Source: an uncultured Gammaproteobacteria bacterium
GTDB lineage: Bacteria; Pseudomonadota; Gammaproteobacteria; Arenicellales; Poriferihabitantaceae
Assembly (NCBI GenBank): GCA_947259885.1
Contig: CAMYNW010000022.1
Coordinates: 1,871 to 65,870 of the forward strand
Length of the DNA stretch: 64,000 nucleotides
Direction of reading: 5' to 3'
Shown: piece by piece, positions 1-64,000 of the stretch
How the letters are laid out: every line of letters begins with the position of its first letter
Numbering within the stretch: the stretch's first letter is position 1
Made by a program: the position numbers and the translations under genes
Notes under the pieces: generated by a model
What the model saw: the letters and a program-made list of their open reading frames with translations, nothing else
Databases searched by the model: none
Told to the model about the DNA's origin: nothing

Positions 1-3000
1 GTCATCACTTTTTCAGGCGGAACGATCAGCGCGGGCGAACTCGTAACACTTAGTTTTAATATCACGCTGGCAGACCCTATCGCTCTGGACCCGAATGAAG
101 TCATCAGCAATACCTCTGATGTGACCGGCAATTCACTGCCACCGAGCGATCCGAATGCAGACGAACAGCGGACAACCACTGATGAGGATGAAGACGAGTT
201 GTACGGACTGCCGGCAATCATCAAGGAGGTCGCAGACAACTATGATGACGTGCCGCCTGGAGATGCGGATTTTGAAGCGACCAGTCACGCAGGTACAGAT
301 GACAGCCAATTCGATACCACGCTGCCGGATCTTACAATAGGAGAGGTGGTCACCTATGAAGTGACGGTCGTTATACCCAACACCTTTGACGATCCGAATC
401 TCACAACCATCGCAACTTCGATTACGGATACCTTGCCGGTCGGGTTGGGCTTGATTGACGCAAGAGTAGTGGCTATCGGCGGTAACCGCAGTGCTGGTGC
501 CACCGAGGGCGGTGAGTTGGTCAACGATACCAATGCAGCGGTTACCGTTGGACCGGCCAGCAGCGGTCTGGCAGTGGGAAATTCCCTGGCCGCTGGCAGC
601 GCTAACATAAGTGGAACAGTAGGCGGCTCTTCAGTGACTTTCGATTTTGGAGGCCTTGCGGTTAATGATCTCGATGGGGCGGTTGGCGACGAGCAGACCA
701 TTGTGGTGCAGATTGATGCTGTAGTTCTCGATGATGCCAGTAATGCGGCAGGTGACGTGAAAGTCAACTCAGCGCAACTCATCTGGGAGGAGACTGCCGG
801 GGACCCGATTGTTATCGAAGATGATGCGGAAATTGAGATCGTAGAGCCGGAACTGGAAATAACCAAATCTTTTATCGATCCCGCTACCGGAGTGGATGTT
901 TACACCGTAGGCGAAGGAGACCAGGTCGTTGCGGTTTTGAATGTCACCAATAACGGTAGTGCAAATGTCTATGACGTTCTGGTTACTGATGAAATCGATC
1001 TGGTGAACTGGATCATTATCAGCGAACAGGTGACGCCACCCGGTTTTATCTATTCGGTTGAAGATGGCGTCAATGCCGTACCTGCTGATACGGTCACTTA
1101 CACCATGAATTCTTCTCTCGACGCCGCTAATCCGGACAATTTTGTTGCGCCTGGCGAGACGGTGACTATCGAGTTCATTCTTCAATACACGGGTGCCGAT
1201 GATGGCGGAGCGCAGATCGACAACACTGCTGAGGCCACTGGAAATTCTCTTCCAGCAAACGAAGTCCTGGTTGTTCCGGGCCTGGATACTGTTCGTGATA
1301 CCGAAGACGAAGGCTCTGATTTCGTTTATGAGGATCCTGGCCTCGAGAAGGTGGTGATCGAGGGACTTAATCCCGATACCGGCTCCGAACAGCACGATCC
1401 TGCTCTGGTCGATCTGAATATAGGCGAACAGGTAACCTATGAGCTCACCATCACATTACCGGAATCCTTGCTCGATGCGAGTGGCGCAATGATCCCGGTC
1501 ACCGTGAACCTGATTGATGATCTACCGGGTGGTTTTACCGTGGTTGGGGCAGAAATTACCGGTATAGGCAGTGCCGTGACCGCCGCTGACCTAGCGCTAG
1601 GGAATACCCTGACCGTGCTGGATCCGGTAACGCTTGGGCTTGGTGTACCTGCGGCAACTGACGATCCTGATATCTCCTCGGCAGATGTCAATTTCCCCGC
1701 GCCAGCAGTTGGCGACGGTTTTGATGATCAGGTGTTATTCAGTTTTGGCGGGGTCACGGTTGATGACGTTGATAATCTCGCGCTGCAAACCATCACAGTG
1801 CGTGTGACTGCTGTAGTGATGGATGTTGAACCCGAAAACATCGACGGCGAAGTTAGAACTAACGATGCGACGCTCGAGTTTTTTGGTACCCCGACCGGTG
1901 ATCCGGCTAATCCTTTCGACGAGATCGTTCCGATTGAGATCACCGATTCTGCAGATGTGGAAATCGTCGAGCCCGAGCTGGAGATTGAGAAGACTTTCTT
2001 GAATGCCGCGGGCACTGCTGAAGTTGAAAGCGTGACCTCTGGAGATACGATTACAGTTCAATTGACAGTGACTAACACGGGTACCGGCCCGGCTTATGAT
2101 CTGGTGATTGAGGATCCTTTGGATCCAACCAAATTCAATATTTCTACAATATCGCCGGTCTCCACTCCAGCAGCGTTTATGTTCAGTCTGTCGGGGAATA
2201 GCGTGATCTACACGCTTGATTCCGGTGCGGGCACCCCAGGGAGCCCAGCGCATGTGGTGACACCAGGAGAGAGCGTTGTTCTGACTTTTACCGTACAGGT
2301 ACTTGAGGGCATTGGACCTGATACTGCCCTCAACACTGCCACTGTCGATGGAGACTCTGCACCTGGCGACAACCCTTTTGAGCGCGACGAGCCCACTAAG
2401 GAAGGTACCGATGAACTCGCTATCCTGGCGGTGCCGTTACCTCCATCAATCTCCCCCCCTTCTCAAGGTCTTACCGGTTTAGAAGATACCGGAGATTCAG
2501 AAACTCTCGCCGATCAGGTACTGAGGACATATCGATACGACATCTTCGATCGGCTCAGGGATGAGTATGATGAACTGTTTGAACAGATCCGGCGTGATCT
2601 CCAAACCGAACTACCTAAGCTCTCAGCGAACTATATGGCCACCGGGATCACCGAGCACGGATCAAACGTTACGCTGATCGTTTACGATGAAACCGGAGCT
2701 ATTGTTGGCTACTCTTCTACCCTTGCCGATACCGCGGGCAACTGGGCAGTGAGCTTTCCTCAGACCGTTCTGGATAAATCACCTCACCATGTCGAAGTGC
2801 AGGTATCAGCGGCCAGCTATAATGAAAGCACCGCCGGTGAATTTAATACCCGTATATATTTCACTCCCGCCACTGATGCCAGAGTGGCGCATTATAAGGG
2901 CCTCCAGGTCGGCGACGTGATTGCAGAGCGCGCGGATTCGTTGCTCGAGAGCATGCATCAGGGTAACCAGACGCCGTTCGGTTCTCCGGGCGCAAACTGG

Positions 3001-3048
3001 AATCATCCCTATGAGTTCCTTGGTACCGCAAGTATTGAAAACCTCTAA
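1..3048 (+). CDS. C-terminal part of a very large repeat-containing surface/secreted protein (DUF11 / 'conserved repeat domain' type); 5' end lies outside the window
   Basis: Frame 1 is open from base 1 (VITFSGGTISAGELVTLSFNITLADP...) into the listed ORF at 121, so the gene is truncated by the window edge. The signature 'E(I/V)VEPELEI(T/E)K(S/T)F ... VTN(N/T)G(S/T)..(V/A)YD(V/L)V(V/I)(T/E)D' occurs at nt ~835-1000 and ~1960-2110. The protein is acidic, rich in Thr/Val/Asp and has no Cys. The last ~190 aa are non-repeat and include an Ig-like 'GSNVTLIVYDETGAIVGYSSTLADTAGNWAVSFP' segment. Stop TAA is at 3046-3048. Confidence 0.85.
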   Translation, partial: VITFSGGTISAGELVTLSFNITLADPIALDPNEVISNTSDVTGNSLPPSDPNADEQRTTTDEDEDELYGLPAIIKEVADNYDDVPPGDADFEATSHAGTDDSQFDTTLPDLTIGEVVTYEVTVVIPNTFDDPNLTTIATSITDTLPVGLGLIDARVVAIGGNRSAGATEGGELVNDTNAAVTVGPASSGLAVGNSLAAGSANISGTVGGSSVTFDFGGLAVNDLDGAVGDEQTIVVQIDAVVLDDASNAAGDVKVNSAQLIWEETAGDPIVIEDDAEIEIVEPELEITKSFIDPATGVDVYTVGEGDQVVAVLNVTNNGSANVYDVLVTDEIDLVNWIIISEQVTPPGFIYSVEDGVNAVPADTVTYTMNSSLDAANPDNFVAPGETVTIEFILQYTGADDGGAQIDNTAEATGNSLPANEVLVVPGLDTVRDTEDEGSDFVYEDPGLEKVVIEGLNPDTGSEQHDPALVDLNIGEQVTYELTITLPESLLDASGAMIPVTVNLIDDLPGGFTVVGAEITGIGSAVTAADLALGNTLTVLDPVTLGLGVPAATDDPDISSADVNFPAPAVGDGFDDQVLFSFGGVTVDDVDNLALQTITVRVTAVVMDVEPENIDGEVRTNDATLEFFGTPTGDPANPFDEIVPIEITDSADVEIVEPELEIEKTFLNAAGTAEVESVTSGDTITVQLTVTNTGTGPAYDLVIEDPLDPTKFNISTISPVSTPAAFMFSLSGNSVIYTLDSGAGTPGSPAHVVTPGESVVLTFTVQVLEGIGPDTALNTATVDGDSAPGDNPFERDEPTKEGTDELAILAVPLPPSISPPSQGLTGLEDTGDSETLADQVLRTYRYDIFDRLRDEYDELFEQIRRDLQTELPKLSANYMATGITEHGSNVTLIVYDETGAIVGYSSTLADTAGNWAVSFPQTVLDKSPHHVEVQVSAASYNESTAGEFNTRIYFTPATDARVAHYKGLQVGDVIAERADSLLESMHQGNQTPFGSPGANWNHPYEFLGTASIENL
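124..2400 (+). repeat. Intragenic super-repeat of ~1.11 kb (~370 aa) within the adhesin-like gene, about two full copies plus a partial third
   Basis: Unit boundaries recur as 'TGNSLPPSDPNADEQRTTTDEDEDELYGLP' (nt ~124), 'TGNSLPANEVLVVPGLDTVRDTEDEGSDFVYEDPGLE' (nt ~1237) and 'DGDSAPGDNPFERDEPTKEGTDELAILAVP' (nt ~2347). 'VEPELEI.K.F' recurs ~1125 nt apart. The copies are diverged at the DNA level, so the repeat is visible in protein rather than nucleotide sequence. Confidence 0.6.
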
Positions 3049-3067
3049 AATACAAATAGCCTATCTC

Positions 3068-5029
3068 ATGCCCATAAACACCACAGCAAACCAAATCAAA
3101 GCCCTGACGCTCTTTCTCTGGGTGGCATTTTGTCTGGCTACTCCCGTTAATTCGAGTGCAGAGGACTGGAAATTTTCTGAGAGTTCCGCTGAGGAATCAG
3201 CAGTTCTCAAACAAAATTTGAAGCGTCAGTTTGCCGATGATGAGGTGACAGATAATATTGAAGAGAGATATCAGTCGGACGACGAACCGGTGAATTGGCG
3301 AAACAAAGACAAGGAGTTTGATCCTGCGATTATTGATTGGGAGCGAGACGAAGATTTACAGCGCCTGTCACCGATTGTTGAGGATGCAGAGAAGAATGTC
3401 GAACTCATCGGTACTGGCGGCAACCCTTACGCGAGTGACATCAGCGATGGGAAAATGCCTGATAAATTAAACATCTGGTGGGATCGTGAAGTACTCTCAC
3501 AGATGGGCAGGAACACCGTGCCGAATCGCGAAACACCGGAGAGCTTGATCCTCAGAGCGATGGAGCATTCGAGTCAGATCAAGGTCTTTTCTGATGTGCC
3601 CATCATACGAGAAACCGCAGAACTTGAGGCGGTTGGAGAATTTGATCCGATAGCCTATTCCGAGTATCGAATGACCGATCTCGATGAGCCGGTGGGGAGT
3701 ACACTCAAGACCGGTGGTCCAGAGCGTTTTTTCGAGGACGAATGGTTATTCAGGGCAGGTATCAGAAAAAAGTTCGTAACCGGAACCGAGATCGACCTAT
3801 CACAAAGATGGGGAGTTTTAGATAACAATTCAGAATTTCTTGTGCCAAAGGATCAGGGCAATGCAAAAATCGCAATCACCCTCACCCAGCCACTGATCAA
3901 TGGTGCGGGAATCCGCTATAACCGGAGTTTGATCGATGTTGCCCAACTTGATGGCAGCATCGCCCGTGATGAATTCAAGCGCCAAGTTGAATCTCATCTG
4001 CTTGAACTCGTGCGATCCTACTGGGGACTCTACCTGGAGCGCGCTACACTTACACAGCGCAGGGCATTGGTAAGGCGCACTCAGAAGATTGCAGACACCC
4101 TCGAGGCCCGATCAGGTTATGACGTGTCAGAAGTCCAGGCTCAGAGAGTCCGGTCTGAGGTGCTGGTGCGAAAGTCCGATGTAGTGCGAGCTGAATCTGC
4201 GGTTCGAAATGCGGAAGCCCGAATTGTGTCCCTGATCAATGATCCCGAATTCAGTATGCGAGACACGTTTGAGTTGTTACCAGAGACCACACCCATCACA
4301 GCAGCGAGCACGGTAACACATGACATGGCGCTCGCACTTGCGCTCGCAAACCGACCAGAGATCGATCAGGCATTCAAGCAGGCACGTGCCAGTGCGATTC
4401 GAGTTAAGATGACCAGAAACGAACTGCGCCCGGTTCTTAATTTCGTGCTCGGGTATGCCCGTGATGGATTGGCGGGTGAAGGTGATTATAACCAGGCCTT
4501 TGAGAATGAGTTTGACCTTGGTGATGGAAGCTGGATCGCAGGTTTGGTATTTGAAATGCCGCTCGGGAACCGTGTGGCCAAGTCCCGACTCGAAAGACGT
4601 CAAGCAGAAGCTAGACAGTTGGCCTATCAGCTCAAGACAACCGTGGATACTGTGCTGCTGGAGGTTCAGGTTTCGGTTCGAGAAATCCATACGTCATACC
4701 GTGAAATGCATGCTAAGTACACCGCAATGCAGGCGCTGGTAGCTGAAGTCGATAGTCTGGAACAACGTCAGGGAGTTGAACTTGTGGACGGCAACAGCGG
4801 CGGTAGATATCTTGAGAGACTACTGGACGCACAGGATCGGCTGACAGAATCTGAACACGAGTTCCTGAAGAGCATGACGACTTATAATGTAGCGTTAGTA
4901 AATCTGGATCGTGCTACCGGCATGTTTATGCAGACAAATGACATTCAGCCCCGATATTTTGATGATATAGATCCTTATATTGATGGACTTCCCACATACG
5001 AACTGGAAAAAGTCAGTAGTTCACAATAA
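3068..5029 (+). CDS. TolC-family outer-membrane efflux/secretion protein
   Basis: The listed ORF starts at 2921 inside the upstream gene. The in-frame ATG at 3068 gives a signal peptide, 'MPINTTANQIKALTLFLWVAFCLATPVNSSAED'. The body shows the two-fold OEP repeat pattern: 'LLELVRSYWGLYLERATL', 'ALALALANRPEIDQAFKQARAS' and 'LLEVQVSVREIHTSYREM'. Confidence 0.85.
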   Translation: MPINTTANQIKALTLFLWVAFCLATPVNSSAEDWKFSESSAEESAVLKQNLKRQFADDEVTDNIEERYQSDDEPVNWRNKDKEFDPAIIDWERDEDLQRLSPIVEDAEKNVELIGTGGNPYASDISDGKMPDKLNIWWDREVLSQMGRNTVPNRETPESLILRAMEHSSQIKVFSDVPIIRETAELEAVGEFDPIAYSEYRMTDLDEPVGSTLKTGGPERFFEDEWLFRAGIRKKFVTGTEIDLSQRWGVLDNNSEFLVPKDQGNAKIAITLTQPLINGAGIRYNRSLIDVAQLDGSIARDEFKRQVESHLLELVRSYWGLYLERATLTQRRALVRRTQKIADTLEARSGYDVSEVQAQRVRSEVLVRKSDVVRAESAVRNAEARIVSLINDPEFSMRDTFELLPETTPITAASTVTHDMALALALANRPEIDQAFKQARASAIRVKMTRNELRPVLNFVLGYARDGLAGEGDYNQAFENEFDLGDGSWIAGLVFEMPLGNRVAKSRLERRQAEARQLAYQLKTTVDTVLLEVQVSVREIHTSYREMHAKYTAMQALVAEVDSLEQRQGVELVDGNSGGRYLERLLDAQDRLTESEHEFLKSMTTYNVALVNLDRATGMFMQTNDIQPRYFDDIDPYIDGLPTYELEKVSSSQ

Positions 5030-5062
5030 CGACTTCCACAGCGGAGTCTGGCACTTTGTACG

Positions 5063-5857
5063 ATGACATTTCGGGCAAGTATATACTCCCTGATCGCTGT
5101 TTTGAGTCTGGCCTCTCAGCCAGTCTTGTCGTTCGAAGGTTTTCTCGAGCCGTTGCAGACCGTCGATATAACTGCTGCTGAAACAGGTGTTTTGAGCACA
5201 CTCAGTGTTTCAGAAGGTGCTGAAGTAAAAGCTGGCGATGTCCTCGCAGTTCTTGACTCGCGTCTGATTGAAGCTTCTCTGAAAGTAGCCAAGGCCAAGA
5301 AAAACTCAACTGCAACGATCCTGGGAGCCAGTGCGGAGTGGGAGGTTTCAAAAAACAAACTGGCCCAGTTTGAAAAACTGTATGCGGCAGGTAATGCGAG
5401 GAAAGATGAACTGGTGCGGGCAGATCTGGATGAAAAGATCGTGGCGGCGAAACTGGCGCGTGCCAGGGAACAGAAAGAAATCCTGGAGTTGGAGTACCAA
5501 CGAATTCAAATGCAGATCGAGCAACGAATTATCCGCAGCCCGATTAACGGTGTCGCGGTAACCGTGAATAGGGAAGCTGGAGAACTGGTGAGTGCTTCGC
5601 ATGGACCTTTCATCCGTATTGTCGATATATCTCAGCTGAAGTTCATCACTAATATACCCCAGCAGGACGCACGGAAAATTAACCGGGGCGATGAAGTCAG
5701 TATAGGGCTTGATGCGGAAGGGGAAAAGCTGACAGGTAAAGTTGAATATGTCTCTCAGATCATCGATCCAACCAGTAATACCGTTAAAGTCTCGGTGAAT
5801 CTTGAGAATCCTGGCGGCGTCAGAAGTGGAAACGCAGGGCGTCTTTTGCTGCAGTAA
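5063..5857 (+). CDS. HlyD-family periplasmic adaptor (membrane-fusion protein), short form with signal peptide
   Basis: N-terminal signal 'MTFRASIYSLIAVLSLASQPVLS'. Lipoyl-like hairpin 'GVLSTLSVSEGAEVKAGDVLAVLD', a coiled-coil stretch, then 'IRSPINGVAVTVNREAGELV' and a beta-barrel tail 'GKVEYVSQIIDPTSNTVKVSVNLEN'. Confidence 0.85.
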   Translation: MTFRASIYSLIAVLSLASQPVLSFEGFLEPLQTVDITAAETGVLSTLSVSEGAEVKAGDVLAVLDSRLIEASLKVAKAKKNSTATILGASAEWEVSKNKLAQFEKLYAAGNARKDELVRADLDEKIVAAKLARAREQKEILELEYQRIQMQIEQRIIRSPINGVAVTVNREAGELVSASHGPFIRIVDISQLKFITNIPQQDARKINRGDEVSIGLDAEGEKLTGKVEYVSQIIDPTSNTVKVSVNLENPGGVRSGNAGRLLLQ

Positions 5858-5935
5858 ACTATCTGTGAACTTGCAGGCGGCCGTAATGAAAATTTATTGT
5901 TTGATTTTCAGAATCTGTTGTAAAAATGCTTACCG

Positions 5936-7903
5936 ATGCAGGGAGTTTCCCGATCTCGCAAAGCCCATACCGCGTGTTATCGCATGCGAAAAATGAATAC
6001 ATCTTTAAAACCTTCCATTAAATCTCAGAAGGCCGATGCGGAGTCATCGGTTGCGGAGCAATTGGCGCGAACTGATGTACCAAAATTTGACAGTCAAACT
6101 ACCTATGCCCAGCTGTTAAGGTTGACCGAGACGCTGAGCACGCGCCAGGAATTTCTCCTTTCTTTACTACAGTATGCAGTCAGCGTGTCCCACGCCCATG
6201 GCGGGGTTTATTACTTGCTTGATGATTCCGGGGTGCTGAAGCTAGGTCCGAGACTTTTATCTCGGGAGCTTATGTATCAGGTTCCTGGGGCGATGGAGAA
6301 TATCAATGCTCTTGCAAAGGACTGTCTCAATAAAGGTTACAGTATCAGTGGCGCAATTGACCCTGCAGAATCGATTCAAGCTGTAATGTCTCCTGTCAGC
6401 TGCGGTGATCAAGGTGCTGAAGTTATTTGTCTAGTGGTCAATGTAGAGGCGTCACAGAAAAGCTACTGGAGTCTTTTTGTTCAGCTGCTTGCAGGTTACG
6501 TTAACTTGTGGGAGCAATCGCTATCGAATCGTCGGCTGCTCGAAGAGACCACATTTACCGCTGGTCTGGTCGAAATTATCAGTGAACTTAACCATACAGA
6601 AGATACGGAGAAGGCACACATTAATTTCACTTCGCAGCTAAAGCATCTCACGCAAGCTGACAGGGTGGCACTTGGCTTATCCCGACGCAGCCGGTCAGGG
6701 TTAAGTTTGGTGCAGCTTTCTGATGGGGATGATGTAAACAAACGTGGCGAATTTACTCGTTTGTTGGAGCTGTGCTTCGAAGAATCCATGGATTTTGGAG
6801 AACCCGTTGTTTGGCCAGAGGATAATGATAGAAACGATCGTGGTTTGTTTGGCGGCCACAAGCGTTTCAGTGAATTTGTCGAAGCCAAAAGCATGTTGTC
6901 GGTACCTCTGGTCGGGACAGACGATGAGCGAACCGGCGTGGTGACGCTTTGGTGGAGCGATAAAGTTCCGAATAATCAGATAAGACATTCTATGGGCGCT
7001 GCAGCAGAGCCGCTGGCAAATGCGATCGAGGCAAGAGAACGCTTCAAAGGATCTGCCTATCACAAGCTTTTGTTCAAGCGACACCGCAATCGGACAAAAG
7101 TTTTGATGTTTCTGCTGATGATTGCAGTAACCGGCACCATGTTTTTTCCGATCACTCACCGGATTACCGGCGATGTTTTGATTCAGCCAGTTGGTCAGCG
7201 AATAGTTTCAACTTCGTTCGATGCGATCCTCGATGAAGTTTTCGTGGATACGGGTGATCTGGTAAAGAAAGGAGATAAGCTCGCTGAATTTGATGGCCGA
7301 GAGTTGAAGTGGCAGCTGAACAGTCTCGAAGCCGAAGCTGCAAGTGCAAAGAAGACCAAAGATCTGAAGCTCGCGGAAAGGGATGCTCAGGGTGCGCAAG
7401 TCGCGCGACTCGACATGGAACGCATTGACCTGCAGGGAGAGTTGCTTCGTCACTACATTGCAAACCTTGAAGTCCGATCCCCGATAAGCGGCATTATTCT
7501 AAGTGGAGACTTAGAGCAGAGACGCGGCAGTCTGATCTCTAAAGGACAATCAATATTCGAGATCGCCCCGCTCGACAATGTCGAAGCAGAAATAAGACTA
7601 TCAGCGCTCGATTTCAAACATATTGGACCCGATATGCCCGCTGAAATTTCTCTTGAAGCTCTTCCAGGTGAAAACTGGCCGGTGACCCTGGAGCGGGTCC
7701 AGCCACGGGCCATGGTGCTCGATTCAAAATCGGTGTTTATTGGCCGTGAGAGTATTAACAACGCTGATAAAAGAATACGACCGGGGATGCGTGGTGCGGT
7801 CTCGATCGCAGGAGAGAAAAGGCGCATTGGTTGGGTTTTGTTTCATCGCGCGTATGACAAGGTTGCGTTATGGTTGCGCGCTAAGTTTGGCTTGAAGGCG
7901 TGA
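5936..7903 (+). CDS. HlyD-family adaptor with a long cytoplasmic N-terminal region (two GAF-like segments) and one TM helix
   Basis: The C-terminal half is HlyD-like: 'GDVLIQPVGQRIVSTSFDAILDEVFVDTGDLVKKGDKLAEFD', a coiled coil, 'VRSPISGIILSGDLEQRRGSLISKGQSIFEIAP' and 'RPGMRGAVSI'. A TM helix 'VLMFLLMIAVTGTMFFPI' precedes it. The N-terminal ~380 aa contains two alpha/beta segments ending in 'EVICLVVNVE' and 'TGVVTLWW', which resemble GAF folds; this is inference. The start is uncertain, with in-frame ATGs at 5936, 5984 and 5993 and no good SD for any of them. Confidence 0.8.
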   Translation: MQGVSRSRKAHTACYRMRKMNTSLKPSIKSQKADAESSVAEQLARTDVPKFDSQTTYAQLLRLTETLSTRQEFLLSLLQYAVSVSHAHGGVYYLLDDSGVLKLGPRLLSRELMYQVPGAMENINALAKDCLNKGYSISGAIDPAESIQAVMSPVSCGDQGAEVICLVVNVEASQKSYWSLFVQLLAGYVNLWEQSLSNRRLLEETTFTAGLVEIISELNHTEDTEKAHINFTSQLKHLTQADRVALGLSRRSRSGLSLVQLSDGDDVNKRGEFTRLLELCFEESMDFGEPVVWPEDNDRNDRGLFGGHKRFSEFVEAKSMLSVPLVGTDDERTGVVTLWWSDKVPNNQIRHSMGAAAEPLANAIEARERFKGSAYHKLLFKRHRNRTKVLMFLLMIAVTGTMFFPITHRITGDVLIQPVGQRIVSTSFDAILDEVFVDTGDLVKKGDKLAEFDGRELKWQLNSLEAEAASAKKTKDLKLAERDAQGAQVARLDMERIDLQGELLRHYIANLEVRSPISGIILSGDLEQRRGSLISKGQSIFEIAPLDNVEAEIRLSALDFKHIGPDMPAEISLEALPGENWPVTLERVQPRAMVLDSKSVFIGRESINNADKRIRPGMRGAVSIAGEKRRIGWVLFHRAYDKVALWLRAKFGLKA

Positions 7904-10047
7904 TAAACACAGATAAAAGCGTCAGAGAACTGAACCGTCTGAAGCTCAAGATCAGATCGGATGTTTCCATTTCAGCCAGGACAGATGGCGCTGAGCGCAC
8001 ATTTCTAATTGAAGATTCAATCGGCGGTAAATTTTATCGCGTGGGTGAATCGGAGTATCGATTTATAAGTCTGCTCGATGGCAGCGCGACCATAGGTGAA
8101 ATACTTATCCAACTGGCGCGAGATCTGGGAGAGGCCGCCTTGACCGAGCAAGACGCGGCGGTGATCGTGAACTGGCTATCTGAGTCGCGTTTATTGCAGC
8201 CAGAGTCTGGGATCGAAGCAGATCAGATAATCGACGCACGAAGCAGCAGGGACAGTAATCGCTTTCTGCGATGGTTGAACCCGTTATTCATAAAGATCCC
8301 ATTGTGTAATCCGGATCGCTTTCTAGAGTGGTGTAAACCTCTTTCCCGGATTCTTTACTCTCCTACTGCATTTATTATCTGGTGTGTAATCGTTGTCAGT
8401 GGTCTTTATCAGGTGGTTGTCAACGCCAGCCGGTTTTCTACAGAAGCTTCAGGCGTACTTGCGGTCTCAAACTGGGCATTGCTGCTGATAGTCTGGATAG
8501 TGCTCAAAGTGATCCATGAGCTCTCACACGGATTGGTATGCAAACATTTTGGCGGGAGTGTTAACGAAGCCGGAGTGATAATGATACTGCTGGTGCCAAT
8601 AGGGTATGTGAACGCCACAAGTTCCTGGGGATTCTCTTCTCGCTGGCGACGAATCTATACGGCCGTTGCGGGAATCTATGTGGAATTTTTTATCGCCGCT
8701 GTTGCAGCGTGGGTTTGGGTCGGATCAGAACCTGGTTTGCTGCGTGCAGTCTGCTACAACACGATTGTTATCGCTAGTATTAATACGCTGTTGTTCAACG
8801 CAAACCCCCTGATGAAGTTTGACGGCTACTATGTTTTTTCCGATCTGGTCAAAATCCCTAATCTGTATCTTGAGGGCGTATCCTATGTGAAGTATCTGGC
8901 GCGCAGATATTTGCTCGGTTTGCCAATACGTTTTACAGGTCGAAGTGCCCGAGAAGATATTGTTATCCGCGTCTACGGTGTTTTGTCATTGATATGGAGG
9001 ATACTCGTGATTGCCACACTGCTGATTGCAGCAAGTGCGTTGTTTCACGGGCTTGGCCTGGTCATGGCCTTTCTGGCCCTCTGTGTAATAGTTGTGTTGC
9101 CGGGGCTGAAATTCTTGCGCTATCTGGTTTCTGGAAATCAGTACGAAAAACCACGTGCCTTTCGATTCGTCACCATGATCTCGGTGGTGGCTTTAATTAT
9201 ATATTTTGGTCTGTTCAGTTTTAAGTGGAACCAGTCAATTGCCGCGCATGGACTTGTTGAGTTTTCCTCGATCAAAGAGTACCGCACGATCTATCCTGGA
9301 GAGATACGGGCGATATTGGTCGAAGATGGCGAGGAAGTATCTGCAGGCCAAAGACTAGTTGACCTGTCGAATCCGGAGTTGGTAGTTCAGGTCGCCACTA
9401 AGCGAAACGAGCTGGAGAAAATCAGGCTCGAGCGAAAGGAGCTTTTACGTCAGAATAAGCTCGCCGCCTATCAGGCCACCAAGGAGCGTGAAACTGCCGC
9501 AAGGCGCCAGCTACTGGAGTTTGAGCAAATGCTGGCTGGACTGGAATTGACGGCGGAGTCAGAAGGGGTCGTGATTTTAAACAACCCAGATTTGTTGGTT
9601 GGCAGATACGTGAGAAATTCAGACGTACTGCTCTCGATCGCGCATTCACTGGAAAAAGAACTGCGCATTGCGCTACCGCAACGTGATGTGAGTCGTCTGC
9701 AGTTGCAGGAGGATGACAGATTTAGGTTTCTGCTACTCGGCGGTGATGCTATAGAAGCAGAAATCCAAACGATATCGCCGAGCGCCACCGATCTATTAGT
9801 CAATCCTGTCCTCACCGCGGTCGGGGGTGGACCTCTTGCAGTGCTCTCGGAAGATTCGAATCGGTTCAGGATGACAGAACCACACTTCTGGATTATCGCT
9901 AGCATTATCAACAGCACCCGAGATGTCCTCGGAGCCGGGGAGCGGGGTTTGGCGGTGTTACAGGGTGTACCTACATCTATTGGCTATCTCTGGATACGAT
10001 CTGTGAAAGACTGGATCGAGGGAATTACCAATCAGATCAAAAGATAG
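7900..10047 (+). CDS. Triple fusion: PqqD-like (RRE-like) N-terminal domain, site-2-protease family M50 membrane metalloprotease, and HlyD-like C-terminal domain
   Basis: The GTG start at 7900 overlaps the upstream stop (GTGA). The N-terminus 'YRFISLLDGSATIGEILIQLARDLGEAALTEQDAAVIVNWLSESRLL' resembles PqqD-type peptide-binding domains. The zinc motif HELSH lies at nt 8515-8529. The second S2P motif N-x2-P-x4-DG ('NANPLMKFDG') lies at nt 8797-8826. Multiple TM helices follow. The C-terminal part has coiled-coil and barrel elements: 'GEEVSAGQRLVDLSNPELVVQVATKRNELEKIRLERKELLRQNKL' and 'ESEGVVILNNPDLLVGRYV'. Confidence 0.85.
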   Translation: MINTDKSVRELNRLKLKIRSDVSISARTDGAERTFLIEDSIGGKFYRVGESEYRFISLLDGSATIGEILIQLARDLGEAALTEQDAAVIVNWLSESRLLQPESGIEADQIIDARSSRDSNRFLRWLNPLFIKIPLCNPDRFLEWCKPLSRILYSPTAFIIWCVIVVSGLYQVVVNASRFSTEASGVLAVSNWALLLIVWIVLKVIHELSHGLVCKHFGGSVNEAGVIMILLVPIGYVNATSSWGFSSRWRRIYTAVAGIYVEFFIAAVAAWVWVGSEPGLLRAVCYNTIVIASINTLLFNANPLMKFDGYYVFSDLVKIPNLYLEGVSYVKYLARRYLLGLPIRFTGRSAREDIVIRVYGVLSLIWRILVIATLLIAASALFHGLGLVMAFLALCVIVVLPGLKFLRYLVSGNQYEKPRAFRFVTMISVVALIIYFGLFSFKWNQSIAAHGLVEFSSIKEYRTIYPGEIRAILVEDGEEVSAGQRLVDLSNPELVVQVATKRNELEKIRLERKELLRQNKLAAYQATKERETAARRQLLEFEQMLAGLELTAESEGVVILNNPDLLVGRYVRNSDVLLSIAHSLEKELRIALPQRDVSRLQLQEDDRFRFLLLGGDAIEAEIQTISPSATDLLVNPVLTAVGGGPLAVLSEDSNRFRMTEPHFWIIASIINSTRDVLGAGERGLAVLQGVPTSIGYLWIRSVKDWIEGITNQIKR

Positions 10048-10063
10048 GTAATTACAGGGTAGC

Positions 10064-11968
10064 GTGAGAGTATGGCACCAATTATGGAGAAGGGACCCGG
10101 CCGGTTTCACTGCGTCTGACTTTTCGCTTGTGGAGAGGGTCAATAGTCTTTATAGCGAGCTTAACAGCCAGTCTGATTCAGAGCTTTGTGAACGGTTTCA
10201 AGCGCTCCGAAAACGCGCTGCAGATCTTACGCAGAGCCAACTGACCTTATCTGACGATCAGTTCATTGCCAATGGGTTTTCCTGTATTAAGGAAGCGGGT
10301 CGGCGTGCACTGAATATGGAACTGTATGATGTTCAGATTCTGGCTGGTATAGCGATGGTGCGTGGAAACGTGGCTGAGATGGCGACGGGAGAAGGAAAGA
10401 CACTGGTCGCGGCGTTGCCGGCCTGCGTATTCGCATTGTGGGGGAAAGGGGTGCATATTATGACCACTAATGCCTATCTGGCCCAACGTGATTGTGAGCT
10501 TATGGGGCCTCTATATCGAATGCTGGGGCTGAATGTGGGTCTTATATTCAGCCAAATGCCTCGATCTGAAAAGCACGATGCGTACCTGGCAGATATAACG
10601 TATGGCGTCGGCAATGAATTTGGTTTTGATTATTTGCGCGATCAGTCGATGCTGCACCAGATGCCCAAGGCGGCTATTGGAAGCGCGTATCGTGATCGTT
10701 TGCGCGGCCAAACTGACGAGAAGATAAAACCTCTGCAGCGTGGACACGCTTTCGCAGTGATTGATGAGGCAGATAGCGTCATGATCGATGATGCCAATTC
10801 AACATTGATTCTGAGTGGGTCATCGGGATTGCCGCACCCACAACCAGAACCTTATAAGGTGGCGAGAGCGATATTCGAAGAACTGGTTGAGAACAAAGAC
10901 TACGTGGTCGCCGATACTGAGAAGAAAGTTTCGCTTTCCAGTGCTGGTATGGAAAAAATAGTCCAGCGCCTCGATCGCGATACACGCCTGTCGTTGACAA
11001 GGCCATGGGAGACATACGTCGTTAATGCAATCTATACGGATAGATTTTACAGTCTAGACATCGACTACATCATTAAAGATGAAGCGATTCAGATAATCGA
11101 TGAGTCGACCGGACGCCGTTTGGAGGACCGCAGCTGGAGTAACGGATTGCACCAGGCGGTCGAGGCGAAAGAAGGGGTGCCGATAACGGAAGAGAGTGCA
11201 TCTTATCTGAAAATATCTCGACAGCGTTTTTTTCAATCTTACCAAGTACCCTGCAGCATGACCGGAACTGCACTTGATTGCGAACAGGAGTTCAAGCGGT
11301 TTTATCATATGAGTGTCAAGAAAGTTCCGTTACACAAGAAGAGCCGCAGGAAACACCTGCCAATTAAGTTCTTCGCCAGCCGAGAGGAAAAGCGGAAAGG
11401 AGTTTCGGCGCTGGTTCGTAAAGTCCACTTAGCTGGAATCCCGATTTTGATCGGCACACGGAATGTAAAGGATAGCGAGAGTCTCTCGGAATTGATCCAC
11501 ACAGGTGGAATCAAATGTAATGTTTTGAATGCCAGGCATGATCAATTTGAAGCAGAAATAATTAAAAAGGCTGGTAAGAAATTCGCGGTTACAGTGGCGA
11601 CCAATATGGCCGGGCGCGGAACGGATATTCCAATAGATAAAGAAGTTGAGGATCTCGGAGGTTTATTTGTGATTGTTTTCGAGCCACACCTGTCACGGCG
11701 TCTGGATCGTCAGTTTATTGGGAGATGTGCGCGACAGGGTGAACCGGGAACAGCTGTAATGTTATCGTGTCAGGACGATGAGATTTTTCAGATCGCCAGA
11801 TTCACCGGGTGGTCTTCCCTGAAAAGAAACAAACAATGGGACCCTGAGAAGCTTGCGATACAAATCCGGGGGCTGCAATCAAAACTTGATGCCGAGGCTT
11901 ATTTGAACAGACAGCAATTGATGCGGCGAGATAAGTGGCAAGCGGAACTGCTGAACAAACTTACCTAG
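10064..11968 (+). CDS. SecA-like ATPase (accessory SecA paralog), C-terminally truncated relative to canonical SecA
   Basis: The start lies 16 nt after the upstream stop. SecA motor motifs are present: Walker A 'MATGEGKTLVAALPA', DEAD-like 'VIDEADSVMIDDANSTLILSG', 'ATNMAGRGTDI' and 'RRLDRQFIGRCARQGEPG'. The N-terminus 'ERVNSLYSELNSQSDSELCERF' parallels that of SecA. The protein is only 634 aa and ends shortly after the start of the scaffold helix ('LQSKLDAEAYLNRQQLMRRDKWQAELL'). Confidence 0.85.
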   Translation: MRVWHQLWRRDPAGFTASDFSLVERVNSLYSELNSQSDSELCERFQALRKRAADLTQSQLTLSDDQFIANGFSCIKEAGRRALNMELYDVQILAGIAMVRGNVAEMATGEGKTLVAALPACVFALWGKGVHIMTTNAYLAQRDCELMGPLYRMLGLNVGLIFSQMPRSEKHDAYLADITYGVGNEFGFDYLRDQSMLHQMPKAAIGSAYRDRLRGQTDEKIKPLQRGHAFAVIDEADSVMIDDANSTLILSGSSGLPHPQPEPYKVARAIFEELVENKDYVVADTEKKVSLSSAGMEKIVQRLDRDTRLSLTRPWETYVVNAIYTDRFYSLDIDYIIKDEAIQIIDESTGRRLEDRSWSNGLHQAVEAKEGVPITEESASYLKISRQRFFQSYQVPCSMTGTALDCEQEFKRFYHMSVKKVPLHKKSRRKHLPIKFFASREEKRKGVSALVRKVHLAGIPILIGTRNVKDSESLSELIHTGGIKCNVLNARHDQFEAEIIKKAGKKFAVTVATNMAGRGTDIPIDKEVEDLGGLFVIVFEPHLSRRLDRQFIGRCARQGEPGTAVMLSCQDDEIFQIARFTGWSSLKRNKQWDPEKLAIQIRGLQSKLDAEAYLNRQQLMRRDKWQAELLNKLT

Positions 11969-12124
11969 CCATGAGATAGGGTACGAAGTAAGGTATTAGT
12001 TTACAAGTCAGCATCTTATCTTTCGACCTACAATTTGGAACTTGATTAAGCCTAACGTCGGAAAAGCTGCCGTTCACCAGAATCCCCCGAAACTCTCAAG
12101 ATGCTCCCGAGCCGACATTGATAA

Positions 12125-13099
12125 ATGGAGAACCATACGGAGATAGCCTATGCTTATAAATGCGCTGCATTCCCTTATTCAGAATATAATCAGGAAATGG
12201 TTTCGGGCAATCTTAAAGTAACTCGCCTCGCCGGTGCTCTGGGTGCGGAAGTAAAAGGCATGCCACTAGCAGATGTTGATGCTGCGCAAGTTGATATTGT
12301 TAAATCTCTGTTGCTGGAGCACCAGGTTTTGTTCTTTCCAGATCAATTTCTAGGCGTTGACGCACATGTCAATCTAGGGCGCTATTTCGGCATATTGGAA
12401 TCGCACCCAAATCTAAATAATCCTTACACTGAACATCCGGAAATTTTCGAGCTTGCAGCCAGTCACGGCGGTGTTGCAGATGAGTGGCACAGCGACATTT
12501 CATTTCAAGCCAACCCCTCCATCATGTCTATATTGAACATGATTAAATGCCCTGATGTTGGTGGTGATACGCTTTGGTCGAGCACCTACGCCGCATACGA
12601 AGGTTTGTCTGCTCCGATGAAAGATCTCCTGGACGGGCTGACCGCTCTCCATGACGCCGCCCCGCATTGTAAACCAGATATTACCGCTATCCATCCGGTA
12701 GTCCGTATTCATCCAGAAACGAACCGAAAGGCCATATTCGTTAATGAACACTTTACCCGGCGGATCGTCGAACTTAGCCATCAAGAAAGCAGACTACTCC
12801 TTGAGTATTTAATTGGCTGGATCGCCAGCCCTCGATTTACCGTCCGCTATCATTGGCAGCAGGGTGCCATAGCCATCTGGGACAACCGCTGTACTCAGCA
12901 CTATGTTTTGAGCGATTTTGATGAGGAAAGGATTATTCAAAGGGTCACAGTGATGGGGGATAACCCAAGACCAGCGGGGCCGCCTCGTTGGGAACCGTTT
13001 ACACGAACAGAAGTAACGGGTGCAACAAGTCGGTTTGACCAGCAGTTGAATAAACATTTAGGAAGGGAAGTTAACACCCTAGCAAGTAATAAAAAGTAA
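12125..13099 (+). CDS. TauD/TfdA-family Fe(II)/2-oxoglutarate-dependent dioxygenase
   Basis: 'ADEWHSDISFQANPSIMSILNMIKCPDVGGDTLWSS' carries the HxD facial-triad region. 'AIWDNRCTQHYVLSDF' is the typical C-terminal TauD motif. Confidence 0.85.
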   Translation: MENHTEIAYAYKCAAFPYSEYNQEMVSGNLKVTRLAGALGAEVKGMPLADVDAAQVDIVKSLLLEHQVLFFPDQFLGVDAHVNLGRYFGILESHPNLNNPYTEHPEIFELAASHGGVADEWHSDISFQANPSIMSILNMIKCPDVGGDTLWSSTYAAYEGLSAPMKDLLDGLTALHDAAPHCKPDITAIHPVVRIHPETNRKAIFVNEHFTRRIVELSHQESRLLLEYLIGWIASPRFTVRYHWQQGAIAIWDNRCTQHYVLSDFDEERIIQRVTVMGDNPRPAGPPRWEPFTRTEVTGATSRFDQQLNKHLGREVNTLASNKK

Positions 13100-13895
13100 A
13101 CACGGTTGATTGGTACTGAAAACTGTATCCAAAACTGAGTGGTTTTTATCGGAAGCGAATGGTTACGTCAAAACTGATACTTGAGACCGCTGCCCAATAG
13201 AAAGTGCGAAAGAATATTGACACTACCTACGTCAACGTTGTTCTCCATTTGCGCAATTTACGTATCTGCTCACTCTAGGAAAATAAAATAATTCTAGTTA
13301 CCCGACATTCGTGAAGATAATCGAAATGACTAAGTTTGCTCCGAAGCGGACTTTCATTGGAAGATGAAAACGAGTTGTTGCACTGCAACCGCAAAGTCTC
13401 AGAACGGTCCTTTTCCGCCATTAACTGAATTTCATTGAAATGCGGTTCTATGGTTCAGCCCTTAAAAAATGGACCACTATGAAAGTCCACTAGCTCTAAG
13501 TTTGACTTGGAGACTGTGAAAAGCTGACATTCCAATCATAGCCATTTGTTAAGGAGCCTCTGATTAAAACTGGACGAATCATGTTGAGGTTTAAAATGAT
13601 CGAGTTCGAGGCGGGAAACGCACGTAATAGCAGGGCTATTGCGAAGTTTTCGAAATAGGTCATTTTGGGCTCAAATTGATCGTTCATGTTTTGATCAGAG
13701 GTTCCTTAAGTATTTCGTTCGTAAAAAGTGTAAATTACCACAGAAATCTCAGCTCCTAAAGTCGCGACTCTTTCGATAATTCTACGCTCTATTTTCAAGT
13801 CAAGGTTAGCTCCCGAATCTCCGCTCTTGAACCCAACAGCAAAAGTCCTAAAATATCACCAACCCCATTCAAACCATAACATGCAGGGAAATTCA

Positions 13896-15767
13896 ATGAC
13901 GAATAAGTCGAAAACCGTAGTGTTTGACAGTAACCCCGGCCGCAACGCCCAAACTTATGGTGTGGCGCGTGAGCTCGGCACTGATATGGATTTGATCCAC
14001 GAACCATCTGTGGGTGTCATGGGTACTAAGGGCGATAGTCAATGTTATTTGGGTGTGCAGCGAAAGGTCGAAGCCATTCACGAAAATCTGCGCCAACGTC
14101 TTGGGCGCGGTGACGGTCAGATGCCAATGCGTTTGGTACAACCTGAATATACGGTTGCGACCTCGGATGGTATGCGTAACGGTACACGGGAAATGCGCTA
14201 TTCACTCATTGGTCGTGAGGTCACCCATGATACGGTTTGCGAACACCTGAGCGCGAGTGGCCTGGAAGGAACAATCGCGGTGGTTGCCTGTGACAAACCA
14301 CCGGTTGGCACTTTGGCCGGCATCCTTGAGCATGATCGACCTGCGATCATCATGTCTGATGGCCCGATCCGGCCCGGTAAAGATTCAGTAACAGCAGAGT
14401 CCATCGATATCATTAGTGGCTTCCAGGTGGCGGGTAGTCATGATACCGAGCTTAAAGACCGTATCGCTCGCGAAGCATGCCCGGGATATGGAAGTTGCGG
14501 CGGCATCTTTACCTATAACACGATGCAGACTTTTATTGCGGTTGTCGGAATGCAGCCGCTGCACATGGTTGCGCCGCCGTCAGACGACCCGCGCCGGATT
14601 AACGAATTCCCGGAACAGCTTGTTACCTACTTGAAAGGCATGATTGAACGGGGTCAAACGCCGCGCGACATCGTCACCCGTGATGCCATCCGCAACGGCG
14701 TAATTGTTGCCATGGCGATCGGCGGATCAACAAATGTCCTGTTACATGCGCCCGAAATTGCGAGAGCGGCGGGATTTCGCAGTTTTTCTGAAAACATTAT
14801 GTCGCCAGAAGAATTTAATCACTTGTCACAGTATGTGGTCCCTGTTTTAACCGACGCTCGCCCATACGGTAAATACTCCATGGTCGACATCGATGAAAAA
14901 GGCGGTGTGCAAGTAATCATCAAAGAGTTAATGGATGCAGGGCTGTTAAATGGCGATACGGAAACCTGCACCGGCGAAACACTGGCCGAGCAAATCGCGC
15001 GGCTCAATACTGCGGGACCAGATGGCACCGTGGTGTATACCGTGGAGAAACCATTCAAACCAACTGGAGGCCTGCGGGTACTAGGCGGCAATCTTTCGCC
15101 TGAATTCAGCGCAGTACTTAAACTGGCCGGCGTTGAAGGCGGGCTGGAAAACAATCGCTTTGTTGGCAAAGCTCGCATCTTTAACGGGGAACAGGGGCTG
15201 CTCGATGCACTGGAACTAACACCGGAAAGTTTCAGCAATCACGATATGGTAATTGTGCGCTATGAAGGGCCTTGTGGTGCACCAGGGATGCCGGAAATGC
15301 TTGACTCAACTTCCCGTATCACAACGCTTTGCCGTGAGAAAAACATTGTGGTAGGCATGATGACCGATGCCCGTTTTTCCGGTGGCTCTGTCGGCCTAGT
15401 AATCGGCCACGTTGGGCCAGAAGCCGCGTTGGGTGGACCAATTGCCCTTGTCGAAGATGGTGATGAGATTATCGTGGATCTCGACGCCAATCAGATCAAC
15501 TGCTCGTCATTGGATGACACGGCAATACTCAATACGCGTAAAGCGGCATGGGAAAAAATGGTTGCTGATAATGGTGGAATGCATCCCGCCTGTGGCGAAG
15601 TCGATACCCGTTTATTAAACCGGATGCGAATGTCTGCAGTTTCCGCAGTCTACGGAGCCGGAATGCATCCGGATCGAGTCCTATGGGTGCCACAACCGCG
15701 TGAAGCAGGAAAAAGTGGTTTCGTACCACACAACAAATATCGTGAGGGATCTCAGAAAGTGTTCTAA
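13896..15767 (+). CDS. IlvD/Edd-family dehydratase (dihydroxy-acid / sugar-acid dehydratase type)
   Basis: Family motifs: 'VACDKPPVGTLAG', 'CPGYGSCGGIFTYNTMQTFIAVVGMQ' (Fe-S cluster Cys region), 'MAIGGSTNVLLHAPEIA', 'DARFSGGSVGLVIGHVGPEAALGGPIALVEDGDEI'. I chose the ATG at 13896 because it follows 'cagggaa'. In-frame ATGs also occur at 13827 and 13881. Confidence 0.85.
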   Translation: MTNKSKTVVFDSNPGRNAQTYGVARELGTDMDLIHEPSVGVMGTKGDSQCYLGVQRKVEAIHENLRQRLGRGDGQMPMRLVQPEYTVATSDGMRNGTREMRYSLIGREVTHDTVCEHLSASGLEGTIAVVACDKPPVGTLAGILEHDRPAIIMSDGPIRPGKDSVTAESIDIISGFQVAGSHDTELKDRIAREACPGYGSCGGIFTYNTMQTFIAVVGMQPLHMVAPPSDDPRRINEFPEQLVTYLKGMIERGQTPRDIVTRDAIRNGVIVAMAIGGSTNVLLHAPEIARAAGFRSFSENIMSPEEFNHLSQYVVPVLTDARPYGKYSMVDIDEKGGVQVIIKELMDAGLLNGDTETCTGETLAEQIARLNTAGPDGTVVYTVEKPFKPTGGLRVLGGNLSPEFSAVLKLAGVEGGLENNRFVGKARIFNGEQGLLDALELTPESFSNHDMVIVRYEGPCGAPGMPEMLDSTSRITTLCREKNIVVGMMTDARFSGGSVGLVIGHVGPEAALGGPIALVEDGDEIIVDLDANQINCSSLDDTAILNTRKAAWEKMVADNGGMHPACGEVDTRLLNRMRMSAVSAVYGAGMHPDRVLWVPQPREAGKSGFVPHNKYREGSQKVF

Positions 15768-15874
15768 GGCAGCATGACCAGGTTGCTAGAACAAGTGGTT
15801 GTCCGAGTTTTGCTGTGGATTCAGATGGTAGATGCAACATACTAATCTTTTGTTAAAGAGAGGGAGTGTTGCAG

Positions 15875-16006
15875 ATGAAATACAGACGACGGATTCATTA
15901 CACGGATACTCAGAAAACCCAGTTGTCAGATCAGGTTGAAACTGGATATCCATACCGGTTGATCAGATCCCAACTAATACATATGAGTAGTGTTACATAT
16001 GAGTAG
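15875..16006 (+). pseudogene. 43-codon ORF, possibly the decayed N-terminal stub of an IS30-like transposase or HTH protein
   Basis: ATG at 15875 follows 'agagagggag'. The peptide 'MKYRRRIHYTDTQKTQLSDQVETGY...' resembles the '...RRR.HY(S/T)..QK...WDRW..G.S' N-termini I associate with IS30-family transposases. The HTH continuation is lost, and the ORF ends inside a duplicated 12-mer ACATATGAGTAG (15979-15990 and 15995-16006). Recognition is weak and by eye only. Confidence 0.25.
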
Positions 16007-16299
16007 ACCTCTTCGTCATGAAATAGTGCTTTTACTATTAATGTGCGCATAGATCCGGTCAGCGCTAATTCATACAGTGCCGCTTGAGGAATCAAAAGTG
16101 TGCTCCAGAGTTGATTTATTTGCTCGAATGATTACGTATTGTGTCTTGCCCCGTATACGGAGTCCTGCCGTTCAGTTAGTTTTGAGTTATTTCTTTTAAG
16201 CATATATATTTTAGGATTGAATATATAATTTCATTCCGATAAAGTTGGCTTCGAGTAGGCGAATACTTCCGCAAGAACTATGAAAACAGGAGCAGCAGA

Positions 16300-18585
16300 A
16301 TGAAGATTGTTTGTTTGGGTGGTGGACCTGCGGGGCTCTATTTTGCGATATCGATGAAGTTGCGTGACCCGCGACACGATATTTGTGTGATGGAACGTAA
16401 CCGCCCTGATGATACTTTTGGATGGGGTGTTGTCTTATCAGACGAAACACTTGATCACCTTGAGCGCAACGACGCGAAGAGTGCAAAGCGCATTCGGGAG
16501 CACTTTGCTTATTGGGATGACATAGCGGTTAACTACCGGGATACAAAAATTAAATCCTCTGGGCACGGGTTTTGCGGTATTGGCAGAAAACAGCTTTTAG
16601 TATTACTGCAGCAACGGGCGAAAGAACTCGGCGTTGAACTACGTTTCGAAGCAGAAATTTCCACTACACAAGAACTTGCCGATCAGTACGATCTTGTGAT
16701 TGCGTCCGATGGTCTAAATTCTCGAACAAGAACCGAATATGCTGAATACTTTGAGCCAGATATAGATTTACGAAAATGTAAATTTGTGTGGCTGGGTACG
16801 CATCAAAAATTCGACGATGCGTTTACTTTTATCTTTGAAGAAACCGAGTGTGGCTGGATCTGGGCGCATGCCTATCAATTTGATGGTGATACCGCCACCT
16901 TTATCGTTGAATGCGATGAACAAACCTGGGACAACTATGGTTTCGGTGATTTGAGCCAGGAGCAATCTATCGCGATTTGTGAAAAGATTTTTGAAAAGTA
17001 TCTTGGCGGTCATAGGCTGATGACCAACGCGAACCATATTCGTGGCTCAGCCTGGTTGAATTTTCCGAGAGTCTTGTGTCACAAGTGGTTCCATAAAAAC
17101 ATCGTCCTAATAGGTGATGCGGCAGCTACAGCACATTTCTCGATTGGTTCCGGTACGAAGTTGGCGTTAGAAAGCGGTATTGCTTTGGCCGAATCGCTGC
17201 ACACGGAAGAAAACCTCGAGTCAGCATTCATAAAATATCAGGATGATCGAAGACTAGAAGTATTGCGGCTTCAGTCTGCGGCACGAAATTCAGTGGAATG
17301 GTTCGAGGACATCAGTCGGTATTTGAATCTGGACCCGGTGCAATTTAACTATTCATTGTTAACGCGCTCGCAACGAATCAGCCATGAAAACCTGCGTCTT
17401 AGAGATCCTGAATGGTTAAAGGGCGCGGAGCGCTGGTTTCAGCAGCGCGCATCAAGGGCTGAAAATTCAGAGGTTCGGGTCCCGATGTTTGCGCCCTACA
17501 CACTAAGAGAACTCACGCTAAAAAATCGAATTGTGGTGTCTCCAATGGCCCAGTACAAAGCGGTTGATGGCTGTCCTACGGACTGGCACCTGGTGCACTA
17601 TGGCGAACGAGCCAAGGGTGGTGCGGGCTTGGTGTATACAGAAATGACCTGTGTTTCAGCGAATGGTCGGATAACGCCTGGGTGCACTGGAATGTATACA
17701 GAGGAGCAGGAACTGGCATGGCGTCGCATCGTTGATTTTGTACATCAGGAAACCGAAGCAAAGATTTGTATGCAGCTTGGCCATTCCGGTGCAAAAGGAT
17801 CGACTCAAGTTGGCTGGGAGGAAATGGACGCGCCTTTAAAGCAGAGTAATTGGCCCTTGATGTCTGCATCAGATATACCCTGGTCTGACCATAATCAAAG
17901 GCCGAGAATGATGGATCGAGACGATATGGCGCTGGTATTGCAGCAGTTTGTATCTGCAGCCGAGGCCGCTGAACGGGCCGGTTTCGATATGCTGGAAATT
18001 CATGCTGCACACGGATATCTATTGTCCTCTTTCATCACACCGCTCACCAATATCAGACAGGATGAGTATGGTGGTTCGCTGGAAAACAGAATGCGATTTC
18101 CGCTTGCCGTGTTTAATGCCGTTCGCTCCGTTTTCCCTGAAGAAAAGCCGATCTCTATTCGAATTTCAGCCAACGATTGGGTCGGAACAGACGGGATTAC
18201 GCCGGAAGACGCAGTGGAGGTAGCGCGCATTTTGCAGACAGCTGGCGTGGATATCTGCGATGTTTCTGCTGGTCAAACCTCCACAAAAGCCGAGCCAGTC
18301 TATGGTCGGATGTTCCAGACGCCGTTTTCTGACCGTATTCGCAATGAAACGGGGATGGCGACCATGGCAGTGGGAAATATCTATGAACCAGACCATGTGA
18401 ACTCTATCCTGATGGCCGGTCGTGCGGATCTGGTGTGTTTGGCAAGACCCCATCTAGCTAATCCTTATTGGACGCTGCATGCCGGCAGTGAGATTGGCGA
18501 CCGATTAGCGAAATGGCCCGATCCCTATCTGCCAGGACGGGATCAGATGTGGCGGCTGGCAGATCGGGCCGACGTCTATGTCTAG
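16300..18585 (+). CDS. Bifunctional FAD monooxygenase / Old-Yellow-Enzyme-type reductase (salicylyl-CoA 5-hydroxylase / 2-aminobenzoyl-CoA monooxygenase-reductase family)
   Basis: SD 'aggag' lies 9 nt upstream. The N-terminal half has a FAD fold '[16 protein letters not shown]' and '[22 protein letters not shown]'. The C-terminal half is OYE-like: '[44 protein letters not shown]', '[20 protein letters not shown]', '[34 protein letters not shown]'. This two-domain fusion is characteristic of the family. Confidence 0.9.
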
Positions 18586-19351
18586 TGATACGCTAAATCT
18601 AACCGGAAAAGTAGCCTGGGTAACGGGGGGCGGCACTGGGGTGGGCGCGCAAATCGCCTTATCTTTGGCGCAGGCCGGAGCGTCTGTCGTTGTCTCTGGC
18701 CGCACTAAGAATGCTCTAAAGGATACGGTTTCGAAGCATTCCTCTATAACCAGCTTCGCCGGTGACGTGACCGTTCGTAATGATGTGGATCAGTGTTGTG
18801 CGCATATTAAAAATCATTTTGACGGACTGGATATTGTTGTTGCCAATGCGGGTCATGCTTCAAGTGCGCCGTTTTCGCAGGTTAGCGAGCGTGATTTTCG
18901 TACCTTGTTCGAGGTCAACGTTCTGGGGGTGTTCAACGTGTGGCAATCGGCTTTGCCCCTGGTTAAAGCAGCAGATGCCGGGCGCCTGGTTGTGATCGCG
19001 TCTACCGCAGGGTTAAAGGGTTATCCCTATGTGTCGGGGTATTGCGCAGCCAAACATGCTGTCGTCGGTTTAACAAAATCTGTGGCTGCAGAACTATCAG
19101 AAAGCAACGTTACAGTGAACGCGGTTTGTCCTGGATACATCAATACGCCAATGTTAGATCGCACTATTGCGAACATTGTCAAAAAAACAGGGCTGTCCAA
19201 AAATAAGGCTGAAGCCGCTTTGAAAAAAACTAATCCACAAGGGCGATTTATCGAGCCCATTGAGGTCGCATCAACGGTACTCTGGGTGTGTCATAACAAT
19301 TCGGGCTCTATTACAGGTCAAACAATTTCAGTTTCTGGTGGGGAAACATGA
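18578..19351 (+). CDS. SDR-family oxidoreductase (3-hydroxyacyl-CoA-dehydrogenase-like)
   Basis: '[14 protein letters not shown]' (TGxxxGxG), 'NAG' and '[14 protein letters not shown]' (YxxxK). The start overlaps the upstream stop by 8 nt. Confidence 0.9.
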
Positions 19352-19863
19352 GTACTTCTTCGGTGCAAGACGTCAAACTATCTGTTGACCGTTTAGATGA
19401 CGATAATATTGAATCAAAAACAAGACTACGTTTATGGTTGCATTTACTGAAAGCGACAAAAGAGATTGAGGGCGAACTAAGGGAGCGGCTGCGCCAGGAA
19501 TTTAATACTACTTTGCCTCGATTTGACGTCATGGCTGCGTTATATCGCTTTGAAAATGGATTAAAGATGAGTGAGATATCAGGGGTCTTAAAAGTTTCCA
19601 ATGGCAATGTGACGGGTATTGTCGATCGGCTTACAGATGAAGGATTATTGGTGCGCGTTCCTGTTAAAGGCGATCGGCGAGCCCTGTTAGTCAAATTGAC
19701 CCAAAAAGGACGAGAACAATTCGGGGCTATGGCGGTGAAACACGAGAGCTGGGTCAACGAAGTGTTGTCAGCAATCTCAGCTGTTGACGGTGAAGAACTA
19801 ATCGAACAGTTAGAATTGTTGCTTCCTAAAACCGCTACTGACGAGGGTGAAATCCATGTTTGA
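19348..19863 (+). CDS. MarR-family transcriptional regulator
   Basis: Winged-helix region '[66 protein letters not shown]'. ATGA overlap with the upstream stop. Confidence 0.85.
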
Positions 19864-20668
19864 TGCCAACCGGTTTAAACCCGAACACTTTAATTACGCT
19901 TTCGATGATGGAGTCGCTCGGGTTTCCTTAGACAGGGCGGAGCGCAAGAATCCATTGACGTTTGATAGCTATGCAGAACTGCGCGACTACTTTCGAGATC
20001 TTGTTTGCTGTGAGCAAACAGGTGCTGTTGTATTTGCCTCTAACGGTGGCAACTTCTCTTCAGGAGGAGACGTGCACGACATAATCGGTCCATTGCTCGA
20101 GAAAGATATGAAAGGACTATTACAATTTACTCGGATGACGGGCGACCTGGTGAAAGCCATGATTGCCTGTGGTAAACCGGTAGTTGCAGCAGTCGATGGG
20201 ATTTGTGTTGGCGCCGGAGCGATTATCGCAATGGCCGCGGATCTTCGACTTGCAACTCCCTCCGCCAAGACCGCATTTTTGTTCAATCGAGTGGGATTGG
20301 CGGGTTGCGATATGGGGGCTTGCGCTATTTTGCCTAGAATCATTGGACAGGGTAGAGCAGCTGAATTGCTCTATACCGGAAGATCGATGAGCGCTGAAGA
20401 GGGAGAAAAATGGGGATTCTTCAATCGGTTGGTGGCTGAAGATGCACTGGAAGGAGCAGCCGCAAAATTGGCTGCTCAAATTGCTGGCGGACCAAGTTTC
20501 GCCAACATGATTACCAAAACCATGTTGGCGCAAGAATGGAGTATGAGTCTGGATCAGGCTATTGAATCTGAAGCACAAGCTCAGGCTATTTGTATGCAAA
20601 CAAAGGACTTCAAGCGAGCGTTCGATGGCTTTGTGAACAAACAGAAGCCTGAGTTCAAGGGAGACTGA
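19856..20668 (+). CDS. Enoyl-CoA hydratase/isomerase (crotonase) family protein
   Basis: '[11 protein letters not shown]' and '[27 protein letters not shown]' are crotonase oxyanion-hole regions. The ATG at 19856, preceded by 'gaggg', is preferred over the GTG at 19847. It overlaps the MarR stop. Confidence 0.85.
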
Positions 20669-20669
20669 A

Positions 20670-21824
20670 ATGGATCGCAGTTTTCTCAGCTGGCCGTTCT
20701 TTGATGCTCGGCATCGTGCGTTAGCGGAGGACATCGAGACTTGGTCTCGACAATACCTGGGTGAGATCGATCATGAGAATGTGGATGCCACGTGCCAGAA
20801 TCTTGTCAAAGCTCTGGGAGACGCTGGATGGTTGGATCATTCGTCCCTTGATCCTGAAGATCCGGATTCCAAGCTGGATGTGAGGAGTTTATGTTTGATC
20901 CGGGAGACCCTTGCCCGACATGATGGCCTGGCTGATTTTGCATTTGCAATGCAAGGGCTCGGCACTGGTGCCATATCGCTCTTTGGCACACCGGCACAAA
21001 AAACATACTGGCTTGAGAAAACTCGCACAGGTAGGGCACTGTCGGCATTCGCTCTCACCGAACCACAGTCGGGCTCGGACGTTGCCAACATTTCCTTGAA
21101 AGCAGAAAAAGAAAGCGATGGTTATGTACTCAATGGCGAAAAAACGTGGATTTCGAATGGCGGTATTGCAGACGTTTACTGTTTGTTTGCGAGAACCGGA
21201 GAAGCGCCGGGGGCAAAGGGCATATCTGCATTTATCGTCACCCCGGATATGCCTGGTTTTGAAATCGTAGAAAGGCTCGAAACAATCTCTCCGCATCCGT
21301 TGGCGCGTATTTCGTTTAAGGATTGTCATGTTCCTGCTTCTGCCATGATTGGGGAGTCTGGCAGTGGATTTCGCATTGCCATGTCCGTATTAGACGTATT
21401 TCGACCTACGGTTGCCGCCGCCGCGCTCGGCTTTGCTAGGCGTGCACTGGATGAGTCTATCAACAGAGCAAAAAGCAGAGAGCTGTTTGGCGCTCCGCTT
21501 GGAAGTCTTCAAATGGTGCAAGGACATCTTGCCGATATGGCACTTGATGTTGATGCCTCCGCATTGCTGATCTATCGCGCCGCCTGGTGCAAAGACATGG
21601 GCACCGAGCGAATTAGTCGAGAAGCATCCATGGCCAAATTGTTTGCCACCGACCATGCCCAGCATGTCATTGATAAAGCGGTGCAGATTCATGGCGGGGA
21701 TGGTGTAAGAAAAGGCCACATTGTCGAACGTTTGTACCGGGAGATACGTGCGCTTCGCATCTATGAAGGTGCTTCTGACGTGCAGAAAGTCGTGATTGCA
21801 AAGCACCTGATTGAGAATTATTAG
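20670..21824 (+). CDS. Acyl-CoA dehydrogenase family protein
   Basis: 'FALTEPQSGSDVANI', 'GEKTWISNGGIADVY' and 'IHGGDGVRKGHIVERLYREIRALRIYEGASDVQ' (catalytic Glu region). The start is 1 nt after the upstream stop. Confidence 0.9.
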   Translation: MDRSFLSWPFFDARHRALAEDIETWSRQYLGEIDHENVDATCQNLVKALGDAGWLDHSSLDPEDPDSKLDVRSLCLIRETLARHDGLADFAFAMQGLGTGAISLFGTPAQKTYWLEKTRTGRALSAFALTEPQSGSDVANISLKAEKESDGYVLNGEKTWISNGGIADVYCLFARTGEAPGAKGISAFIVTPDMPGFEIVERLETISPHPLARISFKDCHVPASAMIGESGSGFRIAMSVLDVFRPTVAAAALGFARRALDESINRAKSRELFGAPLGSLQMVQGHLADMALDVDASALLIYRAAWCKDMGTERISREASMAKLFATDHAQHVIDKAVQIHGGDGVRKGHIVERLYREIRALRIYEGASDVQKVVIAKHLIENY

Positions 21825-21833
21825 GAGGGATTT

Positions 21834-23450
21834 ATGCTGAGTTTCAGTGCACACACCGACACATTTGCGAGGGATAATCTGCCGCCGTTGGATCATTGGC
21901 CAGAATTTCTTCTTAAAGATTTCCCTTATCCGGATCAACTGAATGCTGCGGAAGAGTTGACCGACAACATGGTTGACAAGGGATTTGGCGATCATACCGC
22001 CTTGATCGGGAATGGAAGAAGGAGAACGTATAAGGAATTGACCGACTGGACCAATCGGATCGCGCATGTACTGCGGGACGACTTTGGAATATTGCCAGGC
22101 AACAGAGTTCTCATTCGTTCTGCCAACAACCCTGCTATGGTTGCATGTTGGTTAGCGGCGACGAAAGTCGGTGCCGTGGTGGTGAATACAATGCCCATGT
22201 TGCGTGCCAGCGAATTGGGTAAAGTGATCGATAAAGCTGAAGTCACCTTGGCCTTATGCGATTCTCGATTAGTGCAAGAACTAGCCGGCGCAATGGAAAC
22301 GAGTGAGCACCTGCAGAAAATTGTTGAATTTGACGGTACAGCGAATCACAACTCGGAACTTGACCAGCTGGCCTTAGAGAAGCCAGTTAGATTTGAATCC
22401 ATTAAAACAGGCAAGGACGATGTGGCTTTGCTTGGATTTACTTCGGGTACTACCGGTGTGCCCAAAGCGACCATGCATTTTCACCGGGATCTGATGATCA
22501 TTGCTGATGGTTATGCCAAGGAAGTGCTGGGAGTAAAACCAGAGGACGTGTTCGTTGGTTCTCCTCCACTGGCGTTTACTTTTGGCCTGGGTGGGTTAGC
22601 TATTTTTCCGTTGCGATTCGGCGCGTCAGCGGTGCTGTTGGAGAACGCGTCACCACCTAATTTGATCGAAATTATTGAAAATTACAAAGCAACCGTCTGC
22701 TTTACAGCTCCCACTGCATACGGTGTCATGCTGGCTGCAATGGATGATGGGGCTGACCTATCCTCTCTTAGGGCAGCGGTTTCCGCTGGTGAAACATTGC
22801 CTGCGCCGATCTACGAAGCATGGATAAAAAAGACAGGTAAACCAATGCTTGACGGTATCGGCGCTACAGAAATGCTGCATATATTTTTGTCAAACAGATT
22901 TGGCGATTCGCATCCTTCTTGTGCCGGCAAACCTGTAAACGGCTACGAAGCAAAGGTTGTGAATGAGGGTATGGAAGAAGTAACTGCTGGCACGGTTGGT
23001 TGGTTAGCTGTGCGTGGGCCGACAGGTTGTCGTTACTTGTCCGATGACCGTCAGCGTGAATACGTAAAAAATGGATGGAACCTTACAGGTGATTCATTTT
23101 TTCAGGATGAAGCCGGTTATTTCCATTTTGTTGCCCGAAACGATGACATGATCGTGTCATCAGGTTACAACATTGCGGGTCCAGAAGTGGAGTCAGCCCT
23201 TTTGGGACACGACTATATTAAAGAATGTGCGGTGATCGGCACCCCAGATAGTGAGAGAGGACAGTTGGTGCGGGCACATGTCGTCCTTAATGAAGGCGTC
23301 GAAGCCAATGAAGAAACGACCAGGCAATTACAGGATTACGTGAAAACTGTGATTGCCCCTTATAAATATCCGAGATCAATTATTTTTGTTGATTCATTAC
23401 CGAAGACACAAACTGGAAAGATCCAGCGTTTTCGTCTCAGGCAAGAATAA
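21834..23450 (+). CDS. AMP-forming aromatic-acid-CoA ligase (benzoate / 2-aminobenzoate-CoA ligase family)
   Basis: Strong SD 'taggaggg' upstream. Motifs 'FTSGTTGVPKATMH', 'GIGATEMLHIF', 'GDSFFQDEAGYFHFVARNDDMIVSSGYNIAGPEVE' and 'LPKTQTGKIQRFRLR'. Confidence 0.9.
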   Translation: MLSFSAHTDTFARDNLPPLDHWPEFLLKDFPYPDQLNAAEELTDNMVDKGFGDHTALIGNGRRRTYKELTDWTNRIAHVLRDDFGILPGNRVLIRSANNPAMVACWLAATKVGAVVVNTMPMLRASELGKVIDKAEVTLALCDSRLVQELAGAMETSEHLQKIVEFDGTANHNSELDQLALEKPVRFESIKTGKDDVALLGFTSGTTGVPKATMHFHRDLMIIADGYAKEVLGVKPEDVFVGSPPLAFTFGLGGLAIFPLRFGASAVLLENASPPNLIEIIENYKATVCFTAPTAYGVMLAAMDDGADLSSLRAAVSAGETLPAPIYEAWIKKTGKPMLDGIGATEMLHIFLSNRFGDSHPSCAGKPVNGYEAKVVNEGMEEVTAGTVGWLAVRGPTGCRYLSDDRQREYVKNGWNLTGDSFFQDEAGYFHFVARNDDMIVSSGYNIAGPEVESALLGHDYIKECAVIGTPDSERGQLVRAHVVLNEGVEANEETTRQLQDYVKTVIAPYKYPRSIIFVDSLPKTQTGKIQRFRLRQE

Positions 23451-23531
23451 CGACTGACAGATCTAAATCTAGTACAACCTTGACTATTCAAGAATCAGTC
23501 TTGAATAACCCGGCATAAGTTGGAGATATCT

Positions 23532-23933
23532 ATGCACAAAATAATCAATCCGCAAGGCTGGAAAAAAGCCAAGGGATACTCAAATGGCGTGGTGGCAACG
23601 GGCCCAACTCTATACATAGGCGGGCAAATCGGCTGGAATAAAGATCAGATATTCATTGCCGACGACTTTATAGGTCAAATGGAGCAATGCTTAAAAAACA
23701 TCGTGGACGTGACTACCACTGCGGGCGGACAAGTGACCGATTTGGTAAGAATGACCTGGTATGTCACCGACAAGTCCGAATATATAGCGAATCAAAGTGA
23801 GGTTGGGGAGGTATATCGAAAAATCATTGGAAGGCATTTCCCTGCAATGACAATGGTTGTTGTTTCGGAGCTGGTGGAGGATAAGGCCCTGATCGAGATT
23901 GAAGCCACTGCAGTACTGAGCGAATCTGCCTGA
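23532..23933 (+). CDS. RidA/YjgF-family protein
   Basis: ATG at 23532 follows 'ggag'. 'GYSNGVVATGPTLYIGGQIG' and 'PAMTMVVVSELVEDKALIEIEATA' are typical RidA N- and C-terminal blocks. Confidence 0.85.
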   Translation: MHKIINPQGWKKAKGYSNGVVATGPTLYIGGQIGWNKDQIFIADDFIGQMEQCLKNIVDVTTTAGGQVTDLVRMTWYVTDKSEYIANQSEVGEVYRKIIGRHFPAMTMVVVSELVEDKALIEIEATAVLSESA

Positions 23934-24288
23934 GAATGCCCAGTAGTTCATATGCTGGGAACACAACATTTAATGACCAGGATGGGTTTCTGGAATCCGA
24001 GGTCAGTTGTGAATTGTGCCCCCAGAACCTAGCAAATCGGTTGGTAGCTGCCTATTGGGGTCGAGAACCCAATGCCGATTAAGGCTGTCGAATAAAGGTC
24101 CACGCCAAACGAAGTATCTTTGAATGCATAGAAGTCTTTTACATCCGAAGACAGCGGCATTCCTCTCTGAACTATCTTAGCCCAGTAAAATACGAGCAGA
24201 AGTATACAAATGCGCATTGATTAGTGTACATGTCCTATTCGGAGAGCCTCACTCTATCAACTAGTTCTGTTACGCGGAATTGGGAGTT

Positions 24289-25071
24289 ATGATTAATCCA
24301 ACTTACACGACAAAAGACTTCTATGTTGTTGCCTATGAACCAGGTGCGGAACATCCGTCCTTGCCTGTATGGGCGAATCATCAACCCAATCCTGCAGGCT
24401 TGGCCGATATTGCGCCAAGCACCGTCAAACTCGAAGCGCTTGATCAGGTCCCCGGTACTTTCCAGCTATTGAATGTGTTGTCATCTGAAGAATGTCAACG
24501 CCTGGTTGGCCTCAGTGAATCGCTCGGCTATTTACCGGATGCGTCGGTTTCGTTACCACGCAGTGTGCGTCACAACGACAATGTGGTGTGGGTAGTTGAT
24601 GAAAAAACGGATGGTTTAATCTGGAAGCGAATAGAAAATCAGTTGAATGATTTTGCAGCTATTTTTGACGGCAAACACGCCCTGGGAATTAATGCCCGCT
24701 TTCGATTCTACCGTTATGGTCCCGAAGATTATTTTAAGGCTCATACCGATGGCGCCTGGCCAGGCAGTCGAGTGGTTGATGGGGAATTGATTGCTAATGC
24801 GTATCCTGATCGTTATAGCCAGATGAGTTTTTTAATTTTTCTGAGTGAGAACTTTGAAGGTGGTGCGACAAGATTCCTGGTCGATAATAATGATCCGCAG
24901 CGACCCGCACGCGGTGGAGACCCCGTGAAGGAAGTCGATATACGCACTCGAATTGGTGGTGTATTGTGTTTTCCTCATGGTGCTCATCCGATGCACTGTG
25001 TACATAGTTCAGAGCCGATCATCCACGGGAAAAAATATATTATTCGTACTGATTTATTGTTTGAGATATAG
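24289..25071 (+). CDS. 2OG-Fe(II) oxygenase (prolyl-4-hydroxylase-like)
   Basis: 'YGPEDYFKAHTDGAW' (HxD), 'MSFLIFLSENFEGGATRF' and 'GGVLCFPHGAHPMHCVHSSEPIIHGKKYIIRTDLLF' (distal His and Arg/Lys). The start is either ATG 24289 or TTG 24280. Confidence 0.75.
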   Translation: MINPTYTTKDFYVVAYEPGAEHPSLPVWANHQPNPAGLADIAPSTVKLEALDQVPGTFQLLNVLSSEECQRLVGLSESLGYLPDASVSLPRSVRHNDNVVWVVDEKTDGLIWKRIENQLNDFAAIFDGKHALGINARFRFYRYGPEDYFKAHTDGAWPGSRVVDGELIANAYPDRYSQMSFLIFLSENFEGGATRFLVDNNDPQRPARGGDPVKEVDIRTRIGGVLCFPHGAHPMHCVHSSEPIIHGKKYIIRTDLLFEI

Positions 25072-25216
25072 GTGTCGAGCAGCACTGAAGCTTGATGTTT
25101 GATACCAAACGGTAAATCTGTCGACCAGGCTTATCCCGGAGGTGCATTACCTATATTATTCGATATAAGTTCCACATCAATCATCAGGTAGATAATGTGT
25201 TACAAAATACAAAAAA

Positions 25217-26515
25217 ATGAACACGGCAACTACTGTGAATGAGCATAAAACTACTGACTTGATTTCCCTCTGGGATGCTTCCGCCAAAGAAAATGCGGCA
25301 TCGTCCACGATGAGCGGAAACATCGTTACTGATGTTGCCATTGTAGGAGGCGGATTTACGGGTATCTCAACGGCTCTGCACTTGGCCGAACGAGGTATTG
25401 AATGCCATGTTCTAGAGGCGCAGAAAATCGGATATGGCGGTTCCGGACGAAACGTCGGGTTGGTCAATGCCGGACTTTGGCTGCCACCGCAGAATGTTCG
25501 TGCGCAGTTAGGGGATGCAGTCGGAAGTCGGTTATTGCGTTTGCTCGGCGAAGCGCCGGCCTATGTGTTTTCACTGATTAAAAAGCACGACATCGAGTGT
25601 GAACCGCGACAGAATGGCACAATCCATGCTGCACACTCTCTTTCAGGATTTGAGGATCTTAAAAGGCGGTGCGAACAGTGGCATCGTCTGGGCGCGCCTG
25701 TGGATCTGTTAAACCGCGAGCAAGCGGCCGATAAGATCGGTACGCATGTTTTTCATGGCGGGCTGCTCGATCATCGTGCTGGGACCATCAACCCAATGGG
25801 ATATGTTCGCGGTCTTGCGCGTGCGGCCCAAGCGGCAGGCGCCAGGATTCATATCGGTGCAACGGTGAATAGCCTTCAGCCCGATCATGGAAAGTGGATT
25901 CTGGGCACAACCCAAGGCAGGGTTACTGCGAACAGGGTCGTCCTGGGCACAAATGCTTATACCGATGATCTGTGGCCCGATCTGAAGCGTTGTTTCACCA
26001 TGATTCATTATTTCCAGATCGCCACTGAACCCCTTGGACAACAGGCTGATTTTATTCTTCCCGAGAGACAGGGTGTTTGGGACACCGCGCCGATTATGTT
26101 CAACGTGAGACGTGATGACCATGGCAGGATTCTCATTGGTTCAATGGGTAGGGTTTTTGGTGGTAGCCGCGGTCTCACCCAGCGATGGGCAAAGCGCAAC
26201 ATTGAAAGACTGTTTTCTAAGTTAGGTGATGTCCGGCTTGAAAAGTCCTGGTATGGACAAATTGCCATGACGCCCGATCATTTGCCTAGAATTTATAGAC
26301 TGGCTGAAGGACTCTACACACCGATCGGATATAACGGCCGGGGCATTGCCCCCGGTACCATATTCGGTCGGGATATCGCTAAATATCTGTCGGGTGCTGC
26401 AGAGAATGAGTTGCCCTTGCCGATCACGAATTTTCATAAAGTGGGATTTAGTTCGCTCAAGTCTCGACTGTATGCGATGGCGTTTACCGCGAATCAGGTG
26501 ATTAGGTCCCTTTAA
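25217..26515 (+). CDS. FAD-dependent oxidoreductase (DAO family)
   Basis: 'DVAIVGGGFTGISTALHLAERG' dinucleotide fold, 'GSGRNVGLV' and a C-terminal 'GYNGRGIAPGTIFGRDIA' block. Confidence 0.85.
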   Translation: MNTATTVNEHKTTDLISLWDASAKENAASSTMSGNIVTDVAIVGGGFTGISTALHLAERGIECHVLEAQKIGYGGSGRNVGLVNAGLWLPPQNVRAQLGDAVGSRLLRLLGEAPAYVFSLIKKHDIECEPRQNGTIHAAHSLSGFEDLKRRCEQWHRLGAPVDLLNREQAADKIGTHVFHGGLLDHRAGTINPMGYVRGLARAAQAAGARIHIGATVNSLQPDHGKWILGTTQGRVTANRVVLGTNAYTDDLWPDLKRCFTMIHYFQIATEPLGQQADFILPERQGVWDTAPIMFNVRRDDHGRILIGSMGRVFGGSRGLTQRWAKRNIERLFSKLGDVRLEKSWYGQIAMTPDHLPRIYRLAEGLYTPIGYNGRGIAPGTIFGRDIAKYLSGAAENELPLPITNFHKVGFSSLKSRLYAMAFTANQVIRSL

Positions 26516-26535
26516 CTATTTCATTTTCCTCCCCA

Positions 26536-27411
26536 ATGAAAATTGTGACTTACAACGCGCACTACGCAATTGGCAAGGATAACCGGTACGATCTCGCTCG
26601 AGTCATTGATGCAGTGAATGGTGCTGACATTATTGCGTTACAGGAGATCGAAAGATATTACGGGCCGCCGAACGGTCCGTCGCAACCCGAGGACGTTGCC
26701 AGGTTGTTACCCGAGTATTACTGGGTATTTGATGCGTCCTTCGATATCGATGGCAGTGAAAAACTCGGGGATGGCATAATCCTCAATCGACGTCGCCAGT
26801 ATGGACAAATGCTACTTAGCCGATGGCCGATACTCAGCAAACGATACTATCCGCTGCCCCGATTGCATATCGATTACGCGTTCAACATGCAGATGGGCGT
26901 GCTTGAAGGTGTCTTATCAACCCCTGCAGGGGCGCTGCGCGTATACAACGCGCACTTCGGTTCGGTATCCAGTGAGGAGCGTCAGCACCAGGCAAGATTC
27001 CTGGTCTCGCTGATAAGGGTTGCGCCTTCTCAAGGTGGTGCATGGACAGGACCGTCCAGTGAGGACGGGGAAAGGGATTGGTCCAGCGGCACACCTCAAC
27101 CACCGATGCCCGAGAATGCAGTGGTGTTGGGAGACTTTAATATGGGGCCTGACAGCCCGGAGTTTAAGATTATGTCCACGGCCTTAATCGGGGATGATAT
27201 GCCGTTGCTAACCGATATCTGGGCAAAGAATAATCCTGGAAAACGTGTATTGACCTGGCATCCAAATCCAGGGCGACCTGGAAATGAAAAGAGCGCACGA
27301 CTGGACTATTGTTTCTTGACCGCCGCGCTCGTGGCCCGTGCTAAATCGTCGTGGGTGGATCAAGAAGCCAGCAGTTCAGACCATCAACCCGTGTGGGTAG
27401 AGCTTGATTAG
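26536..27411 (+). CDS. Endonuclease/exonuclease/phosphatase (EEP) family protein
   Basis: 'MKIVTYNAHY', 'DIIALQEIE', 'VVLGDFNMGPDSPEF' and 'RLDYCFL...SDHQPVWVELD' are canonical EEP motifs. Confidence 0.85.
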   Translation: MKIVTYNAHYAIGKDNRYDLARVIDAVNGADIIALQEIERYYGPPNGPSQPEDVARLLPEYYWVFDASFDIDGSEKLGDGIILNRRRQYGQMLLSRWPILSKRYYPLPRLHIDYAFNMQMGVLEGVLSTPAGALRVYNAHFGSVSSEERQHQARFLVSLIRVAPSQGGAWTGPSSEDGERDWSSGTPQPPMPENAVVLGDFNMGPDSPEFKIMSTALIGDDMPLLTDIWAKNNPGKRVLTWHPNPGRPGNEKSARLDYCFLTAALVARAKSSWVDQEASSSDHQPVWVELD

Positions 27412-27444
27412 TCTAAAGGCAGCGGGTCATCTGAAGAAACCTCG

Positions 27445-27466
27445 GGATCCCGCCATGGCGGGATCC
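27445..27466. terminator. Perfect 22-nt palindrome, a likely bidirectional intrinsic terminator between convergent genes
   Basis: GGATCCCGCCATGGCGGGATCC gives a 9-bp GC-rich stem with a CATG loop. On the + strand it is followed by 'tgttcatatcgttctt'. On the - strand the downstream sequence is the T-rich 'gaggtttcttc'. It lies between the stops at 27411 (+) and 27492 (-). Confidence 0.7.
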
Positions 27467-27491
27467 TGTTCATATCGTTCTTAACACACTA

Positions 27492-28331
27492 TCAGTTCAC
27501 CGCGCCGGATTCGATCAAATGTCGTGCCATGCCCTGAACATTGAGCGCGCGCCACTGATCAAAATTGCCCCAATCCTTATATTTCTCCATTAATACGGTC
27601 TGACTAAGTTCTTCGGCTGTCTTCCCTGCCTGCAATCCGGCCAGCACCTCGGCGCGCATTTCCTCGAGATATATGCGTCCATCGGTGGCGTCCGACTTCG
27701 TTCCAAGTACGCCATGACCGCCCGCAAGAATATCAAAATCCAGTGATTCGACCTTACGCACCTGATCGATCCAATGGTCAACATTGGCGTTTGGGAAATC
27801 GCGAAAAAAGACACGTTTCGGGGTGACCGCATCCACAACGAATCCGATATTTTCAGGCCGTATTACCATCGCAATCAGATCGGTGCCGTGACCTGGGCCG
27901 AGATAGGTCAACTCAAATGTTTTGCCACCCTGGGAAAACTCCATTTTATCTTCAAAGCGCTGGGTTGGAGTCACGACATCGATGTCCTCGGGGGCATTTT
28001 CATGCGCAACGACATTCGGCACCTCACCAAAGAACGCACCGCCTGAAGCGTGATCGGCATGACTGTGGCTGTACACAAGATGGGTTATCGGCTGATCTGT
28101 CATTTTTTCGATTTCGCCTCTGAGCCACTCGGCGGCATCGGCGCTGATTGGGTCTGTGACCACAACGCCATCTCCGGTGATGACAAACACCGAGTAATGA
28201 AAATTGTTTTGAAACCGATATACGTCGCCGGCAACCTTGGTAATTGCGCGTTGTGAGTCTTGGCTCATTGCGACAGAGGTGAAAATTCCTAGAAATAGCG
28301 GTATGAGTAGTCTTATGATGATTTTTGTCAT
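27492..28331 (-). CDS. Secreted MBL-fold metallo-hydrolase
   Basis: The internal ATG at 28331 is preceded by 'caAGGAGtattgacc' and yields the signal peptide 'MTKIIIRLLIPLFLGIFTSVAMSQ'. The metal motif is 'YSHSHADHASGG' (HxHxDH). Confidence 0.85.
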   Translation of the reverse strand: MTKIIIRLLIPLFLGIFTSVAMSQDSQRAITKVAGDVYRFQNNFHYSVFVITGDGVVVTDPISADAAEWLRGEIEKMTDQPITHLVYSHSHADHASGGAFFGEVPNVVAHENAPEDIDVVTPTQRFEDKMEFSQGGKTFELTYLGPGHGTDLIAMVIRPENIGFVVDAVTPKRVFFRDFPNANVDHWIDQVRKVESLDFDILAGGHGVLGTKSDATDGRIYLEEMRAEVLAGLQAGKTAEELSQTVLMEKYKDWGNFDQWRALNVQGMARHLIESGAVN

Positions 28332-28636
28332 GGTCAATACTCCTTGTTGATGGGTGAGAACAATATCGTCGCCGAACTTATCGACATTCAATTTGACCCG
28401 GGTCAAACCTACAGGTTCAGATTAGTTGAAATTCTTAGTGTCTGTGACGAAACGCGTTTAGGGTTCCTGCGATTTATAATACCGATTATTCAGTATAGAA
28501 AATACTTGGAAGACAGCTTTCCAACATATGAAATTTCGTTTATTTTAATACAACCAATTCTGGACACAGTATTATTAGCAATATAACTAGTTACGAATGC
28601 AGTCAGAGTGGAACAGCGGCTGCGTCCACTGCGGCT

Positions 28637-30055
28637 GTGTCCACTGCGACGAGGTTTGCTGCCGGTGCCCAGTCGACGGGCAGTGTTCTTTCGAGCGATC
28701 GGAATAAGACGCTGCTGGTGAAGAATATACATACCCTGGTCACCATGGACGATGAGCGGCGCGAGATTCATAATGGTGCGATCTTGGTGCAAAATAATGT
28801 CATCAAAGTCGTGGGCACAACCGAGGAGCTGCCAAAAGTTGGGTCGGAGGTGCTCGACTTGCAAGGCCGCTACGTCGTTATGCCGGGTATGGTGAATACG
28901 CACCACCACTTCTACCAGGTATTAACGCGGGTCATTACACCTGACGGTACGCTGTTTCCATGGCTCAAGTCGCTATACCCGATCTGGAAAAACATGCGCT
29001 CAACAGATATTTACTTGAGCGCGAAGTTGGCTGCTGCCGAGCTATTGCTTAGCGGGTGTACGACCTCGAGTGACCATCTGTATATATTGCCGAACGATTG
29101 TCGTATCGATGATGAGATTCGTGCGCTCGCCGATATTGGTATGCGTTTTACCGCAGTGCGTGGCAGTATGAGTATTGGTGAAAGTGACGGCGGGTTACCG
29201 CCCGATAACGTGGTCGAGACCATTCCCGCCATCCTCAAGGATTCGCAAAGAATTATTGAAGAACATCACGATAATTCGCGCCATTCAATGATTCGTGTCG
29301 CGTTAGGCCCTTGCTCGCCGTTTACCGTTACGGTTGACGCTATGTCCGAATCGGCAAAGTTAATCGAAGATTATGAAGGCGTGCGCTTACATACGCATCT
29401 CGCTGAGAATGCCGATGATATTGCTTATATGAAAGAAAAATACGGTGCCCGTCCGGCGGAGTGGACCGAGTCGCTGGGTTGGCTTAGTGATAAGGTCTGG
29501 CATGCACACTGCGTGCATCTCGATGATACGGATATTGGTATGTTTGCCAAAGCCGGCACTGGCGCCGCGCATTGCCCGGCAAGCAATATGCGTCTCGCCA
29601 GTGGTGCGGCTCCGATTCGAGCCATGCGTGACGCTGGCATGAGAGTTGGTCTGGGCGTGGATGGTTCGGCCTCGAACGATACGAGCAACATGCTGCAGGA
29701 GGCCCGGCTCGCCCTTTTGCTTGCGCGGGTGCGCGAGGTTTCGGTGGACGGTATGACCGCGCGCGAGGCGATCGAAATAGCAACGCGGGGAGGTGCGGAA
29801 GTGCTGGGCCGTGATGACATCGGGTATCCCACGCCGGGAATGTCTGCTGATTTCATCGCAGTCGATACCCACCGCAACGAATTCGTCGGCGCTCACGCAG
29901 ATCCGGTTGCCGCACTGGTGCTGTGCCAGACGGATCATGTCGATTACAGCTTCGTCAATGGAAGAAAGGTGGTCGACCAGGGCCGGTTGACCACGGTGGA
30001 CTATGACTTACTTGCGAAACAGACGCGAGCGGCGGCGATTGCCCTTGTTTCCTGA
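28637..30055 (+). CDS. Amidohydrolase-superfamily deaminase (8-oxoguanine-deaminase-like)
   Basis: 'VVMPGMVNTHHHFYQVLTRV', 'RLHTHLAEN', 'AHCVHL' and 'VGLGVDGSASND' are metal-ligand blocks of this family. The GTG start at 28637 lies inside a 15-bp tandem repeat, so the true start is uncertain. Confidence 0.8.
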   Translation: MSTATRFAAGAQSTGSVLSSDRNKTLLVKNIHTLVTMDDERREIHNGAILVQNNVIKVVGTTEELPKVGSEVLDLQGRYVVMPGMVNTHHHFYQVLTRVITPDGTLFPWLKSLYPIWKNMRSTDIYLSAKLAAAELLLSGCTTSSDHLYILPNDCRIDDEIRALADIGMRFTAVRGSMSIGESDGGLPPDNVVETIPAILKDSQRIIEEHHDNSRHSMIRVALGPCSPFTVTVDAMSESAKLIEDYEGVRLHTHLAENADDIAYMKEKYGARPAEWTESLGWLSDKVWHAHCVHLDDTDIGMFAKAGTGAAHCPASNMRLASGAAPIRAMRDAGMRVGLGVDGSASNDTSNMLQEARLALLLARVREVSVDGMTAREAIEIATRGGAEVLGRDDIGYPTPGMSADFIAVDTHRNEFVGAHADPVAALVLCQTDHVDYSFVNGRKVVDQGRLTTVDYDLLAKQTRAAAIALVS

Positions 30056-30089
30056 CAATAATTTATGACTTCTGACTACATACACCATT

Positions 30090-31436
30090 ATGCATGAGTT
30101 TCTAGCGGATGGGTTTAGTGAACAACCCTGGTGGTGGCGTGATGCCGCCCCTGTAGAGCAATCTACCTGTGATGCTTCTGGTGAAGCGGATGTTGTGGTA
30201 GTGGGTAGTGGTTACGCTGGATTGTCCTCGGCATTGGAGCTTGCACGAAGTGGATTAAAGGTAACCGTTATTGATGCCGGCAAGTGCGGTATTGGGGCCA
30301 GTACGCGAAATGCAGGCTTCCTGTCCGGCAGAGCGGGGGTCAGCAAACAGATCAACCTGCAGGCCATAGTGGGAACAGAACACGCAAACCGAATTTTTGC
30401 TGAAGCGGATAAAGCCTATGATCATTTGAAGGCCCTGGTTTCACGCGAGAACATTCAGTGTAACCTGGATTCGGTGGGTCGATTTGTTGGTGCCCATACG
30501 CCAGCTGCTTATGACAAGCTTTCAAAGAAAATGGACGAATACAATAACGATGGGCGGAGCAACTTTCGTATGGTTTCGAAACGTGAGCAGCGCGACTACG
30601 TTGCCAGCGACTATTGATATGGTGGGATGTATGTCGAAAATGCCGGGACTATTCATCCGTCGCGATATCATAAAGGCCTGATGGATCTTTGCCGGACCGC
30701 CGGTGTGTCATTTGTTTCAGACAGCCGCGTTATTGGCATTGTTACTGAAGGGTCGACCAAACACGTCCGTATACTGAGCGGCGACTTCAGAGCGAGAGAA
30801 GTTGTATTGGCGACAAATGGGTATACTGAAAGTTTATCTCCGTGGCATCAAAAACGCCTGGTTCCCGTCATGAGCAACATCGTAGCGAGCGAAGAAATTG
30901 GTGAAGACAGGGTTAATGCAATGTTGCCAATGCTATGTCCTGTCATCGATACCAAACGCGTTGTCTGTTTTGCCCGAGCGACCCCCGATAGAAAGCACAT
31001 TCTTTTTGGGGGCCGTGCTCGATTCTCACCCATGGGTCCGAAGGGTAGTGCGCAAATTCTGCATCAGCAACTAGTACAAATGTTTCCGCAGATGCGAGAT
31101 ATAAAAGCGACCAGCGCATGGTCAGGCTATATGGCGTTCACCTTTGATTTTTTACCCAAGATCGGTGTACACGAAGGGGTGCATTATGCAATTGTATGTA
31201 ACGGCGGCTGTGGCATAGTCATGATGAGTTGGCTTGGTAAGAAGGTCGCGCAAAACATTCTCGGCTCGGCACAACAAAAAAGTGCATTTGAAGGGCTGCC
31301 GTTTAAAACGCAGTTGTTCTATGCGGGTAAACCCTGGTTTCTGCCCATTGTTGGGAACTGGTGGCGTTTTAGGGACTGGGTTGAAATCCAACAAGCCAGA
31401 ATGGGCTCTGGGCACCAGCCCAAATTGAAATTCTAA
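30090..31436 (+). pseudogene. FAD-dependent oxidoreductase (DAO / gamma-glutamylputrescine-oxidase-like) interrupted by one in-frame TGA
   Basis: ORFs 30090-30617 and 30627-31436 are in the same frame (both coordinates are divisible by 3). They are separated only by TGA at 30615-30617: '...YVASDY*YGGMYVENAGTIHPSRYHKGL...'. The N-terminal part has 'DVVVVGSGYAGLSSALELARSG'. The C-terminal part continues the same family fold, with '...H.HP..Y..GL' directly after the stop. Confidence 0.75.
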
Positions 31437-31488
31437 AACTCTGGAAGCCAATAGGCAGACGAATACAAAAGTAAGTATTCATTAACCA

Positions 31489-31502
31489 GCGGAAAATTCC
31501 GC
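31489..31502. terminator. Weak hairpin between convergent genes
   Basis: GCGGAAAATTCCGC forms a 5-bp stem followed by 'gaatttctgtttc'. It sits between the stop at 31436 (+) and the stop at 31515 (-). The stem is short, so confidence is low. Confidence 0.25.
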
Positions 31503-31514
31503 GAATTTCTGTTT

Positions 31515-34079
31515 CTAGGTCTTCGGCAAATCATTAGCAGGGTCATAAAGAGCTTTACACCCCACAGCTTCAACTTTTATTGGAAACGGTTCGTCAAAAT
31601 ACTCCATGATCAGTTCACGCCCCTCCTCTGCATAAGCTCGTGGAAGATAGCCCAGGGCGATGTTCTTGCCCACAGACGGGCCGTAGGCGATGCTGGTGAT
31701 AAATGAGCGCCTGCCCAGCTCATCAATAAGGACTTCATTGGTGTCCGGGTCGAGAATCGGCCATTGACCAACGGGATAGCGGGCAATACCCTTGGCGTCC
31801 ACATTATTGGTCATAGTCATGGTGCAGAGATATGCGGGCTGGTGCTCACGCTCGCGTTGCGCAAGGTAGGCGGCCTTGCCGTGGAAATCCGCTTCCTTGA
31901 CCTTAGGGCGGGCAAGGCCCGCTTCATACAGATTGTATTCGGTGAGAAGGTCCGCATTCTGCAATCGCAAGCTTTTTTCCAGACGACGGCTATTGGCATA
32001 AGTTTCTACACCCACGGGTGTTGCGCCCTGTTCGTAGATCATATCCCAAAGTGATAGGCCATAACTGAATGGCACGTGCAGTTCCCAACCCTGCTCACCT
32101 ACATAGGAGATGCGGAATGCCAGCACTGGAATACCGCGCAGGGTGATATTTTTGGTGGTGGCAAAACGAAAATTATCGGCGTCTAATTCTTCGGGATGAT
32201 CGGCTACCGCCTGTAGCATTTTACGGGCGTTAGGGCCCCATAATCCAAGGCAGGAAATGTGGTCGCTGCGGTCTTCGATATACACGCTCCAACCATGATC
32301 TTCAGCCATGCGTTTCAGCCAGATATAGTCCCTGTTGCCGGCGTCGGCACCGTCAATTACCCGATACTTGTCTGAGTCGAGCCGAATCACCGTGAGGTCC
32401 GCACGCACGCCACCACTGTGATCGAGAAAGTGGGTATAGATGCCTTTGCCGATTGCGGTGTCGCCACCAACCTTGGCTACGCAGACGTACTCCATCAGCG
32501 CTTCGGCATCGGCGCCGGTCACATCGTACACCGCAAAGTGTGAGAGGTTGATCATGCCCGCATTTTCTGACATAGCCAAATGTTCGGCGTTGGATACCCG
32601 CCAGAAGTGACGATTGTCCCATTCGTTTTCTCGAACGGGCACCTTGTCGGCATATTTTTCGAGCAAGTGTTCATTGGAGGAATATCCATGAGCCCGCTCC
32701 CAGCCAGCGAGTTCCATAAAGTATCCTCCGAGTTCCTGCTCCCTTGACCAGAATGGGCTGCGACGAAGATTGCGGCCCTTGGAGTAAGGTTCTCGGCTGT
32801 GCACAGCTGGATTGTATATTTTGAACGCGGTCTCATAACATCGATCGTAGATGTACGTTGGCGTTTTTTGAATCGGGTAATAGCGCGCGACGTCGATACT
32901 GTGGATATCCATTTCAGTTACGCCGTCGGTCATCATTTCAGCCAACACCTTACCAATGCCAGGCGCGTCCTTGACCCAGACCGACTCGGCGTACCACAGG
33001 CCGCGTGTCTCCGGAGATTCGCCAATGGAAGGTCCGCCGTCTGCGGTGACCTGCAAAAGGCCGTTAAACGAACGTTTTTCATCCCACCCCAGTTCGCCAA
33101 GAATTGGGGTGAGTTCCATAGCGCGTTCCAGCGGTTCCATAATCTGCTCAACTTCAAGATCGCGCTGGGATGGCGACAGGCGCGCTTCGCCTTTTTCTAG
33201 CAGATCCTTTGGATGCACTAGGCGCGGGTCCTTTTCCTCGTAGTAGCCCCATTCAATCTGGCCACCCTCCGGGGTGGTGGGGTCACCAGTGTCACGAAGA
33301 TAAGCCGAGTTGCCCTGATCACGAAGAAGCGGATAACCAATATCTTTACCAGTGCCTTCAAATTCAGTATAGGGGCCGAAAAAACACAATGGATGGTCTA
33401 CCGGCATGATGGGCAGATCCTCACCCGCCATCTGTGCGATCAGACGACCCCACAGGCCGGCGCAAACCACGACAGTACTAGTTTCGATGTAACCGCGGCT
33501 GGTTTCGACACCCTTGATTTGGCCATTTTCGATATCAAGGCCGGTTGCGGAAGTATTGGCAAAGGATTGCAACTTACCGGTCGCCTTGGCCTGGTCTACC
33601 AGTTCGCCCGCTACGGTCTGCGAGCGCGGGACAACCAACCCTGCGTCAGGATCCCACATTGCGCCCTGGATCATGTCTTCTTCAAGCAACGGAAATTTTT
33701 CTTTGGTTTCCTTGGCGGTGATCATGCGGACATTGGTCCCAAATGCTTTGCCTGACCCTACTTTGCGCTTGAGTTCTTGCATGCGCTCATCATCGTCATG
33801 TCGCGCTACCTCGAGACCACCAATCCGAGCGTAACGCCCCATCTTGTCAAAAAACTCCACGCTGTATTTGGTGGTGTAACAGGTCAGATTGTCATGGGCG
33901 GTTAAATAGCAGAAATCGGAGGCATGGGAGGTGGAGCCGATGTCTGTTGGGATCGATGATTTATCGAGGCCGACGATATTCTCCCATCCTTTTTCGATCA
34001 GGTGATGGACCACGGATGCGCCAACGATCCCACCTTGACCGATAATGACAACATCTGCACTTGTAGGAAATTTCGCCAT
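31515..34079 (-). CDS. Dimethylglycine/sarcosine-dehydrogenase-like fusion (FAD-dependent oxidoreductase plus GcvT-type folate-binding aminomethyltransferase domain)
   Basis: N-terminus 'DVVIIGQGGIVGASVVHHL'. At 854 aa it has a DAO-type N-terminal half and a C-terminal half with GcvT-like blocks ('VYDVTGADAEALMEYV', 'AFRISYVGEQGWELHVP', 'YANSRRLEKSLRLQNADL'). Confidence 0.85.
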   Translation of the reverse strand: MAKFPTSADVVIIGQGGIVGASVVHHLIEKGWENIVGLDKSSIPTDIGSTSHASDFCYLTAHDNLTCYTTKYSVEFFDKMGRYARIGGLEVARHDDDERMQELKRKVGSGKAFGTNVRMITAKETKEKFPLLEEDMIQGAMWDPDAGLVVPRSQTVAGELVDQAKATGKLQSFANTSATGLDIENGQIKGVETSRGYIETSTVVVCAGLWGRLIAQMAGEDLPIMPVDHPLCFFGPYTEFEGTGKDIGYPLLRDQGNSAYLRDTGDPTTPEGGQIEWGYYEEKDPRLVHPKDLLEKGEARLSPSQRDLEVEQIMEPLERAMELTPILGELGWDEKRSFNGLLQVTADGGPSIGESPETRGLWYAESVWVKDAPGIGKVLAEMMTDGVTEMDIHSIDVARYYPIQKTPTYIYDRCYETAFKIYNPAVHSREPYSKGRNLRRSPFWSREQELGGYFMELAGWERAHGYSSNEHLLEKYADKVPVRENEWDNRHFWRVSNAEHLAMSENAGMINLSHFAVYDVTGADAEALMEYVCVAKVGGDTAIGKGIYTHFLDHSGGVRADLTVIRLDSDKYRVIDGADAGNRDYIWLKRMAEDHGWSVYIEDRSDHISCLGLWGPNARKMLQAVADHPEELDADNFRFATTKNITLRGIPVLAFRISYVGEQGWELHVPFSYGLSLWDMIYEQGATPVGVETYANSRRLEKSLRLQNADLLTEYNLYEAGLARPKVKEADFHGKAAYLAQREREHQPAYLCTMTMTNNVDAKGIARYPVGQWPILDPDTNEVLIDELGRRSFITSIAYGPSVGKNIALGYLPRAYAEEGRELIMEYFDEPFPIKVEAVGCKALYDPANDLPKT

Positions 34080-34745
34080 GAATCTATTCTCTCTGTATGC
34101 GTGGTTAAGCGGAGTTTTTGGAACTGTATGGAGCTACAGAATTCCAGTTCTTGAACAAACAGACTGGATCGGAAGTCGCTGAGAAAAATTTATGTTTACC
34201 CATTCTAGCCGACTTTAAGTAGATTATAAGCACGTTTTCTGGTGTAGATAAATTTATATCCGACATGGTGTTTTCCTTACGCGGCTCCAAAAAATGCCAC
34301 CGTTTTTGAATTTGGCGCCACCTTGAATTTTCGATAAAGCTTTAGACTATTTAGGCATGGTGTGTGTTGCTAAAGTTTCTATCTGCGGTTCTAGCTCAAG
34401 GAAATTACAACCGATTAGGATACAGTGCAAAACACGCCTGCTTCTGTAAAGGTTTCAGCATTGAAGTATGCGTCTGCACAATAGTTCAATGCAGATTCGT
34501 CGGGCAGGCCAGGGCACTTTTTCTGGGCAGAATTTTTGAAATACCAGGCCTCCACTGGCACCGCCGCCTGGGCATATACCGCGAATTTCATAACCGCCGG
34601 GACCAGCATTGCTCTACAGGATTTATGTTCATAGGAATATCCCCAGGTCGGGTGTATTCAGTTGAGTAAAGATGATTTGGAGCTATTTTGTAGGACTGTA
34701 TAACAGACTTAATTAAGAGCTGTGAAGAAACAGACGCAAGAAAAT

Positions 34746-35639
34746 TCAGATCATGTTAAAAGCTCCAGCTTCGTCCAGCAGCCACTGACGGAACAGCTGA
34801 AATGCTTTCTGATTCTCCGCTTTTGACGTGTGCACCAGATAGAATCCATAGCCCTCAAGCTGGATGTCGAATGGTTCTACTAAGAAGCCCCGAACTATGT
34901 CTTCACTGAGAAGCCGGTTTGCGAGAACCAGTCCATGGCCATCGATGGCGGATTGAACACGGACATTGGGATCGACAATGACGGGACCAGGACCTGATCC
35001 GAGATCTTCCAGGCCCGCTTTCAATAACCATTCATGCCAGCCATCGTTTCCTTCCTGATCATGCAGAAAAACCTGATGACGCAAATCACTGAGTTGTTCT
35101 ATCGGTGTCTCACTCTCAATAAGTTTAGGAGAGCAGACTGCAATCATGGGTGACGGAATTAACAACTCTGATTCACATCTCGACCAGCTTCCATCCCCCC
35201 ATCGAATGGCCAGGTCGACCTCCTTGAGATCGAAGTCAGGATCATTAACAGAATGTTTCAGTTTTATTGTGATGCTAGGGTGGTCGGTAAGGAAGTTGCC
35301 CAGTCTTTGCGACAGCCAGCGAGTGACAAAGTAGGTGCTTACGGATATCGTCAGACTCAGACGATTCGTGATCGGTGCAATGTTGTGAACCTCATCCTCG
35401 AGCTCGCGAAATAACCGATGCGTGGTGCGAAACAGGCTTTGGCCCTCTGGGGTCAAATTCACCTGTCTTGCGCTACGAGCAAACAGGACGATGTTGAGTT
35501 TCGACTCTAGTATTTTGATTTGGTAGCTTACTGCGCCTTGTGTCAGCGACAGTTCTTTTGCAGCCTCCGTAAAACTGCCGTGCCGGGCGGCGGCTTCAAA
35601 TGCACGCAGCGCTTTTAGTGGTGGTAATCGTTCAAACAT
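34746..35639 (-). CDS. LysR-family transcriptional regulator (GcvA-like)
   Basis: N-terminal HTH 'LPPLKALRAFEAAARHGSFTEAAKELSLTQGAVSYQIKILE', followed by a LysR substrate-binding fold. Confidence 0.9.
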   Translation of the reverse strand: MFERLPPLKALRAFEAAARHGSFTEAAKELSLTQGAVSYQIKILESKLNIVLFARSARQVNLTPEGQSLFRTTHRLFRELEDEVHNIAPITNRLSLTISVSTYFVTRWLSQRLGNFLTDHPSITIKLKHSVNDPDFDLKEVDLAIRWGDGSWSRCESELLIPSPMIAVCSPKLIESETPIEQLSDLRHQVFLHDQEGNDGWHEWLLKAGLEDLGSGPGPVIVDPNVRVQSAIDGHGLVLANRLLSEDIVRGFLVEPFDIQLEGYGFYLVHTSKAENQKAFQLFRQWLLDEAGAFNMI

Positions 35640-35670
35640 CGCTATAAATTAAAAATTTTAATTTATAGCG
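35640..35670. promoter_or_regulatory. 31-bp perfect palindrome abutting the LysR start codon; candidate operator in the divergent promoter region
   Basis: CGCTATAAATTAAAA-A-TTTTAATTTATAGCG consists of 15-bp arms with a 1-nt centre. It begins at the base adjacent to the LysR ATG (35639-35637 on the - strand). It lies in the 193-bp gap to the divergently transcribed hydroxylase gene at 35833. Confidence 0.5.
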
Positions 35671-35832
35671 TAAATTAATTCGGTTGTATTTGTCCATAAA
35701 TTAGTAATAAAGTAGGATTATTATATGCTTAATGAGCGTAAATACTTATTGCCATGAAATGCAGGGCTGTTAACACATTAATAATATTGTTGCTCAACGA
35801 TCCCAGAAAAACTCCATCTAGCACCAGTTGGT

Positions 35833-36843
35833 ATGACTGAAGCAGTGAACAAGGGGGCATCTCCGGCTGCTTCTTCCCGACCAAAAAGAAAGCAATGGAA
35901 CTATCGGCCGGAACTACCGTTGTCAGTCTCCCCGCTTTTCACGTTGCCATGGCGACCCATGGAAATCATCAAATGGATTGTTGGCGCCTGGTTTCCAATT
36001 TCTGAGCGACTGATTGTCCTGGCGCTTTCATTGATCAGCTGGTTCTTTCTCCACCCTTCCCTGGAGCGATGCAAGAATTTTGAGTTCGACTGGATTGCGC
36101 AGATATTTCTGCGAAATCTTGGTTTGCTGTTTCTCGTGGCGGGCGGACTGCATCTTTACTATTACGTCTTTCGCCTCCAGGGAGACGAAGGCCGTCATGA
36201 CACCCGGCCGCTGGTAAAGAACAGTCGGCAGTTCACATTTAACAACCAGATTCATGACAACATGTTCTGGAGCTGCGCGAGCGGAGTGACTGTGTGGACT
36301 GCGTATGAATCTCTGATGATGTGGGCTATTGCCAATGGTTACGCGTCCACACTGAACTGGTCGGAGAATCCCATTTGGTTTGTGATGCTCTTTCTTTTGT
36401 TGCCAGCGTGGGAGTCATTTTACTTCTACCTGGTACATCGTTTTCTGCACTGGCCGCCACTGTATAAAATCGCCCACGCGCTTCATCATCGGAACAATAA
36501 TGTAGGTCCGTGGTCTGGTTTGTCTATGCATCCGATCGAACACATTTTGTATTTAGGAACGGTTTTGATCCATTGGGTGGTGGCGGCTCATCCACTGCAT
36601 ATCATTTTCCATCTGCAGTATTTTACCCTCACCGCGGCGACCACCCATACCGGTTATTCGGGAATATTTATAAATGGAAAGAAGCGATTGGCGCTCGGCA
36701 CATTTCATCATCAATTGCACCACCGATTCTATGAATGTAATTATGGTGGTCTCGAAGTTCCTTTCGATCAATGGTTTGGATCCTTTCATAACGGCACAGA
36801 GGAATCTCACCGGCAGTTTCTCGATAGACGCAAATCATTCTAA
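35833..36843 (+). CDS. Fatty-acid hydroxylase / sterol-desaturase-family membrane di-iron oxygenase
   Basis: His boxes 'HRFLHWPPLYKIAHALHHRNNN', 'HPIEH' and 'HHQLHHRFYECNYG', with several TM helices. Confidence 0.85.
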   Translation: MTEAVNKGASPAASSRPKRKQWNYRPELPLSVSPLFTLPWRPMEIIKWIVGAWFPISERLIVLALSLISWFFLHPSLERCKNFEFDWIAQIFLRNLGLLFLVAGGLHLYYYVFRLQGDEGRHDTRPLVKNSRQFTFNNQIHDNMFWSCASGVTVWTAYESLMMWAIANGYASTLNWSENPIWFVMLFLLLPAWESFYFYLVHRFLHWPPLYKIAHALHHRNNNVGPWSGLSMHPIEHILYLGTVLIHWVVAAHPLHIIFHLQYFTLTAATTHTGYSGIFINGKKRLALGTFHHQLHHRFYECNYGGLEVPFDQWFGSFHNGTEESHRQFLDRRKSF

Positions 36844-37186
36844 AGACAACGTTTTAGCAATTTACCGATTTCTGTCAGCGAATCGCGGGCGTTCGGTAGC
36901 TCCGGATACGGTTCAAAGACGTGTCACATTTGTTCCCATACTCTCAGTTCAACATCATTTCCCGCGCGTCGTATGTCTCTTGTCAGATTAATGCAATGAC
37001 TCAACAGCAGATCTCGACTGCCACTGGTGATCAAAGTTGGTGGCATGCTTGAGGGTGGGCTTGTGAATTCTGGTGACAGATTTGGATGTTATTCAATAAA
37101 TCCAAGCAAATAATTAGAACTTATGCAATGCTCCGTTTTACACTAAGCACAAAGGAAAATTTCTTCAGTAAGAGGTGTAGTGAAGC

Positions 37187-39265
37187 ATGAATATGTCATC
37201 GATCCGGATGGGCGTCGATATTGGTGGAACGTTTACGGATATCGTACTTGAAACTGGAGAAAGTCAATTTTCGACTAAGGTCCTTACTACAAATAAAGCA
37301 CCTGAAGACGCGATTATCGCAGGGATGAGACAAGTTTGTGATCAGGCAGACATCCACCCCTCGGAGATAGAACAAATCATTCATGGTACGACACTGGCAA
37401 CTAACGCGCTAATAGAGCGACGCGGCGCCAAGACAGCGCTGATCACCACCCAGGGTTTTCGGGATGTTATCGAGATGCGCAGCGAATCCCGATTTGAGCA
37501 ATATGATCTCAATTTAATCTTACCGGAGCCACTACTTCCGAGGCAGCAGCGCTATACGGTCGAAGAGAGGATCAGTGCAAAGGGCGAGGTGCTCATCCCA
37601 TTGGCAGCCACTGAGGTGGAGGCTCTCGTAGATAGAATTAAAGATGAAGGCTACGAAAGTGTTGCCGTAGGCCTTATCCATTCGTATCTAAATGTCGATC
37701 ACGAAGCCATGATTCGCGAAGTATTGGCGGAAAAGCTGCCTGACGTAATGGTGTCTCTTTCGTCAGAAGTGTCGCCTCAGATGCGCGAATATGAACGATT
37801 CAACACCGTCGTTGCCAATGCTTACATAAAACCCATGATGAAAAACTATTTGGGAAGACTGGGAGGGCGGCTTCAAGATGAGGGTGTCAAATGCACTATC
37901 TTTCTGATGCATTCTGGCGGCGGAATTATTTCAATTGAGAGTGCAGCGGAGTTCCCGGTCAGACTGGTGGAGTCCGGGCCTGCCGGTGGTGCTGTTTTTG
38001 CTGCGCACATCGCTTCCAGATATGGGCTCGATAAGGTGTTGTCTTTCGACATGGGAGGGACTACTGCAAAAATTTGTCTGATTAAGAATCAAACGCCTAA
38101 AACAAGTCGCGTGTTTGAGGTCGCGAGAACCTATCGGTTTAAAAAGGGATCGGGAATGCCGATCTCGATTCCAGTTATCGATATGGTTGAAATTGGTGCG
38201 GGTGGTGGGTCATTGGCCCATGTCGATTTGATGCGCCAGATTCGAGTCGGACCAGAATCCGCAGGATCCGAACCAGGTCCCGCGTGTTATGGCCGAGGCG
38301 GTGAGCGACCTGCGGTAACGGATGCGGATCTTGTGTTAGGGAAGCTCGATCCGGAAAACTTTGCCGGTGGTACGATCAAGCTGCATAAGGAAAAAGCCAT
38401 CTGTGCATTGCAAAGTGCTTTGGGTGAACCCCTTGAGATGGATTCGCAAACCGCCGCCTATGGGCTCGCCGAAGTAGTCGATGAAAATATGGCTAATGCA
38501 GCACGCGTTCACGCGGTCGAGAACGGTGAAGACTTGGCCGAGTACACCATGATCGCATTCGGTGGCGCGGCACCCTTGCACGCGGGTCGTCTATGCGAAA
38601 AACTTGGTGTTGAAAGATTGCTTGTTCCGCCCGGTGCCGGGGTTGGTTCTGCTATTGGTTTTCTTCGTGCGCCCTTTAGCTTTGAGGCTAACCGAAGCGT
38701 ATATATGCGTCTGTCCGATTTCAAACCCGACAATATTCGTATTCTGCTTTCAGAGCTTGAAACCGAGGCGACCACTTTTGTTCGTTCTTGTGAGGCAAGT
38801 GCGGATATCCAGTCCGAATTTAAGGCCTACATGCGATACGCAGGTCAAGGAGAGGAAATTCCTATCGTGCTGAGCCCTGAACAAGCGATTGACCCCGACG
38901 CTGCAACATTTCAACGTTTATTTGAACACGACTACGTCACACTTTTTGGTCGTGCTGTTGAAGGCATGGACGTAGAGATCACGGTTTGGTCGGTTAACGC
39001 GACAACACAGAAAGAGTCTGTCAAGCCAATCCAACCGTTGATGGCTGATACGGAAGCAGTAACAAGCGGGCGTCGATCTATATTTGATCCAGCATTAGGT
39101 GAGTCGGTGGAGTCTGCAGTGGTTATGCGTAATGCCCTCAATTCTGGAGATAGAGTACAAGGGCCTGCGGCGATTACTGAAGACGAAACCACAATCATCC
39201 TGCCATCAAGCAGGCAGGCAATCCGTCAGTCTGACGGATGTATTGATATTGTCCAGCGCGCCTAA
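37187..39265 (+). CDS. Hydantoinase/oxoprolinase A-type subunit (HyuA family)
   Basis: 'MGVDIGGTFTDIVL', 'IHGTTLATNALIERRGAKTALITTQGFRDVIE', 'SFDMGGTTAKICLI'. Confidence 0.9.
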   Translation: MNMSSIRMGVDIGGTFTDIVLETGESQFSTKVLTTNKAPEDAIIAGMRQVCDQADIHPSEIEQIIHGTTLATNALIERRGAKTALITTQGFRDVIEMRSESRFEQYDLNLILPEPLLPRQQRYTVEERISAKGEVLIPLAATEVEALVDRIKDEGYESVAVGLIHSYLNVDHEAMIREVLAEKLPDVMVSLSSEVSPQMREYERFNTVVANAYIKPMMKNYLGRLGGRLQDEGVKCTIFLMHSGGGIISIESAAEFPVRLVESGPAGGAVFAAHIASRYGLDKVLSFDMGGTTAKICLIKNQTPKTSRVFEVARTYRFKKGSGMPISIPVIDMVEIGAGGGSLAHVDLMRQIRVGPESAGSEPGPACYGRGGERPAVTDADLVLGKLDPENFAGGTIKLHKEKAICALQSALGEPLEMDSQTAAYGLAEVVDENMANAARVHAVENGEDLAEYTMIAFGGAAPLHAGRLCEKLGVERLLVPPGAGVGSAIGFLRAPFSFEANRSVYMRLSDFKPDNIRILLSELETEATTFVRSCEASADIQSEFKAYMRYAGQGEEIPIVLSPEQAIDPDAATFQRLFEHDYVTLFGRAVEGMDVEITVWSVNATTQKESVKPIQPLMADTEAVTSGRRSIFDPALGESVESAVVMRNALNSGDRVQGPAAITEDETTIILPSSRQAIRQSDGCIDIVQRA

Positions 39266-39285
39266 TCAATATTCGGGAGATCGTT

Positions 39286-40992
39286 ATGACACAAAAAACC
39301 TCAACAGTTTCCAATCAAGTGATGTGGAATAGAATGATTTCTGTGGTTGAAGAACAGGCGCAAGCGCTTATTCGCACTGCGTTTTCTACTTCCGTACGCG
39401 AAGCTGGCGATCTGTCCGCTGGGGTATATGACACGAAAGGGCAAATGCTCGCGCAAGCGGTCACCGGCACACCAGGACATGTCAACGCCATGGCCGAATC
39501 TGTCGGGCATTTCATTCGACGAATAGGCTATGACAACATTTTTGCGGGTGATGTTTATGTCACCAATGATCCCTGGGAAGGAACCGGTCACCTGCATGAC
39601 ATCACGGTCGTTACGCCATCTTTTTACAAAGGCTCACTGGTTGGCTTCCTTGCGTGCACAGCACATGTTGTAGACATTGGTGGCAGAGGCTTTGGTGCGG
39701 ACGCCAACTCAGTCTATGAAGAGGGTCTTTATATCCCGATCATGAAATTCGCGCAAAAGGGCGAAGTGGACATGACCTTAATCAACCTTCTTCGTGGCAA
39801 TGTGCGAGAGCCAGATCAGGTTGTCGGTGATTTCTATGCCCTCGCGACTTGCAATGAGGTGGGGCACAGACGCCTTTCAGACATGATGGAAGAGTTCGAT
39901 CTGTCTGACTTGAGTGGCATCTCGACATTTATCCTTGAGAACTCACGTCGCGCAACTCTTGACCGTATCGCAGCACTCCCCAGGGCACAAGCTACCGGTG
40001 CTATGACCATCGACGGGTACAGCAAACCTGTTGTCCTTAGGGTTTCCCTCGACGTTCAAGCCGATCGCATCATCTGCGATTTCGAAGGCACGTCGGGCTT
40101 GGATAAAAAAGGCATCAATGTTCCTCTGGTCTATACAAAGGCCTATGCGTGCTACGCGTTGAAATGCGCAATTGCGCCGGAAATTCCCAATAACGCAGCT
40201 TCTCTTGCGCCATTTGAGGTAACGGCACCGGAAAACTCCATTGTCAATGCGCTACACCCTGCGCCGGTTGCACTAAGACATGTGATTGGCCACATGATTC
40301 CAGATGCGGTCTACGATGCATTGGACAAGATTTTACCCGATACTGTTCCTGCTGAAGGCGCCGGCACGTTGTGCAATTTTCAGGTTTCGCTTAGACCGAG
40401 AACAGATGTTAAGGCGCGAGAGATCGCGGTAAGAGCCGAAGTGCTGGCGTTTAACTCAGGCGGCTCCGGCGCCCGACCAACCGCTGACGGTATGAATGCG
40501 ACCGCCTTCCCATCAGGTGTAAAGACCATGCCTGTTGAGGCGACCGAACACACGGGTCCTGTGATTATATGGAGAAAGGAATTACGTCCAGATAGTGGTG
40601 GGGCTGGTAAATATCGCGGTGGCCTTGGTCAGTATATGGTAGTTGGCGCTAGTGAAGACCATGAGTTCGATTTCTCCGCCATGTTTGATCGTGTCGATCA
40701 CCCGGCACGCGGCAGACAAGGTGGCAAGAACGGCGCTTCCACAACTGTTAAAAGGGAAGATGGCACGCCTATGAAGGGCAAAGGTAAGCAGTTCGTCCCT
40801 GCCGGTGGTCGTGTAATGCTGGCGTTCCCTGGTGGCGCTGGGTATGGTAATCCCGCCGAAAGGGATGCCGAGTTGGTGCGCAGGGATCTTATCCGTGGAT
40901 ATATTTCAAAAGACATGGCTAAGGAGGAATACGGCATGAGTAATGAGGATATTGCTAGTGTCTTTGAAGCCAACAAAAGCGAGTTCAATTGA
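39286..40992 (+). CDS. Hydantoinase B/oxoprolinase-type subunit (HyuB family)
   Basis: 'RTAFSTSVREAGDLSAGVYD', 'VTNDPWEGTGHLHDITVVTP' and 'GGAGKYRGGLG' are HyuB blocks. The start is 20 nt after the HyuA stop. Confidence 0.9.
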   Translation: MTQKTSTVSNQVMWNRMISVVEEQAQALIRTAFSTSVREAGDLSAGVYDTKGQMLAQAVTGTPGHVNAMAESVGHFIRRIGYDNIFAGDVYVTNDPWEGTGHLHDITVVTPSFYKGSLVGFLACTAHVVDIGGRGFGADANSVYEEGLYIPIMKFAQKGEVDMTLINLLRGNVREPDQVVGDFYALATCNEVGHRRLSDMMEEFDLSDLSGISTFILENSRRATLDRIAALPRAQATGAMTIDGYSKPVVLRVSLDVQADRIICDFEGTSGLDKKGINVPLVYTKAYACYALKCAIAPEIPNNAASLAPFEVTAPENSIVNALHPAPVALRHVIGHMIPDAVYDALDKILPDTVPAEGAGTLCNFQVSLRPRTDVKAREIAVRAEVLAFNSGGSGARPTADGMNATAFPSGVKTMPVEATEHTGPVIIWRKELRPDSGGAGKYRGGLGQYMVVGASEDHEFDFSAMFDRVDHPARGRQGGKNGASTTVKREDGTPMKGKGKQFVPAGGRVMLAFPGGAGYGNPAERDAELVRRDLIRGYISKDMAKEEYGMSNEDIASVFEANKSEFN

Positions 40993-41225
40993 TCTATCAA
41001 GCTTTTCGATTTTAGGACTGGAGACTGCGCCTTTAACGCCTTTGAACAGAATGCGATTCTCGGCCCGTACACAAGCATCAAAATTTTTATATTTTTGAAT
41101 GGGTTTCAGGTCATGGATTGCAGCAAGCTCCCGCGATGGGACGCGGTCTTTCGGAGATGATTACCTATGGAGAATATCGCTCGCTTGAATTATCGCCCTT
41201 TAACTACCAACCGATCGAGCGCTAG
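40993..41225 (+). pseudogene. Decayed 3'-terminal fragment (~75 codons, one frameshift) of a DAO-family FAD-dependent oxidoreductase
   Basis: Directly after the HyuB stop one frame reads '...GDLAFNAFEQNAILGPYTSIKIFIFLNGF'. At ~41103 the +1-shifted frame continues 'SGHGLQQAPAMGRGLSEMITYGEYRSLELSPFNYQPIER*' (stop 41223-41225). Together these match the conserved C-terminal block '...N.I.GP.P...NL....GFSGHG.QQ.PA.GR.L.E.I..G......L.PF...R' of this family. No N-terminal part is present. Confidence 0.6.
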
Positions 41226-41241
41226 GACTGCGGAATCTGGT

Positions 41242-42630
41242 CTACATACCTTGTTTATGCAATGACGCCAGTTCAGCCAGGGTAACTGGTTTGATCGGTG
41301 GGCGAATTCGGTAGTAACCTACTTCTGAGACCGGAACCTGCCTTTGGTCCGCAATTAGTTCGCTAACGACCAATCCGCAATACCTGCCCTGACAGGGCCC
41401 CATTCCCGGACGTCCAAAGGACTTGGTCTGATTTGGGCCGGTGCATCCTAGATCGACATAACTTCGGATGTCGCCCGCACTGACTTCTTCACACCTACAG
41501 ACGATCGTTTCGTCAGCGGGTGTTAAAAATTCCTGTGAAGGAGCATACAAACAGTCTATAAAGGGTCTTGCTGAACTAAGTGGCAAAAGCTTTTCCTTTG
41601 TGATCTGAATCATTTCTTTAGCACCCGACTGGTCTGTTTTATCTAACGATACAATGGCGGACCATGCAGCCAGTGTTCCCTGAAGCTCCGCCGCTTTTGC
41701 GCCAAATATGCCGCGACCATCCCCAGCAATTCGAAGCCAGCTTAATTCAGTTTCTCCGCAGGGGCCTGTGCGCGGATACCAGCAGTGTTGTACTGGTTGC
41801 CAGTCATGAGACAAGTTTAAATGCCGGGAGATCTGAATATTGGGCACAACACCGATATGTATTCCAAGCACACTACAGCCTAGTTCGTGCATTCTGCCGC
41901 CAGACCTAAACTGTAAACCCTCGACTTTCTCTTTTCCAACAGCGGTTAAACTGCTCGCATGGCGATAGTGAGGAATGCCGTGTTTACGAATTACTCCCGT
42001 TAACTGTATGCCGCTGCGCAACAACTCTCTGGATTTCAGCATTCCAGGGAAATACTTTAAAGCTCTAAAACTATTTTGGCGGGGTGTCGTCTCTATCAGG
42101 GCAGTTATCTTGCCGCCAGCATTCAGAACTTGTCGAGTAAGTAAAAGCAGTAATGGGCCGCTGCCTACCAGCACAAATTCTCCTTCCGGGGTAAGCCCTG
42201 CAGTTTTTAATGCAATCTGTATCCCGCCAGCGGTCATCACACCAGGTAAGGTCCAGCCTGGAAATGGCATAGGCCGTTCCAAAGCTCCTGTGGCAAGGAT
42301 AACTTGCTCGGATTGGAGGTATGAAGAGCCCGTTGGATCAGAATAATAGACTGTACCATCTTCGGTGATCTGCCAAACCGTCGCTTGCGGTTTCCAGGTA
42401 ACTGAAGCATGTTCGAGTCCAGAGACCAGTTCTCGTCCTGATTTATATTCAGGGCCAAGTACTTTCAGTAAATTATCTCCAATGTCACTCAGGCCGCGAT
42501 AGATTTGTCCGCCAGCGCTTTTTTGGTCGTCGAGCACAATGGTATCGATGCCTAATCGGCCAGCGACATCTGCTGCGGCCAGTCCTGCTGGGCCCGCGCC
42601 AATGATCACGAGAGGTGATTTATGTGTCAT
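41242..42630 (-). CDS. NAD(P)/FAD-dependent oxidoreductase, HcnB / opine-oxidase-subunit-A-like, with a BFD-like [2Fe-2S] segment
   Basis: 'MTHKSPLVIIGAGPAGLAAA' is the start preferred at 42630; the ORF also opens at 42663. A second dinucleotide fold is 'FVLVGSGPLLLLL'. The Cys cluster is 'VCRCEEVSAGDIRSYVDLGCTGPNQTKSFGRPGMGPCQGRYC'. Confidence 0.8.
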   Translation of the reverse strand: MTHKSPLVIIGAGPAGLAAADVAGRLGIDTIVLDDQKSAGGQIYRGLSDIGDNLLKVLGPEYKSGRELVSGLEHASVTWKPQATVWQITEDGTVYYSDPTGSSYLQSEQVILATGALERPMPFPGWTLPGVMTAGGIQIALKTAGLTPEGEFVLVGSGPLLLLLTRQVLNAGGKITALIETTPRQNSFRALKYFPGMLKSRELLRSGIQLTGVIRKHGIPHYRHASSLTAVGKEKVEGLQFRSGGRMHELGCSVLGIHIGVVPNIQISRHLNLSHDWQPVQHCWYPRTGPCGETELSWLRIAGDGRGIFGAKAAELQGTLAAWSAIVSLDKTDQSGAKEMIQITKEKLLPLSSARPFIDCLYAPSQEFLTPADETIVCRCEEVSAGDIRSYVDLGCTGPNQTKSFGRPGMGPCQGRYCGLVVSELIADQRQVPVSEVGYYRIRPPIKPVTLAELASLHKQGM

Positions 42631-42976
42631 CGTCAGGATTTCTTGGGCCGTACATCCGACCAACCACCATTCCTTCTTGCACTTCGATCATACAGGCTTG
42701 TAGATTGGGAATTTGATCGACTTCCATCAGACATTCAAAACACGTCCCCACCATGCAAAATGGTGCGCGGGCTTGACCATTTACAGGCGTCTTTCTTGTA
42801 AAGTCTATTCCGTTTGCTAACAGGGCTGCCGCGATTGTCTCTCCTTCTCGCGCCTCTATGACCTGGTTTTCAAACTGAATGCTTACTAGTCTGGTGTCTC
42901 GATTAATGCTGCGACTAAATCGAAAAACGCTTGCCACTAAAACTCTCCAGGTTTTTGGGTTGATCTTCGCCACCAA
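42620..42976 (-). CDS. Small (2Fe-2S)-binding protein, HcnA / opine-oxidase small-subunit-like
   Basis: 'VSIQFENQVIEAREGETIAAALLANGI...RAPFCMVGTCFECLMEVD'. The start is uncertain (ATG 42976, GTG 42973 or GTG 42937), and every candidate overlaps the upstream gene's 3' end. Confidence 0.7.
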   Translation of the reverse strand: MVAKINPKTWRVLVASVFRFSRSINRDTRLVSIQFENQVIEAREGETIAAALLANGIDFTRKTPVNGQARAPFCMVGTCFECLMEVDQIPNLQACMIEVQEGMVVGRMYGPRNPDDDT

Positions 42977-44009
42977 TCCATCTTGTGAGCACTAGTGCGT
43001 GTATGGCTGCTAATGTTATACCACTATGGCAGGTTACAACGTATGCTCCTGGGTGGGCGTCAGACTGTTGATATATAGGAAAACCGTCAGGGCTCATGAC
43101 CCGTAATGCTGCCCAGGTTCTAATAGTGCGCAGATGGGACAGCAATGGGTAGATCTTTATTGCGCGGCGCGCAATGCGCGAAATTACCTCCGGTGAGGTG
43201 CGATCATCAAAACCAACGTTCTCCTTCGAATCGCCAATTTGGACTGCACCTTCACCGACTTGCCTGATCTGCACGGAGGGGTAACGCATGAATGGTATAA
43301 CGCGTTCGCATATCATGATTTGACCTCGGTTCGGCTCGACCGGCACATTAAGGCCAACCATTTCCCCGAGCTTGCGGTTCCCAAGGCCTGCACACAACAC
43401 CACCTTCTGCGCAAACATCTCGACGCCTCCACTCAAACGGAAGCCGCTATTTTCTTGTTTAATTTTGTCCACGCTGACGCCATTAACCACTCGTCCGCCA
43501 CGCGACTGAAAGTCTGTATACAAAGCCCTAAGAAGGTATAGTGGGTTGACGTGTCCATCTTTCGGGCAATAAGTTCCCCCCACCACATCTGGACCGATCT
43601 CTGGCGTCAATTTGCGAAGCTCGGTATTTTCAATGTACTCGAACGGATAATCTATGCTTAGAGAATCACGAATACCGCTAAGACGTGCCACGGCGTTTTC
43701 AGCTTCATCATTACTCAGGCAAAAATCAATGCCTCCAGGTTGCGACAACTCCAGCTTGATCCCGGTAGTGTCCTCCAGCTCATCAGCGAAGTCAGGCCAA
43801 AGCGAAGCAGAACGCAGAGTCCATCGCGTATAGTCAGGTAAGCCATCTCCCTTACCCTGCACCCAGACCAGTCCAAAGTTTCCTCTGGAGGCGCGGAAGG
43901 CAAAATCTCCTTCGTCAATGACCATGACATCGCGTCCGATGCGTTGCAAACCCCAGGCAATTGATATGCCCAGAATACCACCACCAACGATTGCGAATTC
44001 AGATTCCAC
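42915..44009 (-). CDS. FAD-dependent oxidoreductase, HcnC / opine-oxidase-subunit-B / DAO-like
   Basis: 'EFAIVGGGILGISIAWGLQRIGRDVMVIDEGD', 'RASRGNFGLVWVQGKG' and a C-terminal 'HSGITLAAIHALVL'. Confidence 0.85.
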   Translation of the reverse strand: MESEFAIVGGGILGISIAWGLQRIGRDVMVIDEGDFAFRASRGNFGLVWVQGKGDGLPDYTRWTLRSASLWPDFADELEDTTGIKLELSQPGGIDFCLSNDEAENAVARLSGIRDSLSIDYPFEYIENTELRKLTPEIGPDVVGGTYCPKDGHVNPLYLLRALYTDFQSRGGRVVNGVSVDKIKQENSGFRLSGGVEMFAQKVVLCAGLGNRKLGEMVGLNVPVEPNRGQIMICERVIPFMRYPSVQIRQVGEGAVQIGDSKENVGFDDRTSPEVISRIARRAIKIYPLLSHLRTIRTWAALRVMSPDGFPIYQQSDAHPGAYVVTCHSGITLAAIHALVLTRWIGGEDQPKNLESFSGKRFSI

Positions 44010-44151
44010 GGGTTGTATTTATTTTGACGGACAAACTAGTTTATACCTGGCTTAAAACGATCAGCTAAATCTGGTGGCATATCCTTTGACCGGAAACAAG
44101 TGCTACTCAGTGAACAGAAAGTCAAAACAGGTCAGGCTAACATGACTAGCA

Positions 44152-45498
44152 TCATTGCTGGTGCTGCTTCGATCGACCAAAAATAAAGTAACCCGGGATT
44201 GCCATGGCAAAGATCACCAGTCCGACGAGCAATGATGAGTATTCATTCCCAAACAAAACTACCGGGTGATCGATGGTAAGAAGCATCAGCACACAACTGA
44301 TGGCGCCGAGCACTGATACGACAGGCAGATTACCGATGTTGAAAGGAGTGCGCCATGGACGTGGCAGTTCGGGGCGGCGTAACCGCAACAGGATATTGCT
44401 CAGGTTGACAATCAGGAACAGGATAAAAATACCGACATCGGTTATCGAAGCCAGAACCTCTAAATGTTTAAAGAAAAGGAAGGCAATTGAGATGCCGCCG
44501 GCGATGCAGACAGCCAGGTAAGGGGTATAGCGACTGCGGGAAACCCGAGATAGTGCACGAGGCATCGACCCATCTGACGACATGCCGTATAACATTCTGG
44601 CGCTGACAATAAGGGTGATCAGAACAGTATTGGCGGTCGCAAATAGTGCAATGATGGCGATCAGAGTCGGTGCGGCACCGCCGATAAGTTCTTCCATGAT
44701 CACCGAAAGGGGTTGCTCTGATTCAGCCAACTGCTGGTAGGGAACCACACTGACAGCGACTACTGCCACCAGTATGTATATGAAGGTCGAAATCACCAGT
44801 GCATAAATAAATGCGCGGGGCAAATCACGATATGGATCTCGTGCTTCTTCTGCAATGTTGGCAATATCCTCAAATCCCAGATACGCAAAAAAAATCAATG
44901 CTCCCGCCGAGATTACCGGCAGAAAGGGCCATTCTTCGGGCGCCACTGTCGGCGCTTCAAGTAGATTTGCGAGTGGGATGACACCATCAATTATCTGGTA
45001 CCCGCCTACAGCGATGACCAACAAAAGGCCGCCAATCTCAATACTGGTAGCAAAAACATTGAAGCGAGCAGACTCCTTGATTCCCCAGTAGTTGAGCACT
45101 GACATCGCAATAATGAGACCGCCGGCTGCAAATACCGTATTCATGGGAACAAACTGATTCAGATATTGGGCGAAGCCGACCGCCACTGCGCTGGCGGCAG
45201 CAAAACCAACGACCAGGGCGCAGAAGCCGGTGATCCAGGCTACTGCGCGCGAGGAAAAAGCCTCTCTGGCAAATACGAACTCTGCGCCTGCGGCCGGAAA
45301 CAGCGCGCTGAGCTCGGCATAACTGAGCGCGGTAAAACTCGCGACCAGCGCTGCCACTAGGAAAGCAAGCCATAGCATATTGCCTGCGATTCCTGCTGCC
45401 GCACCAATCAGAACATAGATTCCGGCACCCAGAATCAGGCCAACGCCATAGATGACGATTTCCCAAAGGCCAAGACAGCGTTTAAGAGCAGTTGTCAA
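44152..45498 (-). CDS. APC-superfamily amino-acid/polyamine permease
   Basis: About 12 predicted TM helices. The N-terminus 'LGLWEIVIYGVGLILGAGIYVLIGAAAGIAG' and 'FAYLGFEDIANIAEEARDP' are typical APC blocks. Confidence 0.85.
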   Translation of the reverse strand: MTTALKRCLGLWEIVIYGVGLILGAGIYVLIGAAAGIAGNMLWLAFLVAALVASFTALSYAELSALFPAAGAEFVFAREAFSSRAVAWITGFCALVVGFAAASAVAVGFAQYLNQFVPMNTVFAAGGLIIAMSVLNYWGIKESARFNVFATSIEIGGLLLVIAVGGYQIIDGVIPLANLLEAPTVAPEEWPFLPVISAGALIFFAYLGFEDIANIAEEARDPYRDLPRAFIYALVISTFIYILVAVVAVSVVPYQQLAESEQPLSVIMEELIGGAAPTLIAIIALFATANTVLITLIVSARMLYGMSSDGSMPRALSRVSRSRYTPYLAVCIAGGISIAFLFFKHLEVLASITDVGIFILFLIVNLSNILLRLRRPELPRPWRTPFNIGNLPVVSVLGAISCVLMLLTIDHPVVLFGNEYSSLLVGLVIFAMAIPGYFIFGRSKQHQQ

Positions 45499-45745
45499 AT
45501 CAAACTTCTATTGCACTTTGATAGACCCAGACCAAAAGAAGATCAGGGATTGTTTGTTGTTACTTAATCCGGCATGTTCGCGTGCCGCAGTCAGTATACA
45601 TTCTGTGACTGCTACATCGTCCAGATTTAGTCTAACCCAGACCAATGCATTCGGTTTCTAACGCTGAGCCCCGCGGTTGCTGAGTCAGGTATTCCTGTAA
45701 ATTCTCTTCAGATTCAAGGACAACTAGGTATCAAGCGAACTTAGG

Positions 45746-47152
45746 TTAATTAATTGAAATACCTTGTTTCTTCAGGTCTTCCACCACTTCCGACATGGAG
45801 TCGCGAAGAATGGTAACAAGCTCGTCGATTTGTGTCCGGGTAATAGTCAAGGGTGGAGATAGTACATTCAAGTTTCCGACTGGTCGAACCAGTAACCCCC
45901 TCTTTTCCGCAGCGTTTGAGATTCGTTTGCCGATATTAACTTCATCTGGAAGCGTTTCCCGGGTTTCCTTGTTCCCAACGTTGACCACACACGCCATCAG
46001 GTGTTTACCTCGGACATCGCCGACAGTAGGCATATCCCGCAGCTCATTAAGCTTCTGCATAAAATACGGGCCCACATCATTTTTTACATGATCAAGCAGA
46101 TTTTCCCGTTCCATGATTTCAATGTTCTTAAGTGCTGAAGCGCAGGCGACCGGGTGACCGGAATAGGTATAGCCATTGGTAAACCAGCGATCATGCCCTT
46201 TGGCGCTGATCACATCATAGATCTGGTCCGAGAATATGGTCGCGCCAAGCGGCTGGTAGCCCGAAGTTAGCCCTTTTGCGCAGGTGATGATGTCAGGCTG
46301 AATATTAAATACGTCTTTAGATGCGAACCACGCGCCCAGGCGCCCAAAACCAGTGACCACTTCATCTGAAACAAAGACAATACCGTGTGATTTGCACAGC
46401 TTGTGCACGGCTTCCACATAGCGCTGCGGAGGCACAACCACCCCACCAGCGCCGAGTATAGGTTCGGCGAAGAATGCGGCAACATTGTTAGCACCAAGTT
46501 CTTCCAGTTTGCCTTTGAAGTCAGCGATTAAAAAATCTGTAAAAGCCTCTTCATCCATATCACGCGGGCGCCGATAAACATTTGGCTCGGCTACATGATG
46601 AATAAAATCGGTGGCGTACTCGAACTCAGGCTGCCGATCTGCAGGTTTCCCTGTCAGCGACTGCGTGATGTAAGTGCTACCGTGATATGAGCCTTTGCGA
46701 GAGAGGAAATGCTTTCGATTTTTCTCGCCTTTGCAGCCCCAATAATACTGAATCAATCTAAACGCAGTTTCATTTGCGGTGGATCCGCCGCCCGCAAAAC
46801 TTACATGGTTTAGCGAGCCTGGTGCCAGTTCAGCCAATTTGGCTGCCAGTTTCGCAGCAGGCGCATTGGTGACATCGACAAAGGGATTGGCATAAGCCAG
46901 TTTGAGGGTCTGTTCAGCGACAACTTCAGCCATTTCTTCCCGTCCATATCCGATGTTGACACACCATAGCCCGCCCACTCCATCAAGATATCGATTGCCT
47001 TCGGCGTCTACCGTATACACACCTTCTGCCTGGTGCATAACCAGCGAACCTTCCTCTTTAAAAGAATCAAAATGGGTCCACGGATGAACAAAATGTTGTC
47101 GATCTTTAGCCCAGATATCCTGGGCAACGTCTTTGGGTAATGTTGCGCTCAT
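45746..47152 (-). CDS. Class-III (omega) aminotransferase, PLP-dependent
   Basis: 'GVGGLWCVNIGYGREE', 'FAEPILGAGGVVVPP', 'FVSDEVVTGFGRLGAWFAS' and 'DIITCAKGLTSGYQPLGA' (PLP Lys). I chose the ATG at 47152 (MSATLPKD...) over the longer ORF start at 47200. Confidence 0.9.
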   Translation of the reverse strand: MSATLPKDVAQDIWAKDRQHFVHPWTHFDSFKEEGSLVMHQAEGVYTVDAEGNRYLDGVGGLWCVNIGYGREEMAEVVAEQTLKLAYANPFVDVTNAPAAKLAAKLAELAPGSLNHVSFAGGGSTANETAFRLIQYYWGCKGEKNRKHFLSRKGSYHGSTYITQSLTGKPADRQPEFEYATDFIHHVAEPNVYRRPRDMDEEAFTDFLIADFKGKLEELGANNVAAFFAEPILGAGGVVVPPQRYVEAVHKLCKSHGIVFVSDEVVTGFGRLGAWFASKDVFNIQPDIITCAKGLTSGYQPLGATIFSDQIYDVISAKGHDRWFTNGYTYSGHPVACASALKNIEIMERENLLDHVKNDVGPYFMQKLNELRDMPTVGDVRGKHLMACVVNVGNKETRETLPDEVNIGKRISNAAEKRGLLVRPVGNLNVLSPPLTITRTQIDELVTILRDSMSEVVEDLKKQGISIN

Positions 47153-47329
47153 AAATCTAATAGTGAATTGAGATAACCATATTGAAGAATCGCATATCAA
47201 GGCGTCTTATTGAATATGGCATTTCGTATAGCGTTGTGTTGAAAATCGATAGAAAGATCTGGATACAACGTTATAATTAACTTTGATGAAGCCATACCAG
47301 CAGTCTCAGCTCCAGGCGTAAACTTTCAT

Positions 47330-48157
47330 ATGCAAAGCCGATATCCGGTCAGAATGGGACCAAAGAGTATTCCGATATCAGATCTCTTTGACGGAATCTC
47401 TGCACTTTATGCTGTTGCAACTGAGGACAAGTTCTTATCGCATTTAATAGAGTTCATAGAAAAATGGATACCGGTTCAGCATGCAGATATTCTGGAGTTC
47501 AAGAAAGGACTTCAGCCTCGATCGTTGAAGGCAACAGCGGGAGGATATGATCACGATTTGTCCAAGTACCTGAACGGCCTTTATTTGTTGGACCCCTATT
47601 ACGATCTATACGAGAACCAGGATCGAACAGGCATTTTTAAATTAAATCTTGAAGATTGGGACAACTTTTCAAGCACGGAAGATTACAAGCGCTATTGGCG
47701 AATGTTCGTGGGTAACAATGAAGTAGCCGGTCTCTATAAAATTACGGATCAGCACTGTATTCACGTATCATTCATGATTCAGACCGAAGACCAGCAACTT
47801 GTGCAGGATGCGGTAGAGTTGATGCGTTTGTTGGAGTCAAATTTCTGTATTCTGTTTAGAAACTATTTCTATTCCAAAGGCCGACAGTCGACGATGAATG
47901 AAATCGATCGCCGCGAATTTCATACAACAGTCAGTGCGGTGCTCGAGAATTTCGGAAGTGATGTATTGAGTGATCGTGAACAAGAGATTGTACGGCTCTT
48001 GTTAAAAGGCCATTCAGCAAAATCCATAGCGACTCTTCTCGACATTACAGCCGGAACGGTCAGTGTTCATCGTTCAAATATTTATCAAAAGCTGGCTGTC
48101 GCGGGGCAAGGAGATCTTTTTTCTGAATTTGTTACGAGCCTGACAAGTCTAAGATAA
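47330..48157 (+). CDS. LuxR-family transcriptional regulator (C-terminal HTH; N-terminal domain of unknown type)
   Basis: C-terminus 'LSDREQEIVRLLLKGHSAKSIATLLDITAGTVSVHRSNIYQKL'. It is divergent from the aminotransferase gene. Confidence 0.8.
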   Translation: MQSRYPVRMGPKSIPISDLFDGISALYAVATEDKFLSHLIEFIEKWIPVQHADILEFKKGLQPRSLKATAGGYDHDLSKYLNGLYLLDPYYDLYENQDRTGIFKLNLEDWDNFSSTEDYKRYWRMFVGNNEVAGLYKITDQHCIHVSFMIQTEDQQLVQDAVELMRLLESNFCILFRNYFYSKGRQSTMNEIDRREFHTTVSAVLENFGSDVLSDREQEIVRLLLKGHSAKSIATLLDITAGTVSVHRSNIYQKLAVAGQGDLFSEFVTSLTSLR

Positions 48158-48203
48158 ATTCAGGTGCGTTGTTTAGTCAATAACTATTGAAGATATTAAA
48201 TAA

Positions 48204-48848
48204 ATGAGTGGATTTCCCGACAGCCTGCTAAGCGGCTATAGTAATTTTATGCGTGGGCGATATCCAGCCGAGCGCGACAGATACTCTAATCTCGCAAAGA
48301 AGGGTCAGAAACCTGAAACGCTAGTCATTGCGTGCTGTGACTCGAGAGCCGCACCGGAGACAGTTTTCGACTGTGGACCTGGAGAACTATTCGTAATGCG
48401 CAACGTTGCGAATCTAGTGCCGCCTTATGCGCCGGATAGCTCTCTTCACGCGACCTCGGCGGCTCTCGAATTTGCCGTGCAGGCGCTGCGTGTCAAACAT
48501 ATCGTGGTGATGGGGCATGGGCGCTGCGGTGGTATTCAGGCTGCGCTGGACCCCGCAGATGAACCCTTATCTCCGGGTGACTTTATCGGCAACTGGATGA
48601 GTATGGTCGCTCCTCTGGCAGAACAAATGCAGAACTATACAGCGCTTACCGAATCTGAGCGTCAAACTGCGCTTGAACGAATCTCCATCCGTAATTCAAT
48701 CAATAATTTGCTGACATTTCCGTGTATAAAAATTTTATTTGAACAGGGGAAACTACATCTTCATGGCGCCTGGTTTGATATATCTACCGGGGAGCTTTGG
48801 GTAATGGATGCCGACAGCGGTGATTTTGAGCGACCTGATATCGATTGA
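48204..48848 (+). CDS. Beta-class carbonic anhydrase
   Basis: 'LVIACCDSRAAPE' and 'VVMGHGRCGGIQAAL' supply the Zn ligands (Cys, His, Cys) of beta-CAs. Confidence 0.9.
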   Translation: MSGFPDSLLSGYSNFMRGRYPAERDRYSNLAKKGQKPETLVIACCDSRAAPETVFDCGPGELFVMRNVANLVPPYAPDSSLHATSAALEFAVQALRVKHIVVMGHGRCGGIQAALDPADEPLSPGDFIGNWMSMVAPLAEQMQNYTALTESERQTALERISIRNSINNLLTFPCIKILFEQGKLHLHGAWFDISTGELWVMDADSGDFERPDID

Positions 48849-49157
48849 CAGGCTGGCCTGTGCGCAGTCGCCCTGATTAATATTGCATTACTGGGAGGAC
48901 TCTACCGAAGTAAGTTTGACCTGTATCAAATAACCTTATGCGCCAATAAGTTAAAAACATAGGAATTCGGGCCATGGTCGATTCCGCTGTACTGATGCGG
49001 AGTCTGGTTTTGCTCTCCATCACTCTCTATGAGGAATGCTCAATGGGCCGTATAAAGGTAGCCGGGTTTATTTTCCCCGGCACTTTCTTGGAAAGAAAAC
49101 TGGTCGCTCACCAGTGTGGAGAGGCATTGCGACCTTAACTACTAATTGGAAAAAACA

Positions 49158-50129
49158 ATGAACTTAAGTAAATTACTACGAATAATTACCAATGCCGCAG
49201 TATTTTCGGCTCTATTTACACTCCCTGCACTATCAAACGCAGCAGAAAGGATCGTATTTGGTGGCGGTCCAGCCGGCGGCACTTTTCAGGTTGTAGCAAA
49301 CGCCATTCAGGTCTATGGACCTGTTAAAGAATCTACTGATTACACGGTAAAAGCCCAGTCATCTGCAGGCTCGATTGAGAATCTTCGCAAAGTCAATCAA
49401 GGTAAATCTGATTTTGGTGTTGTGTATTCTGGACATGTGTATCTTGGACGAGAGGGATCGCTCAAGAACGATACCAACAAGTATGAGGATGTGATGGCAG
49501 TATCCTTCTTGTATGGCGCCCCGGCCCAACTCGTGGTCCGCAAAGATTCAGGGATTACCAGCGTTAAAGATCTTGAAGGAAAAAAGGTGGGCGTTGGTAA
49601 CGCTGGTTCCGGCGCATTCGCTAACTGTGAATTGTTCTTTACCCACATGGGGGTCTGGGACAAGATCGAGCGTAATGCAATGGGCTATAACGATGCCGCA
49701 AATGCATTTGGTAATAACCAGCTCGACGCTTTCTGGCTGTTTACCGCTTTTCCCAGCGGCGCTGTGATCATGGCTGCCCAAACCAACGATATTGATCTGA
49801 TTGATCTTGGTAAGGATGCGGAGGAAAGTGGTTTCTATGAGAAGTACCCTTACTTTTCCAAGCTATCAGTTCCCGCTGGCACCTATAAAGGTGTTGAGAA
49901 AGAATCACCTTCGTTTCGGGATTCAGCGCTATGGGTAGCGAATGCGGAGGTGTCGGACGAAATCGTTTACGATCTGCTTTCAAAAATATATACCGACGAA
50001 GGACTTGCGTATATGAAGGAACAGAAAAAGACGTTCAACGAGATGGCTATTGAAACTGGAATTGATGGGATAGTCACACCGCTTCATCCGGGCGCGGAGA
50101 AATTCTGGAAAGAAAAAGGTCTGATGTAG
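49158..50129 (+). CDS. TAXI-family TRAP transporter solute-binding protein
   Basis: The ATG at 49158 gives the signal peptide 'MNLSKLLRIITNAAVFSALFTLPALSNAAE'. 'GGGPAGGTFQVVANAI', 'SSAGSIENLRKVNQGKSDFGVVYS' and 'LHPGAEKFWKEKG' are TAXI hallmarks. Confidence 0.85.
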   Translation: MNLSKLLRIITNAAVFSALFTLPALSNAAERIVFGGGPAGGTFQVVANAIQVYGPVKESTDYTVKAQSSAGSIENLRKVNQGKSDFGVVYSGHVYLGREGSLKNDTNKYEDVMAVSFLYGAPAQLVVRKDSGITSVKDLEGKKVGVGNAGSGAFANCELFFTHMGVWDKIERNAMGYNDAANAFGNNQLDAFWLFTAFPSGAVIMAAQTNDIDLIDLGKDAEESGFYEKYPYFSKLSVPAGTYKGVEKESPSFRDSALWVANAEVSDEIVYDLLSKIYTDEGLAYMKEQKKTFNEMAIETGIDGIVTPLHPGAEKFWKEKGLM

Positions 50130-50138
50130 AGTACTGAA

Positions 50139-50176
50139 GAGGGAAAGGCGGACAAATAGAACTCCGTCTTTCCCTC
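50139..50176 (+). promoter_or_regulatory. Intercistronic stem-loop between the TAXI binding-protein gene and the permease gene
   Basis: GAGGGAAAGGCGGA-(10-nt loop)-TCCGTCTTTCCCTC pairs at 13 of 14 positions. It starts 10 nt after the stop at 50129. No U-tract follows, so it looks more like an mRNA-stabilising or partial-termination element than a canonical terminator. Confidence 0.5.
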
Positions 50177-50222
50177 CAATCTCTATGCAACAATAATATT
50201 TGGGGCCGATGAGAAGAAATTT

Positions 50223-51956
50223 ATGTTTGATAAACTAACTCGAGCGGAACAGGTTATCTTCGATGTATTAGCCGTTTTCCTCGTGCTTTTCTATTCCTAT
50301 TCGGCGGTCCTGGAGCCGGCAGCGACCCAGTATCACCGTGGCATATATGTCATCATCACATATATCCTTGTATTCCTGCTTTATAAATCCGACTCTACTC
50401 TAGGCAGAATAACTGATTATGTTCTTATATTAATTTCTGTGATCACGATCGGCTATTGGATCTATAACTTCGAAGTTATTAACTATCGTGCAGGCGCAGA
50501 AACCACACTGGATAAAACCATTGCAGTTGCCGGGGTCCTGATTGGTATTGAACTTGCGAGAAGGGTGGTTGGAAATATCTTTGTGGTCATTGGTGGGATC
50601 ATGTTGCTCTATGGGGTGTTCGGAGAATATGCACCAGAACTGATTTCTCATGCAGGGGACACTTTCCCTGATCTGTGTACCAGCATTTTTTATAAAAGTG
50701 ACGGCGTTTTTGGCATCATGGCCAATGTGTTGGCGACCTACGTCGTGTTGTTTGTGATTTTTGGTGCCTTTCTCGAAAAGTGCGGTGCACATCGATTCTT
50801 TATGAGCTGGCCAATGGCAGCAGTCGGGCACAAGATCGGCGGGCCGGGAAAGGTGGCTGTCATTGCGAGCGGGCTGTTTGGTTCGATATCGGGCAGCGCC
50901 ATTGCAAATACAGTATCAACAGGCGCGTTCACCATTCCGCTGATGAAGAAGGCTGGCTTCAAGCCGCATGTGGCAGGAGCCATTGAGCCTGCAGCTTCAA
51001 TTGGTGGTATGTTCTTGCCACCGATCATGGGGGCCGGCGGATTTATCATGGCCGAGCTGACGGGTATCCCTTATTCGCAGATCATGTTGATCGCAATTTT
51101 TCCGGCGCTGATGTATTTCTTCAGCGTTTTCGTCATGGTGCATTACGAAGCCAAGAAACATAATATCGTCGGTGAGAAAAGTGAAGAGAGTGCCAAAGCG
51201 ATTTTTGCGCGCGAATGGTTTTATCTTTTACCGCTCGTGGCTATTACTATACTAATGTTGGCAGGATACTCTCCCGGGTATGCTGCAATCCTTGGTGTTG
51301 TTTCTTGTATCGTGGTCAGCTGGTTCAGAAAGGACACGAGGATTGACATTAAAGGTTTCATCCACGCATCACGGGCGGGCGCCGAGAGCAGTTTAAAGAT
51401 AGGTGCGACCGTTGGCGTGATCGGTATCATTATTGGTGTATTAACCTACAGCGGTCTGGTGCTGACATTTGCCGATATTGTCATTGAACTGGCGAACGGA
51501 AAGCTGTTCCTGACTATTTTGCTGATTGCGCTGGCTTCCCTGGTGCTTGGAATGGGTGTGCCTGTCACCGCGGCTTACCTGATTACCGCTGTGGTAGCAG
51601 TTCCAGCACTTACGCATCTTGGCGTCAATCCAATTGCAGCGCACATGATTGTGTACTGGCTGTCTCAGGATTCAAACATCACCCCGCCGGTCTGCATCGC
51701 TGCCTTTGCCGGCGCCACCATTGCCAAGGCGGACATGTGGAAAACAGCGTTTAACGCATTTAAATTTGCGAAGTTTCTATATTTGGCGCCATTTCTGTTT
51801 GGATATGTGCCCGGATTTTCTTTAGACGGCAGTGCCACCGATATTGTTATCGCATTCGCGCTGATTGCGCTCGGGACCTTTGCCTATTCCTGGTTTCTCA
51901 GTGGTATCTGGATAAAGCCACTAAAGAGTCGGTTTGCAGGAGCACCGAAAGCTTGA
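50223..51956 (+). CDS. TRAP transporter fused permease (TAXI-associated DctQM-type)
   Basis: Highly hydrophobic 577-aa protein with many TM helices. It carries 'GPGKVAVIASGLFGSISGSAIANTVSTGAFTIPLMKKAGF' and 'GGMFLPPIMGAGGFIMAE', blocks typical of TRAP large-subunit permeases. Confidence 0.85.
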   Translation: MFDKLTRAEQVIFDVLAVFLVLFYSYSAVLEPAATQYHRGIYVIITYILVFLLYKSDSTLGRITDYVLILISVITIGYWIYNFEVINYRAGAETTLDKTIAVAGVLIGIELARRVVGNIFVVIGGIMLLYGVFGEYAPELISHAGDTFPDLCTSIFYKSDGVFGIMANVLATYVVLFVIFGAFLEKCGAHRFFMSWPMAAVGHKIGGPGKVAVIASGLFGSISGSAIANTVSTGAFTIPLMKKAGFKPHVAGAIEPAASIGGMFLPPIMGAGGFIMAELTGIPYSQIMLIAIFPALMYFFSVFVMVHYEAKKHNIVGEKSEESAKAIFAREWFYLLPLVAITILMLAGYSPGYAAILGVVSCIVVSWFRKDTRIDIKGFIHASRAGAESSLKIGATVGVIGIIIGVLTYSGLVLTFADIVIELANGKLFLTILLIALASLVLGMGVPVTAAYLITAVVAVPALTHLGVNPIAAHMIVYWLSQDSNITPPVCIAAFAGATIAKADMWKTAFNAFKFAKFLYLAPFLFGYVPGFSLDGSATDIVIAFALIALGTFAYSWFLSGIWIKPLKSRFAGAPKA

Positions 51957-52013
51957 CTGGATAGCGGATGAATCCTCACTCCGCACAGAATTCTGGATTT
52001 AAACGAGTGGTAG

Positions 52014-52870
52014 TTATCTTCTAGAATACTTGTTATTGGCTTGCAGAATATTTCCCATAATCTCGGCTATTTCATATACCTGTGGTGCTTCCAGAATGCT
52101 TCGGTGGTGCCCGGACACTAGAAACGACTCTAGTCTCCCCCCACATGCTGCGTTCCATAAAGACAATTCGTATTGAGTCTTTTCTGCGTTTTGGAATTGT
52201 TCACTATAGAGAAAAGTGACTTCACCTGGGTATTCACTGGTCCTATACCGTCTCGTCAGAAAAGCCTGATAGAGAAACATCCGCTTGGTACGGTCGCCGG
52301 TGGATTGTTCAGAGGCTTTAGACTGAGATTGATGCGTCAATTTATAAACAAATGGCATAGTGGAGATGTATTTTTTTGTGAGCTCCAGGAATCTTCCTGT
52401 TTTTAGGTGTCTGATCACTTTAATGGGGAGTGGGGCGGTTCGCGAATAGCGAACTTTGGATCGTAAGTTTTCCGAAGTCGAGGGTTGCAGTTTACTTAAG
52501 TGAGGCCCTCCAGCATCAAGAACGAATAGTTCGTTGACCTTGTCCCCGGATTGCATGAGTTGCTGGGCGATCTCAAAAGCGATTAATCCACCGAAACACA
52601 TTCCACATAGAGTGTATGGTCCAGTAGCGTGAACAGACTTGATTTCTTTAATATAGCTCGCGGCCATTTCTTCGATTGACGAAAAACGCTTTCGTTCATC
52701 TCCGAGCTCGGGGCTTTGCAAACCATAGAATGGCTGATTGTCTCCAAGACTCAGGGATAAATCACGGTAAAAAAGAACGTTGCCTTCGGCATGTATGCCA
52801 AAAATAGGGGATTTATCACCCTGCGGTTGAATTGGGACCAGGACTTGTAAATGTGATTCGGCTCCCTTTA
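52014..52870 (-). other. Thioesterase domain with GxCxG (Cys replacing the nucleophilic Ser)
   Basis: The usual 'G(W/Y)S.GG' motif reads 'GMCFGG'. The Cys codon TGT lies at 52596-52598 on the - strand (aa 1727). A candidate catalytic His sits in 'VSGHHRSILE'. Confidence 0.8.
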
Positions 52871-55800
52871 GCAGGGCTTTTGCCAGGCTTTCAACGGTAT
52901 TGTTTTCTATCAGCATCGCAAGCGGCATTTTAAGGTCTAATAGTTTCTCTATTGCATTGGCTACCCGCACCGCTAACAGCGAATTCCCACCCAGGTCAAA
53001 AAAACTTTGTTCAACATTTTCGACTCGTTGTCTTAGGATATCTTGCCAGATCGCGACAATAGATCTTTCGAGCCCGGTATTGCCCGCATATCTCTGATTA
53101 CGATTTGGTGCTTCCTTATATTGAACGTGATCTACATCAAAAAATGATCTGCTCACCCTTGCAAGTTTCATCATTTCAGCAGGATTTTCTGAGTCAATCC
53201 ATGAAATCAATAAATCTTTTACAGTTGCCATCAATTGTTGACCTAAAGCATGGTTGAATACCGCGCTATTGAAATGCAGGCTCACGGTAAGCGCGTTACT
53301 CTCTGGAACCCCGACCAAGGTTAGAGGAAAGTTACTTGAAATGCCGGACTGGGAAAACTGAGTGTACTGACCACGTCGCTGAAGCGAAGTAATCAAAATA
53401 CTGTGCTTATGATCGATGTGTTTACCCGGCTGCCAGGGGAAATTCTCCATCATCAAGAGTGACTGGATTCCTACGGGTCCTTTTTTAGTTTTGACTATGG
53501 TGTTCAATGGGTGCACACACCAGTTCTGCAATACATTGGGTGAGACGTGTTCGCAGTCACGCAGTGAATTAGATTGTTTTTCGATTTGAGAGACGAACTC
53601 TGAAAACTCTGCCTCATCCGGTTGATTACAGATAACAGGGAGATGGTTAACAAACTGACCTGTCATCTTGTCAATGCCAGGGACTGGTGCGGTGCGACCG
53701 GAAACCGTGGTAAAAAAGGCGACAAGGTCGGCGTCACTGGCTGAACTCAGGCAAGCCGCCCAGGCCGCCTGCAACAATTGAGCAAAGGTGATCTGATTTT
53801 CCGCCAGGTGATCTTCCAGCCGCAAGAATGTATCTCCGGATATCTGGAATTCAGCTGAAACTTGCTTGCGACTTCTTTCCTGGCCTAGTGATAGCGCCGA
53901 CAGATCAGTCCTTGATTGGGCATAGGGCCCAAGAAAATTCGTCCAGTGCTTTTTTACTCCCAGTAAATCTGTCTGGGAAAGCCAGCGCTGGTACTGATAA
54001 AACTGAGGGGGATCCGACAGCCGGGTCACAGTTTCCATCAGCCTTGATTGATAAATTTCTATAACCTCCTGCAGAATAATCGAGGCCGACCAACCGTCAA
54101 CTAATCCATGATGAAAACTCCAGCATAAAATTGATTCATTCTGTTCAAGCTGGAATACAAAAATTCGCCAGGATGGATACTGATCAAGGTTGAGACCCTG
54201 TTGTCTATCGGCTGTCAGTCGCTTATCGATGGATTCCATTGGATTGTTCGGGTCTACATTCTCATATGAAATCTTCACCTCGCTCCTTGCATACACAACC
54301 TGTTCGGGTTCAGCTTTGTCACGCCAATGAATCAAGGTTCTCAGCGCGTCATGTCTGGTCACCACCTCGCTGCAGCACCGCTGCAGCAGATCGAGATCAA
54401 GATCGCCTTCAATTCGAGCCTGAATTTGCATGTGTCCAGGATCAGCAGCGCCACGACTCAAGTGAGAGAACAGGAATGCCGCCTGAGTGTCGCTTAGAGG
54501 AAAAGCGGCCGTCGCTTTTTCTCCATACTCTTCGGTAATTCGTTTCTTCTCTTCTGGTGTAACTAACCATGCTGCGTTCGAGGCCTTTGTCACTGTCGGT
54601 GCCATGCGGAGGCTCAGCTGCGCGATAGTTGGCGCTTCGAACAGATCGTTTGGACCAACCTTGAAACCTGCTTGCAGGATTTTAGAAACAATCTGGATAC
54701 TAAGTATTGAATCTCCGCCTAGACTAAAAAAGTTATCATCAATGCTGATTTGCTCCACGCCAAGAACTGTCTGCCAGATTTCCTGAAGGCAGCGCTGGAC
54801 CTCACTACTGGGTTGTCGAACACCATTTCGGGGTGAGGAGTTGCCATCATGCTGTTCAGCGATCTTTGCTAGAGCTTGCCTATCCAGCTTTTCGTTCGAC
54901 AAGGTCGGAAGTTCGGGCAGTTCGATAATCTGTGCTGGCACCATGTGTGACGGTAATTGAGTCGCAAGAGTGTCACGCAGTGTGTCTATTGTCCCTTCAT
55001 CAGACTCCATCACGACAAATGCGGTGAGTGTCGGCGCTCCTGCGCGAGAATACACCGAAACTATACTAGCAGCCCGGACATCGGGTAGAGACAAAATTCG
55101 CGCTTCGATTTCACCGGGATCAATACGGTGTCCGCGGATCTTGATCTGTTGATCGATTCGACCGAGGTAAATCAGGTTTCCATCTTCCAAGTACCGGACC
55201 AGGTCACCTGTATGGTAAACGGTGGTATTACCCTGATCGATGCAGAGGTGTCGGCGAAAGGCATTCTGAGTGGCCTCACTCTCTTGCCAGTAACCTGCTG
55301 AGACCCCGTCTCCTGCAATAACCAGTTCACCCGAAGCACCCAAAGGCGCAAGTTGCTCGTTCGGGTTCATGACAAACAGTCTAGTATTGGCTATGGGTCT
55401 GCCTATAGGCACCGGAACTGAACTGTCGTGGTGTGTCGCATCGTAGGCCGCGCACCATACGGTTGCCTCAGTGGGCCCGTATTCGTTGAAAATCTGGGCG
55501 TTCGGTAACAACGATCGATGCTGCTTCAGGTGCTCACCCGAGGGCATGGCTTCACCCGCATTGATGACAACCTGTATGCTACGGAGCGCCGATTTTTGCT
55601 CGCTCGAAGATGCATGGTCAAGTACGGACTGATACAGGCTGGGCAGGCATAACGTATGACTGATTTGCTCGGTAGAAATGGTGTGCAAAAGACTCTCGAT
55701 ATCCTGTTCCTGACGCGGTAGCGAAATCACCAGCTTTCCGCCATTAATCAAGGTCCAGAATATTCCAGCCACAGAGCTGTCAAAGGACAGTGATGAAAGC

Positions 55801-57776
55801 AATAAAAAAGAGGAGGGCGATGAGTTGTAGAATTGTTCTCGGGCTAATGTGGAGTGAACCAGATTGCGATGGGAGATCATCACCCCCTTGGGTACGCCGG
55901 TACTCCCGGAAGTAAACAATATATAAGCATTATCGCTAGTGAGTCTGTTCGGCGCAGGAGCTAGGTTCGGCCCCGCTTCAATACCGCATAACTCGTCAAT
56001 AACAAGTGCGGCGCAGCCCTTAGCTTGTACCCGGGCAGATGTATCCCGATTGGTCACCACCACCGAAGCCCCGCTGTGAGTCAGCATTTCCTGAAGACGG
56101 GATGAGGGGTATTGTGGATCCAGCATCAAGTAGGTGGCGCCAGATCTCAGTACTGCGAGCATCCATACCAGGCATTCGTTACTGCGAGGCAGGCAGATGC
56201 CGACAACACTCCCTGGCATAATATTTCTGGAAAGCAGGTATGTCATTTTGATATGTGACAGACGATCCAGCTCACCATAACTCAGTCTTTCTTCACCGCA
56301 CACCAATGCGGTGGCATCAGGGTGGCTTCTTGCCTGATCCAGTATCAGTTGATCAATAAAGCGATCAGCGTTTAATTCTGCTTCAGTGGTGTTCCATTTA
56401 TAAAGCAGAGTGTCCGACTCTTCCACCGGAAGAAAGGCCAGTTTTTTCAGTGCCACGTTTGCATCCAAGGACAAGCTGATAAGAAAAAATCTTAACTGGT
56501 CCAGCATGCGTGCGATCTGTTGCGCAGTGAACACACCCCTATCGTAGATCAGGATCAGTCTAAGGTCATTTTCTGGCAGAGCAATCAACGCTAGCGGAAG
56601 ATCACTTTGTTCCTTGTATTCGATTTCGGAAAGCGCCAATGAACCCTCGCTGTCAGGCTCGCCGTTGTCGATAGAATCCGAGGGGTAGTTTTCGTAGACC
56701 ACTACCGAACCGAGTAGAGATTGACCTGCGGGGCATTCGCTCCAATGCATGATGTCCGTCAGAGCAGTATTCTCATGCTCCATCACCGTAAGCTGATTAC
56801 TTTGGGTTGCCTGAAGGTAATCAGCCGCTGGCTGATCCCAGTTGATGTGCGATCTCAAAGGAATTGTGTTGATAAACAAGCCGACAGATTCTTCTATTCC
56901 CTTCAGCGAGGCAGGTCTTCCTGATACGGTTACGCCCCAGACAACGTCGTCACTGCCAGAGTAGCGACTGAGTAACACCGACCAGGCGGCTTGAAGTGCG
57001 GTATTTATGGTGACACGCAATGGTTTACATAGGGCTTCTAATGCATCAAAAGTTTTGGCAGGTACCAGGCGTGACGCTTCCTCATAGTCCCCCAACCGAT
57101 GCGAGGCTTCACGCACTCTTTCTATGCTGAGAGTGGTGCGATGATTTACCCCTTGGAGGTACTGCTTCCAGAAGACCTGTTGGGTCTCGCGGTTTTGTTG
57201 TTTGAGCCAGGCGATATAGTTACGGTAGGGAGGCGCAGGTTTAAAAACAATGGATTCGCCTTTAATCAATCCGGCATAAAGTCGCTTGAGTTCCTTGATT
57301 ACGTGATTGGTAGACCAACCGTCGGCAATCAGATGATGTCTGGTCCAAATCCAGGTGTAGCTGCCTTTGCCGGTCCGGACCAAGGTCATGCGCATCAACG
57401 GCGCCTTATTTAATAAGAATTCGGCTTTCCGATCGGATTGTTTTAACTGTTCAAGTTTTGAATCCTGGCTGGTCGGGTCTTCTCCCTCCCAGTCATGCTC
57501 TACCCATTCTAGCGAGACACTTTTTCGGACAACCTGCAGTGGCTCTCTCAAGTCCTTCCATATAAACGCGGTGCGAAATGCACTGTGTCGCTGTATAAGC
57601 AGATCCCAGCACTTCTTAAACGTTTCTGGTGAGAAGCCCTGCTGGTTGACGTTTACTGAGAGCTGCTCAAGATAGACACCTGATTCAGGAGAGGAAATTG
57701 TATGAAACAACATGCCCTGCTGCAGTGGCGACAGTGGATAGGCATCCTCAATATTTTCATGCAAAGGCGCAGACAT
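52014..57776 (-). CDS. Non-ribosomal peptide synthetase, domain order C-A-T-C-T-TE (terminal module lacks an A domain)
   Basis: C1 has 'LSPLQQGMLFH' and 'RHHLIADGWS'. The A domain has 'LSYGELD', 'LFTSGSTGVPKGV', 'NEYGPTE', 'YHTGDLVRY', 'GRIDQQIKIRGHRIDPGEIE' and 'LSNEKLDRQAL'. T1 has 'FFSLGGDSILSIQ', with the Ser codon at 54708-54710. C2 has 'FHHGLVDGWS'. T2 has 'FFDLGGNSLLAVRV', with the Ser codon at 52980-52982. The TE has 'PIFGIHAEGNVLFYRDL', 'LCGMCFGG' and 'SGHHRSIL'. Confidence 0.92.
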   Translation of the reverse strand: MSAPLHENIEDAYPLSPLQQGMLFHTISSPESGVYLEQLSVNVNQQGFSPETFKKCWDLLIQRHSAFRTAFIWKDLREPLQVVRKSVSLEWVEHDWEGEDPTSQDSKLEQLKQSDRKAEFLLNKAPLMRMTLVRTGKGSYTWIWTRHHLIADGWSTNHVIKELKRLYAGLIKGESIVFKPAPPYRNYIAWLKQQNRETQQVFWKQYLQGVNHRTTLSIERVREASHRLGDYEEASRLVPAKTFDALEALCKPLRVTINTALQAAWSVLLSRYSGSDDVVWGVTVSGRPASLKGIEESVGLFINTIPLRSHINWDQPAADYLQATQSNQLTVMEHENTALTDIMHWSECPAGQSLLGSVVVYENYPSDSIDNGEPDSEGSLALSEIEYKEQSDLPLALIALPENDLRLILIYDRGVFTAQQIARMLDQLRFFLISLSLDANVALKKLAFLPVEESDTLLYKWNTTEAELNADRFIDQLILDQARSHPDATALVCGEERLSYGELDRLSHIKMTYLLSRNIMPGSVVGICLPRSNECLVWMLAVLRSGATYLMLDPQYPSSRLQEMLTHSGASVVVTNRDTSARVQAKGCAALVIDELCGIEAGPNLAPAPNRLTSDNAYILFTSGSTGVPKGVMISHRNLVHSTLAREQFYNSSPSSFLLLSSLSFDSSVAGIFWTLINGGKLVISLPRQEQDIESLLHTISTEQISHTLCLPSLYQSVLDHASSSEQKSALRSIQVVINAGEAMPSGEHLKQHRSLLPNAQIFNEYGPTEATVWCAAYDATHHDSSVPVPIGRPIANTRLFVMNPNEQLAPLGASGELVIAGDGVSAGYWQESEATQNAFRRHLCIDQGNTTVYHTGDLVRYLEDGNLIYLGRIDQQIKIRGHRIDPGEIEARILSLPDVRAASIVSVYSRAGAPTLTAFVVMESDEGTIDTLRDTLATQLPSHMVPAQIIELPELPTLSNEKLDRQALAKIAEQHDGNSSPRNGVRQPSSEVQRCLQEIWQTVLGVEQISIDDNFFSLGGDSILSIQIVSKILQAGFKVGPNDLFEAPTIAQLSLRMAPTVTKASNAAWLVTPEEKKRITEEYGEKATAAFPLSDTQAAFLFSHLSRGAADPGHMQIQARIEGDLDLDLLQRCCSEVVTRHDALRTLIHWRDKAEPEQVVYARSEVKISYENVDPNNPMESIDKRLTADRQQGLNLDQYPSWRIFVFQLEQNESILCWSFHHGLVDGWSASIILQEVIEIYQSRLMETVTRLSDPPQFYQYQRWLSQTDLLGVKKHWTNFLGPYAQSRTDLSALSLGQERSRKQVSAEFQISGDTFLRLEDHLAENQITFAQLLQAAWAACLSSASDADLVAFFTTVSGRTAPVPGIDKMTGQFVNHLPVICNQPDEAEFSEFVSQIEKQSNSLRDCEHVSPNVLQNWCVHPLNTIVKTKKGPVGIQSLLMMENFPWQPGKHIDHKHSILITSLQRRGQYTQFSQSGISSNFPLTLVGVPESNALTVSLHFNSAVFNHALGQQLMATVKDLLISWIDSENPAEMMKLARVSRSFFDVDHVQYKEAPNRNQRYAGNTGLERSIVAIWQDILRQRVENVEQSFFDLGGNSLLAVRVANAIEKLLDLKMPLAMLIENNTVESLAKALLKGAESHLQVLVPIQPQGDKSPIFGIHAEGNVLFYRDLSLSLGDNQPFYGLQSPELGDERKRFSSIEEMAASYIKEIKSVHATGPYTLCGMCFGGLIAFEIAQQLMQSGDKVNELFVLDAGGPHLSKLQPSTSENLRSKVRYSRTAPLPIKVIRHLKTGRFLELTKKYISTMPFVYKLTHQSQSKASEQSTGDRTKRMFLYQAFLTRRYRTSEYPGEVTFLYSEQFQNAEKTQYELSLWNAACGGRLESFLVSGHHRSILEAPQVYEIAEIMGNILQANNKYSRR

Positions 57777-57805
57777 GCTTCAGTCAATAGGTGCAGACCA
57801 GACCG

Positions 57806-60800
57806 TTAGGGGTCCAGTAACGACGACAGGTTCTTGAGAGTATCCTCGTCATGATTCAGAAGTGAGAACGGTGTTTGATCCGCCGATTGCTGTTGCTCGT
57901 CAGTCGAGTCTTTTGAACCCACAGCGAGCGCCAGTTGTTGAATGGTCTGGTGCAAAAAGAGCTGATTAGGCCTAAGTGATATCCCTTTCTGGCCGGCACG
58001 AACAACAATCTGAATCGCTACGATTGAATCTCCACCAAGATCAAAAAAGTTATCATGAATACCCACTTGATTGATGCGCAGCGCATCACACCAGATCCTG
58101 GTTAACATTTTCTCATTTTCGGTAGTTGCTGGAATCATAACCTGATCCAGCTTGGGTCTTTCGTTGCGCGGGTCCGGCAGCGCGTTGTGATCTACTTTTC
58201 CATTGACGGTGAGCGGAAAACTGTCGACAAAAACAAAATACGATGGAACCATCGCTTCCGGTAAGCGCGATCTCAAATAAGATTTCAGCACTTCAGTACT
58301 GACTAATGCGTTTCCTGTGTAGTACGCTACCATTTTATTATGCCCTCTACCCTGCAATAAATCTCCATCGTCGTAGCTGATTTCTTGGAGAATCTCGTGT
58401 ACTCGATTGGCATCGATCTGGTCGTTGAGTTCTTCGAGCGCAGCGGTTCTTTGTTTGTGACCTAATCGAACGTCCCAGCTGTAGGGTAACGCATAATTGT
58501 GATAACCCATTTTTTGCTTATGTACGAATATGCCAGTGTCATTAATCAGGCAATTTGTCGATCGGCCGGTATCTTCAGGCCTTGTCCAAGGGGCATGCTG
58601 CTCAAGAAACGCGTACATTGCGCCCATCGAAACATCACAATAGCGATAGAAGTCGACAAACTGAATCTCATTAAAAATATCGTCTGATGCGAAAAGACTC
58701 ATATCCAGACACTCGGTGACTTTGTCCGGAATACGGTGATACACTTTTCGAGCTTCTATAACCTCCCGGTCAATCGACTCAGGGTCGAATTCTGATTGTT
58801 CAAAGACCTGTCTGGTCAGACGGGTTTCAAACATCTGCCCTCGAGATAATCCGGTGACAATAACGGGTATGTCAAGCTTATGCGCATGGTTGATCGCTAG
58901 AGTGTAAATTGTTTTGAAGCAGCCATAGCAGACGCTGGAATGGCGATTAAGACTGTCACTGAAGATCTCGTTCATGAAATCTGTAGTAACAAATTCATGA
59001 TCTATTCCGAGATCAGCAACACTTCTTCTGATGTTTGCCTTAGCACCCTCAGATATGTATCCATTGTCTAAAGTCATCGCGAACACATTCAGATCCATCG
59101 CACATATCTGATACAGAGCATAGGTGCTGTCCTTGCCCCCACTTAACAGCATCATGCAGTCGTATCGACCTCGCTTGGGTTTCGATAATTCCACTAAATG
59201 CGACTGTAACTCAGGCAGTGATCGGAAATATCCCGCCGCAAGATTACGATAACTGTTAAAGTCCTGGCAATGATTACATAATCCGGCGTCATCAAAGCTG
59301 ACACCAGGATAATTCGATGCCAGCCCGCATGATGCGCAATAATGCGGTGTCTGGAAAGTGTCACGATCCGTGTCTTGCAAAATACCGATATGGCAATCAC
59401 TGATCAGAGGGTGGGATTTTACTGCCCGAGAAATTTCAGCGATTTCGATGCGCACCCCGCGAATCTTTAACTGGCTGTCTTTTCTGCCCAGATAAACGAG
59501 TTGTCGGTTTCGGTTGACTCGCGCCAGATCCCCGGTTCTATACATCTTACGGTCAGGTAAAAAAGGGTCTGGAATGAAGCGATCGGAAGTCATACCGGGC
59601 TGGCGCAGATATCCAGATGCCAACCGCCGCCCTCCAATATGGATTTCTCCGGTCACGCCTTCCGGAACAGGATTGCTGGCGGAATCAAGCAGATAGATGT
59701 TCACCCCCTCAGCTGGATGGCCAATGGGCACCGATACGTCGTTATCCTCGCCAGGTACATACTGATGAAGCATGCATCCGACCACCGCCTCGGTAGGGCC
59801 GTATTCGTTGAATACCCTGATACCAGACCCGAAAATACGTTGTGCTTGCTGTGCCAGCGACGTAGTGAAATCCTCACCCCCGAGAATTAGAGTATGTACT
59901 CGAGAGGTCGTCAGGTTCATGCCGGTCAACAAGGAAAGGTGGGCGGGGGTCAGTTTAATCACGTCGACGGTATCGTCTTGCACGACCTTTATAATACTGA
60001 GATCCATCGCGCTGCGATCATCCGGATATATACGGATACAGCCGCCTATTGAGAGCGGTACAAAAATAGAAGTAAGTGTGAGGTCAAATCCTATTGAAGA
60101 ATACAGGGGAAAGTCACAACCCTGTCTCGAAGCAGGCGGCTCTGCGACTTGCCCCTTAACATTACAATAAGTCCGGGCTGCCCAATGAACATAATCCCCT
60201 AAAGCGCCTTGCTGTATGACAACGCCTTTAGGCTCTCCGGTGGAGCCAGAGGTAAAGATCACATAGGCATCGTCTTCCGGACTGATTTCGGGTAGCACAT
60301 CCAGTTGTTGAGAAGCAAAGCCATGTTCAGTGTGGTCGATATTTATGACCGTGCTGCAAATATCTGCCAGGCGGTGATTCTGATCAGAATGGCACAGCAA
60401 TAGCTTGATACCAGCATTGGTGCAGATCTGCTGCAGCCGAGTGTCTGGATTCGCAGGATCGAGCGGTATAAAAGCCGCTCCGGCTTTATGCACAGAAATA
60501 AGAGCCACAAGCAATTCAATTGAGCGCGCTGCACAAACGCCTATAAGCTTCGGTGCATCTACCTGGTTTAGAATCCTGTATGCCAACATATTGCTCAGGT
60601 GATCGAGCTCCGAATAGGATATGGAGCGATCCTGATCAATCACCGCAGGCGCGTCAGGTCTGTGTTTAACCTGGTGTCTGAATCGATTGACTACGCTCTC
60701 GGAATACAAGGCATGCTCGGATTCAACAGTTGATTGGCTATAACTCCAGAACCGGTGCAGCAATTTCTGGCCTTCAGTGTCACCTGTCAATTTAACAGTG

Positions 60801-62122
60801 GAAATATGCTGACCAGGGTCTGATAGCAAGCTCTTAAGGACGTTTACAAAATGAAAAAGTGCGTCATTGCCGCGCATTTCGTCCAGGGTTTCTCGCTTGA
60901 CATCAAAACACAAGCGCAGATCGCCGTCGCCGCAAAGATCAAATAATTGAAGGCGAAGATCGTGTTGTGGATCGATGTGATTGTTATGCAGCCAGTCGGT
61001 TCGACACGGATAAGGGCCAAAATCCGCAAATTGAGCTGTGATGTAATTGAAAATTACGTTGTAGCCTCGGACGGCATCCACTTCACTGTTTGCCGCCGAG
61101 GCTGATTTCAAATGCTGAAAAGTTGCAGCCGAGACTTTATCGTGCAAAGTAACAAAGGTGTCCTCTGGATCGACACTTACGTGCAATGGAAAGACTTCGA
61201 TAAACAGTCCGATAGTGTTCTTTAAATTGATGTTGCCCCGGTTATGCACAGGGCAGCCGATTGCTAATTCTTCATCATCACTGATTCGATGCAAGTAGGC
61301 AAAAAATGCAGTGGCCACCAGATTAAATACAGATAAATCAAGACTAAGCGTCGAGAATTCTGGGCGCCGCGCAAGCGCGTACAGTTGTCGCGTTAAGACT
61401 TCACCCAGTTGGGTTTGAACACGGTAGGCGCGAGTGTCTCTTGATCCGCTCTTATTGTGATAAAGCTCGATCGGAGTGGAGGGGTTAGTCGAGGAATCCT
61501 CAATTGGTGCCGGATTATCCGGGTGTTTGAATTTTTCAGCCGTTCTATAAGATTCGAATTGTGGCAGGACCGCAGCGTCTGAAGTGCTCGCAGATGATTC
61601 TGATGAAATATGCACCAGGTAGCGATTCGATACCTGTCGAAAAATCAGCTCAATGGAAGCGATATCAGTGAAACAATGATGCTGATTAAAAAACCAGACA
61701 TAATGCGAGGTGCCCAGCTTGATCAGCGCGCAGTCAAAATTCACCTTGGATAAGTCTATGATTCGGCCGGTTCTTCGCTCAATTTCATCATCGCAGCGCT
61801 GATCTGCATCACTGAATCCAGATAGATCTATAAATTCAAAGTAATCATAAATGGAACTTACAATCCTTTGCTGTGGAACCTGGTCAGTAACTTCGAGAAC
61901 ACTTCTCATTGTGTCGCTATCTTTGATCACCCCGCTAATTGCCTCGCGAAATGCTTTGACATCAAGCGCTCCATCGATGTCGAACCTCATCGCCATGTTG
62001 TAGAGTGGTGAATCGGGATTCAGTCTCTGACCCAGCCAGACCAGAAGCTGGCTGTTAGTCAGATTACTGCGGGTTGCCAGATCATCAAATCTGGGAAGGT
62101 TTGTAATCGGCTGTTGGGACAA
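57806..62122 (-). CDS. Non-ribosomal peptide synthetase, C-A(interrupted by a PP-loop domain)-T
   Basis: The TTG start at 62122 is 15 nt after the carrier-protein stop. The C domain has 'NQHHCFTDIAS'. The A domain has 'ISYSELD', 'VIFTSGSTGEPKGV', 'NEYGPTE', 'YRTGDLARV' and 'GRKDSQLKIRGVRIEIAEI'. A ~347-aa insert follows, then 'LPEAMVPSYFVFVDSFPLTVNGKVD'. The T domain has 'FFDLGGDSIVAIQ', with the Ser codon at 58025-58027. Confidence 0.92.
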   Translation of the reverse strand: MSQQPITNLPRFDDLATRSNLTNSQLLVWLGQRLNPDSPLYNMAMRFDIDGALDVKAFREAISGVIKDSDTMRSVLEVTDQVPQQRIVSSIYDYFEFIDLSGFSDADQRCDDEIERRTGRIIDLSKVNFDCALIKLGTSHYVWFFNQHHCFTDIASIELIFRQVSNRYLVHISSESSASTSDAAVLPQFESYRTAEKFKHPDNPAPIEDSSTNPSTPIELYHNKSGSRDTRAYRVQTQLGEVLTRQLYALARRPEFSTLSLDLSVFNLVATAFFAYLHRISDDEELAIGCPVHNRGNINLKNTIGLFIEVFPLHVSVDPEDTFVTLHDKVSAATFQHLKSASAANSEVDAVRGYNVIFNYITAQFADFGPYPCRTDWLHNNHIDPQHDLRLQLFDLCGDGDLRLCFDVKRETLDEMRGNDALFHFVNVLKSLLSDPGQHISTVKLTGDTEGQKLLHRFWSYSQSTVESEHALYSESVVNRFRHQVKHRPDAPAVIDQDRSISYSELDHLSNMLAYRILNQVDAPKLIGVCAARSIELLVALISVHKAGAAFIPLDPANPDTRLQQICTNAGIKLLLCHSDQNHRLADICSTVINIDHTEHGFASQQLDVLPEISPEDDAYVIFTSGSTGEPKGVVIQQGALGDYVHWAARTYCNVKGQVAEPPASRQGCDFPLYSSIGFDLTLTSIFVPLSIGGCIRIYPDDRSAMDLSIIKVVQDDTVDVIKLTPAHLSLLTGMNLTTSRVHTLILGGEDFTTSLAQQAQRIFGSGIRVFNEYGPTEAVVGCMLHQYVPGEDNDVSVPIGHPAEGVNIYLLDSASNPVPEGVTGEIHIGGRRLASGYLRQPGMTSDRFIPDPFLPDRKMYRTGDLARVNRNRQLVYLGRKDSQLKIRGVRIEIAEISRAVKSHPLISDCHIGILQDTDRDTFQTPHYCASCGLASNYPGVSFDDAGLCNHCQDFNSYRNLAAGYFRSLPELQSHLVELSKPKRGRYDCMMLLSGGKDSTYALYQICAMDLNVFAMTLDNGYISEGAKANIRRSVADLGIDHEFVTTDFMNEIFSDSLNRHSSVCYGCFKTIYTLAINHAHKLDIPVIVTGLSRGQMFETRLTRQVFEQSEFDPESIDREVIEARKVYHRIPDKVTECLDMSLFASDDIFNEIQFVDFYRYCDVSMGAMYAFLEQHAPWTRPEDTGRSTNCLINDTGIFVHKQKMGYHNYALPYSWDVRLGHKQRTAALEELNDQIDANRVHEILQEISYDDGDLLQGRGHNKMVAYYTGNALVSTEVLKSYLRSRLPEAMVPSYFVFVDSFPLTVNGKVDHNALPDPRNERPKLDQVMIPATTENEKMLTRIWCDALRINQVGIHDNFFDLGGDSIVAIQIVVRAGQKGISLRPNQLFLHQTIQQLALAVGSKDSTDEQQQSADQTPFSLLNHDEDTLKNLSSLLDP
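58337..59377 (-). other. PP-loop ATP-pyrophosphatase-type domain (N-acetyl-sugar-amidotransferase / PseA-WbpG-like) inserted between A8 and A9 of the adenylation domain
   Basis: Spans aa ~916-1262. It opens with a Cys knuckle 'YCASCGLASNYPGVSFDDAGLCNHCQDF', followed by 'RYDCMMLLSGGKDSTYALYQI' (SGGKDS at nt 59126-59143). Later come 'SSVCYGCFKTIYTLAINHAHKLDIPVIVTGLSRGQMFE'. Normal A-domain sequence flanks it on both sides. Confidence 0.75.
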
Positions 62123-62137
62123 ATCGATGAGCTCGGC

Positions 62138-62377
62138 TTAGATCGTTGCGATCTCAGAATCGAGGTAGCTGACAATAGTATTGACGTTACCAAAGTTTTC
62201 GAGGGTCACGTCCTTTGGAGGAATGGTGGTTTCAAGGTTCTTCTCAATAAAACCCACCAAACGCATCACGCCAATAGAATCTATCAATCCGCTGATTAAT
62301 AGATCTTCCTCGGCAGTTATCGATTGTTGGTCGTTTAAAAGCTCAGACTGAATGAACGTTACCAGTTTCTGTTTCAT
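62138..62377 (-). CDS. Free-standing acyl/peptidyl carrier protein
   Basis: The 79-aa protein carries the phosphopantetheine-attachment motif 'LISGLIDSIGVMRLVGFIE'. Confidence 0.85.
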   Translation of the reverse strand: MKQKLVTFIQSELLNDQQSITAEEDLLISGLIDSIGVMRLVGFIEKNLETTIPPKDVTLENFGNVNTIVSYLDSEIATI

Positions 62378-62429
62378 ATTGTGCTGTGTGAGATTAAGAA
62401 CAAAATATCTTTTAACGGGCGCCGCGAAT

Positions 62430-64000
62430 TTAACCCTGGACTTTATCTATCTGCAGGTTCTGGACTCGAAGCTCGGTCAATTTTCGACGATCGATCTTCC
62501 CGGATGTCGTCCTTGGGAACTGGTCCAAGAAAACGATCTGATCAGGCACCGCATACTTGGGTAGTCTCTCTCCAACGTAATGGCGAAAGCTTTCCTCCTT
62601 ATCGTCTGATTTGGCATCGAGCAACAGGGCCAGTTCAAGTCGCTCATGCTCTGTGCCCGAATCCAGAATGTACGCCGCTGCTTCTTCCACCTCGTTGTGT
62701 GTCAGTATGGCTGCCTCGACTTCGTCCAGCTCGACACGGTTACCACGCACCTTGACCAGACGATCCATCCTACCATGGTAGTGCATCAAGTTAACATGAT
62801 CCCTGCTTGCCAGATCCCCGGTTCGAAAGAAAATTTTGGTGTCCGATGGGCGCTGGTAAAAACATCTGCTGTTGAGATCTGATCGATTCCAGTACCCTTT
62901 CATCATCGTGGGCGTATGAATCAGCAGTTCCCCCACTTCATCGATCTCAACCGGCGTGTTGTTTGTATCAACGATCAGCGCCTCGGTTTCGGCCCATACG
63001 TCTCCAATGGGAATAGACTCTTCGGTTCCTTTCAGTGAGTCCGGCACGAGATAAAGTGTGCACTGGTTTACCTCTGCCGGTCCATACAGGTTGGCAAACT
63101 GTGCCTGGGGCCAATAGTCCATCAGTTCCCGGATCTGACGGGGAGAAAATGGGTCACCGCCATATAGAATCCAGCGGAGAGACGATAGATCACGTTCATC
63201 AAGTACTCCGCGGGTCAGCACCTGTATCAGGGCAAATGGCACTGAATACCAGATCGTGAATTTTTCATCCTGGGCCAGCTTGGTCATGCTGGCGGGCATT
63301 CTGGTGTGCGGCTCAGGGATAATTATTGTCGTCGCGCCTGCGAGGGGTACTGCGAGATATCCTAGTGTAGAAATATCAAAATGCAGCGGAGCGTGATTGC
63401 CTACTCGGTCTGAGGGAGAGATCGAATAGGTATCCACCGTGATCCTGGCATACGCATGCCCACTGTCATGGGTATGCATAATGCCCTTCGGTGACCCGGT
63501 CGATCCAGAGGTAAACATGATATACGCGAGGTCATCAGATTTGATTCCAGTGGCGCAGTGAGGAGAATCGTCACTGTTAAAAATTTCCGACCAGGAAATA
63601 AACTGGATTCTTTCCGGATCAGTAAAGTCTGATTTATCCACTGGACTGCATCCAAGCACATACTTTAGAGAGGGAAAACTTTCCGCGGAACGCATCATGA
63701 AGGCCAATTTGCTGGGCGCAGACACGATGCAACTGATATCACAACTCTCTAAAATTGTGCCTATGCGCGACACGGGGGAGAGGGGGTCAATCGGCACGTA
63801 AGCGGCGCCCGCCTTGAGTATTCCGTATACCGCAACGGCAGTTTCGAGGCTTCGATCGAGGTAAATGCCTACTCGATCCCCTTTTTCCACATTGCACTGC
63901 TGCAACTGTCTTGCCAGCTGGTTGGTTCGACGATCCAGTTCCGAGTACTTTAATTCGGTCTCAGCAAATCGAAATGCAACGTTTTCCGGATAACGATCAG
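62430..64000 (-). CDS. Free-standing adenylation enzyme (ANL superfamily, amino-acid-type A domain); 5' end outside the window
   Basis: The frame stays open upstream of the listed TTG at 63905, through to the window edge. There it reads '...DRYPENVAFRFAETELKYSELDRRTNQLARQLQQCNVEKGDRVGIY...', which includes the A1 core. Further motifs are 'MFTSGSTGSPKGIMHTH', 'NLYGPAE', 'FRTGDLAS', 'GRMDRLVKVRGNRVELDEVE' and 'PRTTSGKIDRRKL'. Confidence 0.9.
   Translation of the reverse strand, partial: DRYPENVAFRFAETELKYSELDRRTNQLARQLQQCNVEKGDRVGIYLDRSLETAVAVYGILKAGAAYVPIDPLSPVSRIGTILESCDISCIVSAPSKLAFMMRSAESFPSLKYVLGCSPVDKSDFTDPERIQFISWSEIFNSDDSPHCATGIKSDDLAYIMFTSGSTGSPKGIMHTHDSGHAYARITVDTYSISPSDRVGNHAPLHFDISTLGYLAVPLAGATTIIIPEPHTRMPASMTKLAQDEKFTIWYSVPFALIQVLTRGVLDERDLSSLRWILYGGDPFSPRQIRELMDYWPQAQFANLYGPAEVNQCTLYLVPDSLKGTEESIPIGDVWAETEALIVDTNNTPVEIDEVGELLIHTPTMMKGYWNRSDLNSRCFYQRPSDTKIFFRTGDLASRDHVNLMHYHGRMDRLVKVRGNRVELDEVEAAILTHNEVEEAAAYILDSGTEHERLELALLLDAKSDDKEESFRHYVGERLPKYAVPDQIVFLDQFPRTTSGKIDRRKLTELRVQNLQIDKVQG

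Follow-up and report, generated by a model that had tools for sequence, protein, structure and literature searches.

A predicted cysteine thioesterase of canonical layout at the end of a conserved nonribosomal peptide synthetase cassette in uncultured marine Gammaproteobacteria

The 1920-aa nonribosomal peptide synthetase (NRPS2) encoded on the minus strand by the open reading frame 52014-57776 of the window (the whole stretch of 64,000 nucleotides analyzed here) probably ends in a functional thioesterase (TE) whose cysteine nucleophile is set in a canonical active-site layout. By established TE chemistry, this domain would form an acyl-thioester, which, by analogy with one characterized enzyme, would then be resolved by aminolysis or cyclization; the domain would terminate the product line of a seven-gene cassette. 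The TE is an uncharacterized addition to a known class, the Cys thioesterases whose Asp is in the canonical position, and the cluster itself, also uncharacterized, is kept in several uncultured marine Gammaproteobacteria.

Results and discussion

The terminal thioesterase and its predicted active site

The architecture of NRPS2 is C-A-T-C-T-TE, read from Pfam matches in the order Condensation, AMP-binding, PP-binding, Condensation, PP-binding and Thioesterase. The Thioesterase match (PF00975) sits immediately C-terminal to the last PP-binding match and covers aa 1662-1907 with E = 4e-22 and 79.9 bits, above the gathering score of 26.4. In the translation, the nucleophile region reads YTLCGMCFGGLIAFE with the motif GMCFGG; that is, the TE does not have the serine nucleophile of GxSxG, and GMCFG with Cys1727 stands in its place. 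The codon of Cys1727 is TGT on the minus strand (the plus strand reads 'aca' at 52596-52598), and its neighbors are ATG (Met) and TTC (Phe). The preliminary description of this DNA had likewise read a TGT-encoded Cys here in an otherwise intact TE, and both observations hold: the re-read codon and an independent contig agree on the Cys, and the translation also contains PIFGIHAEGNVLFYRDL and 'VSGHHRSIL', together with the PF00975 match and the full triad. The features of the cluster are collected in Table 1.

Table 1. Features of the NRPS cluster, with positions in the 64,000-nucleotide window
Feature	Position	Strand	Basis
Thioesterase domain, aa 1642-1920, α/β-hydrolase fold	52017..52853	-	Pfam PF00975, AlphaFold2 model, Foldseek
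CAC codon, His1891 (second His of 'VSGHH'), predicted triad base past strand β8	52104..52106	-	AlphaFold2 model, conservation
GAT codon, Asp1754 (Cys+27, 'FVLD'), predicted triad acid past strand β6 ('position I')	52515..52517	-	AlphaFold2 model, conservation
TGT codon, nucleophile Cys1727 (GMCFGG)	52596..52598	-	Translation, agreeing independent contig, invariant in 7 full-length orthologues
Terminal carrier domain T3 ('FFDLGGNSLLAV', Ser1599), hands the chain to the TE	52857..53069	-	Pfam PP-binding, second stretch; Ser1599 invariant
Second condensation domain (HHGLVDG); with T3, a module without an A domain	53157..54500	-	Pfam Condensation, two stretches
C-A-T module of NRPS2; A code DSACIAEVWK, hand-read	54612..57749	-	Pfam; code positions invariant in orthologues
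NRPS1, 1438 aa, C-A-T; Asx-like A code DLTKIGEVGK	57806..62122	-	Pfam; 62% identity to L093 orthologue
PP-loop (SGGKDS) and zinc-ribbon insert inside the NRPS1 A domain, WbuX-like (N-acetyl sugar amidotransferase)	58370..59347	-	NCBIfam TIGR03573
Stand-alone carrier protein, 79 aa ('GLIDSIG')	62138..62377	-	ORF; PDB matches
Stand-alone proline-type adenylation enzyme, 5' end off the window	62430..64000	-	Pocket-segment PDB search; 72% identity to L093 orthologue

An AlphaFold2 model of the TE, built on 65 sequences (pLDDT 88.7, pTM 0.88), places Cys86 (Cys1727) at the nucleophile elbow, where strand 80-85 gives way to helix 87-101, Asp113 (Asp1754, Cys+27) past strand 106-112, and His250 (His1891) past strand 241-246. 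Taken as the order of secondary-structure elements in this predicted model, the triad Cys1727/Asp1754/His1891 has the ordinary NRPS-TE layout, with its members after β5, β6 and β8. In an alignment of the window TE and its relatives, the triad-acid column holds Asp in 133 of the 151 sequences, Cys and Ser forms alike, and the triad-base column holds His in 141 of them. The column after β7, which in the window is occupied by Glu1859, is variable and has Glu in 28 of the 151 sequences.

The cysteine codon is genuine and conserved

The Ser codons TCT and AGT each differ from TGT by a single substitution, and the Cys could thus have arisen as an error in a Ser codon; it could also mark a TE domain that is decaying or dead. 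The independent data speak against an error. Over 52188-52821, the window is matched with 0 differences by a Logan contig (X1; word depth approximately 7) whose source is an independent sediment metagenome, and in a diverged contig from run X4 there are 9 differences over 52465-52615 with 52596-52598 unchanged, both comparisons being at the level of contigs. Moreover, Cys is encoded at five orthologous loci, by TGT in the window and in L093 and by TGC in L094, L095 and L012. Orthologues uniformly bearing Ser, an outcome that the preliminary description had allowed for, are the opposite of what these loci contain. Because the codon changes synonymously while the residue stays fixed, Cys1727 appears to be under purifying selection.

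All close relatives (P0001-P0006, P0121-P0125, P0128, P0129 and P0132) keep the nucleophile Cys, and none of the 7 full-length orthologues of NRPS2, which have identities of 38-56%, departs from C1727, D1754 or H1891. In the same seven proteins both HHxxxDG motifs, including H1222, H1223, D1227 and G1228 of the second condensation domain, and both PCP serines are invariant as well. This complete set of triad, carrier and condensation motifs, within an unbroken reading frame of 1920 aa, argues against a dead domain. Based on the agreement of contigs and orthologues, Cys1727 is evidently not an assembly or sequencing error, and the reading of the site as an artefact or as a relic of decay can be regarded as effectively refuted. 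The Cys appears instead to be a selected, fixed trait of the lineage. In two scans of GTDB representative genomes, the second with generic NRPS motifs, the best orthologue among the matches listed reached at most approximately 44% identity for the TE and at most approximately 38% for the whole protein.

Cysteine and serine alternate in the thioesterase subfamily

Fixed in its lineage, the Cys is yet no rarity in the TE subfamily, judging from a census of the nucleophile column. An index-free HMMER search of 1.84 billion representative proteins gave 32,325 matches at E <= 1e-3; for the window TE and the best 150 of these matches, the column contains 73 Cys, 71 Ser and 7 other residues, and a bias of a few bits toward Cys-bearing matches is still possible near the list cut-off. 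The share of Cys is 72% at ranks 1-25 and 36-44% at ranks 76-150. The census had been redone in this index-free form because an earlier word-indexed search, which gave 71 Cys, 49 Ser and 1 Thr for the window and its 120 nearest clusters, could favor 'CFGG' words. In a neighbor-joining tree of 152 tips, the window lies inside a clade of at least 23 representatives that all have Cys, and parsimony on this tree needs at least 22 changes between Ser and Cys. These counts suggest that the two residues are about equally frequent in the subfamily and have been interchanged many times. The general statement, made in the preliminary description, that nearly all NRPS type-I TEs have GxSxG does not extend to this subfamily.

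Such interchange is also what the main rival to our reading would lead one to expect. According to this rival, the domain is an ordinary hydrolytic or generic TE that releases a linear acid, and its Cys is a near-neutral stand-in for Ser. The ratio of nearly 1:1 among the nearest relatives, the repeated switches on the tree and the identical positions of Asp and His in the Cys and Ser forms are all compatible with it, as are the similar rates of thioester and oxoester hydrolysis (PMC11536411). On the other hand, the Cys is fixed in the clade of at least 23 representatives down to approximately 40% identity, with synonymous codon turnover, and in the literature every Cys-TE tested so far has lost its native reaction upon Cys-to-Ser substitution. 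We therefore regard a merely hydrolytic TE as possible but rather doubtful.

Structural relatives and the strained-ring thioesterases

In a single-sequence search of the PDB with the TE, the best matches were 7dxo/7crn, a Ser TE, and AB3403, with the motif GGWCFGG, came third (9e-17). A search with the subfamily profile placed AB3403 first by a wide margin, with E = 1.4e-81 across the whole T-TE region. With the TE model as a query, Foldseek returned the type-I TEs 7crn, NocB, Pks13, AB3403 (rank 7) and Vlm2 among its top matches, and all of the top 50 are TE domains. Closeness to ObiF and SulM was judged by the same PDB sequence, profile and fold searches: neither enzyme was among the single-sequence matches at E <= 1 or in the Foldseek top 50, SulM was not in the best 60 of the profile search, and the profile alignment of ObiF1 covered just the PCP and the beginning of the TE.

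These searches bear on the possibility that the domain is a strained-ring TE like those of ObiF, from the obafluorin β-lactone pathway, and SulM, from the sulfazecin β-lactam pathway, in which case the β-hydroxyl or β-amino group of the last residue would close a β-lactone or β-lactam on the Cys1727 thioester. The Cys nucleophile in a GxCxG-type elbow and the acyl-thioester intermediate are common to such enzymes and to the reading proposed here, the residue on T3 could be of the Ser, Thr or Dap type, and E1859 does follow β7 in the window TE. However, the catalytic Asp of the ObiF and SulM TEs is located after β7 in a RifR-like arrangement, and ObiF has Gly at the β6 site, whereas in the orthologues of NRPS2 it is Asp1754 after β6 that is invariant, and across the 151 aligned sequences the post-β7 column varies. 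The SulM TE is further distinguished by its Gln-Cys-Asn motif and has a basic pocket; this motif is absent from the window TE, which reads Met-Cys-Phe. Nor is there a visible supply of a β-hydroxy acid or of sulfamated Dap: in the conserved cassette, as found in the orthologous contigs L093, L094 and L095, there are no genes for the formation of β-hydroxy or β-amino acids, for diaminopropionate (Dap) synthesis, for a transaldolase such as ObiH or for a sulfotransferase such as SulN. Finally, the three A codes (Pro-like, Asx-like and DSACIAEVWK) are not known to resemble those for Ser, Thr or Dap. A strained-ring TE is thus a very improbable explanation.

Because the hallmarks of ObiF and SulM (the post-β7 Asp and, in SulM, Gln-Cys-Asn) are absent from the TE, the analogy with these two enzymes drawn in the preliminary description is unsupported. 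That description had proposed release through a thioester-enzyme intermediate suited to an unusual cyclization. The thioester follows from a Cys at the nucleophile position and an unusual cyclization is possible; the extension to a β-lactone or β-lactam is what finds no support in the position of the Asp, in Met-Cys-Phe, in the kinship searches or in the genes of the cassette. Its further statement, which assigned the Cys variants studied to strained-ring pathways, was incomplete, since AB3403 has GWCFGG and BulbE-TE, described below, makes a 15-membered ring. The model and the alignment place the window TE with the Cys enzymes that have Asp after β6, of the AB3403/BulbE type, and not with the ObiF/SulM type. 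This has implications for genome mining: a GxCxG thioesterase by itself is a poor flag for β-lactone or β-lactam chemistry, and it is the position of the Asp, after β6 or after β7, that distinguishes enzymes of the AB3403/BulbE class from those of the ObiF/SulM class.

Comparison with AB3403 and BulbE-TE

AB3403 (the ABBFA_003403 / A1S_0115 orthologue of Acinetobacter baumannii; PDB 4ZXH/4ZXI) is a Cys-TE with Asp at position I, after β6, and like the window TE it is a C-terminal type-I NRPS TE. It differs in that the TE identity is only approximately 28%, which ranks it 128 of 151 by distance among the TE relatives, and in that it is a single C-A-T-TE module activating Gly. The surroundings of the two genes are similar in content. 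The A1S_0112-0119 operon consists of a ligase, an acyl-CoA dehydrogenase (ACAD)-family enzyme, an ACP, the NRPS with the Cys-TE and a PPTase, and the cassette described below likewise combines an adenylating enzyme with an ACAD-like enzyme, a small carrier protein and a PPTase. In tblastn comparisons with the A. nosocomialis locus L176, the identities were 24% for the A enzyme, 22% for the ACAD (E = 2e-8) and 28% for the TE, and the PCP had no match in that locus. A relationship of the cluster to the Acinetobacter A1S_0112-0119 (Ac-505) operon was considered and dropped, as the accessory genes (the A1S_0112 ligase, the A1S_0113 dehydrogenase and the A1S_0114 ACP) are not orthologous. The likeness therefore appears to be one of layout, not of orthology.

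The best functional analogy is offered by BulbE-TE, from the bulbiferamide NRPS of Microbulbifer, which also comes from a marine gammaproteobacterium. Its triad is Cys961/Asp988/His1097, and it forms a 15-membered N-acyl-indole macrolactam; the Cys-to-Ser variant loses cyclization and only hydrolyzes, and the weak N-nucleophile can attack only when the intermediate is a thioester (PMC11536411). Compared by its published description, BulbE-TE shares with the window TE a Cys/Asp/His triad in which the Asp is Cys+27, on the loop after β6. In contrast, BulbE ends a ureidopeptide line and uses the indole nitrogen of Trp, and the window's cluster shows no sign of either Trp or ureido logic.

The conserved cassette and its probable starter unit

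The conserved cassette has seven genes, encoding a PPTase, a HupE/UreJ-like membrane protein, a predicted prolyl-PCP dehydrogenase of the ACAD family, the stand-alone A enzyme, the stand-alone PCP, NRPS1 and NRPS2. It is kept in the diverged metagenomic contigs L093, L094 and L095, and the flanks differ between contigs. The genes for the PPTase, the HupE-like protein and the dehydrogenase are known from the orthologous contigs alone, as the window ends within the stand-alone A gene.

Three components point to a proline system. Searched against the PDB with its pocket segment, the stand-alone A enzyme had as top matches the L-Pro-PCP ligases PltF (1e-24) and PigI (1e-16), and its code DILYLGLQCK compares with DLLYLALVCK in PltF. 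The best PDB matches of the 79-aa PCP were the Bmp1 PCP (6cxt_A), D-alanyl carrier proteins, PigG and PltL. The ACAD of contig L093, whose counterpart in the window would lie past base 64000, matched the AnaB prolyl-ACP dehydrogenase (1.5e-116), Bmp3 (1e-86) and PigA (2e-83). Because dehydrogenase, PCP and A pocket all match proline systems, the starter is likely to be derived from proline, as pyrrole-2-carbonyl or dehydroprolyl. In A pocket, PCP and (in the orthologous cassettes) ACAD, the cassette resembles the trios PltF/PltL/PltE, PigI/PigG/PigA, Bmp4/Bmp1/Bmp3 and AnaC/AnaD/AnaB; the oxidation by AnaB stops at dehydroproline and the other trios proceed to pyrrole, and the starter of the cassette may be pyrrolyl or dehydroprolyl. 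Unlike in the proline-to-pyrrole trios, no halogenase or PKS follows in the cassette, and the unit would feed a three-module NRPS. The idea that the stand-alone A enzyme charges the A-less last module in trans was also considered; it was dropped in view of the adjacent 79-aa PCP, the syntenic ACAD in L093 and the PltF/PigI-like pocket.

The A domain of NRPS1 is interrupted by the PP-loop insert. TIGR03573 matched this insert with E = 6e-35 over profile positions 3-328 of 344, under its trusted cut-off, and Pfam QueC matched it weakly. More than 400 homologues of the insert occur in the same A/T context, and our literature searches found no report of a PP-loop- or WbuX-type interrupted A domain. 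The 'terminal amidation domain' of a preprint was considered as an identity for the insert and rejected, being an unrelated, NAD-binding AAR-like domain. The A codes of NRPS1 and NRPS2 were read by hand, and the same reading gave a Gly-like code for AB3403, a known glycine binder. What sets the cluster apart more than the Cys does is the interruption of an A domain by a PP-loop domain and the lack of an A domain in the terminal module. From the combination of a proline starter, a PP-loop-interrupted A domain, an A-less terminal module and a Cys-TE, it follows that the product is probably new.

Release chemistry

Based on the results presented above, the cassette would assemble a tripeptide with a pyrrole-2-carbonyl or dehydroprolyl cap, and the chain on T3 would pass to Cys1727 by transthioesterification to give an acyl-S-enzyme. 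This last step is expected because of the Cys residue and the TE fold, being established TE chemistry. The acyl-S-enzyme would then be resolved by a nucleophile, most likely an intramolecular and possibly weak nitrogen, to give a lactam as in BulbE-TE. By analogy with this single characterized enzyme, lactam-forming aminolysis is the most likely mode of release, and closure of a four-membered ring is less likely.

A more specific version of lactam formation can be put forward, although we consider it unlikely in this exact form: the Cys-TE would close the ring with a poor nitrogen, either the pyrrole N-H of the cap or an amide or amidine nitrogen made on Asx by the PP-loop domain. If true, the products would be cyclic tripeptides of a new family with a pyrrole cap; the conserved HupE/UreJ-like gene suggests that they might bind metal. 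They would be made by uncultured members of the Gammaproteobacteria that are akin to Granulosicoccaceae and to lineages associated with sponges. A function would also be gained for a class of interrupted A domain that is widespread but undescribed, and the logic of BulbE-TE, Cys for weak N-nucleophiles, would reach a second chemotype. In any event, the TE could offer a second case in which to ask why NRPS lines pick Cys.

A PP-loop domain inserted in the NRPS1 adenylation domain

The A domain of NRPS1, the C-A-T protein encoded upstream of NRPS2, is interrupted: an inserted domain of approximately 326 aa separates the core from the C-terminal subdomain. The insert carries the PP-loop motif SGGKDS and, at its N-terminal end, a CxxC...CxxC zinc ribbon. 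This insert matches the NCBIfam model TIGR03573 (WbuX, 'N-acetyl sugar amidotransferase') over nearly its full length with an E-value of 6e-35, under the trusted cut-off. Its homologues comprise more than 400 cluster representatives at 50-67% identity, spread over many phyla, and in nearly all of them AMP-binding_C and then PP-binding follow downstream of the insert. Literature searches for a PP-loop or WbuX-type interrupted A domain found no description of one. The code of the A domain that hosts the insert is Asx-like, which suggests that the insert may amidate the side chain of the carrier-bound residue or modify it in a related way.

Loading, starter supply and conserved neighbours

The terminal module of NRPS2 (C-T-TE) has no A domain of its own; nevertheless, neither the HHxxxDG motif nor the carrier serine of this module varies across seven orthologues. 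Since the whole cassette contains only three A domains, one of these must do double duty and additionally load T3, the last carrier domain of NRPS2.

Upstream of the NRPS genes lie a proline-type A enzyme and a small PCP; the third partner, a prolyl-carrier-protein dehydrogenase, is seen ahead of the NRPS genes in the orthologous contigs. Judged by its gene content, this is the classic trio predicted to make pyrrole-2-carbonyl or dehydroprolyl starters. Neither a halogenase nor a PKS was found with the trio. A HupE/UreJ-family membrane protein, of a family usually associated with nickel or cobalt uptake, is retained in the cassette of all three orthologous metagenomic contigs (L093, L094 and L095), and its presence hints that the cassette product may be exported or metal-binding.

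Locations of the features described, in the window and in orthologous contigs
Feature	Contig	Position	Strand	Remark
PP-loop/zinc-ribbon insert	window	58370-59347	-	within A domain of NRPS at 57806-62122
Terminal module C-T-TE, without A domain	window	52857-54500	-	from Pfam
Proline-type A enzyme and small PCP	window	62138-64000	-	upstream of NRPS genes
Starter-trio region	L093	2623-5672		
HupE/UreJ-family membrane protein	L093	1430-2581		
HupE/UreJ-family membrane protein	L094	1563-2684		
HupE/UreJ-family membrane protein	L095	1-1155		
NMT1-like solute-binding protein and fused TRAP-transporter DctM gene	window	49146-51956	+	
Edd/IlvD-family protein	window	13827-15767	+	
Gene run for putative secretion system	window	121-11968	+	

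Thioesterase relatives, flanking genes and host lineage

Among the 150 nearest representatives of the TE, the nucleophile column is occupied by Gly, Asp, Gln or Ala in seven (P0138, P0143, P0145, P0150, P0160, P0161 and one other), several of which also lack the triad Asp or His. These seven may be inactive or repurposed domains.

In the window, the NMT1-like and DctM genes separate the NRPS from the carbonic anhydrase and LuxR genes; the syntenic contig L093 has neither, and its carbonic anhydrase gene directly adjoins the NRPS.

For the Edd/IlvD-family protein, identity reaches 96% with a protein from a Ca. Spongiihabitans MAG and 92% with one from a Ca. Poriferihabitaceae MAG, both lineages being associated with sponges, and Granulosicoccaceae rank next. 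Despite these sponge-associated closest MAGs, the public metagenome runs in which this TE occurs come from sediment and salt marsh.

At the start of the window, a run of genes encodes a 975-aa DUF11/DUF7507 repeat protein, an outer-membrane efflux protein, two HlyD-type proteins (one with a GAF domain, the other with a peptidase M50 domain) and a short SecA-like ATPase (634 aa). Together, these genes look like a dedicated secretion system.
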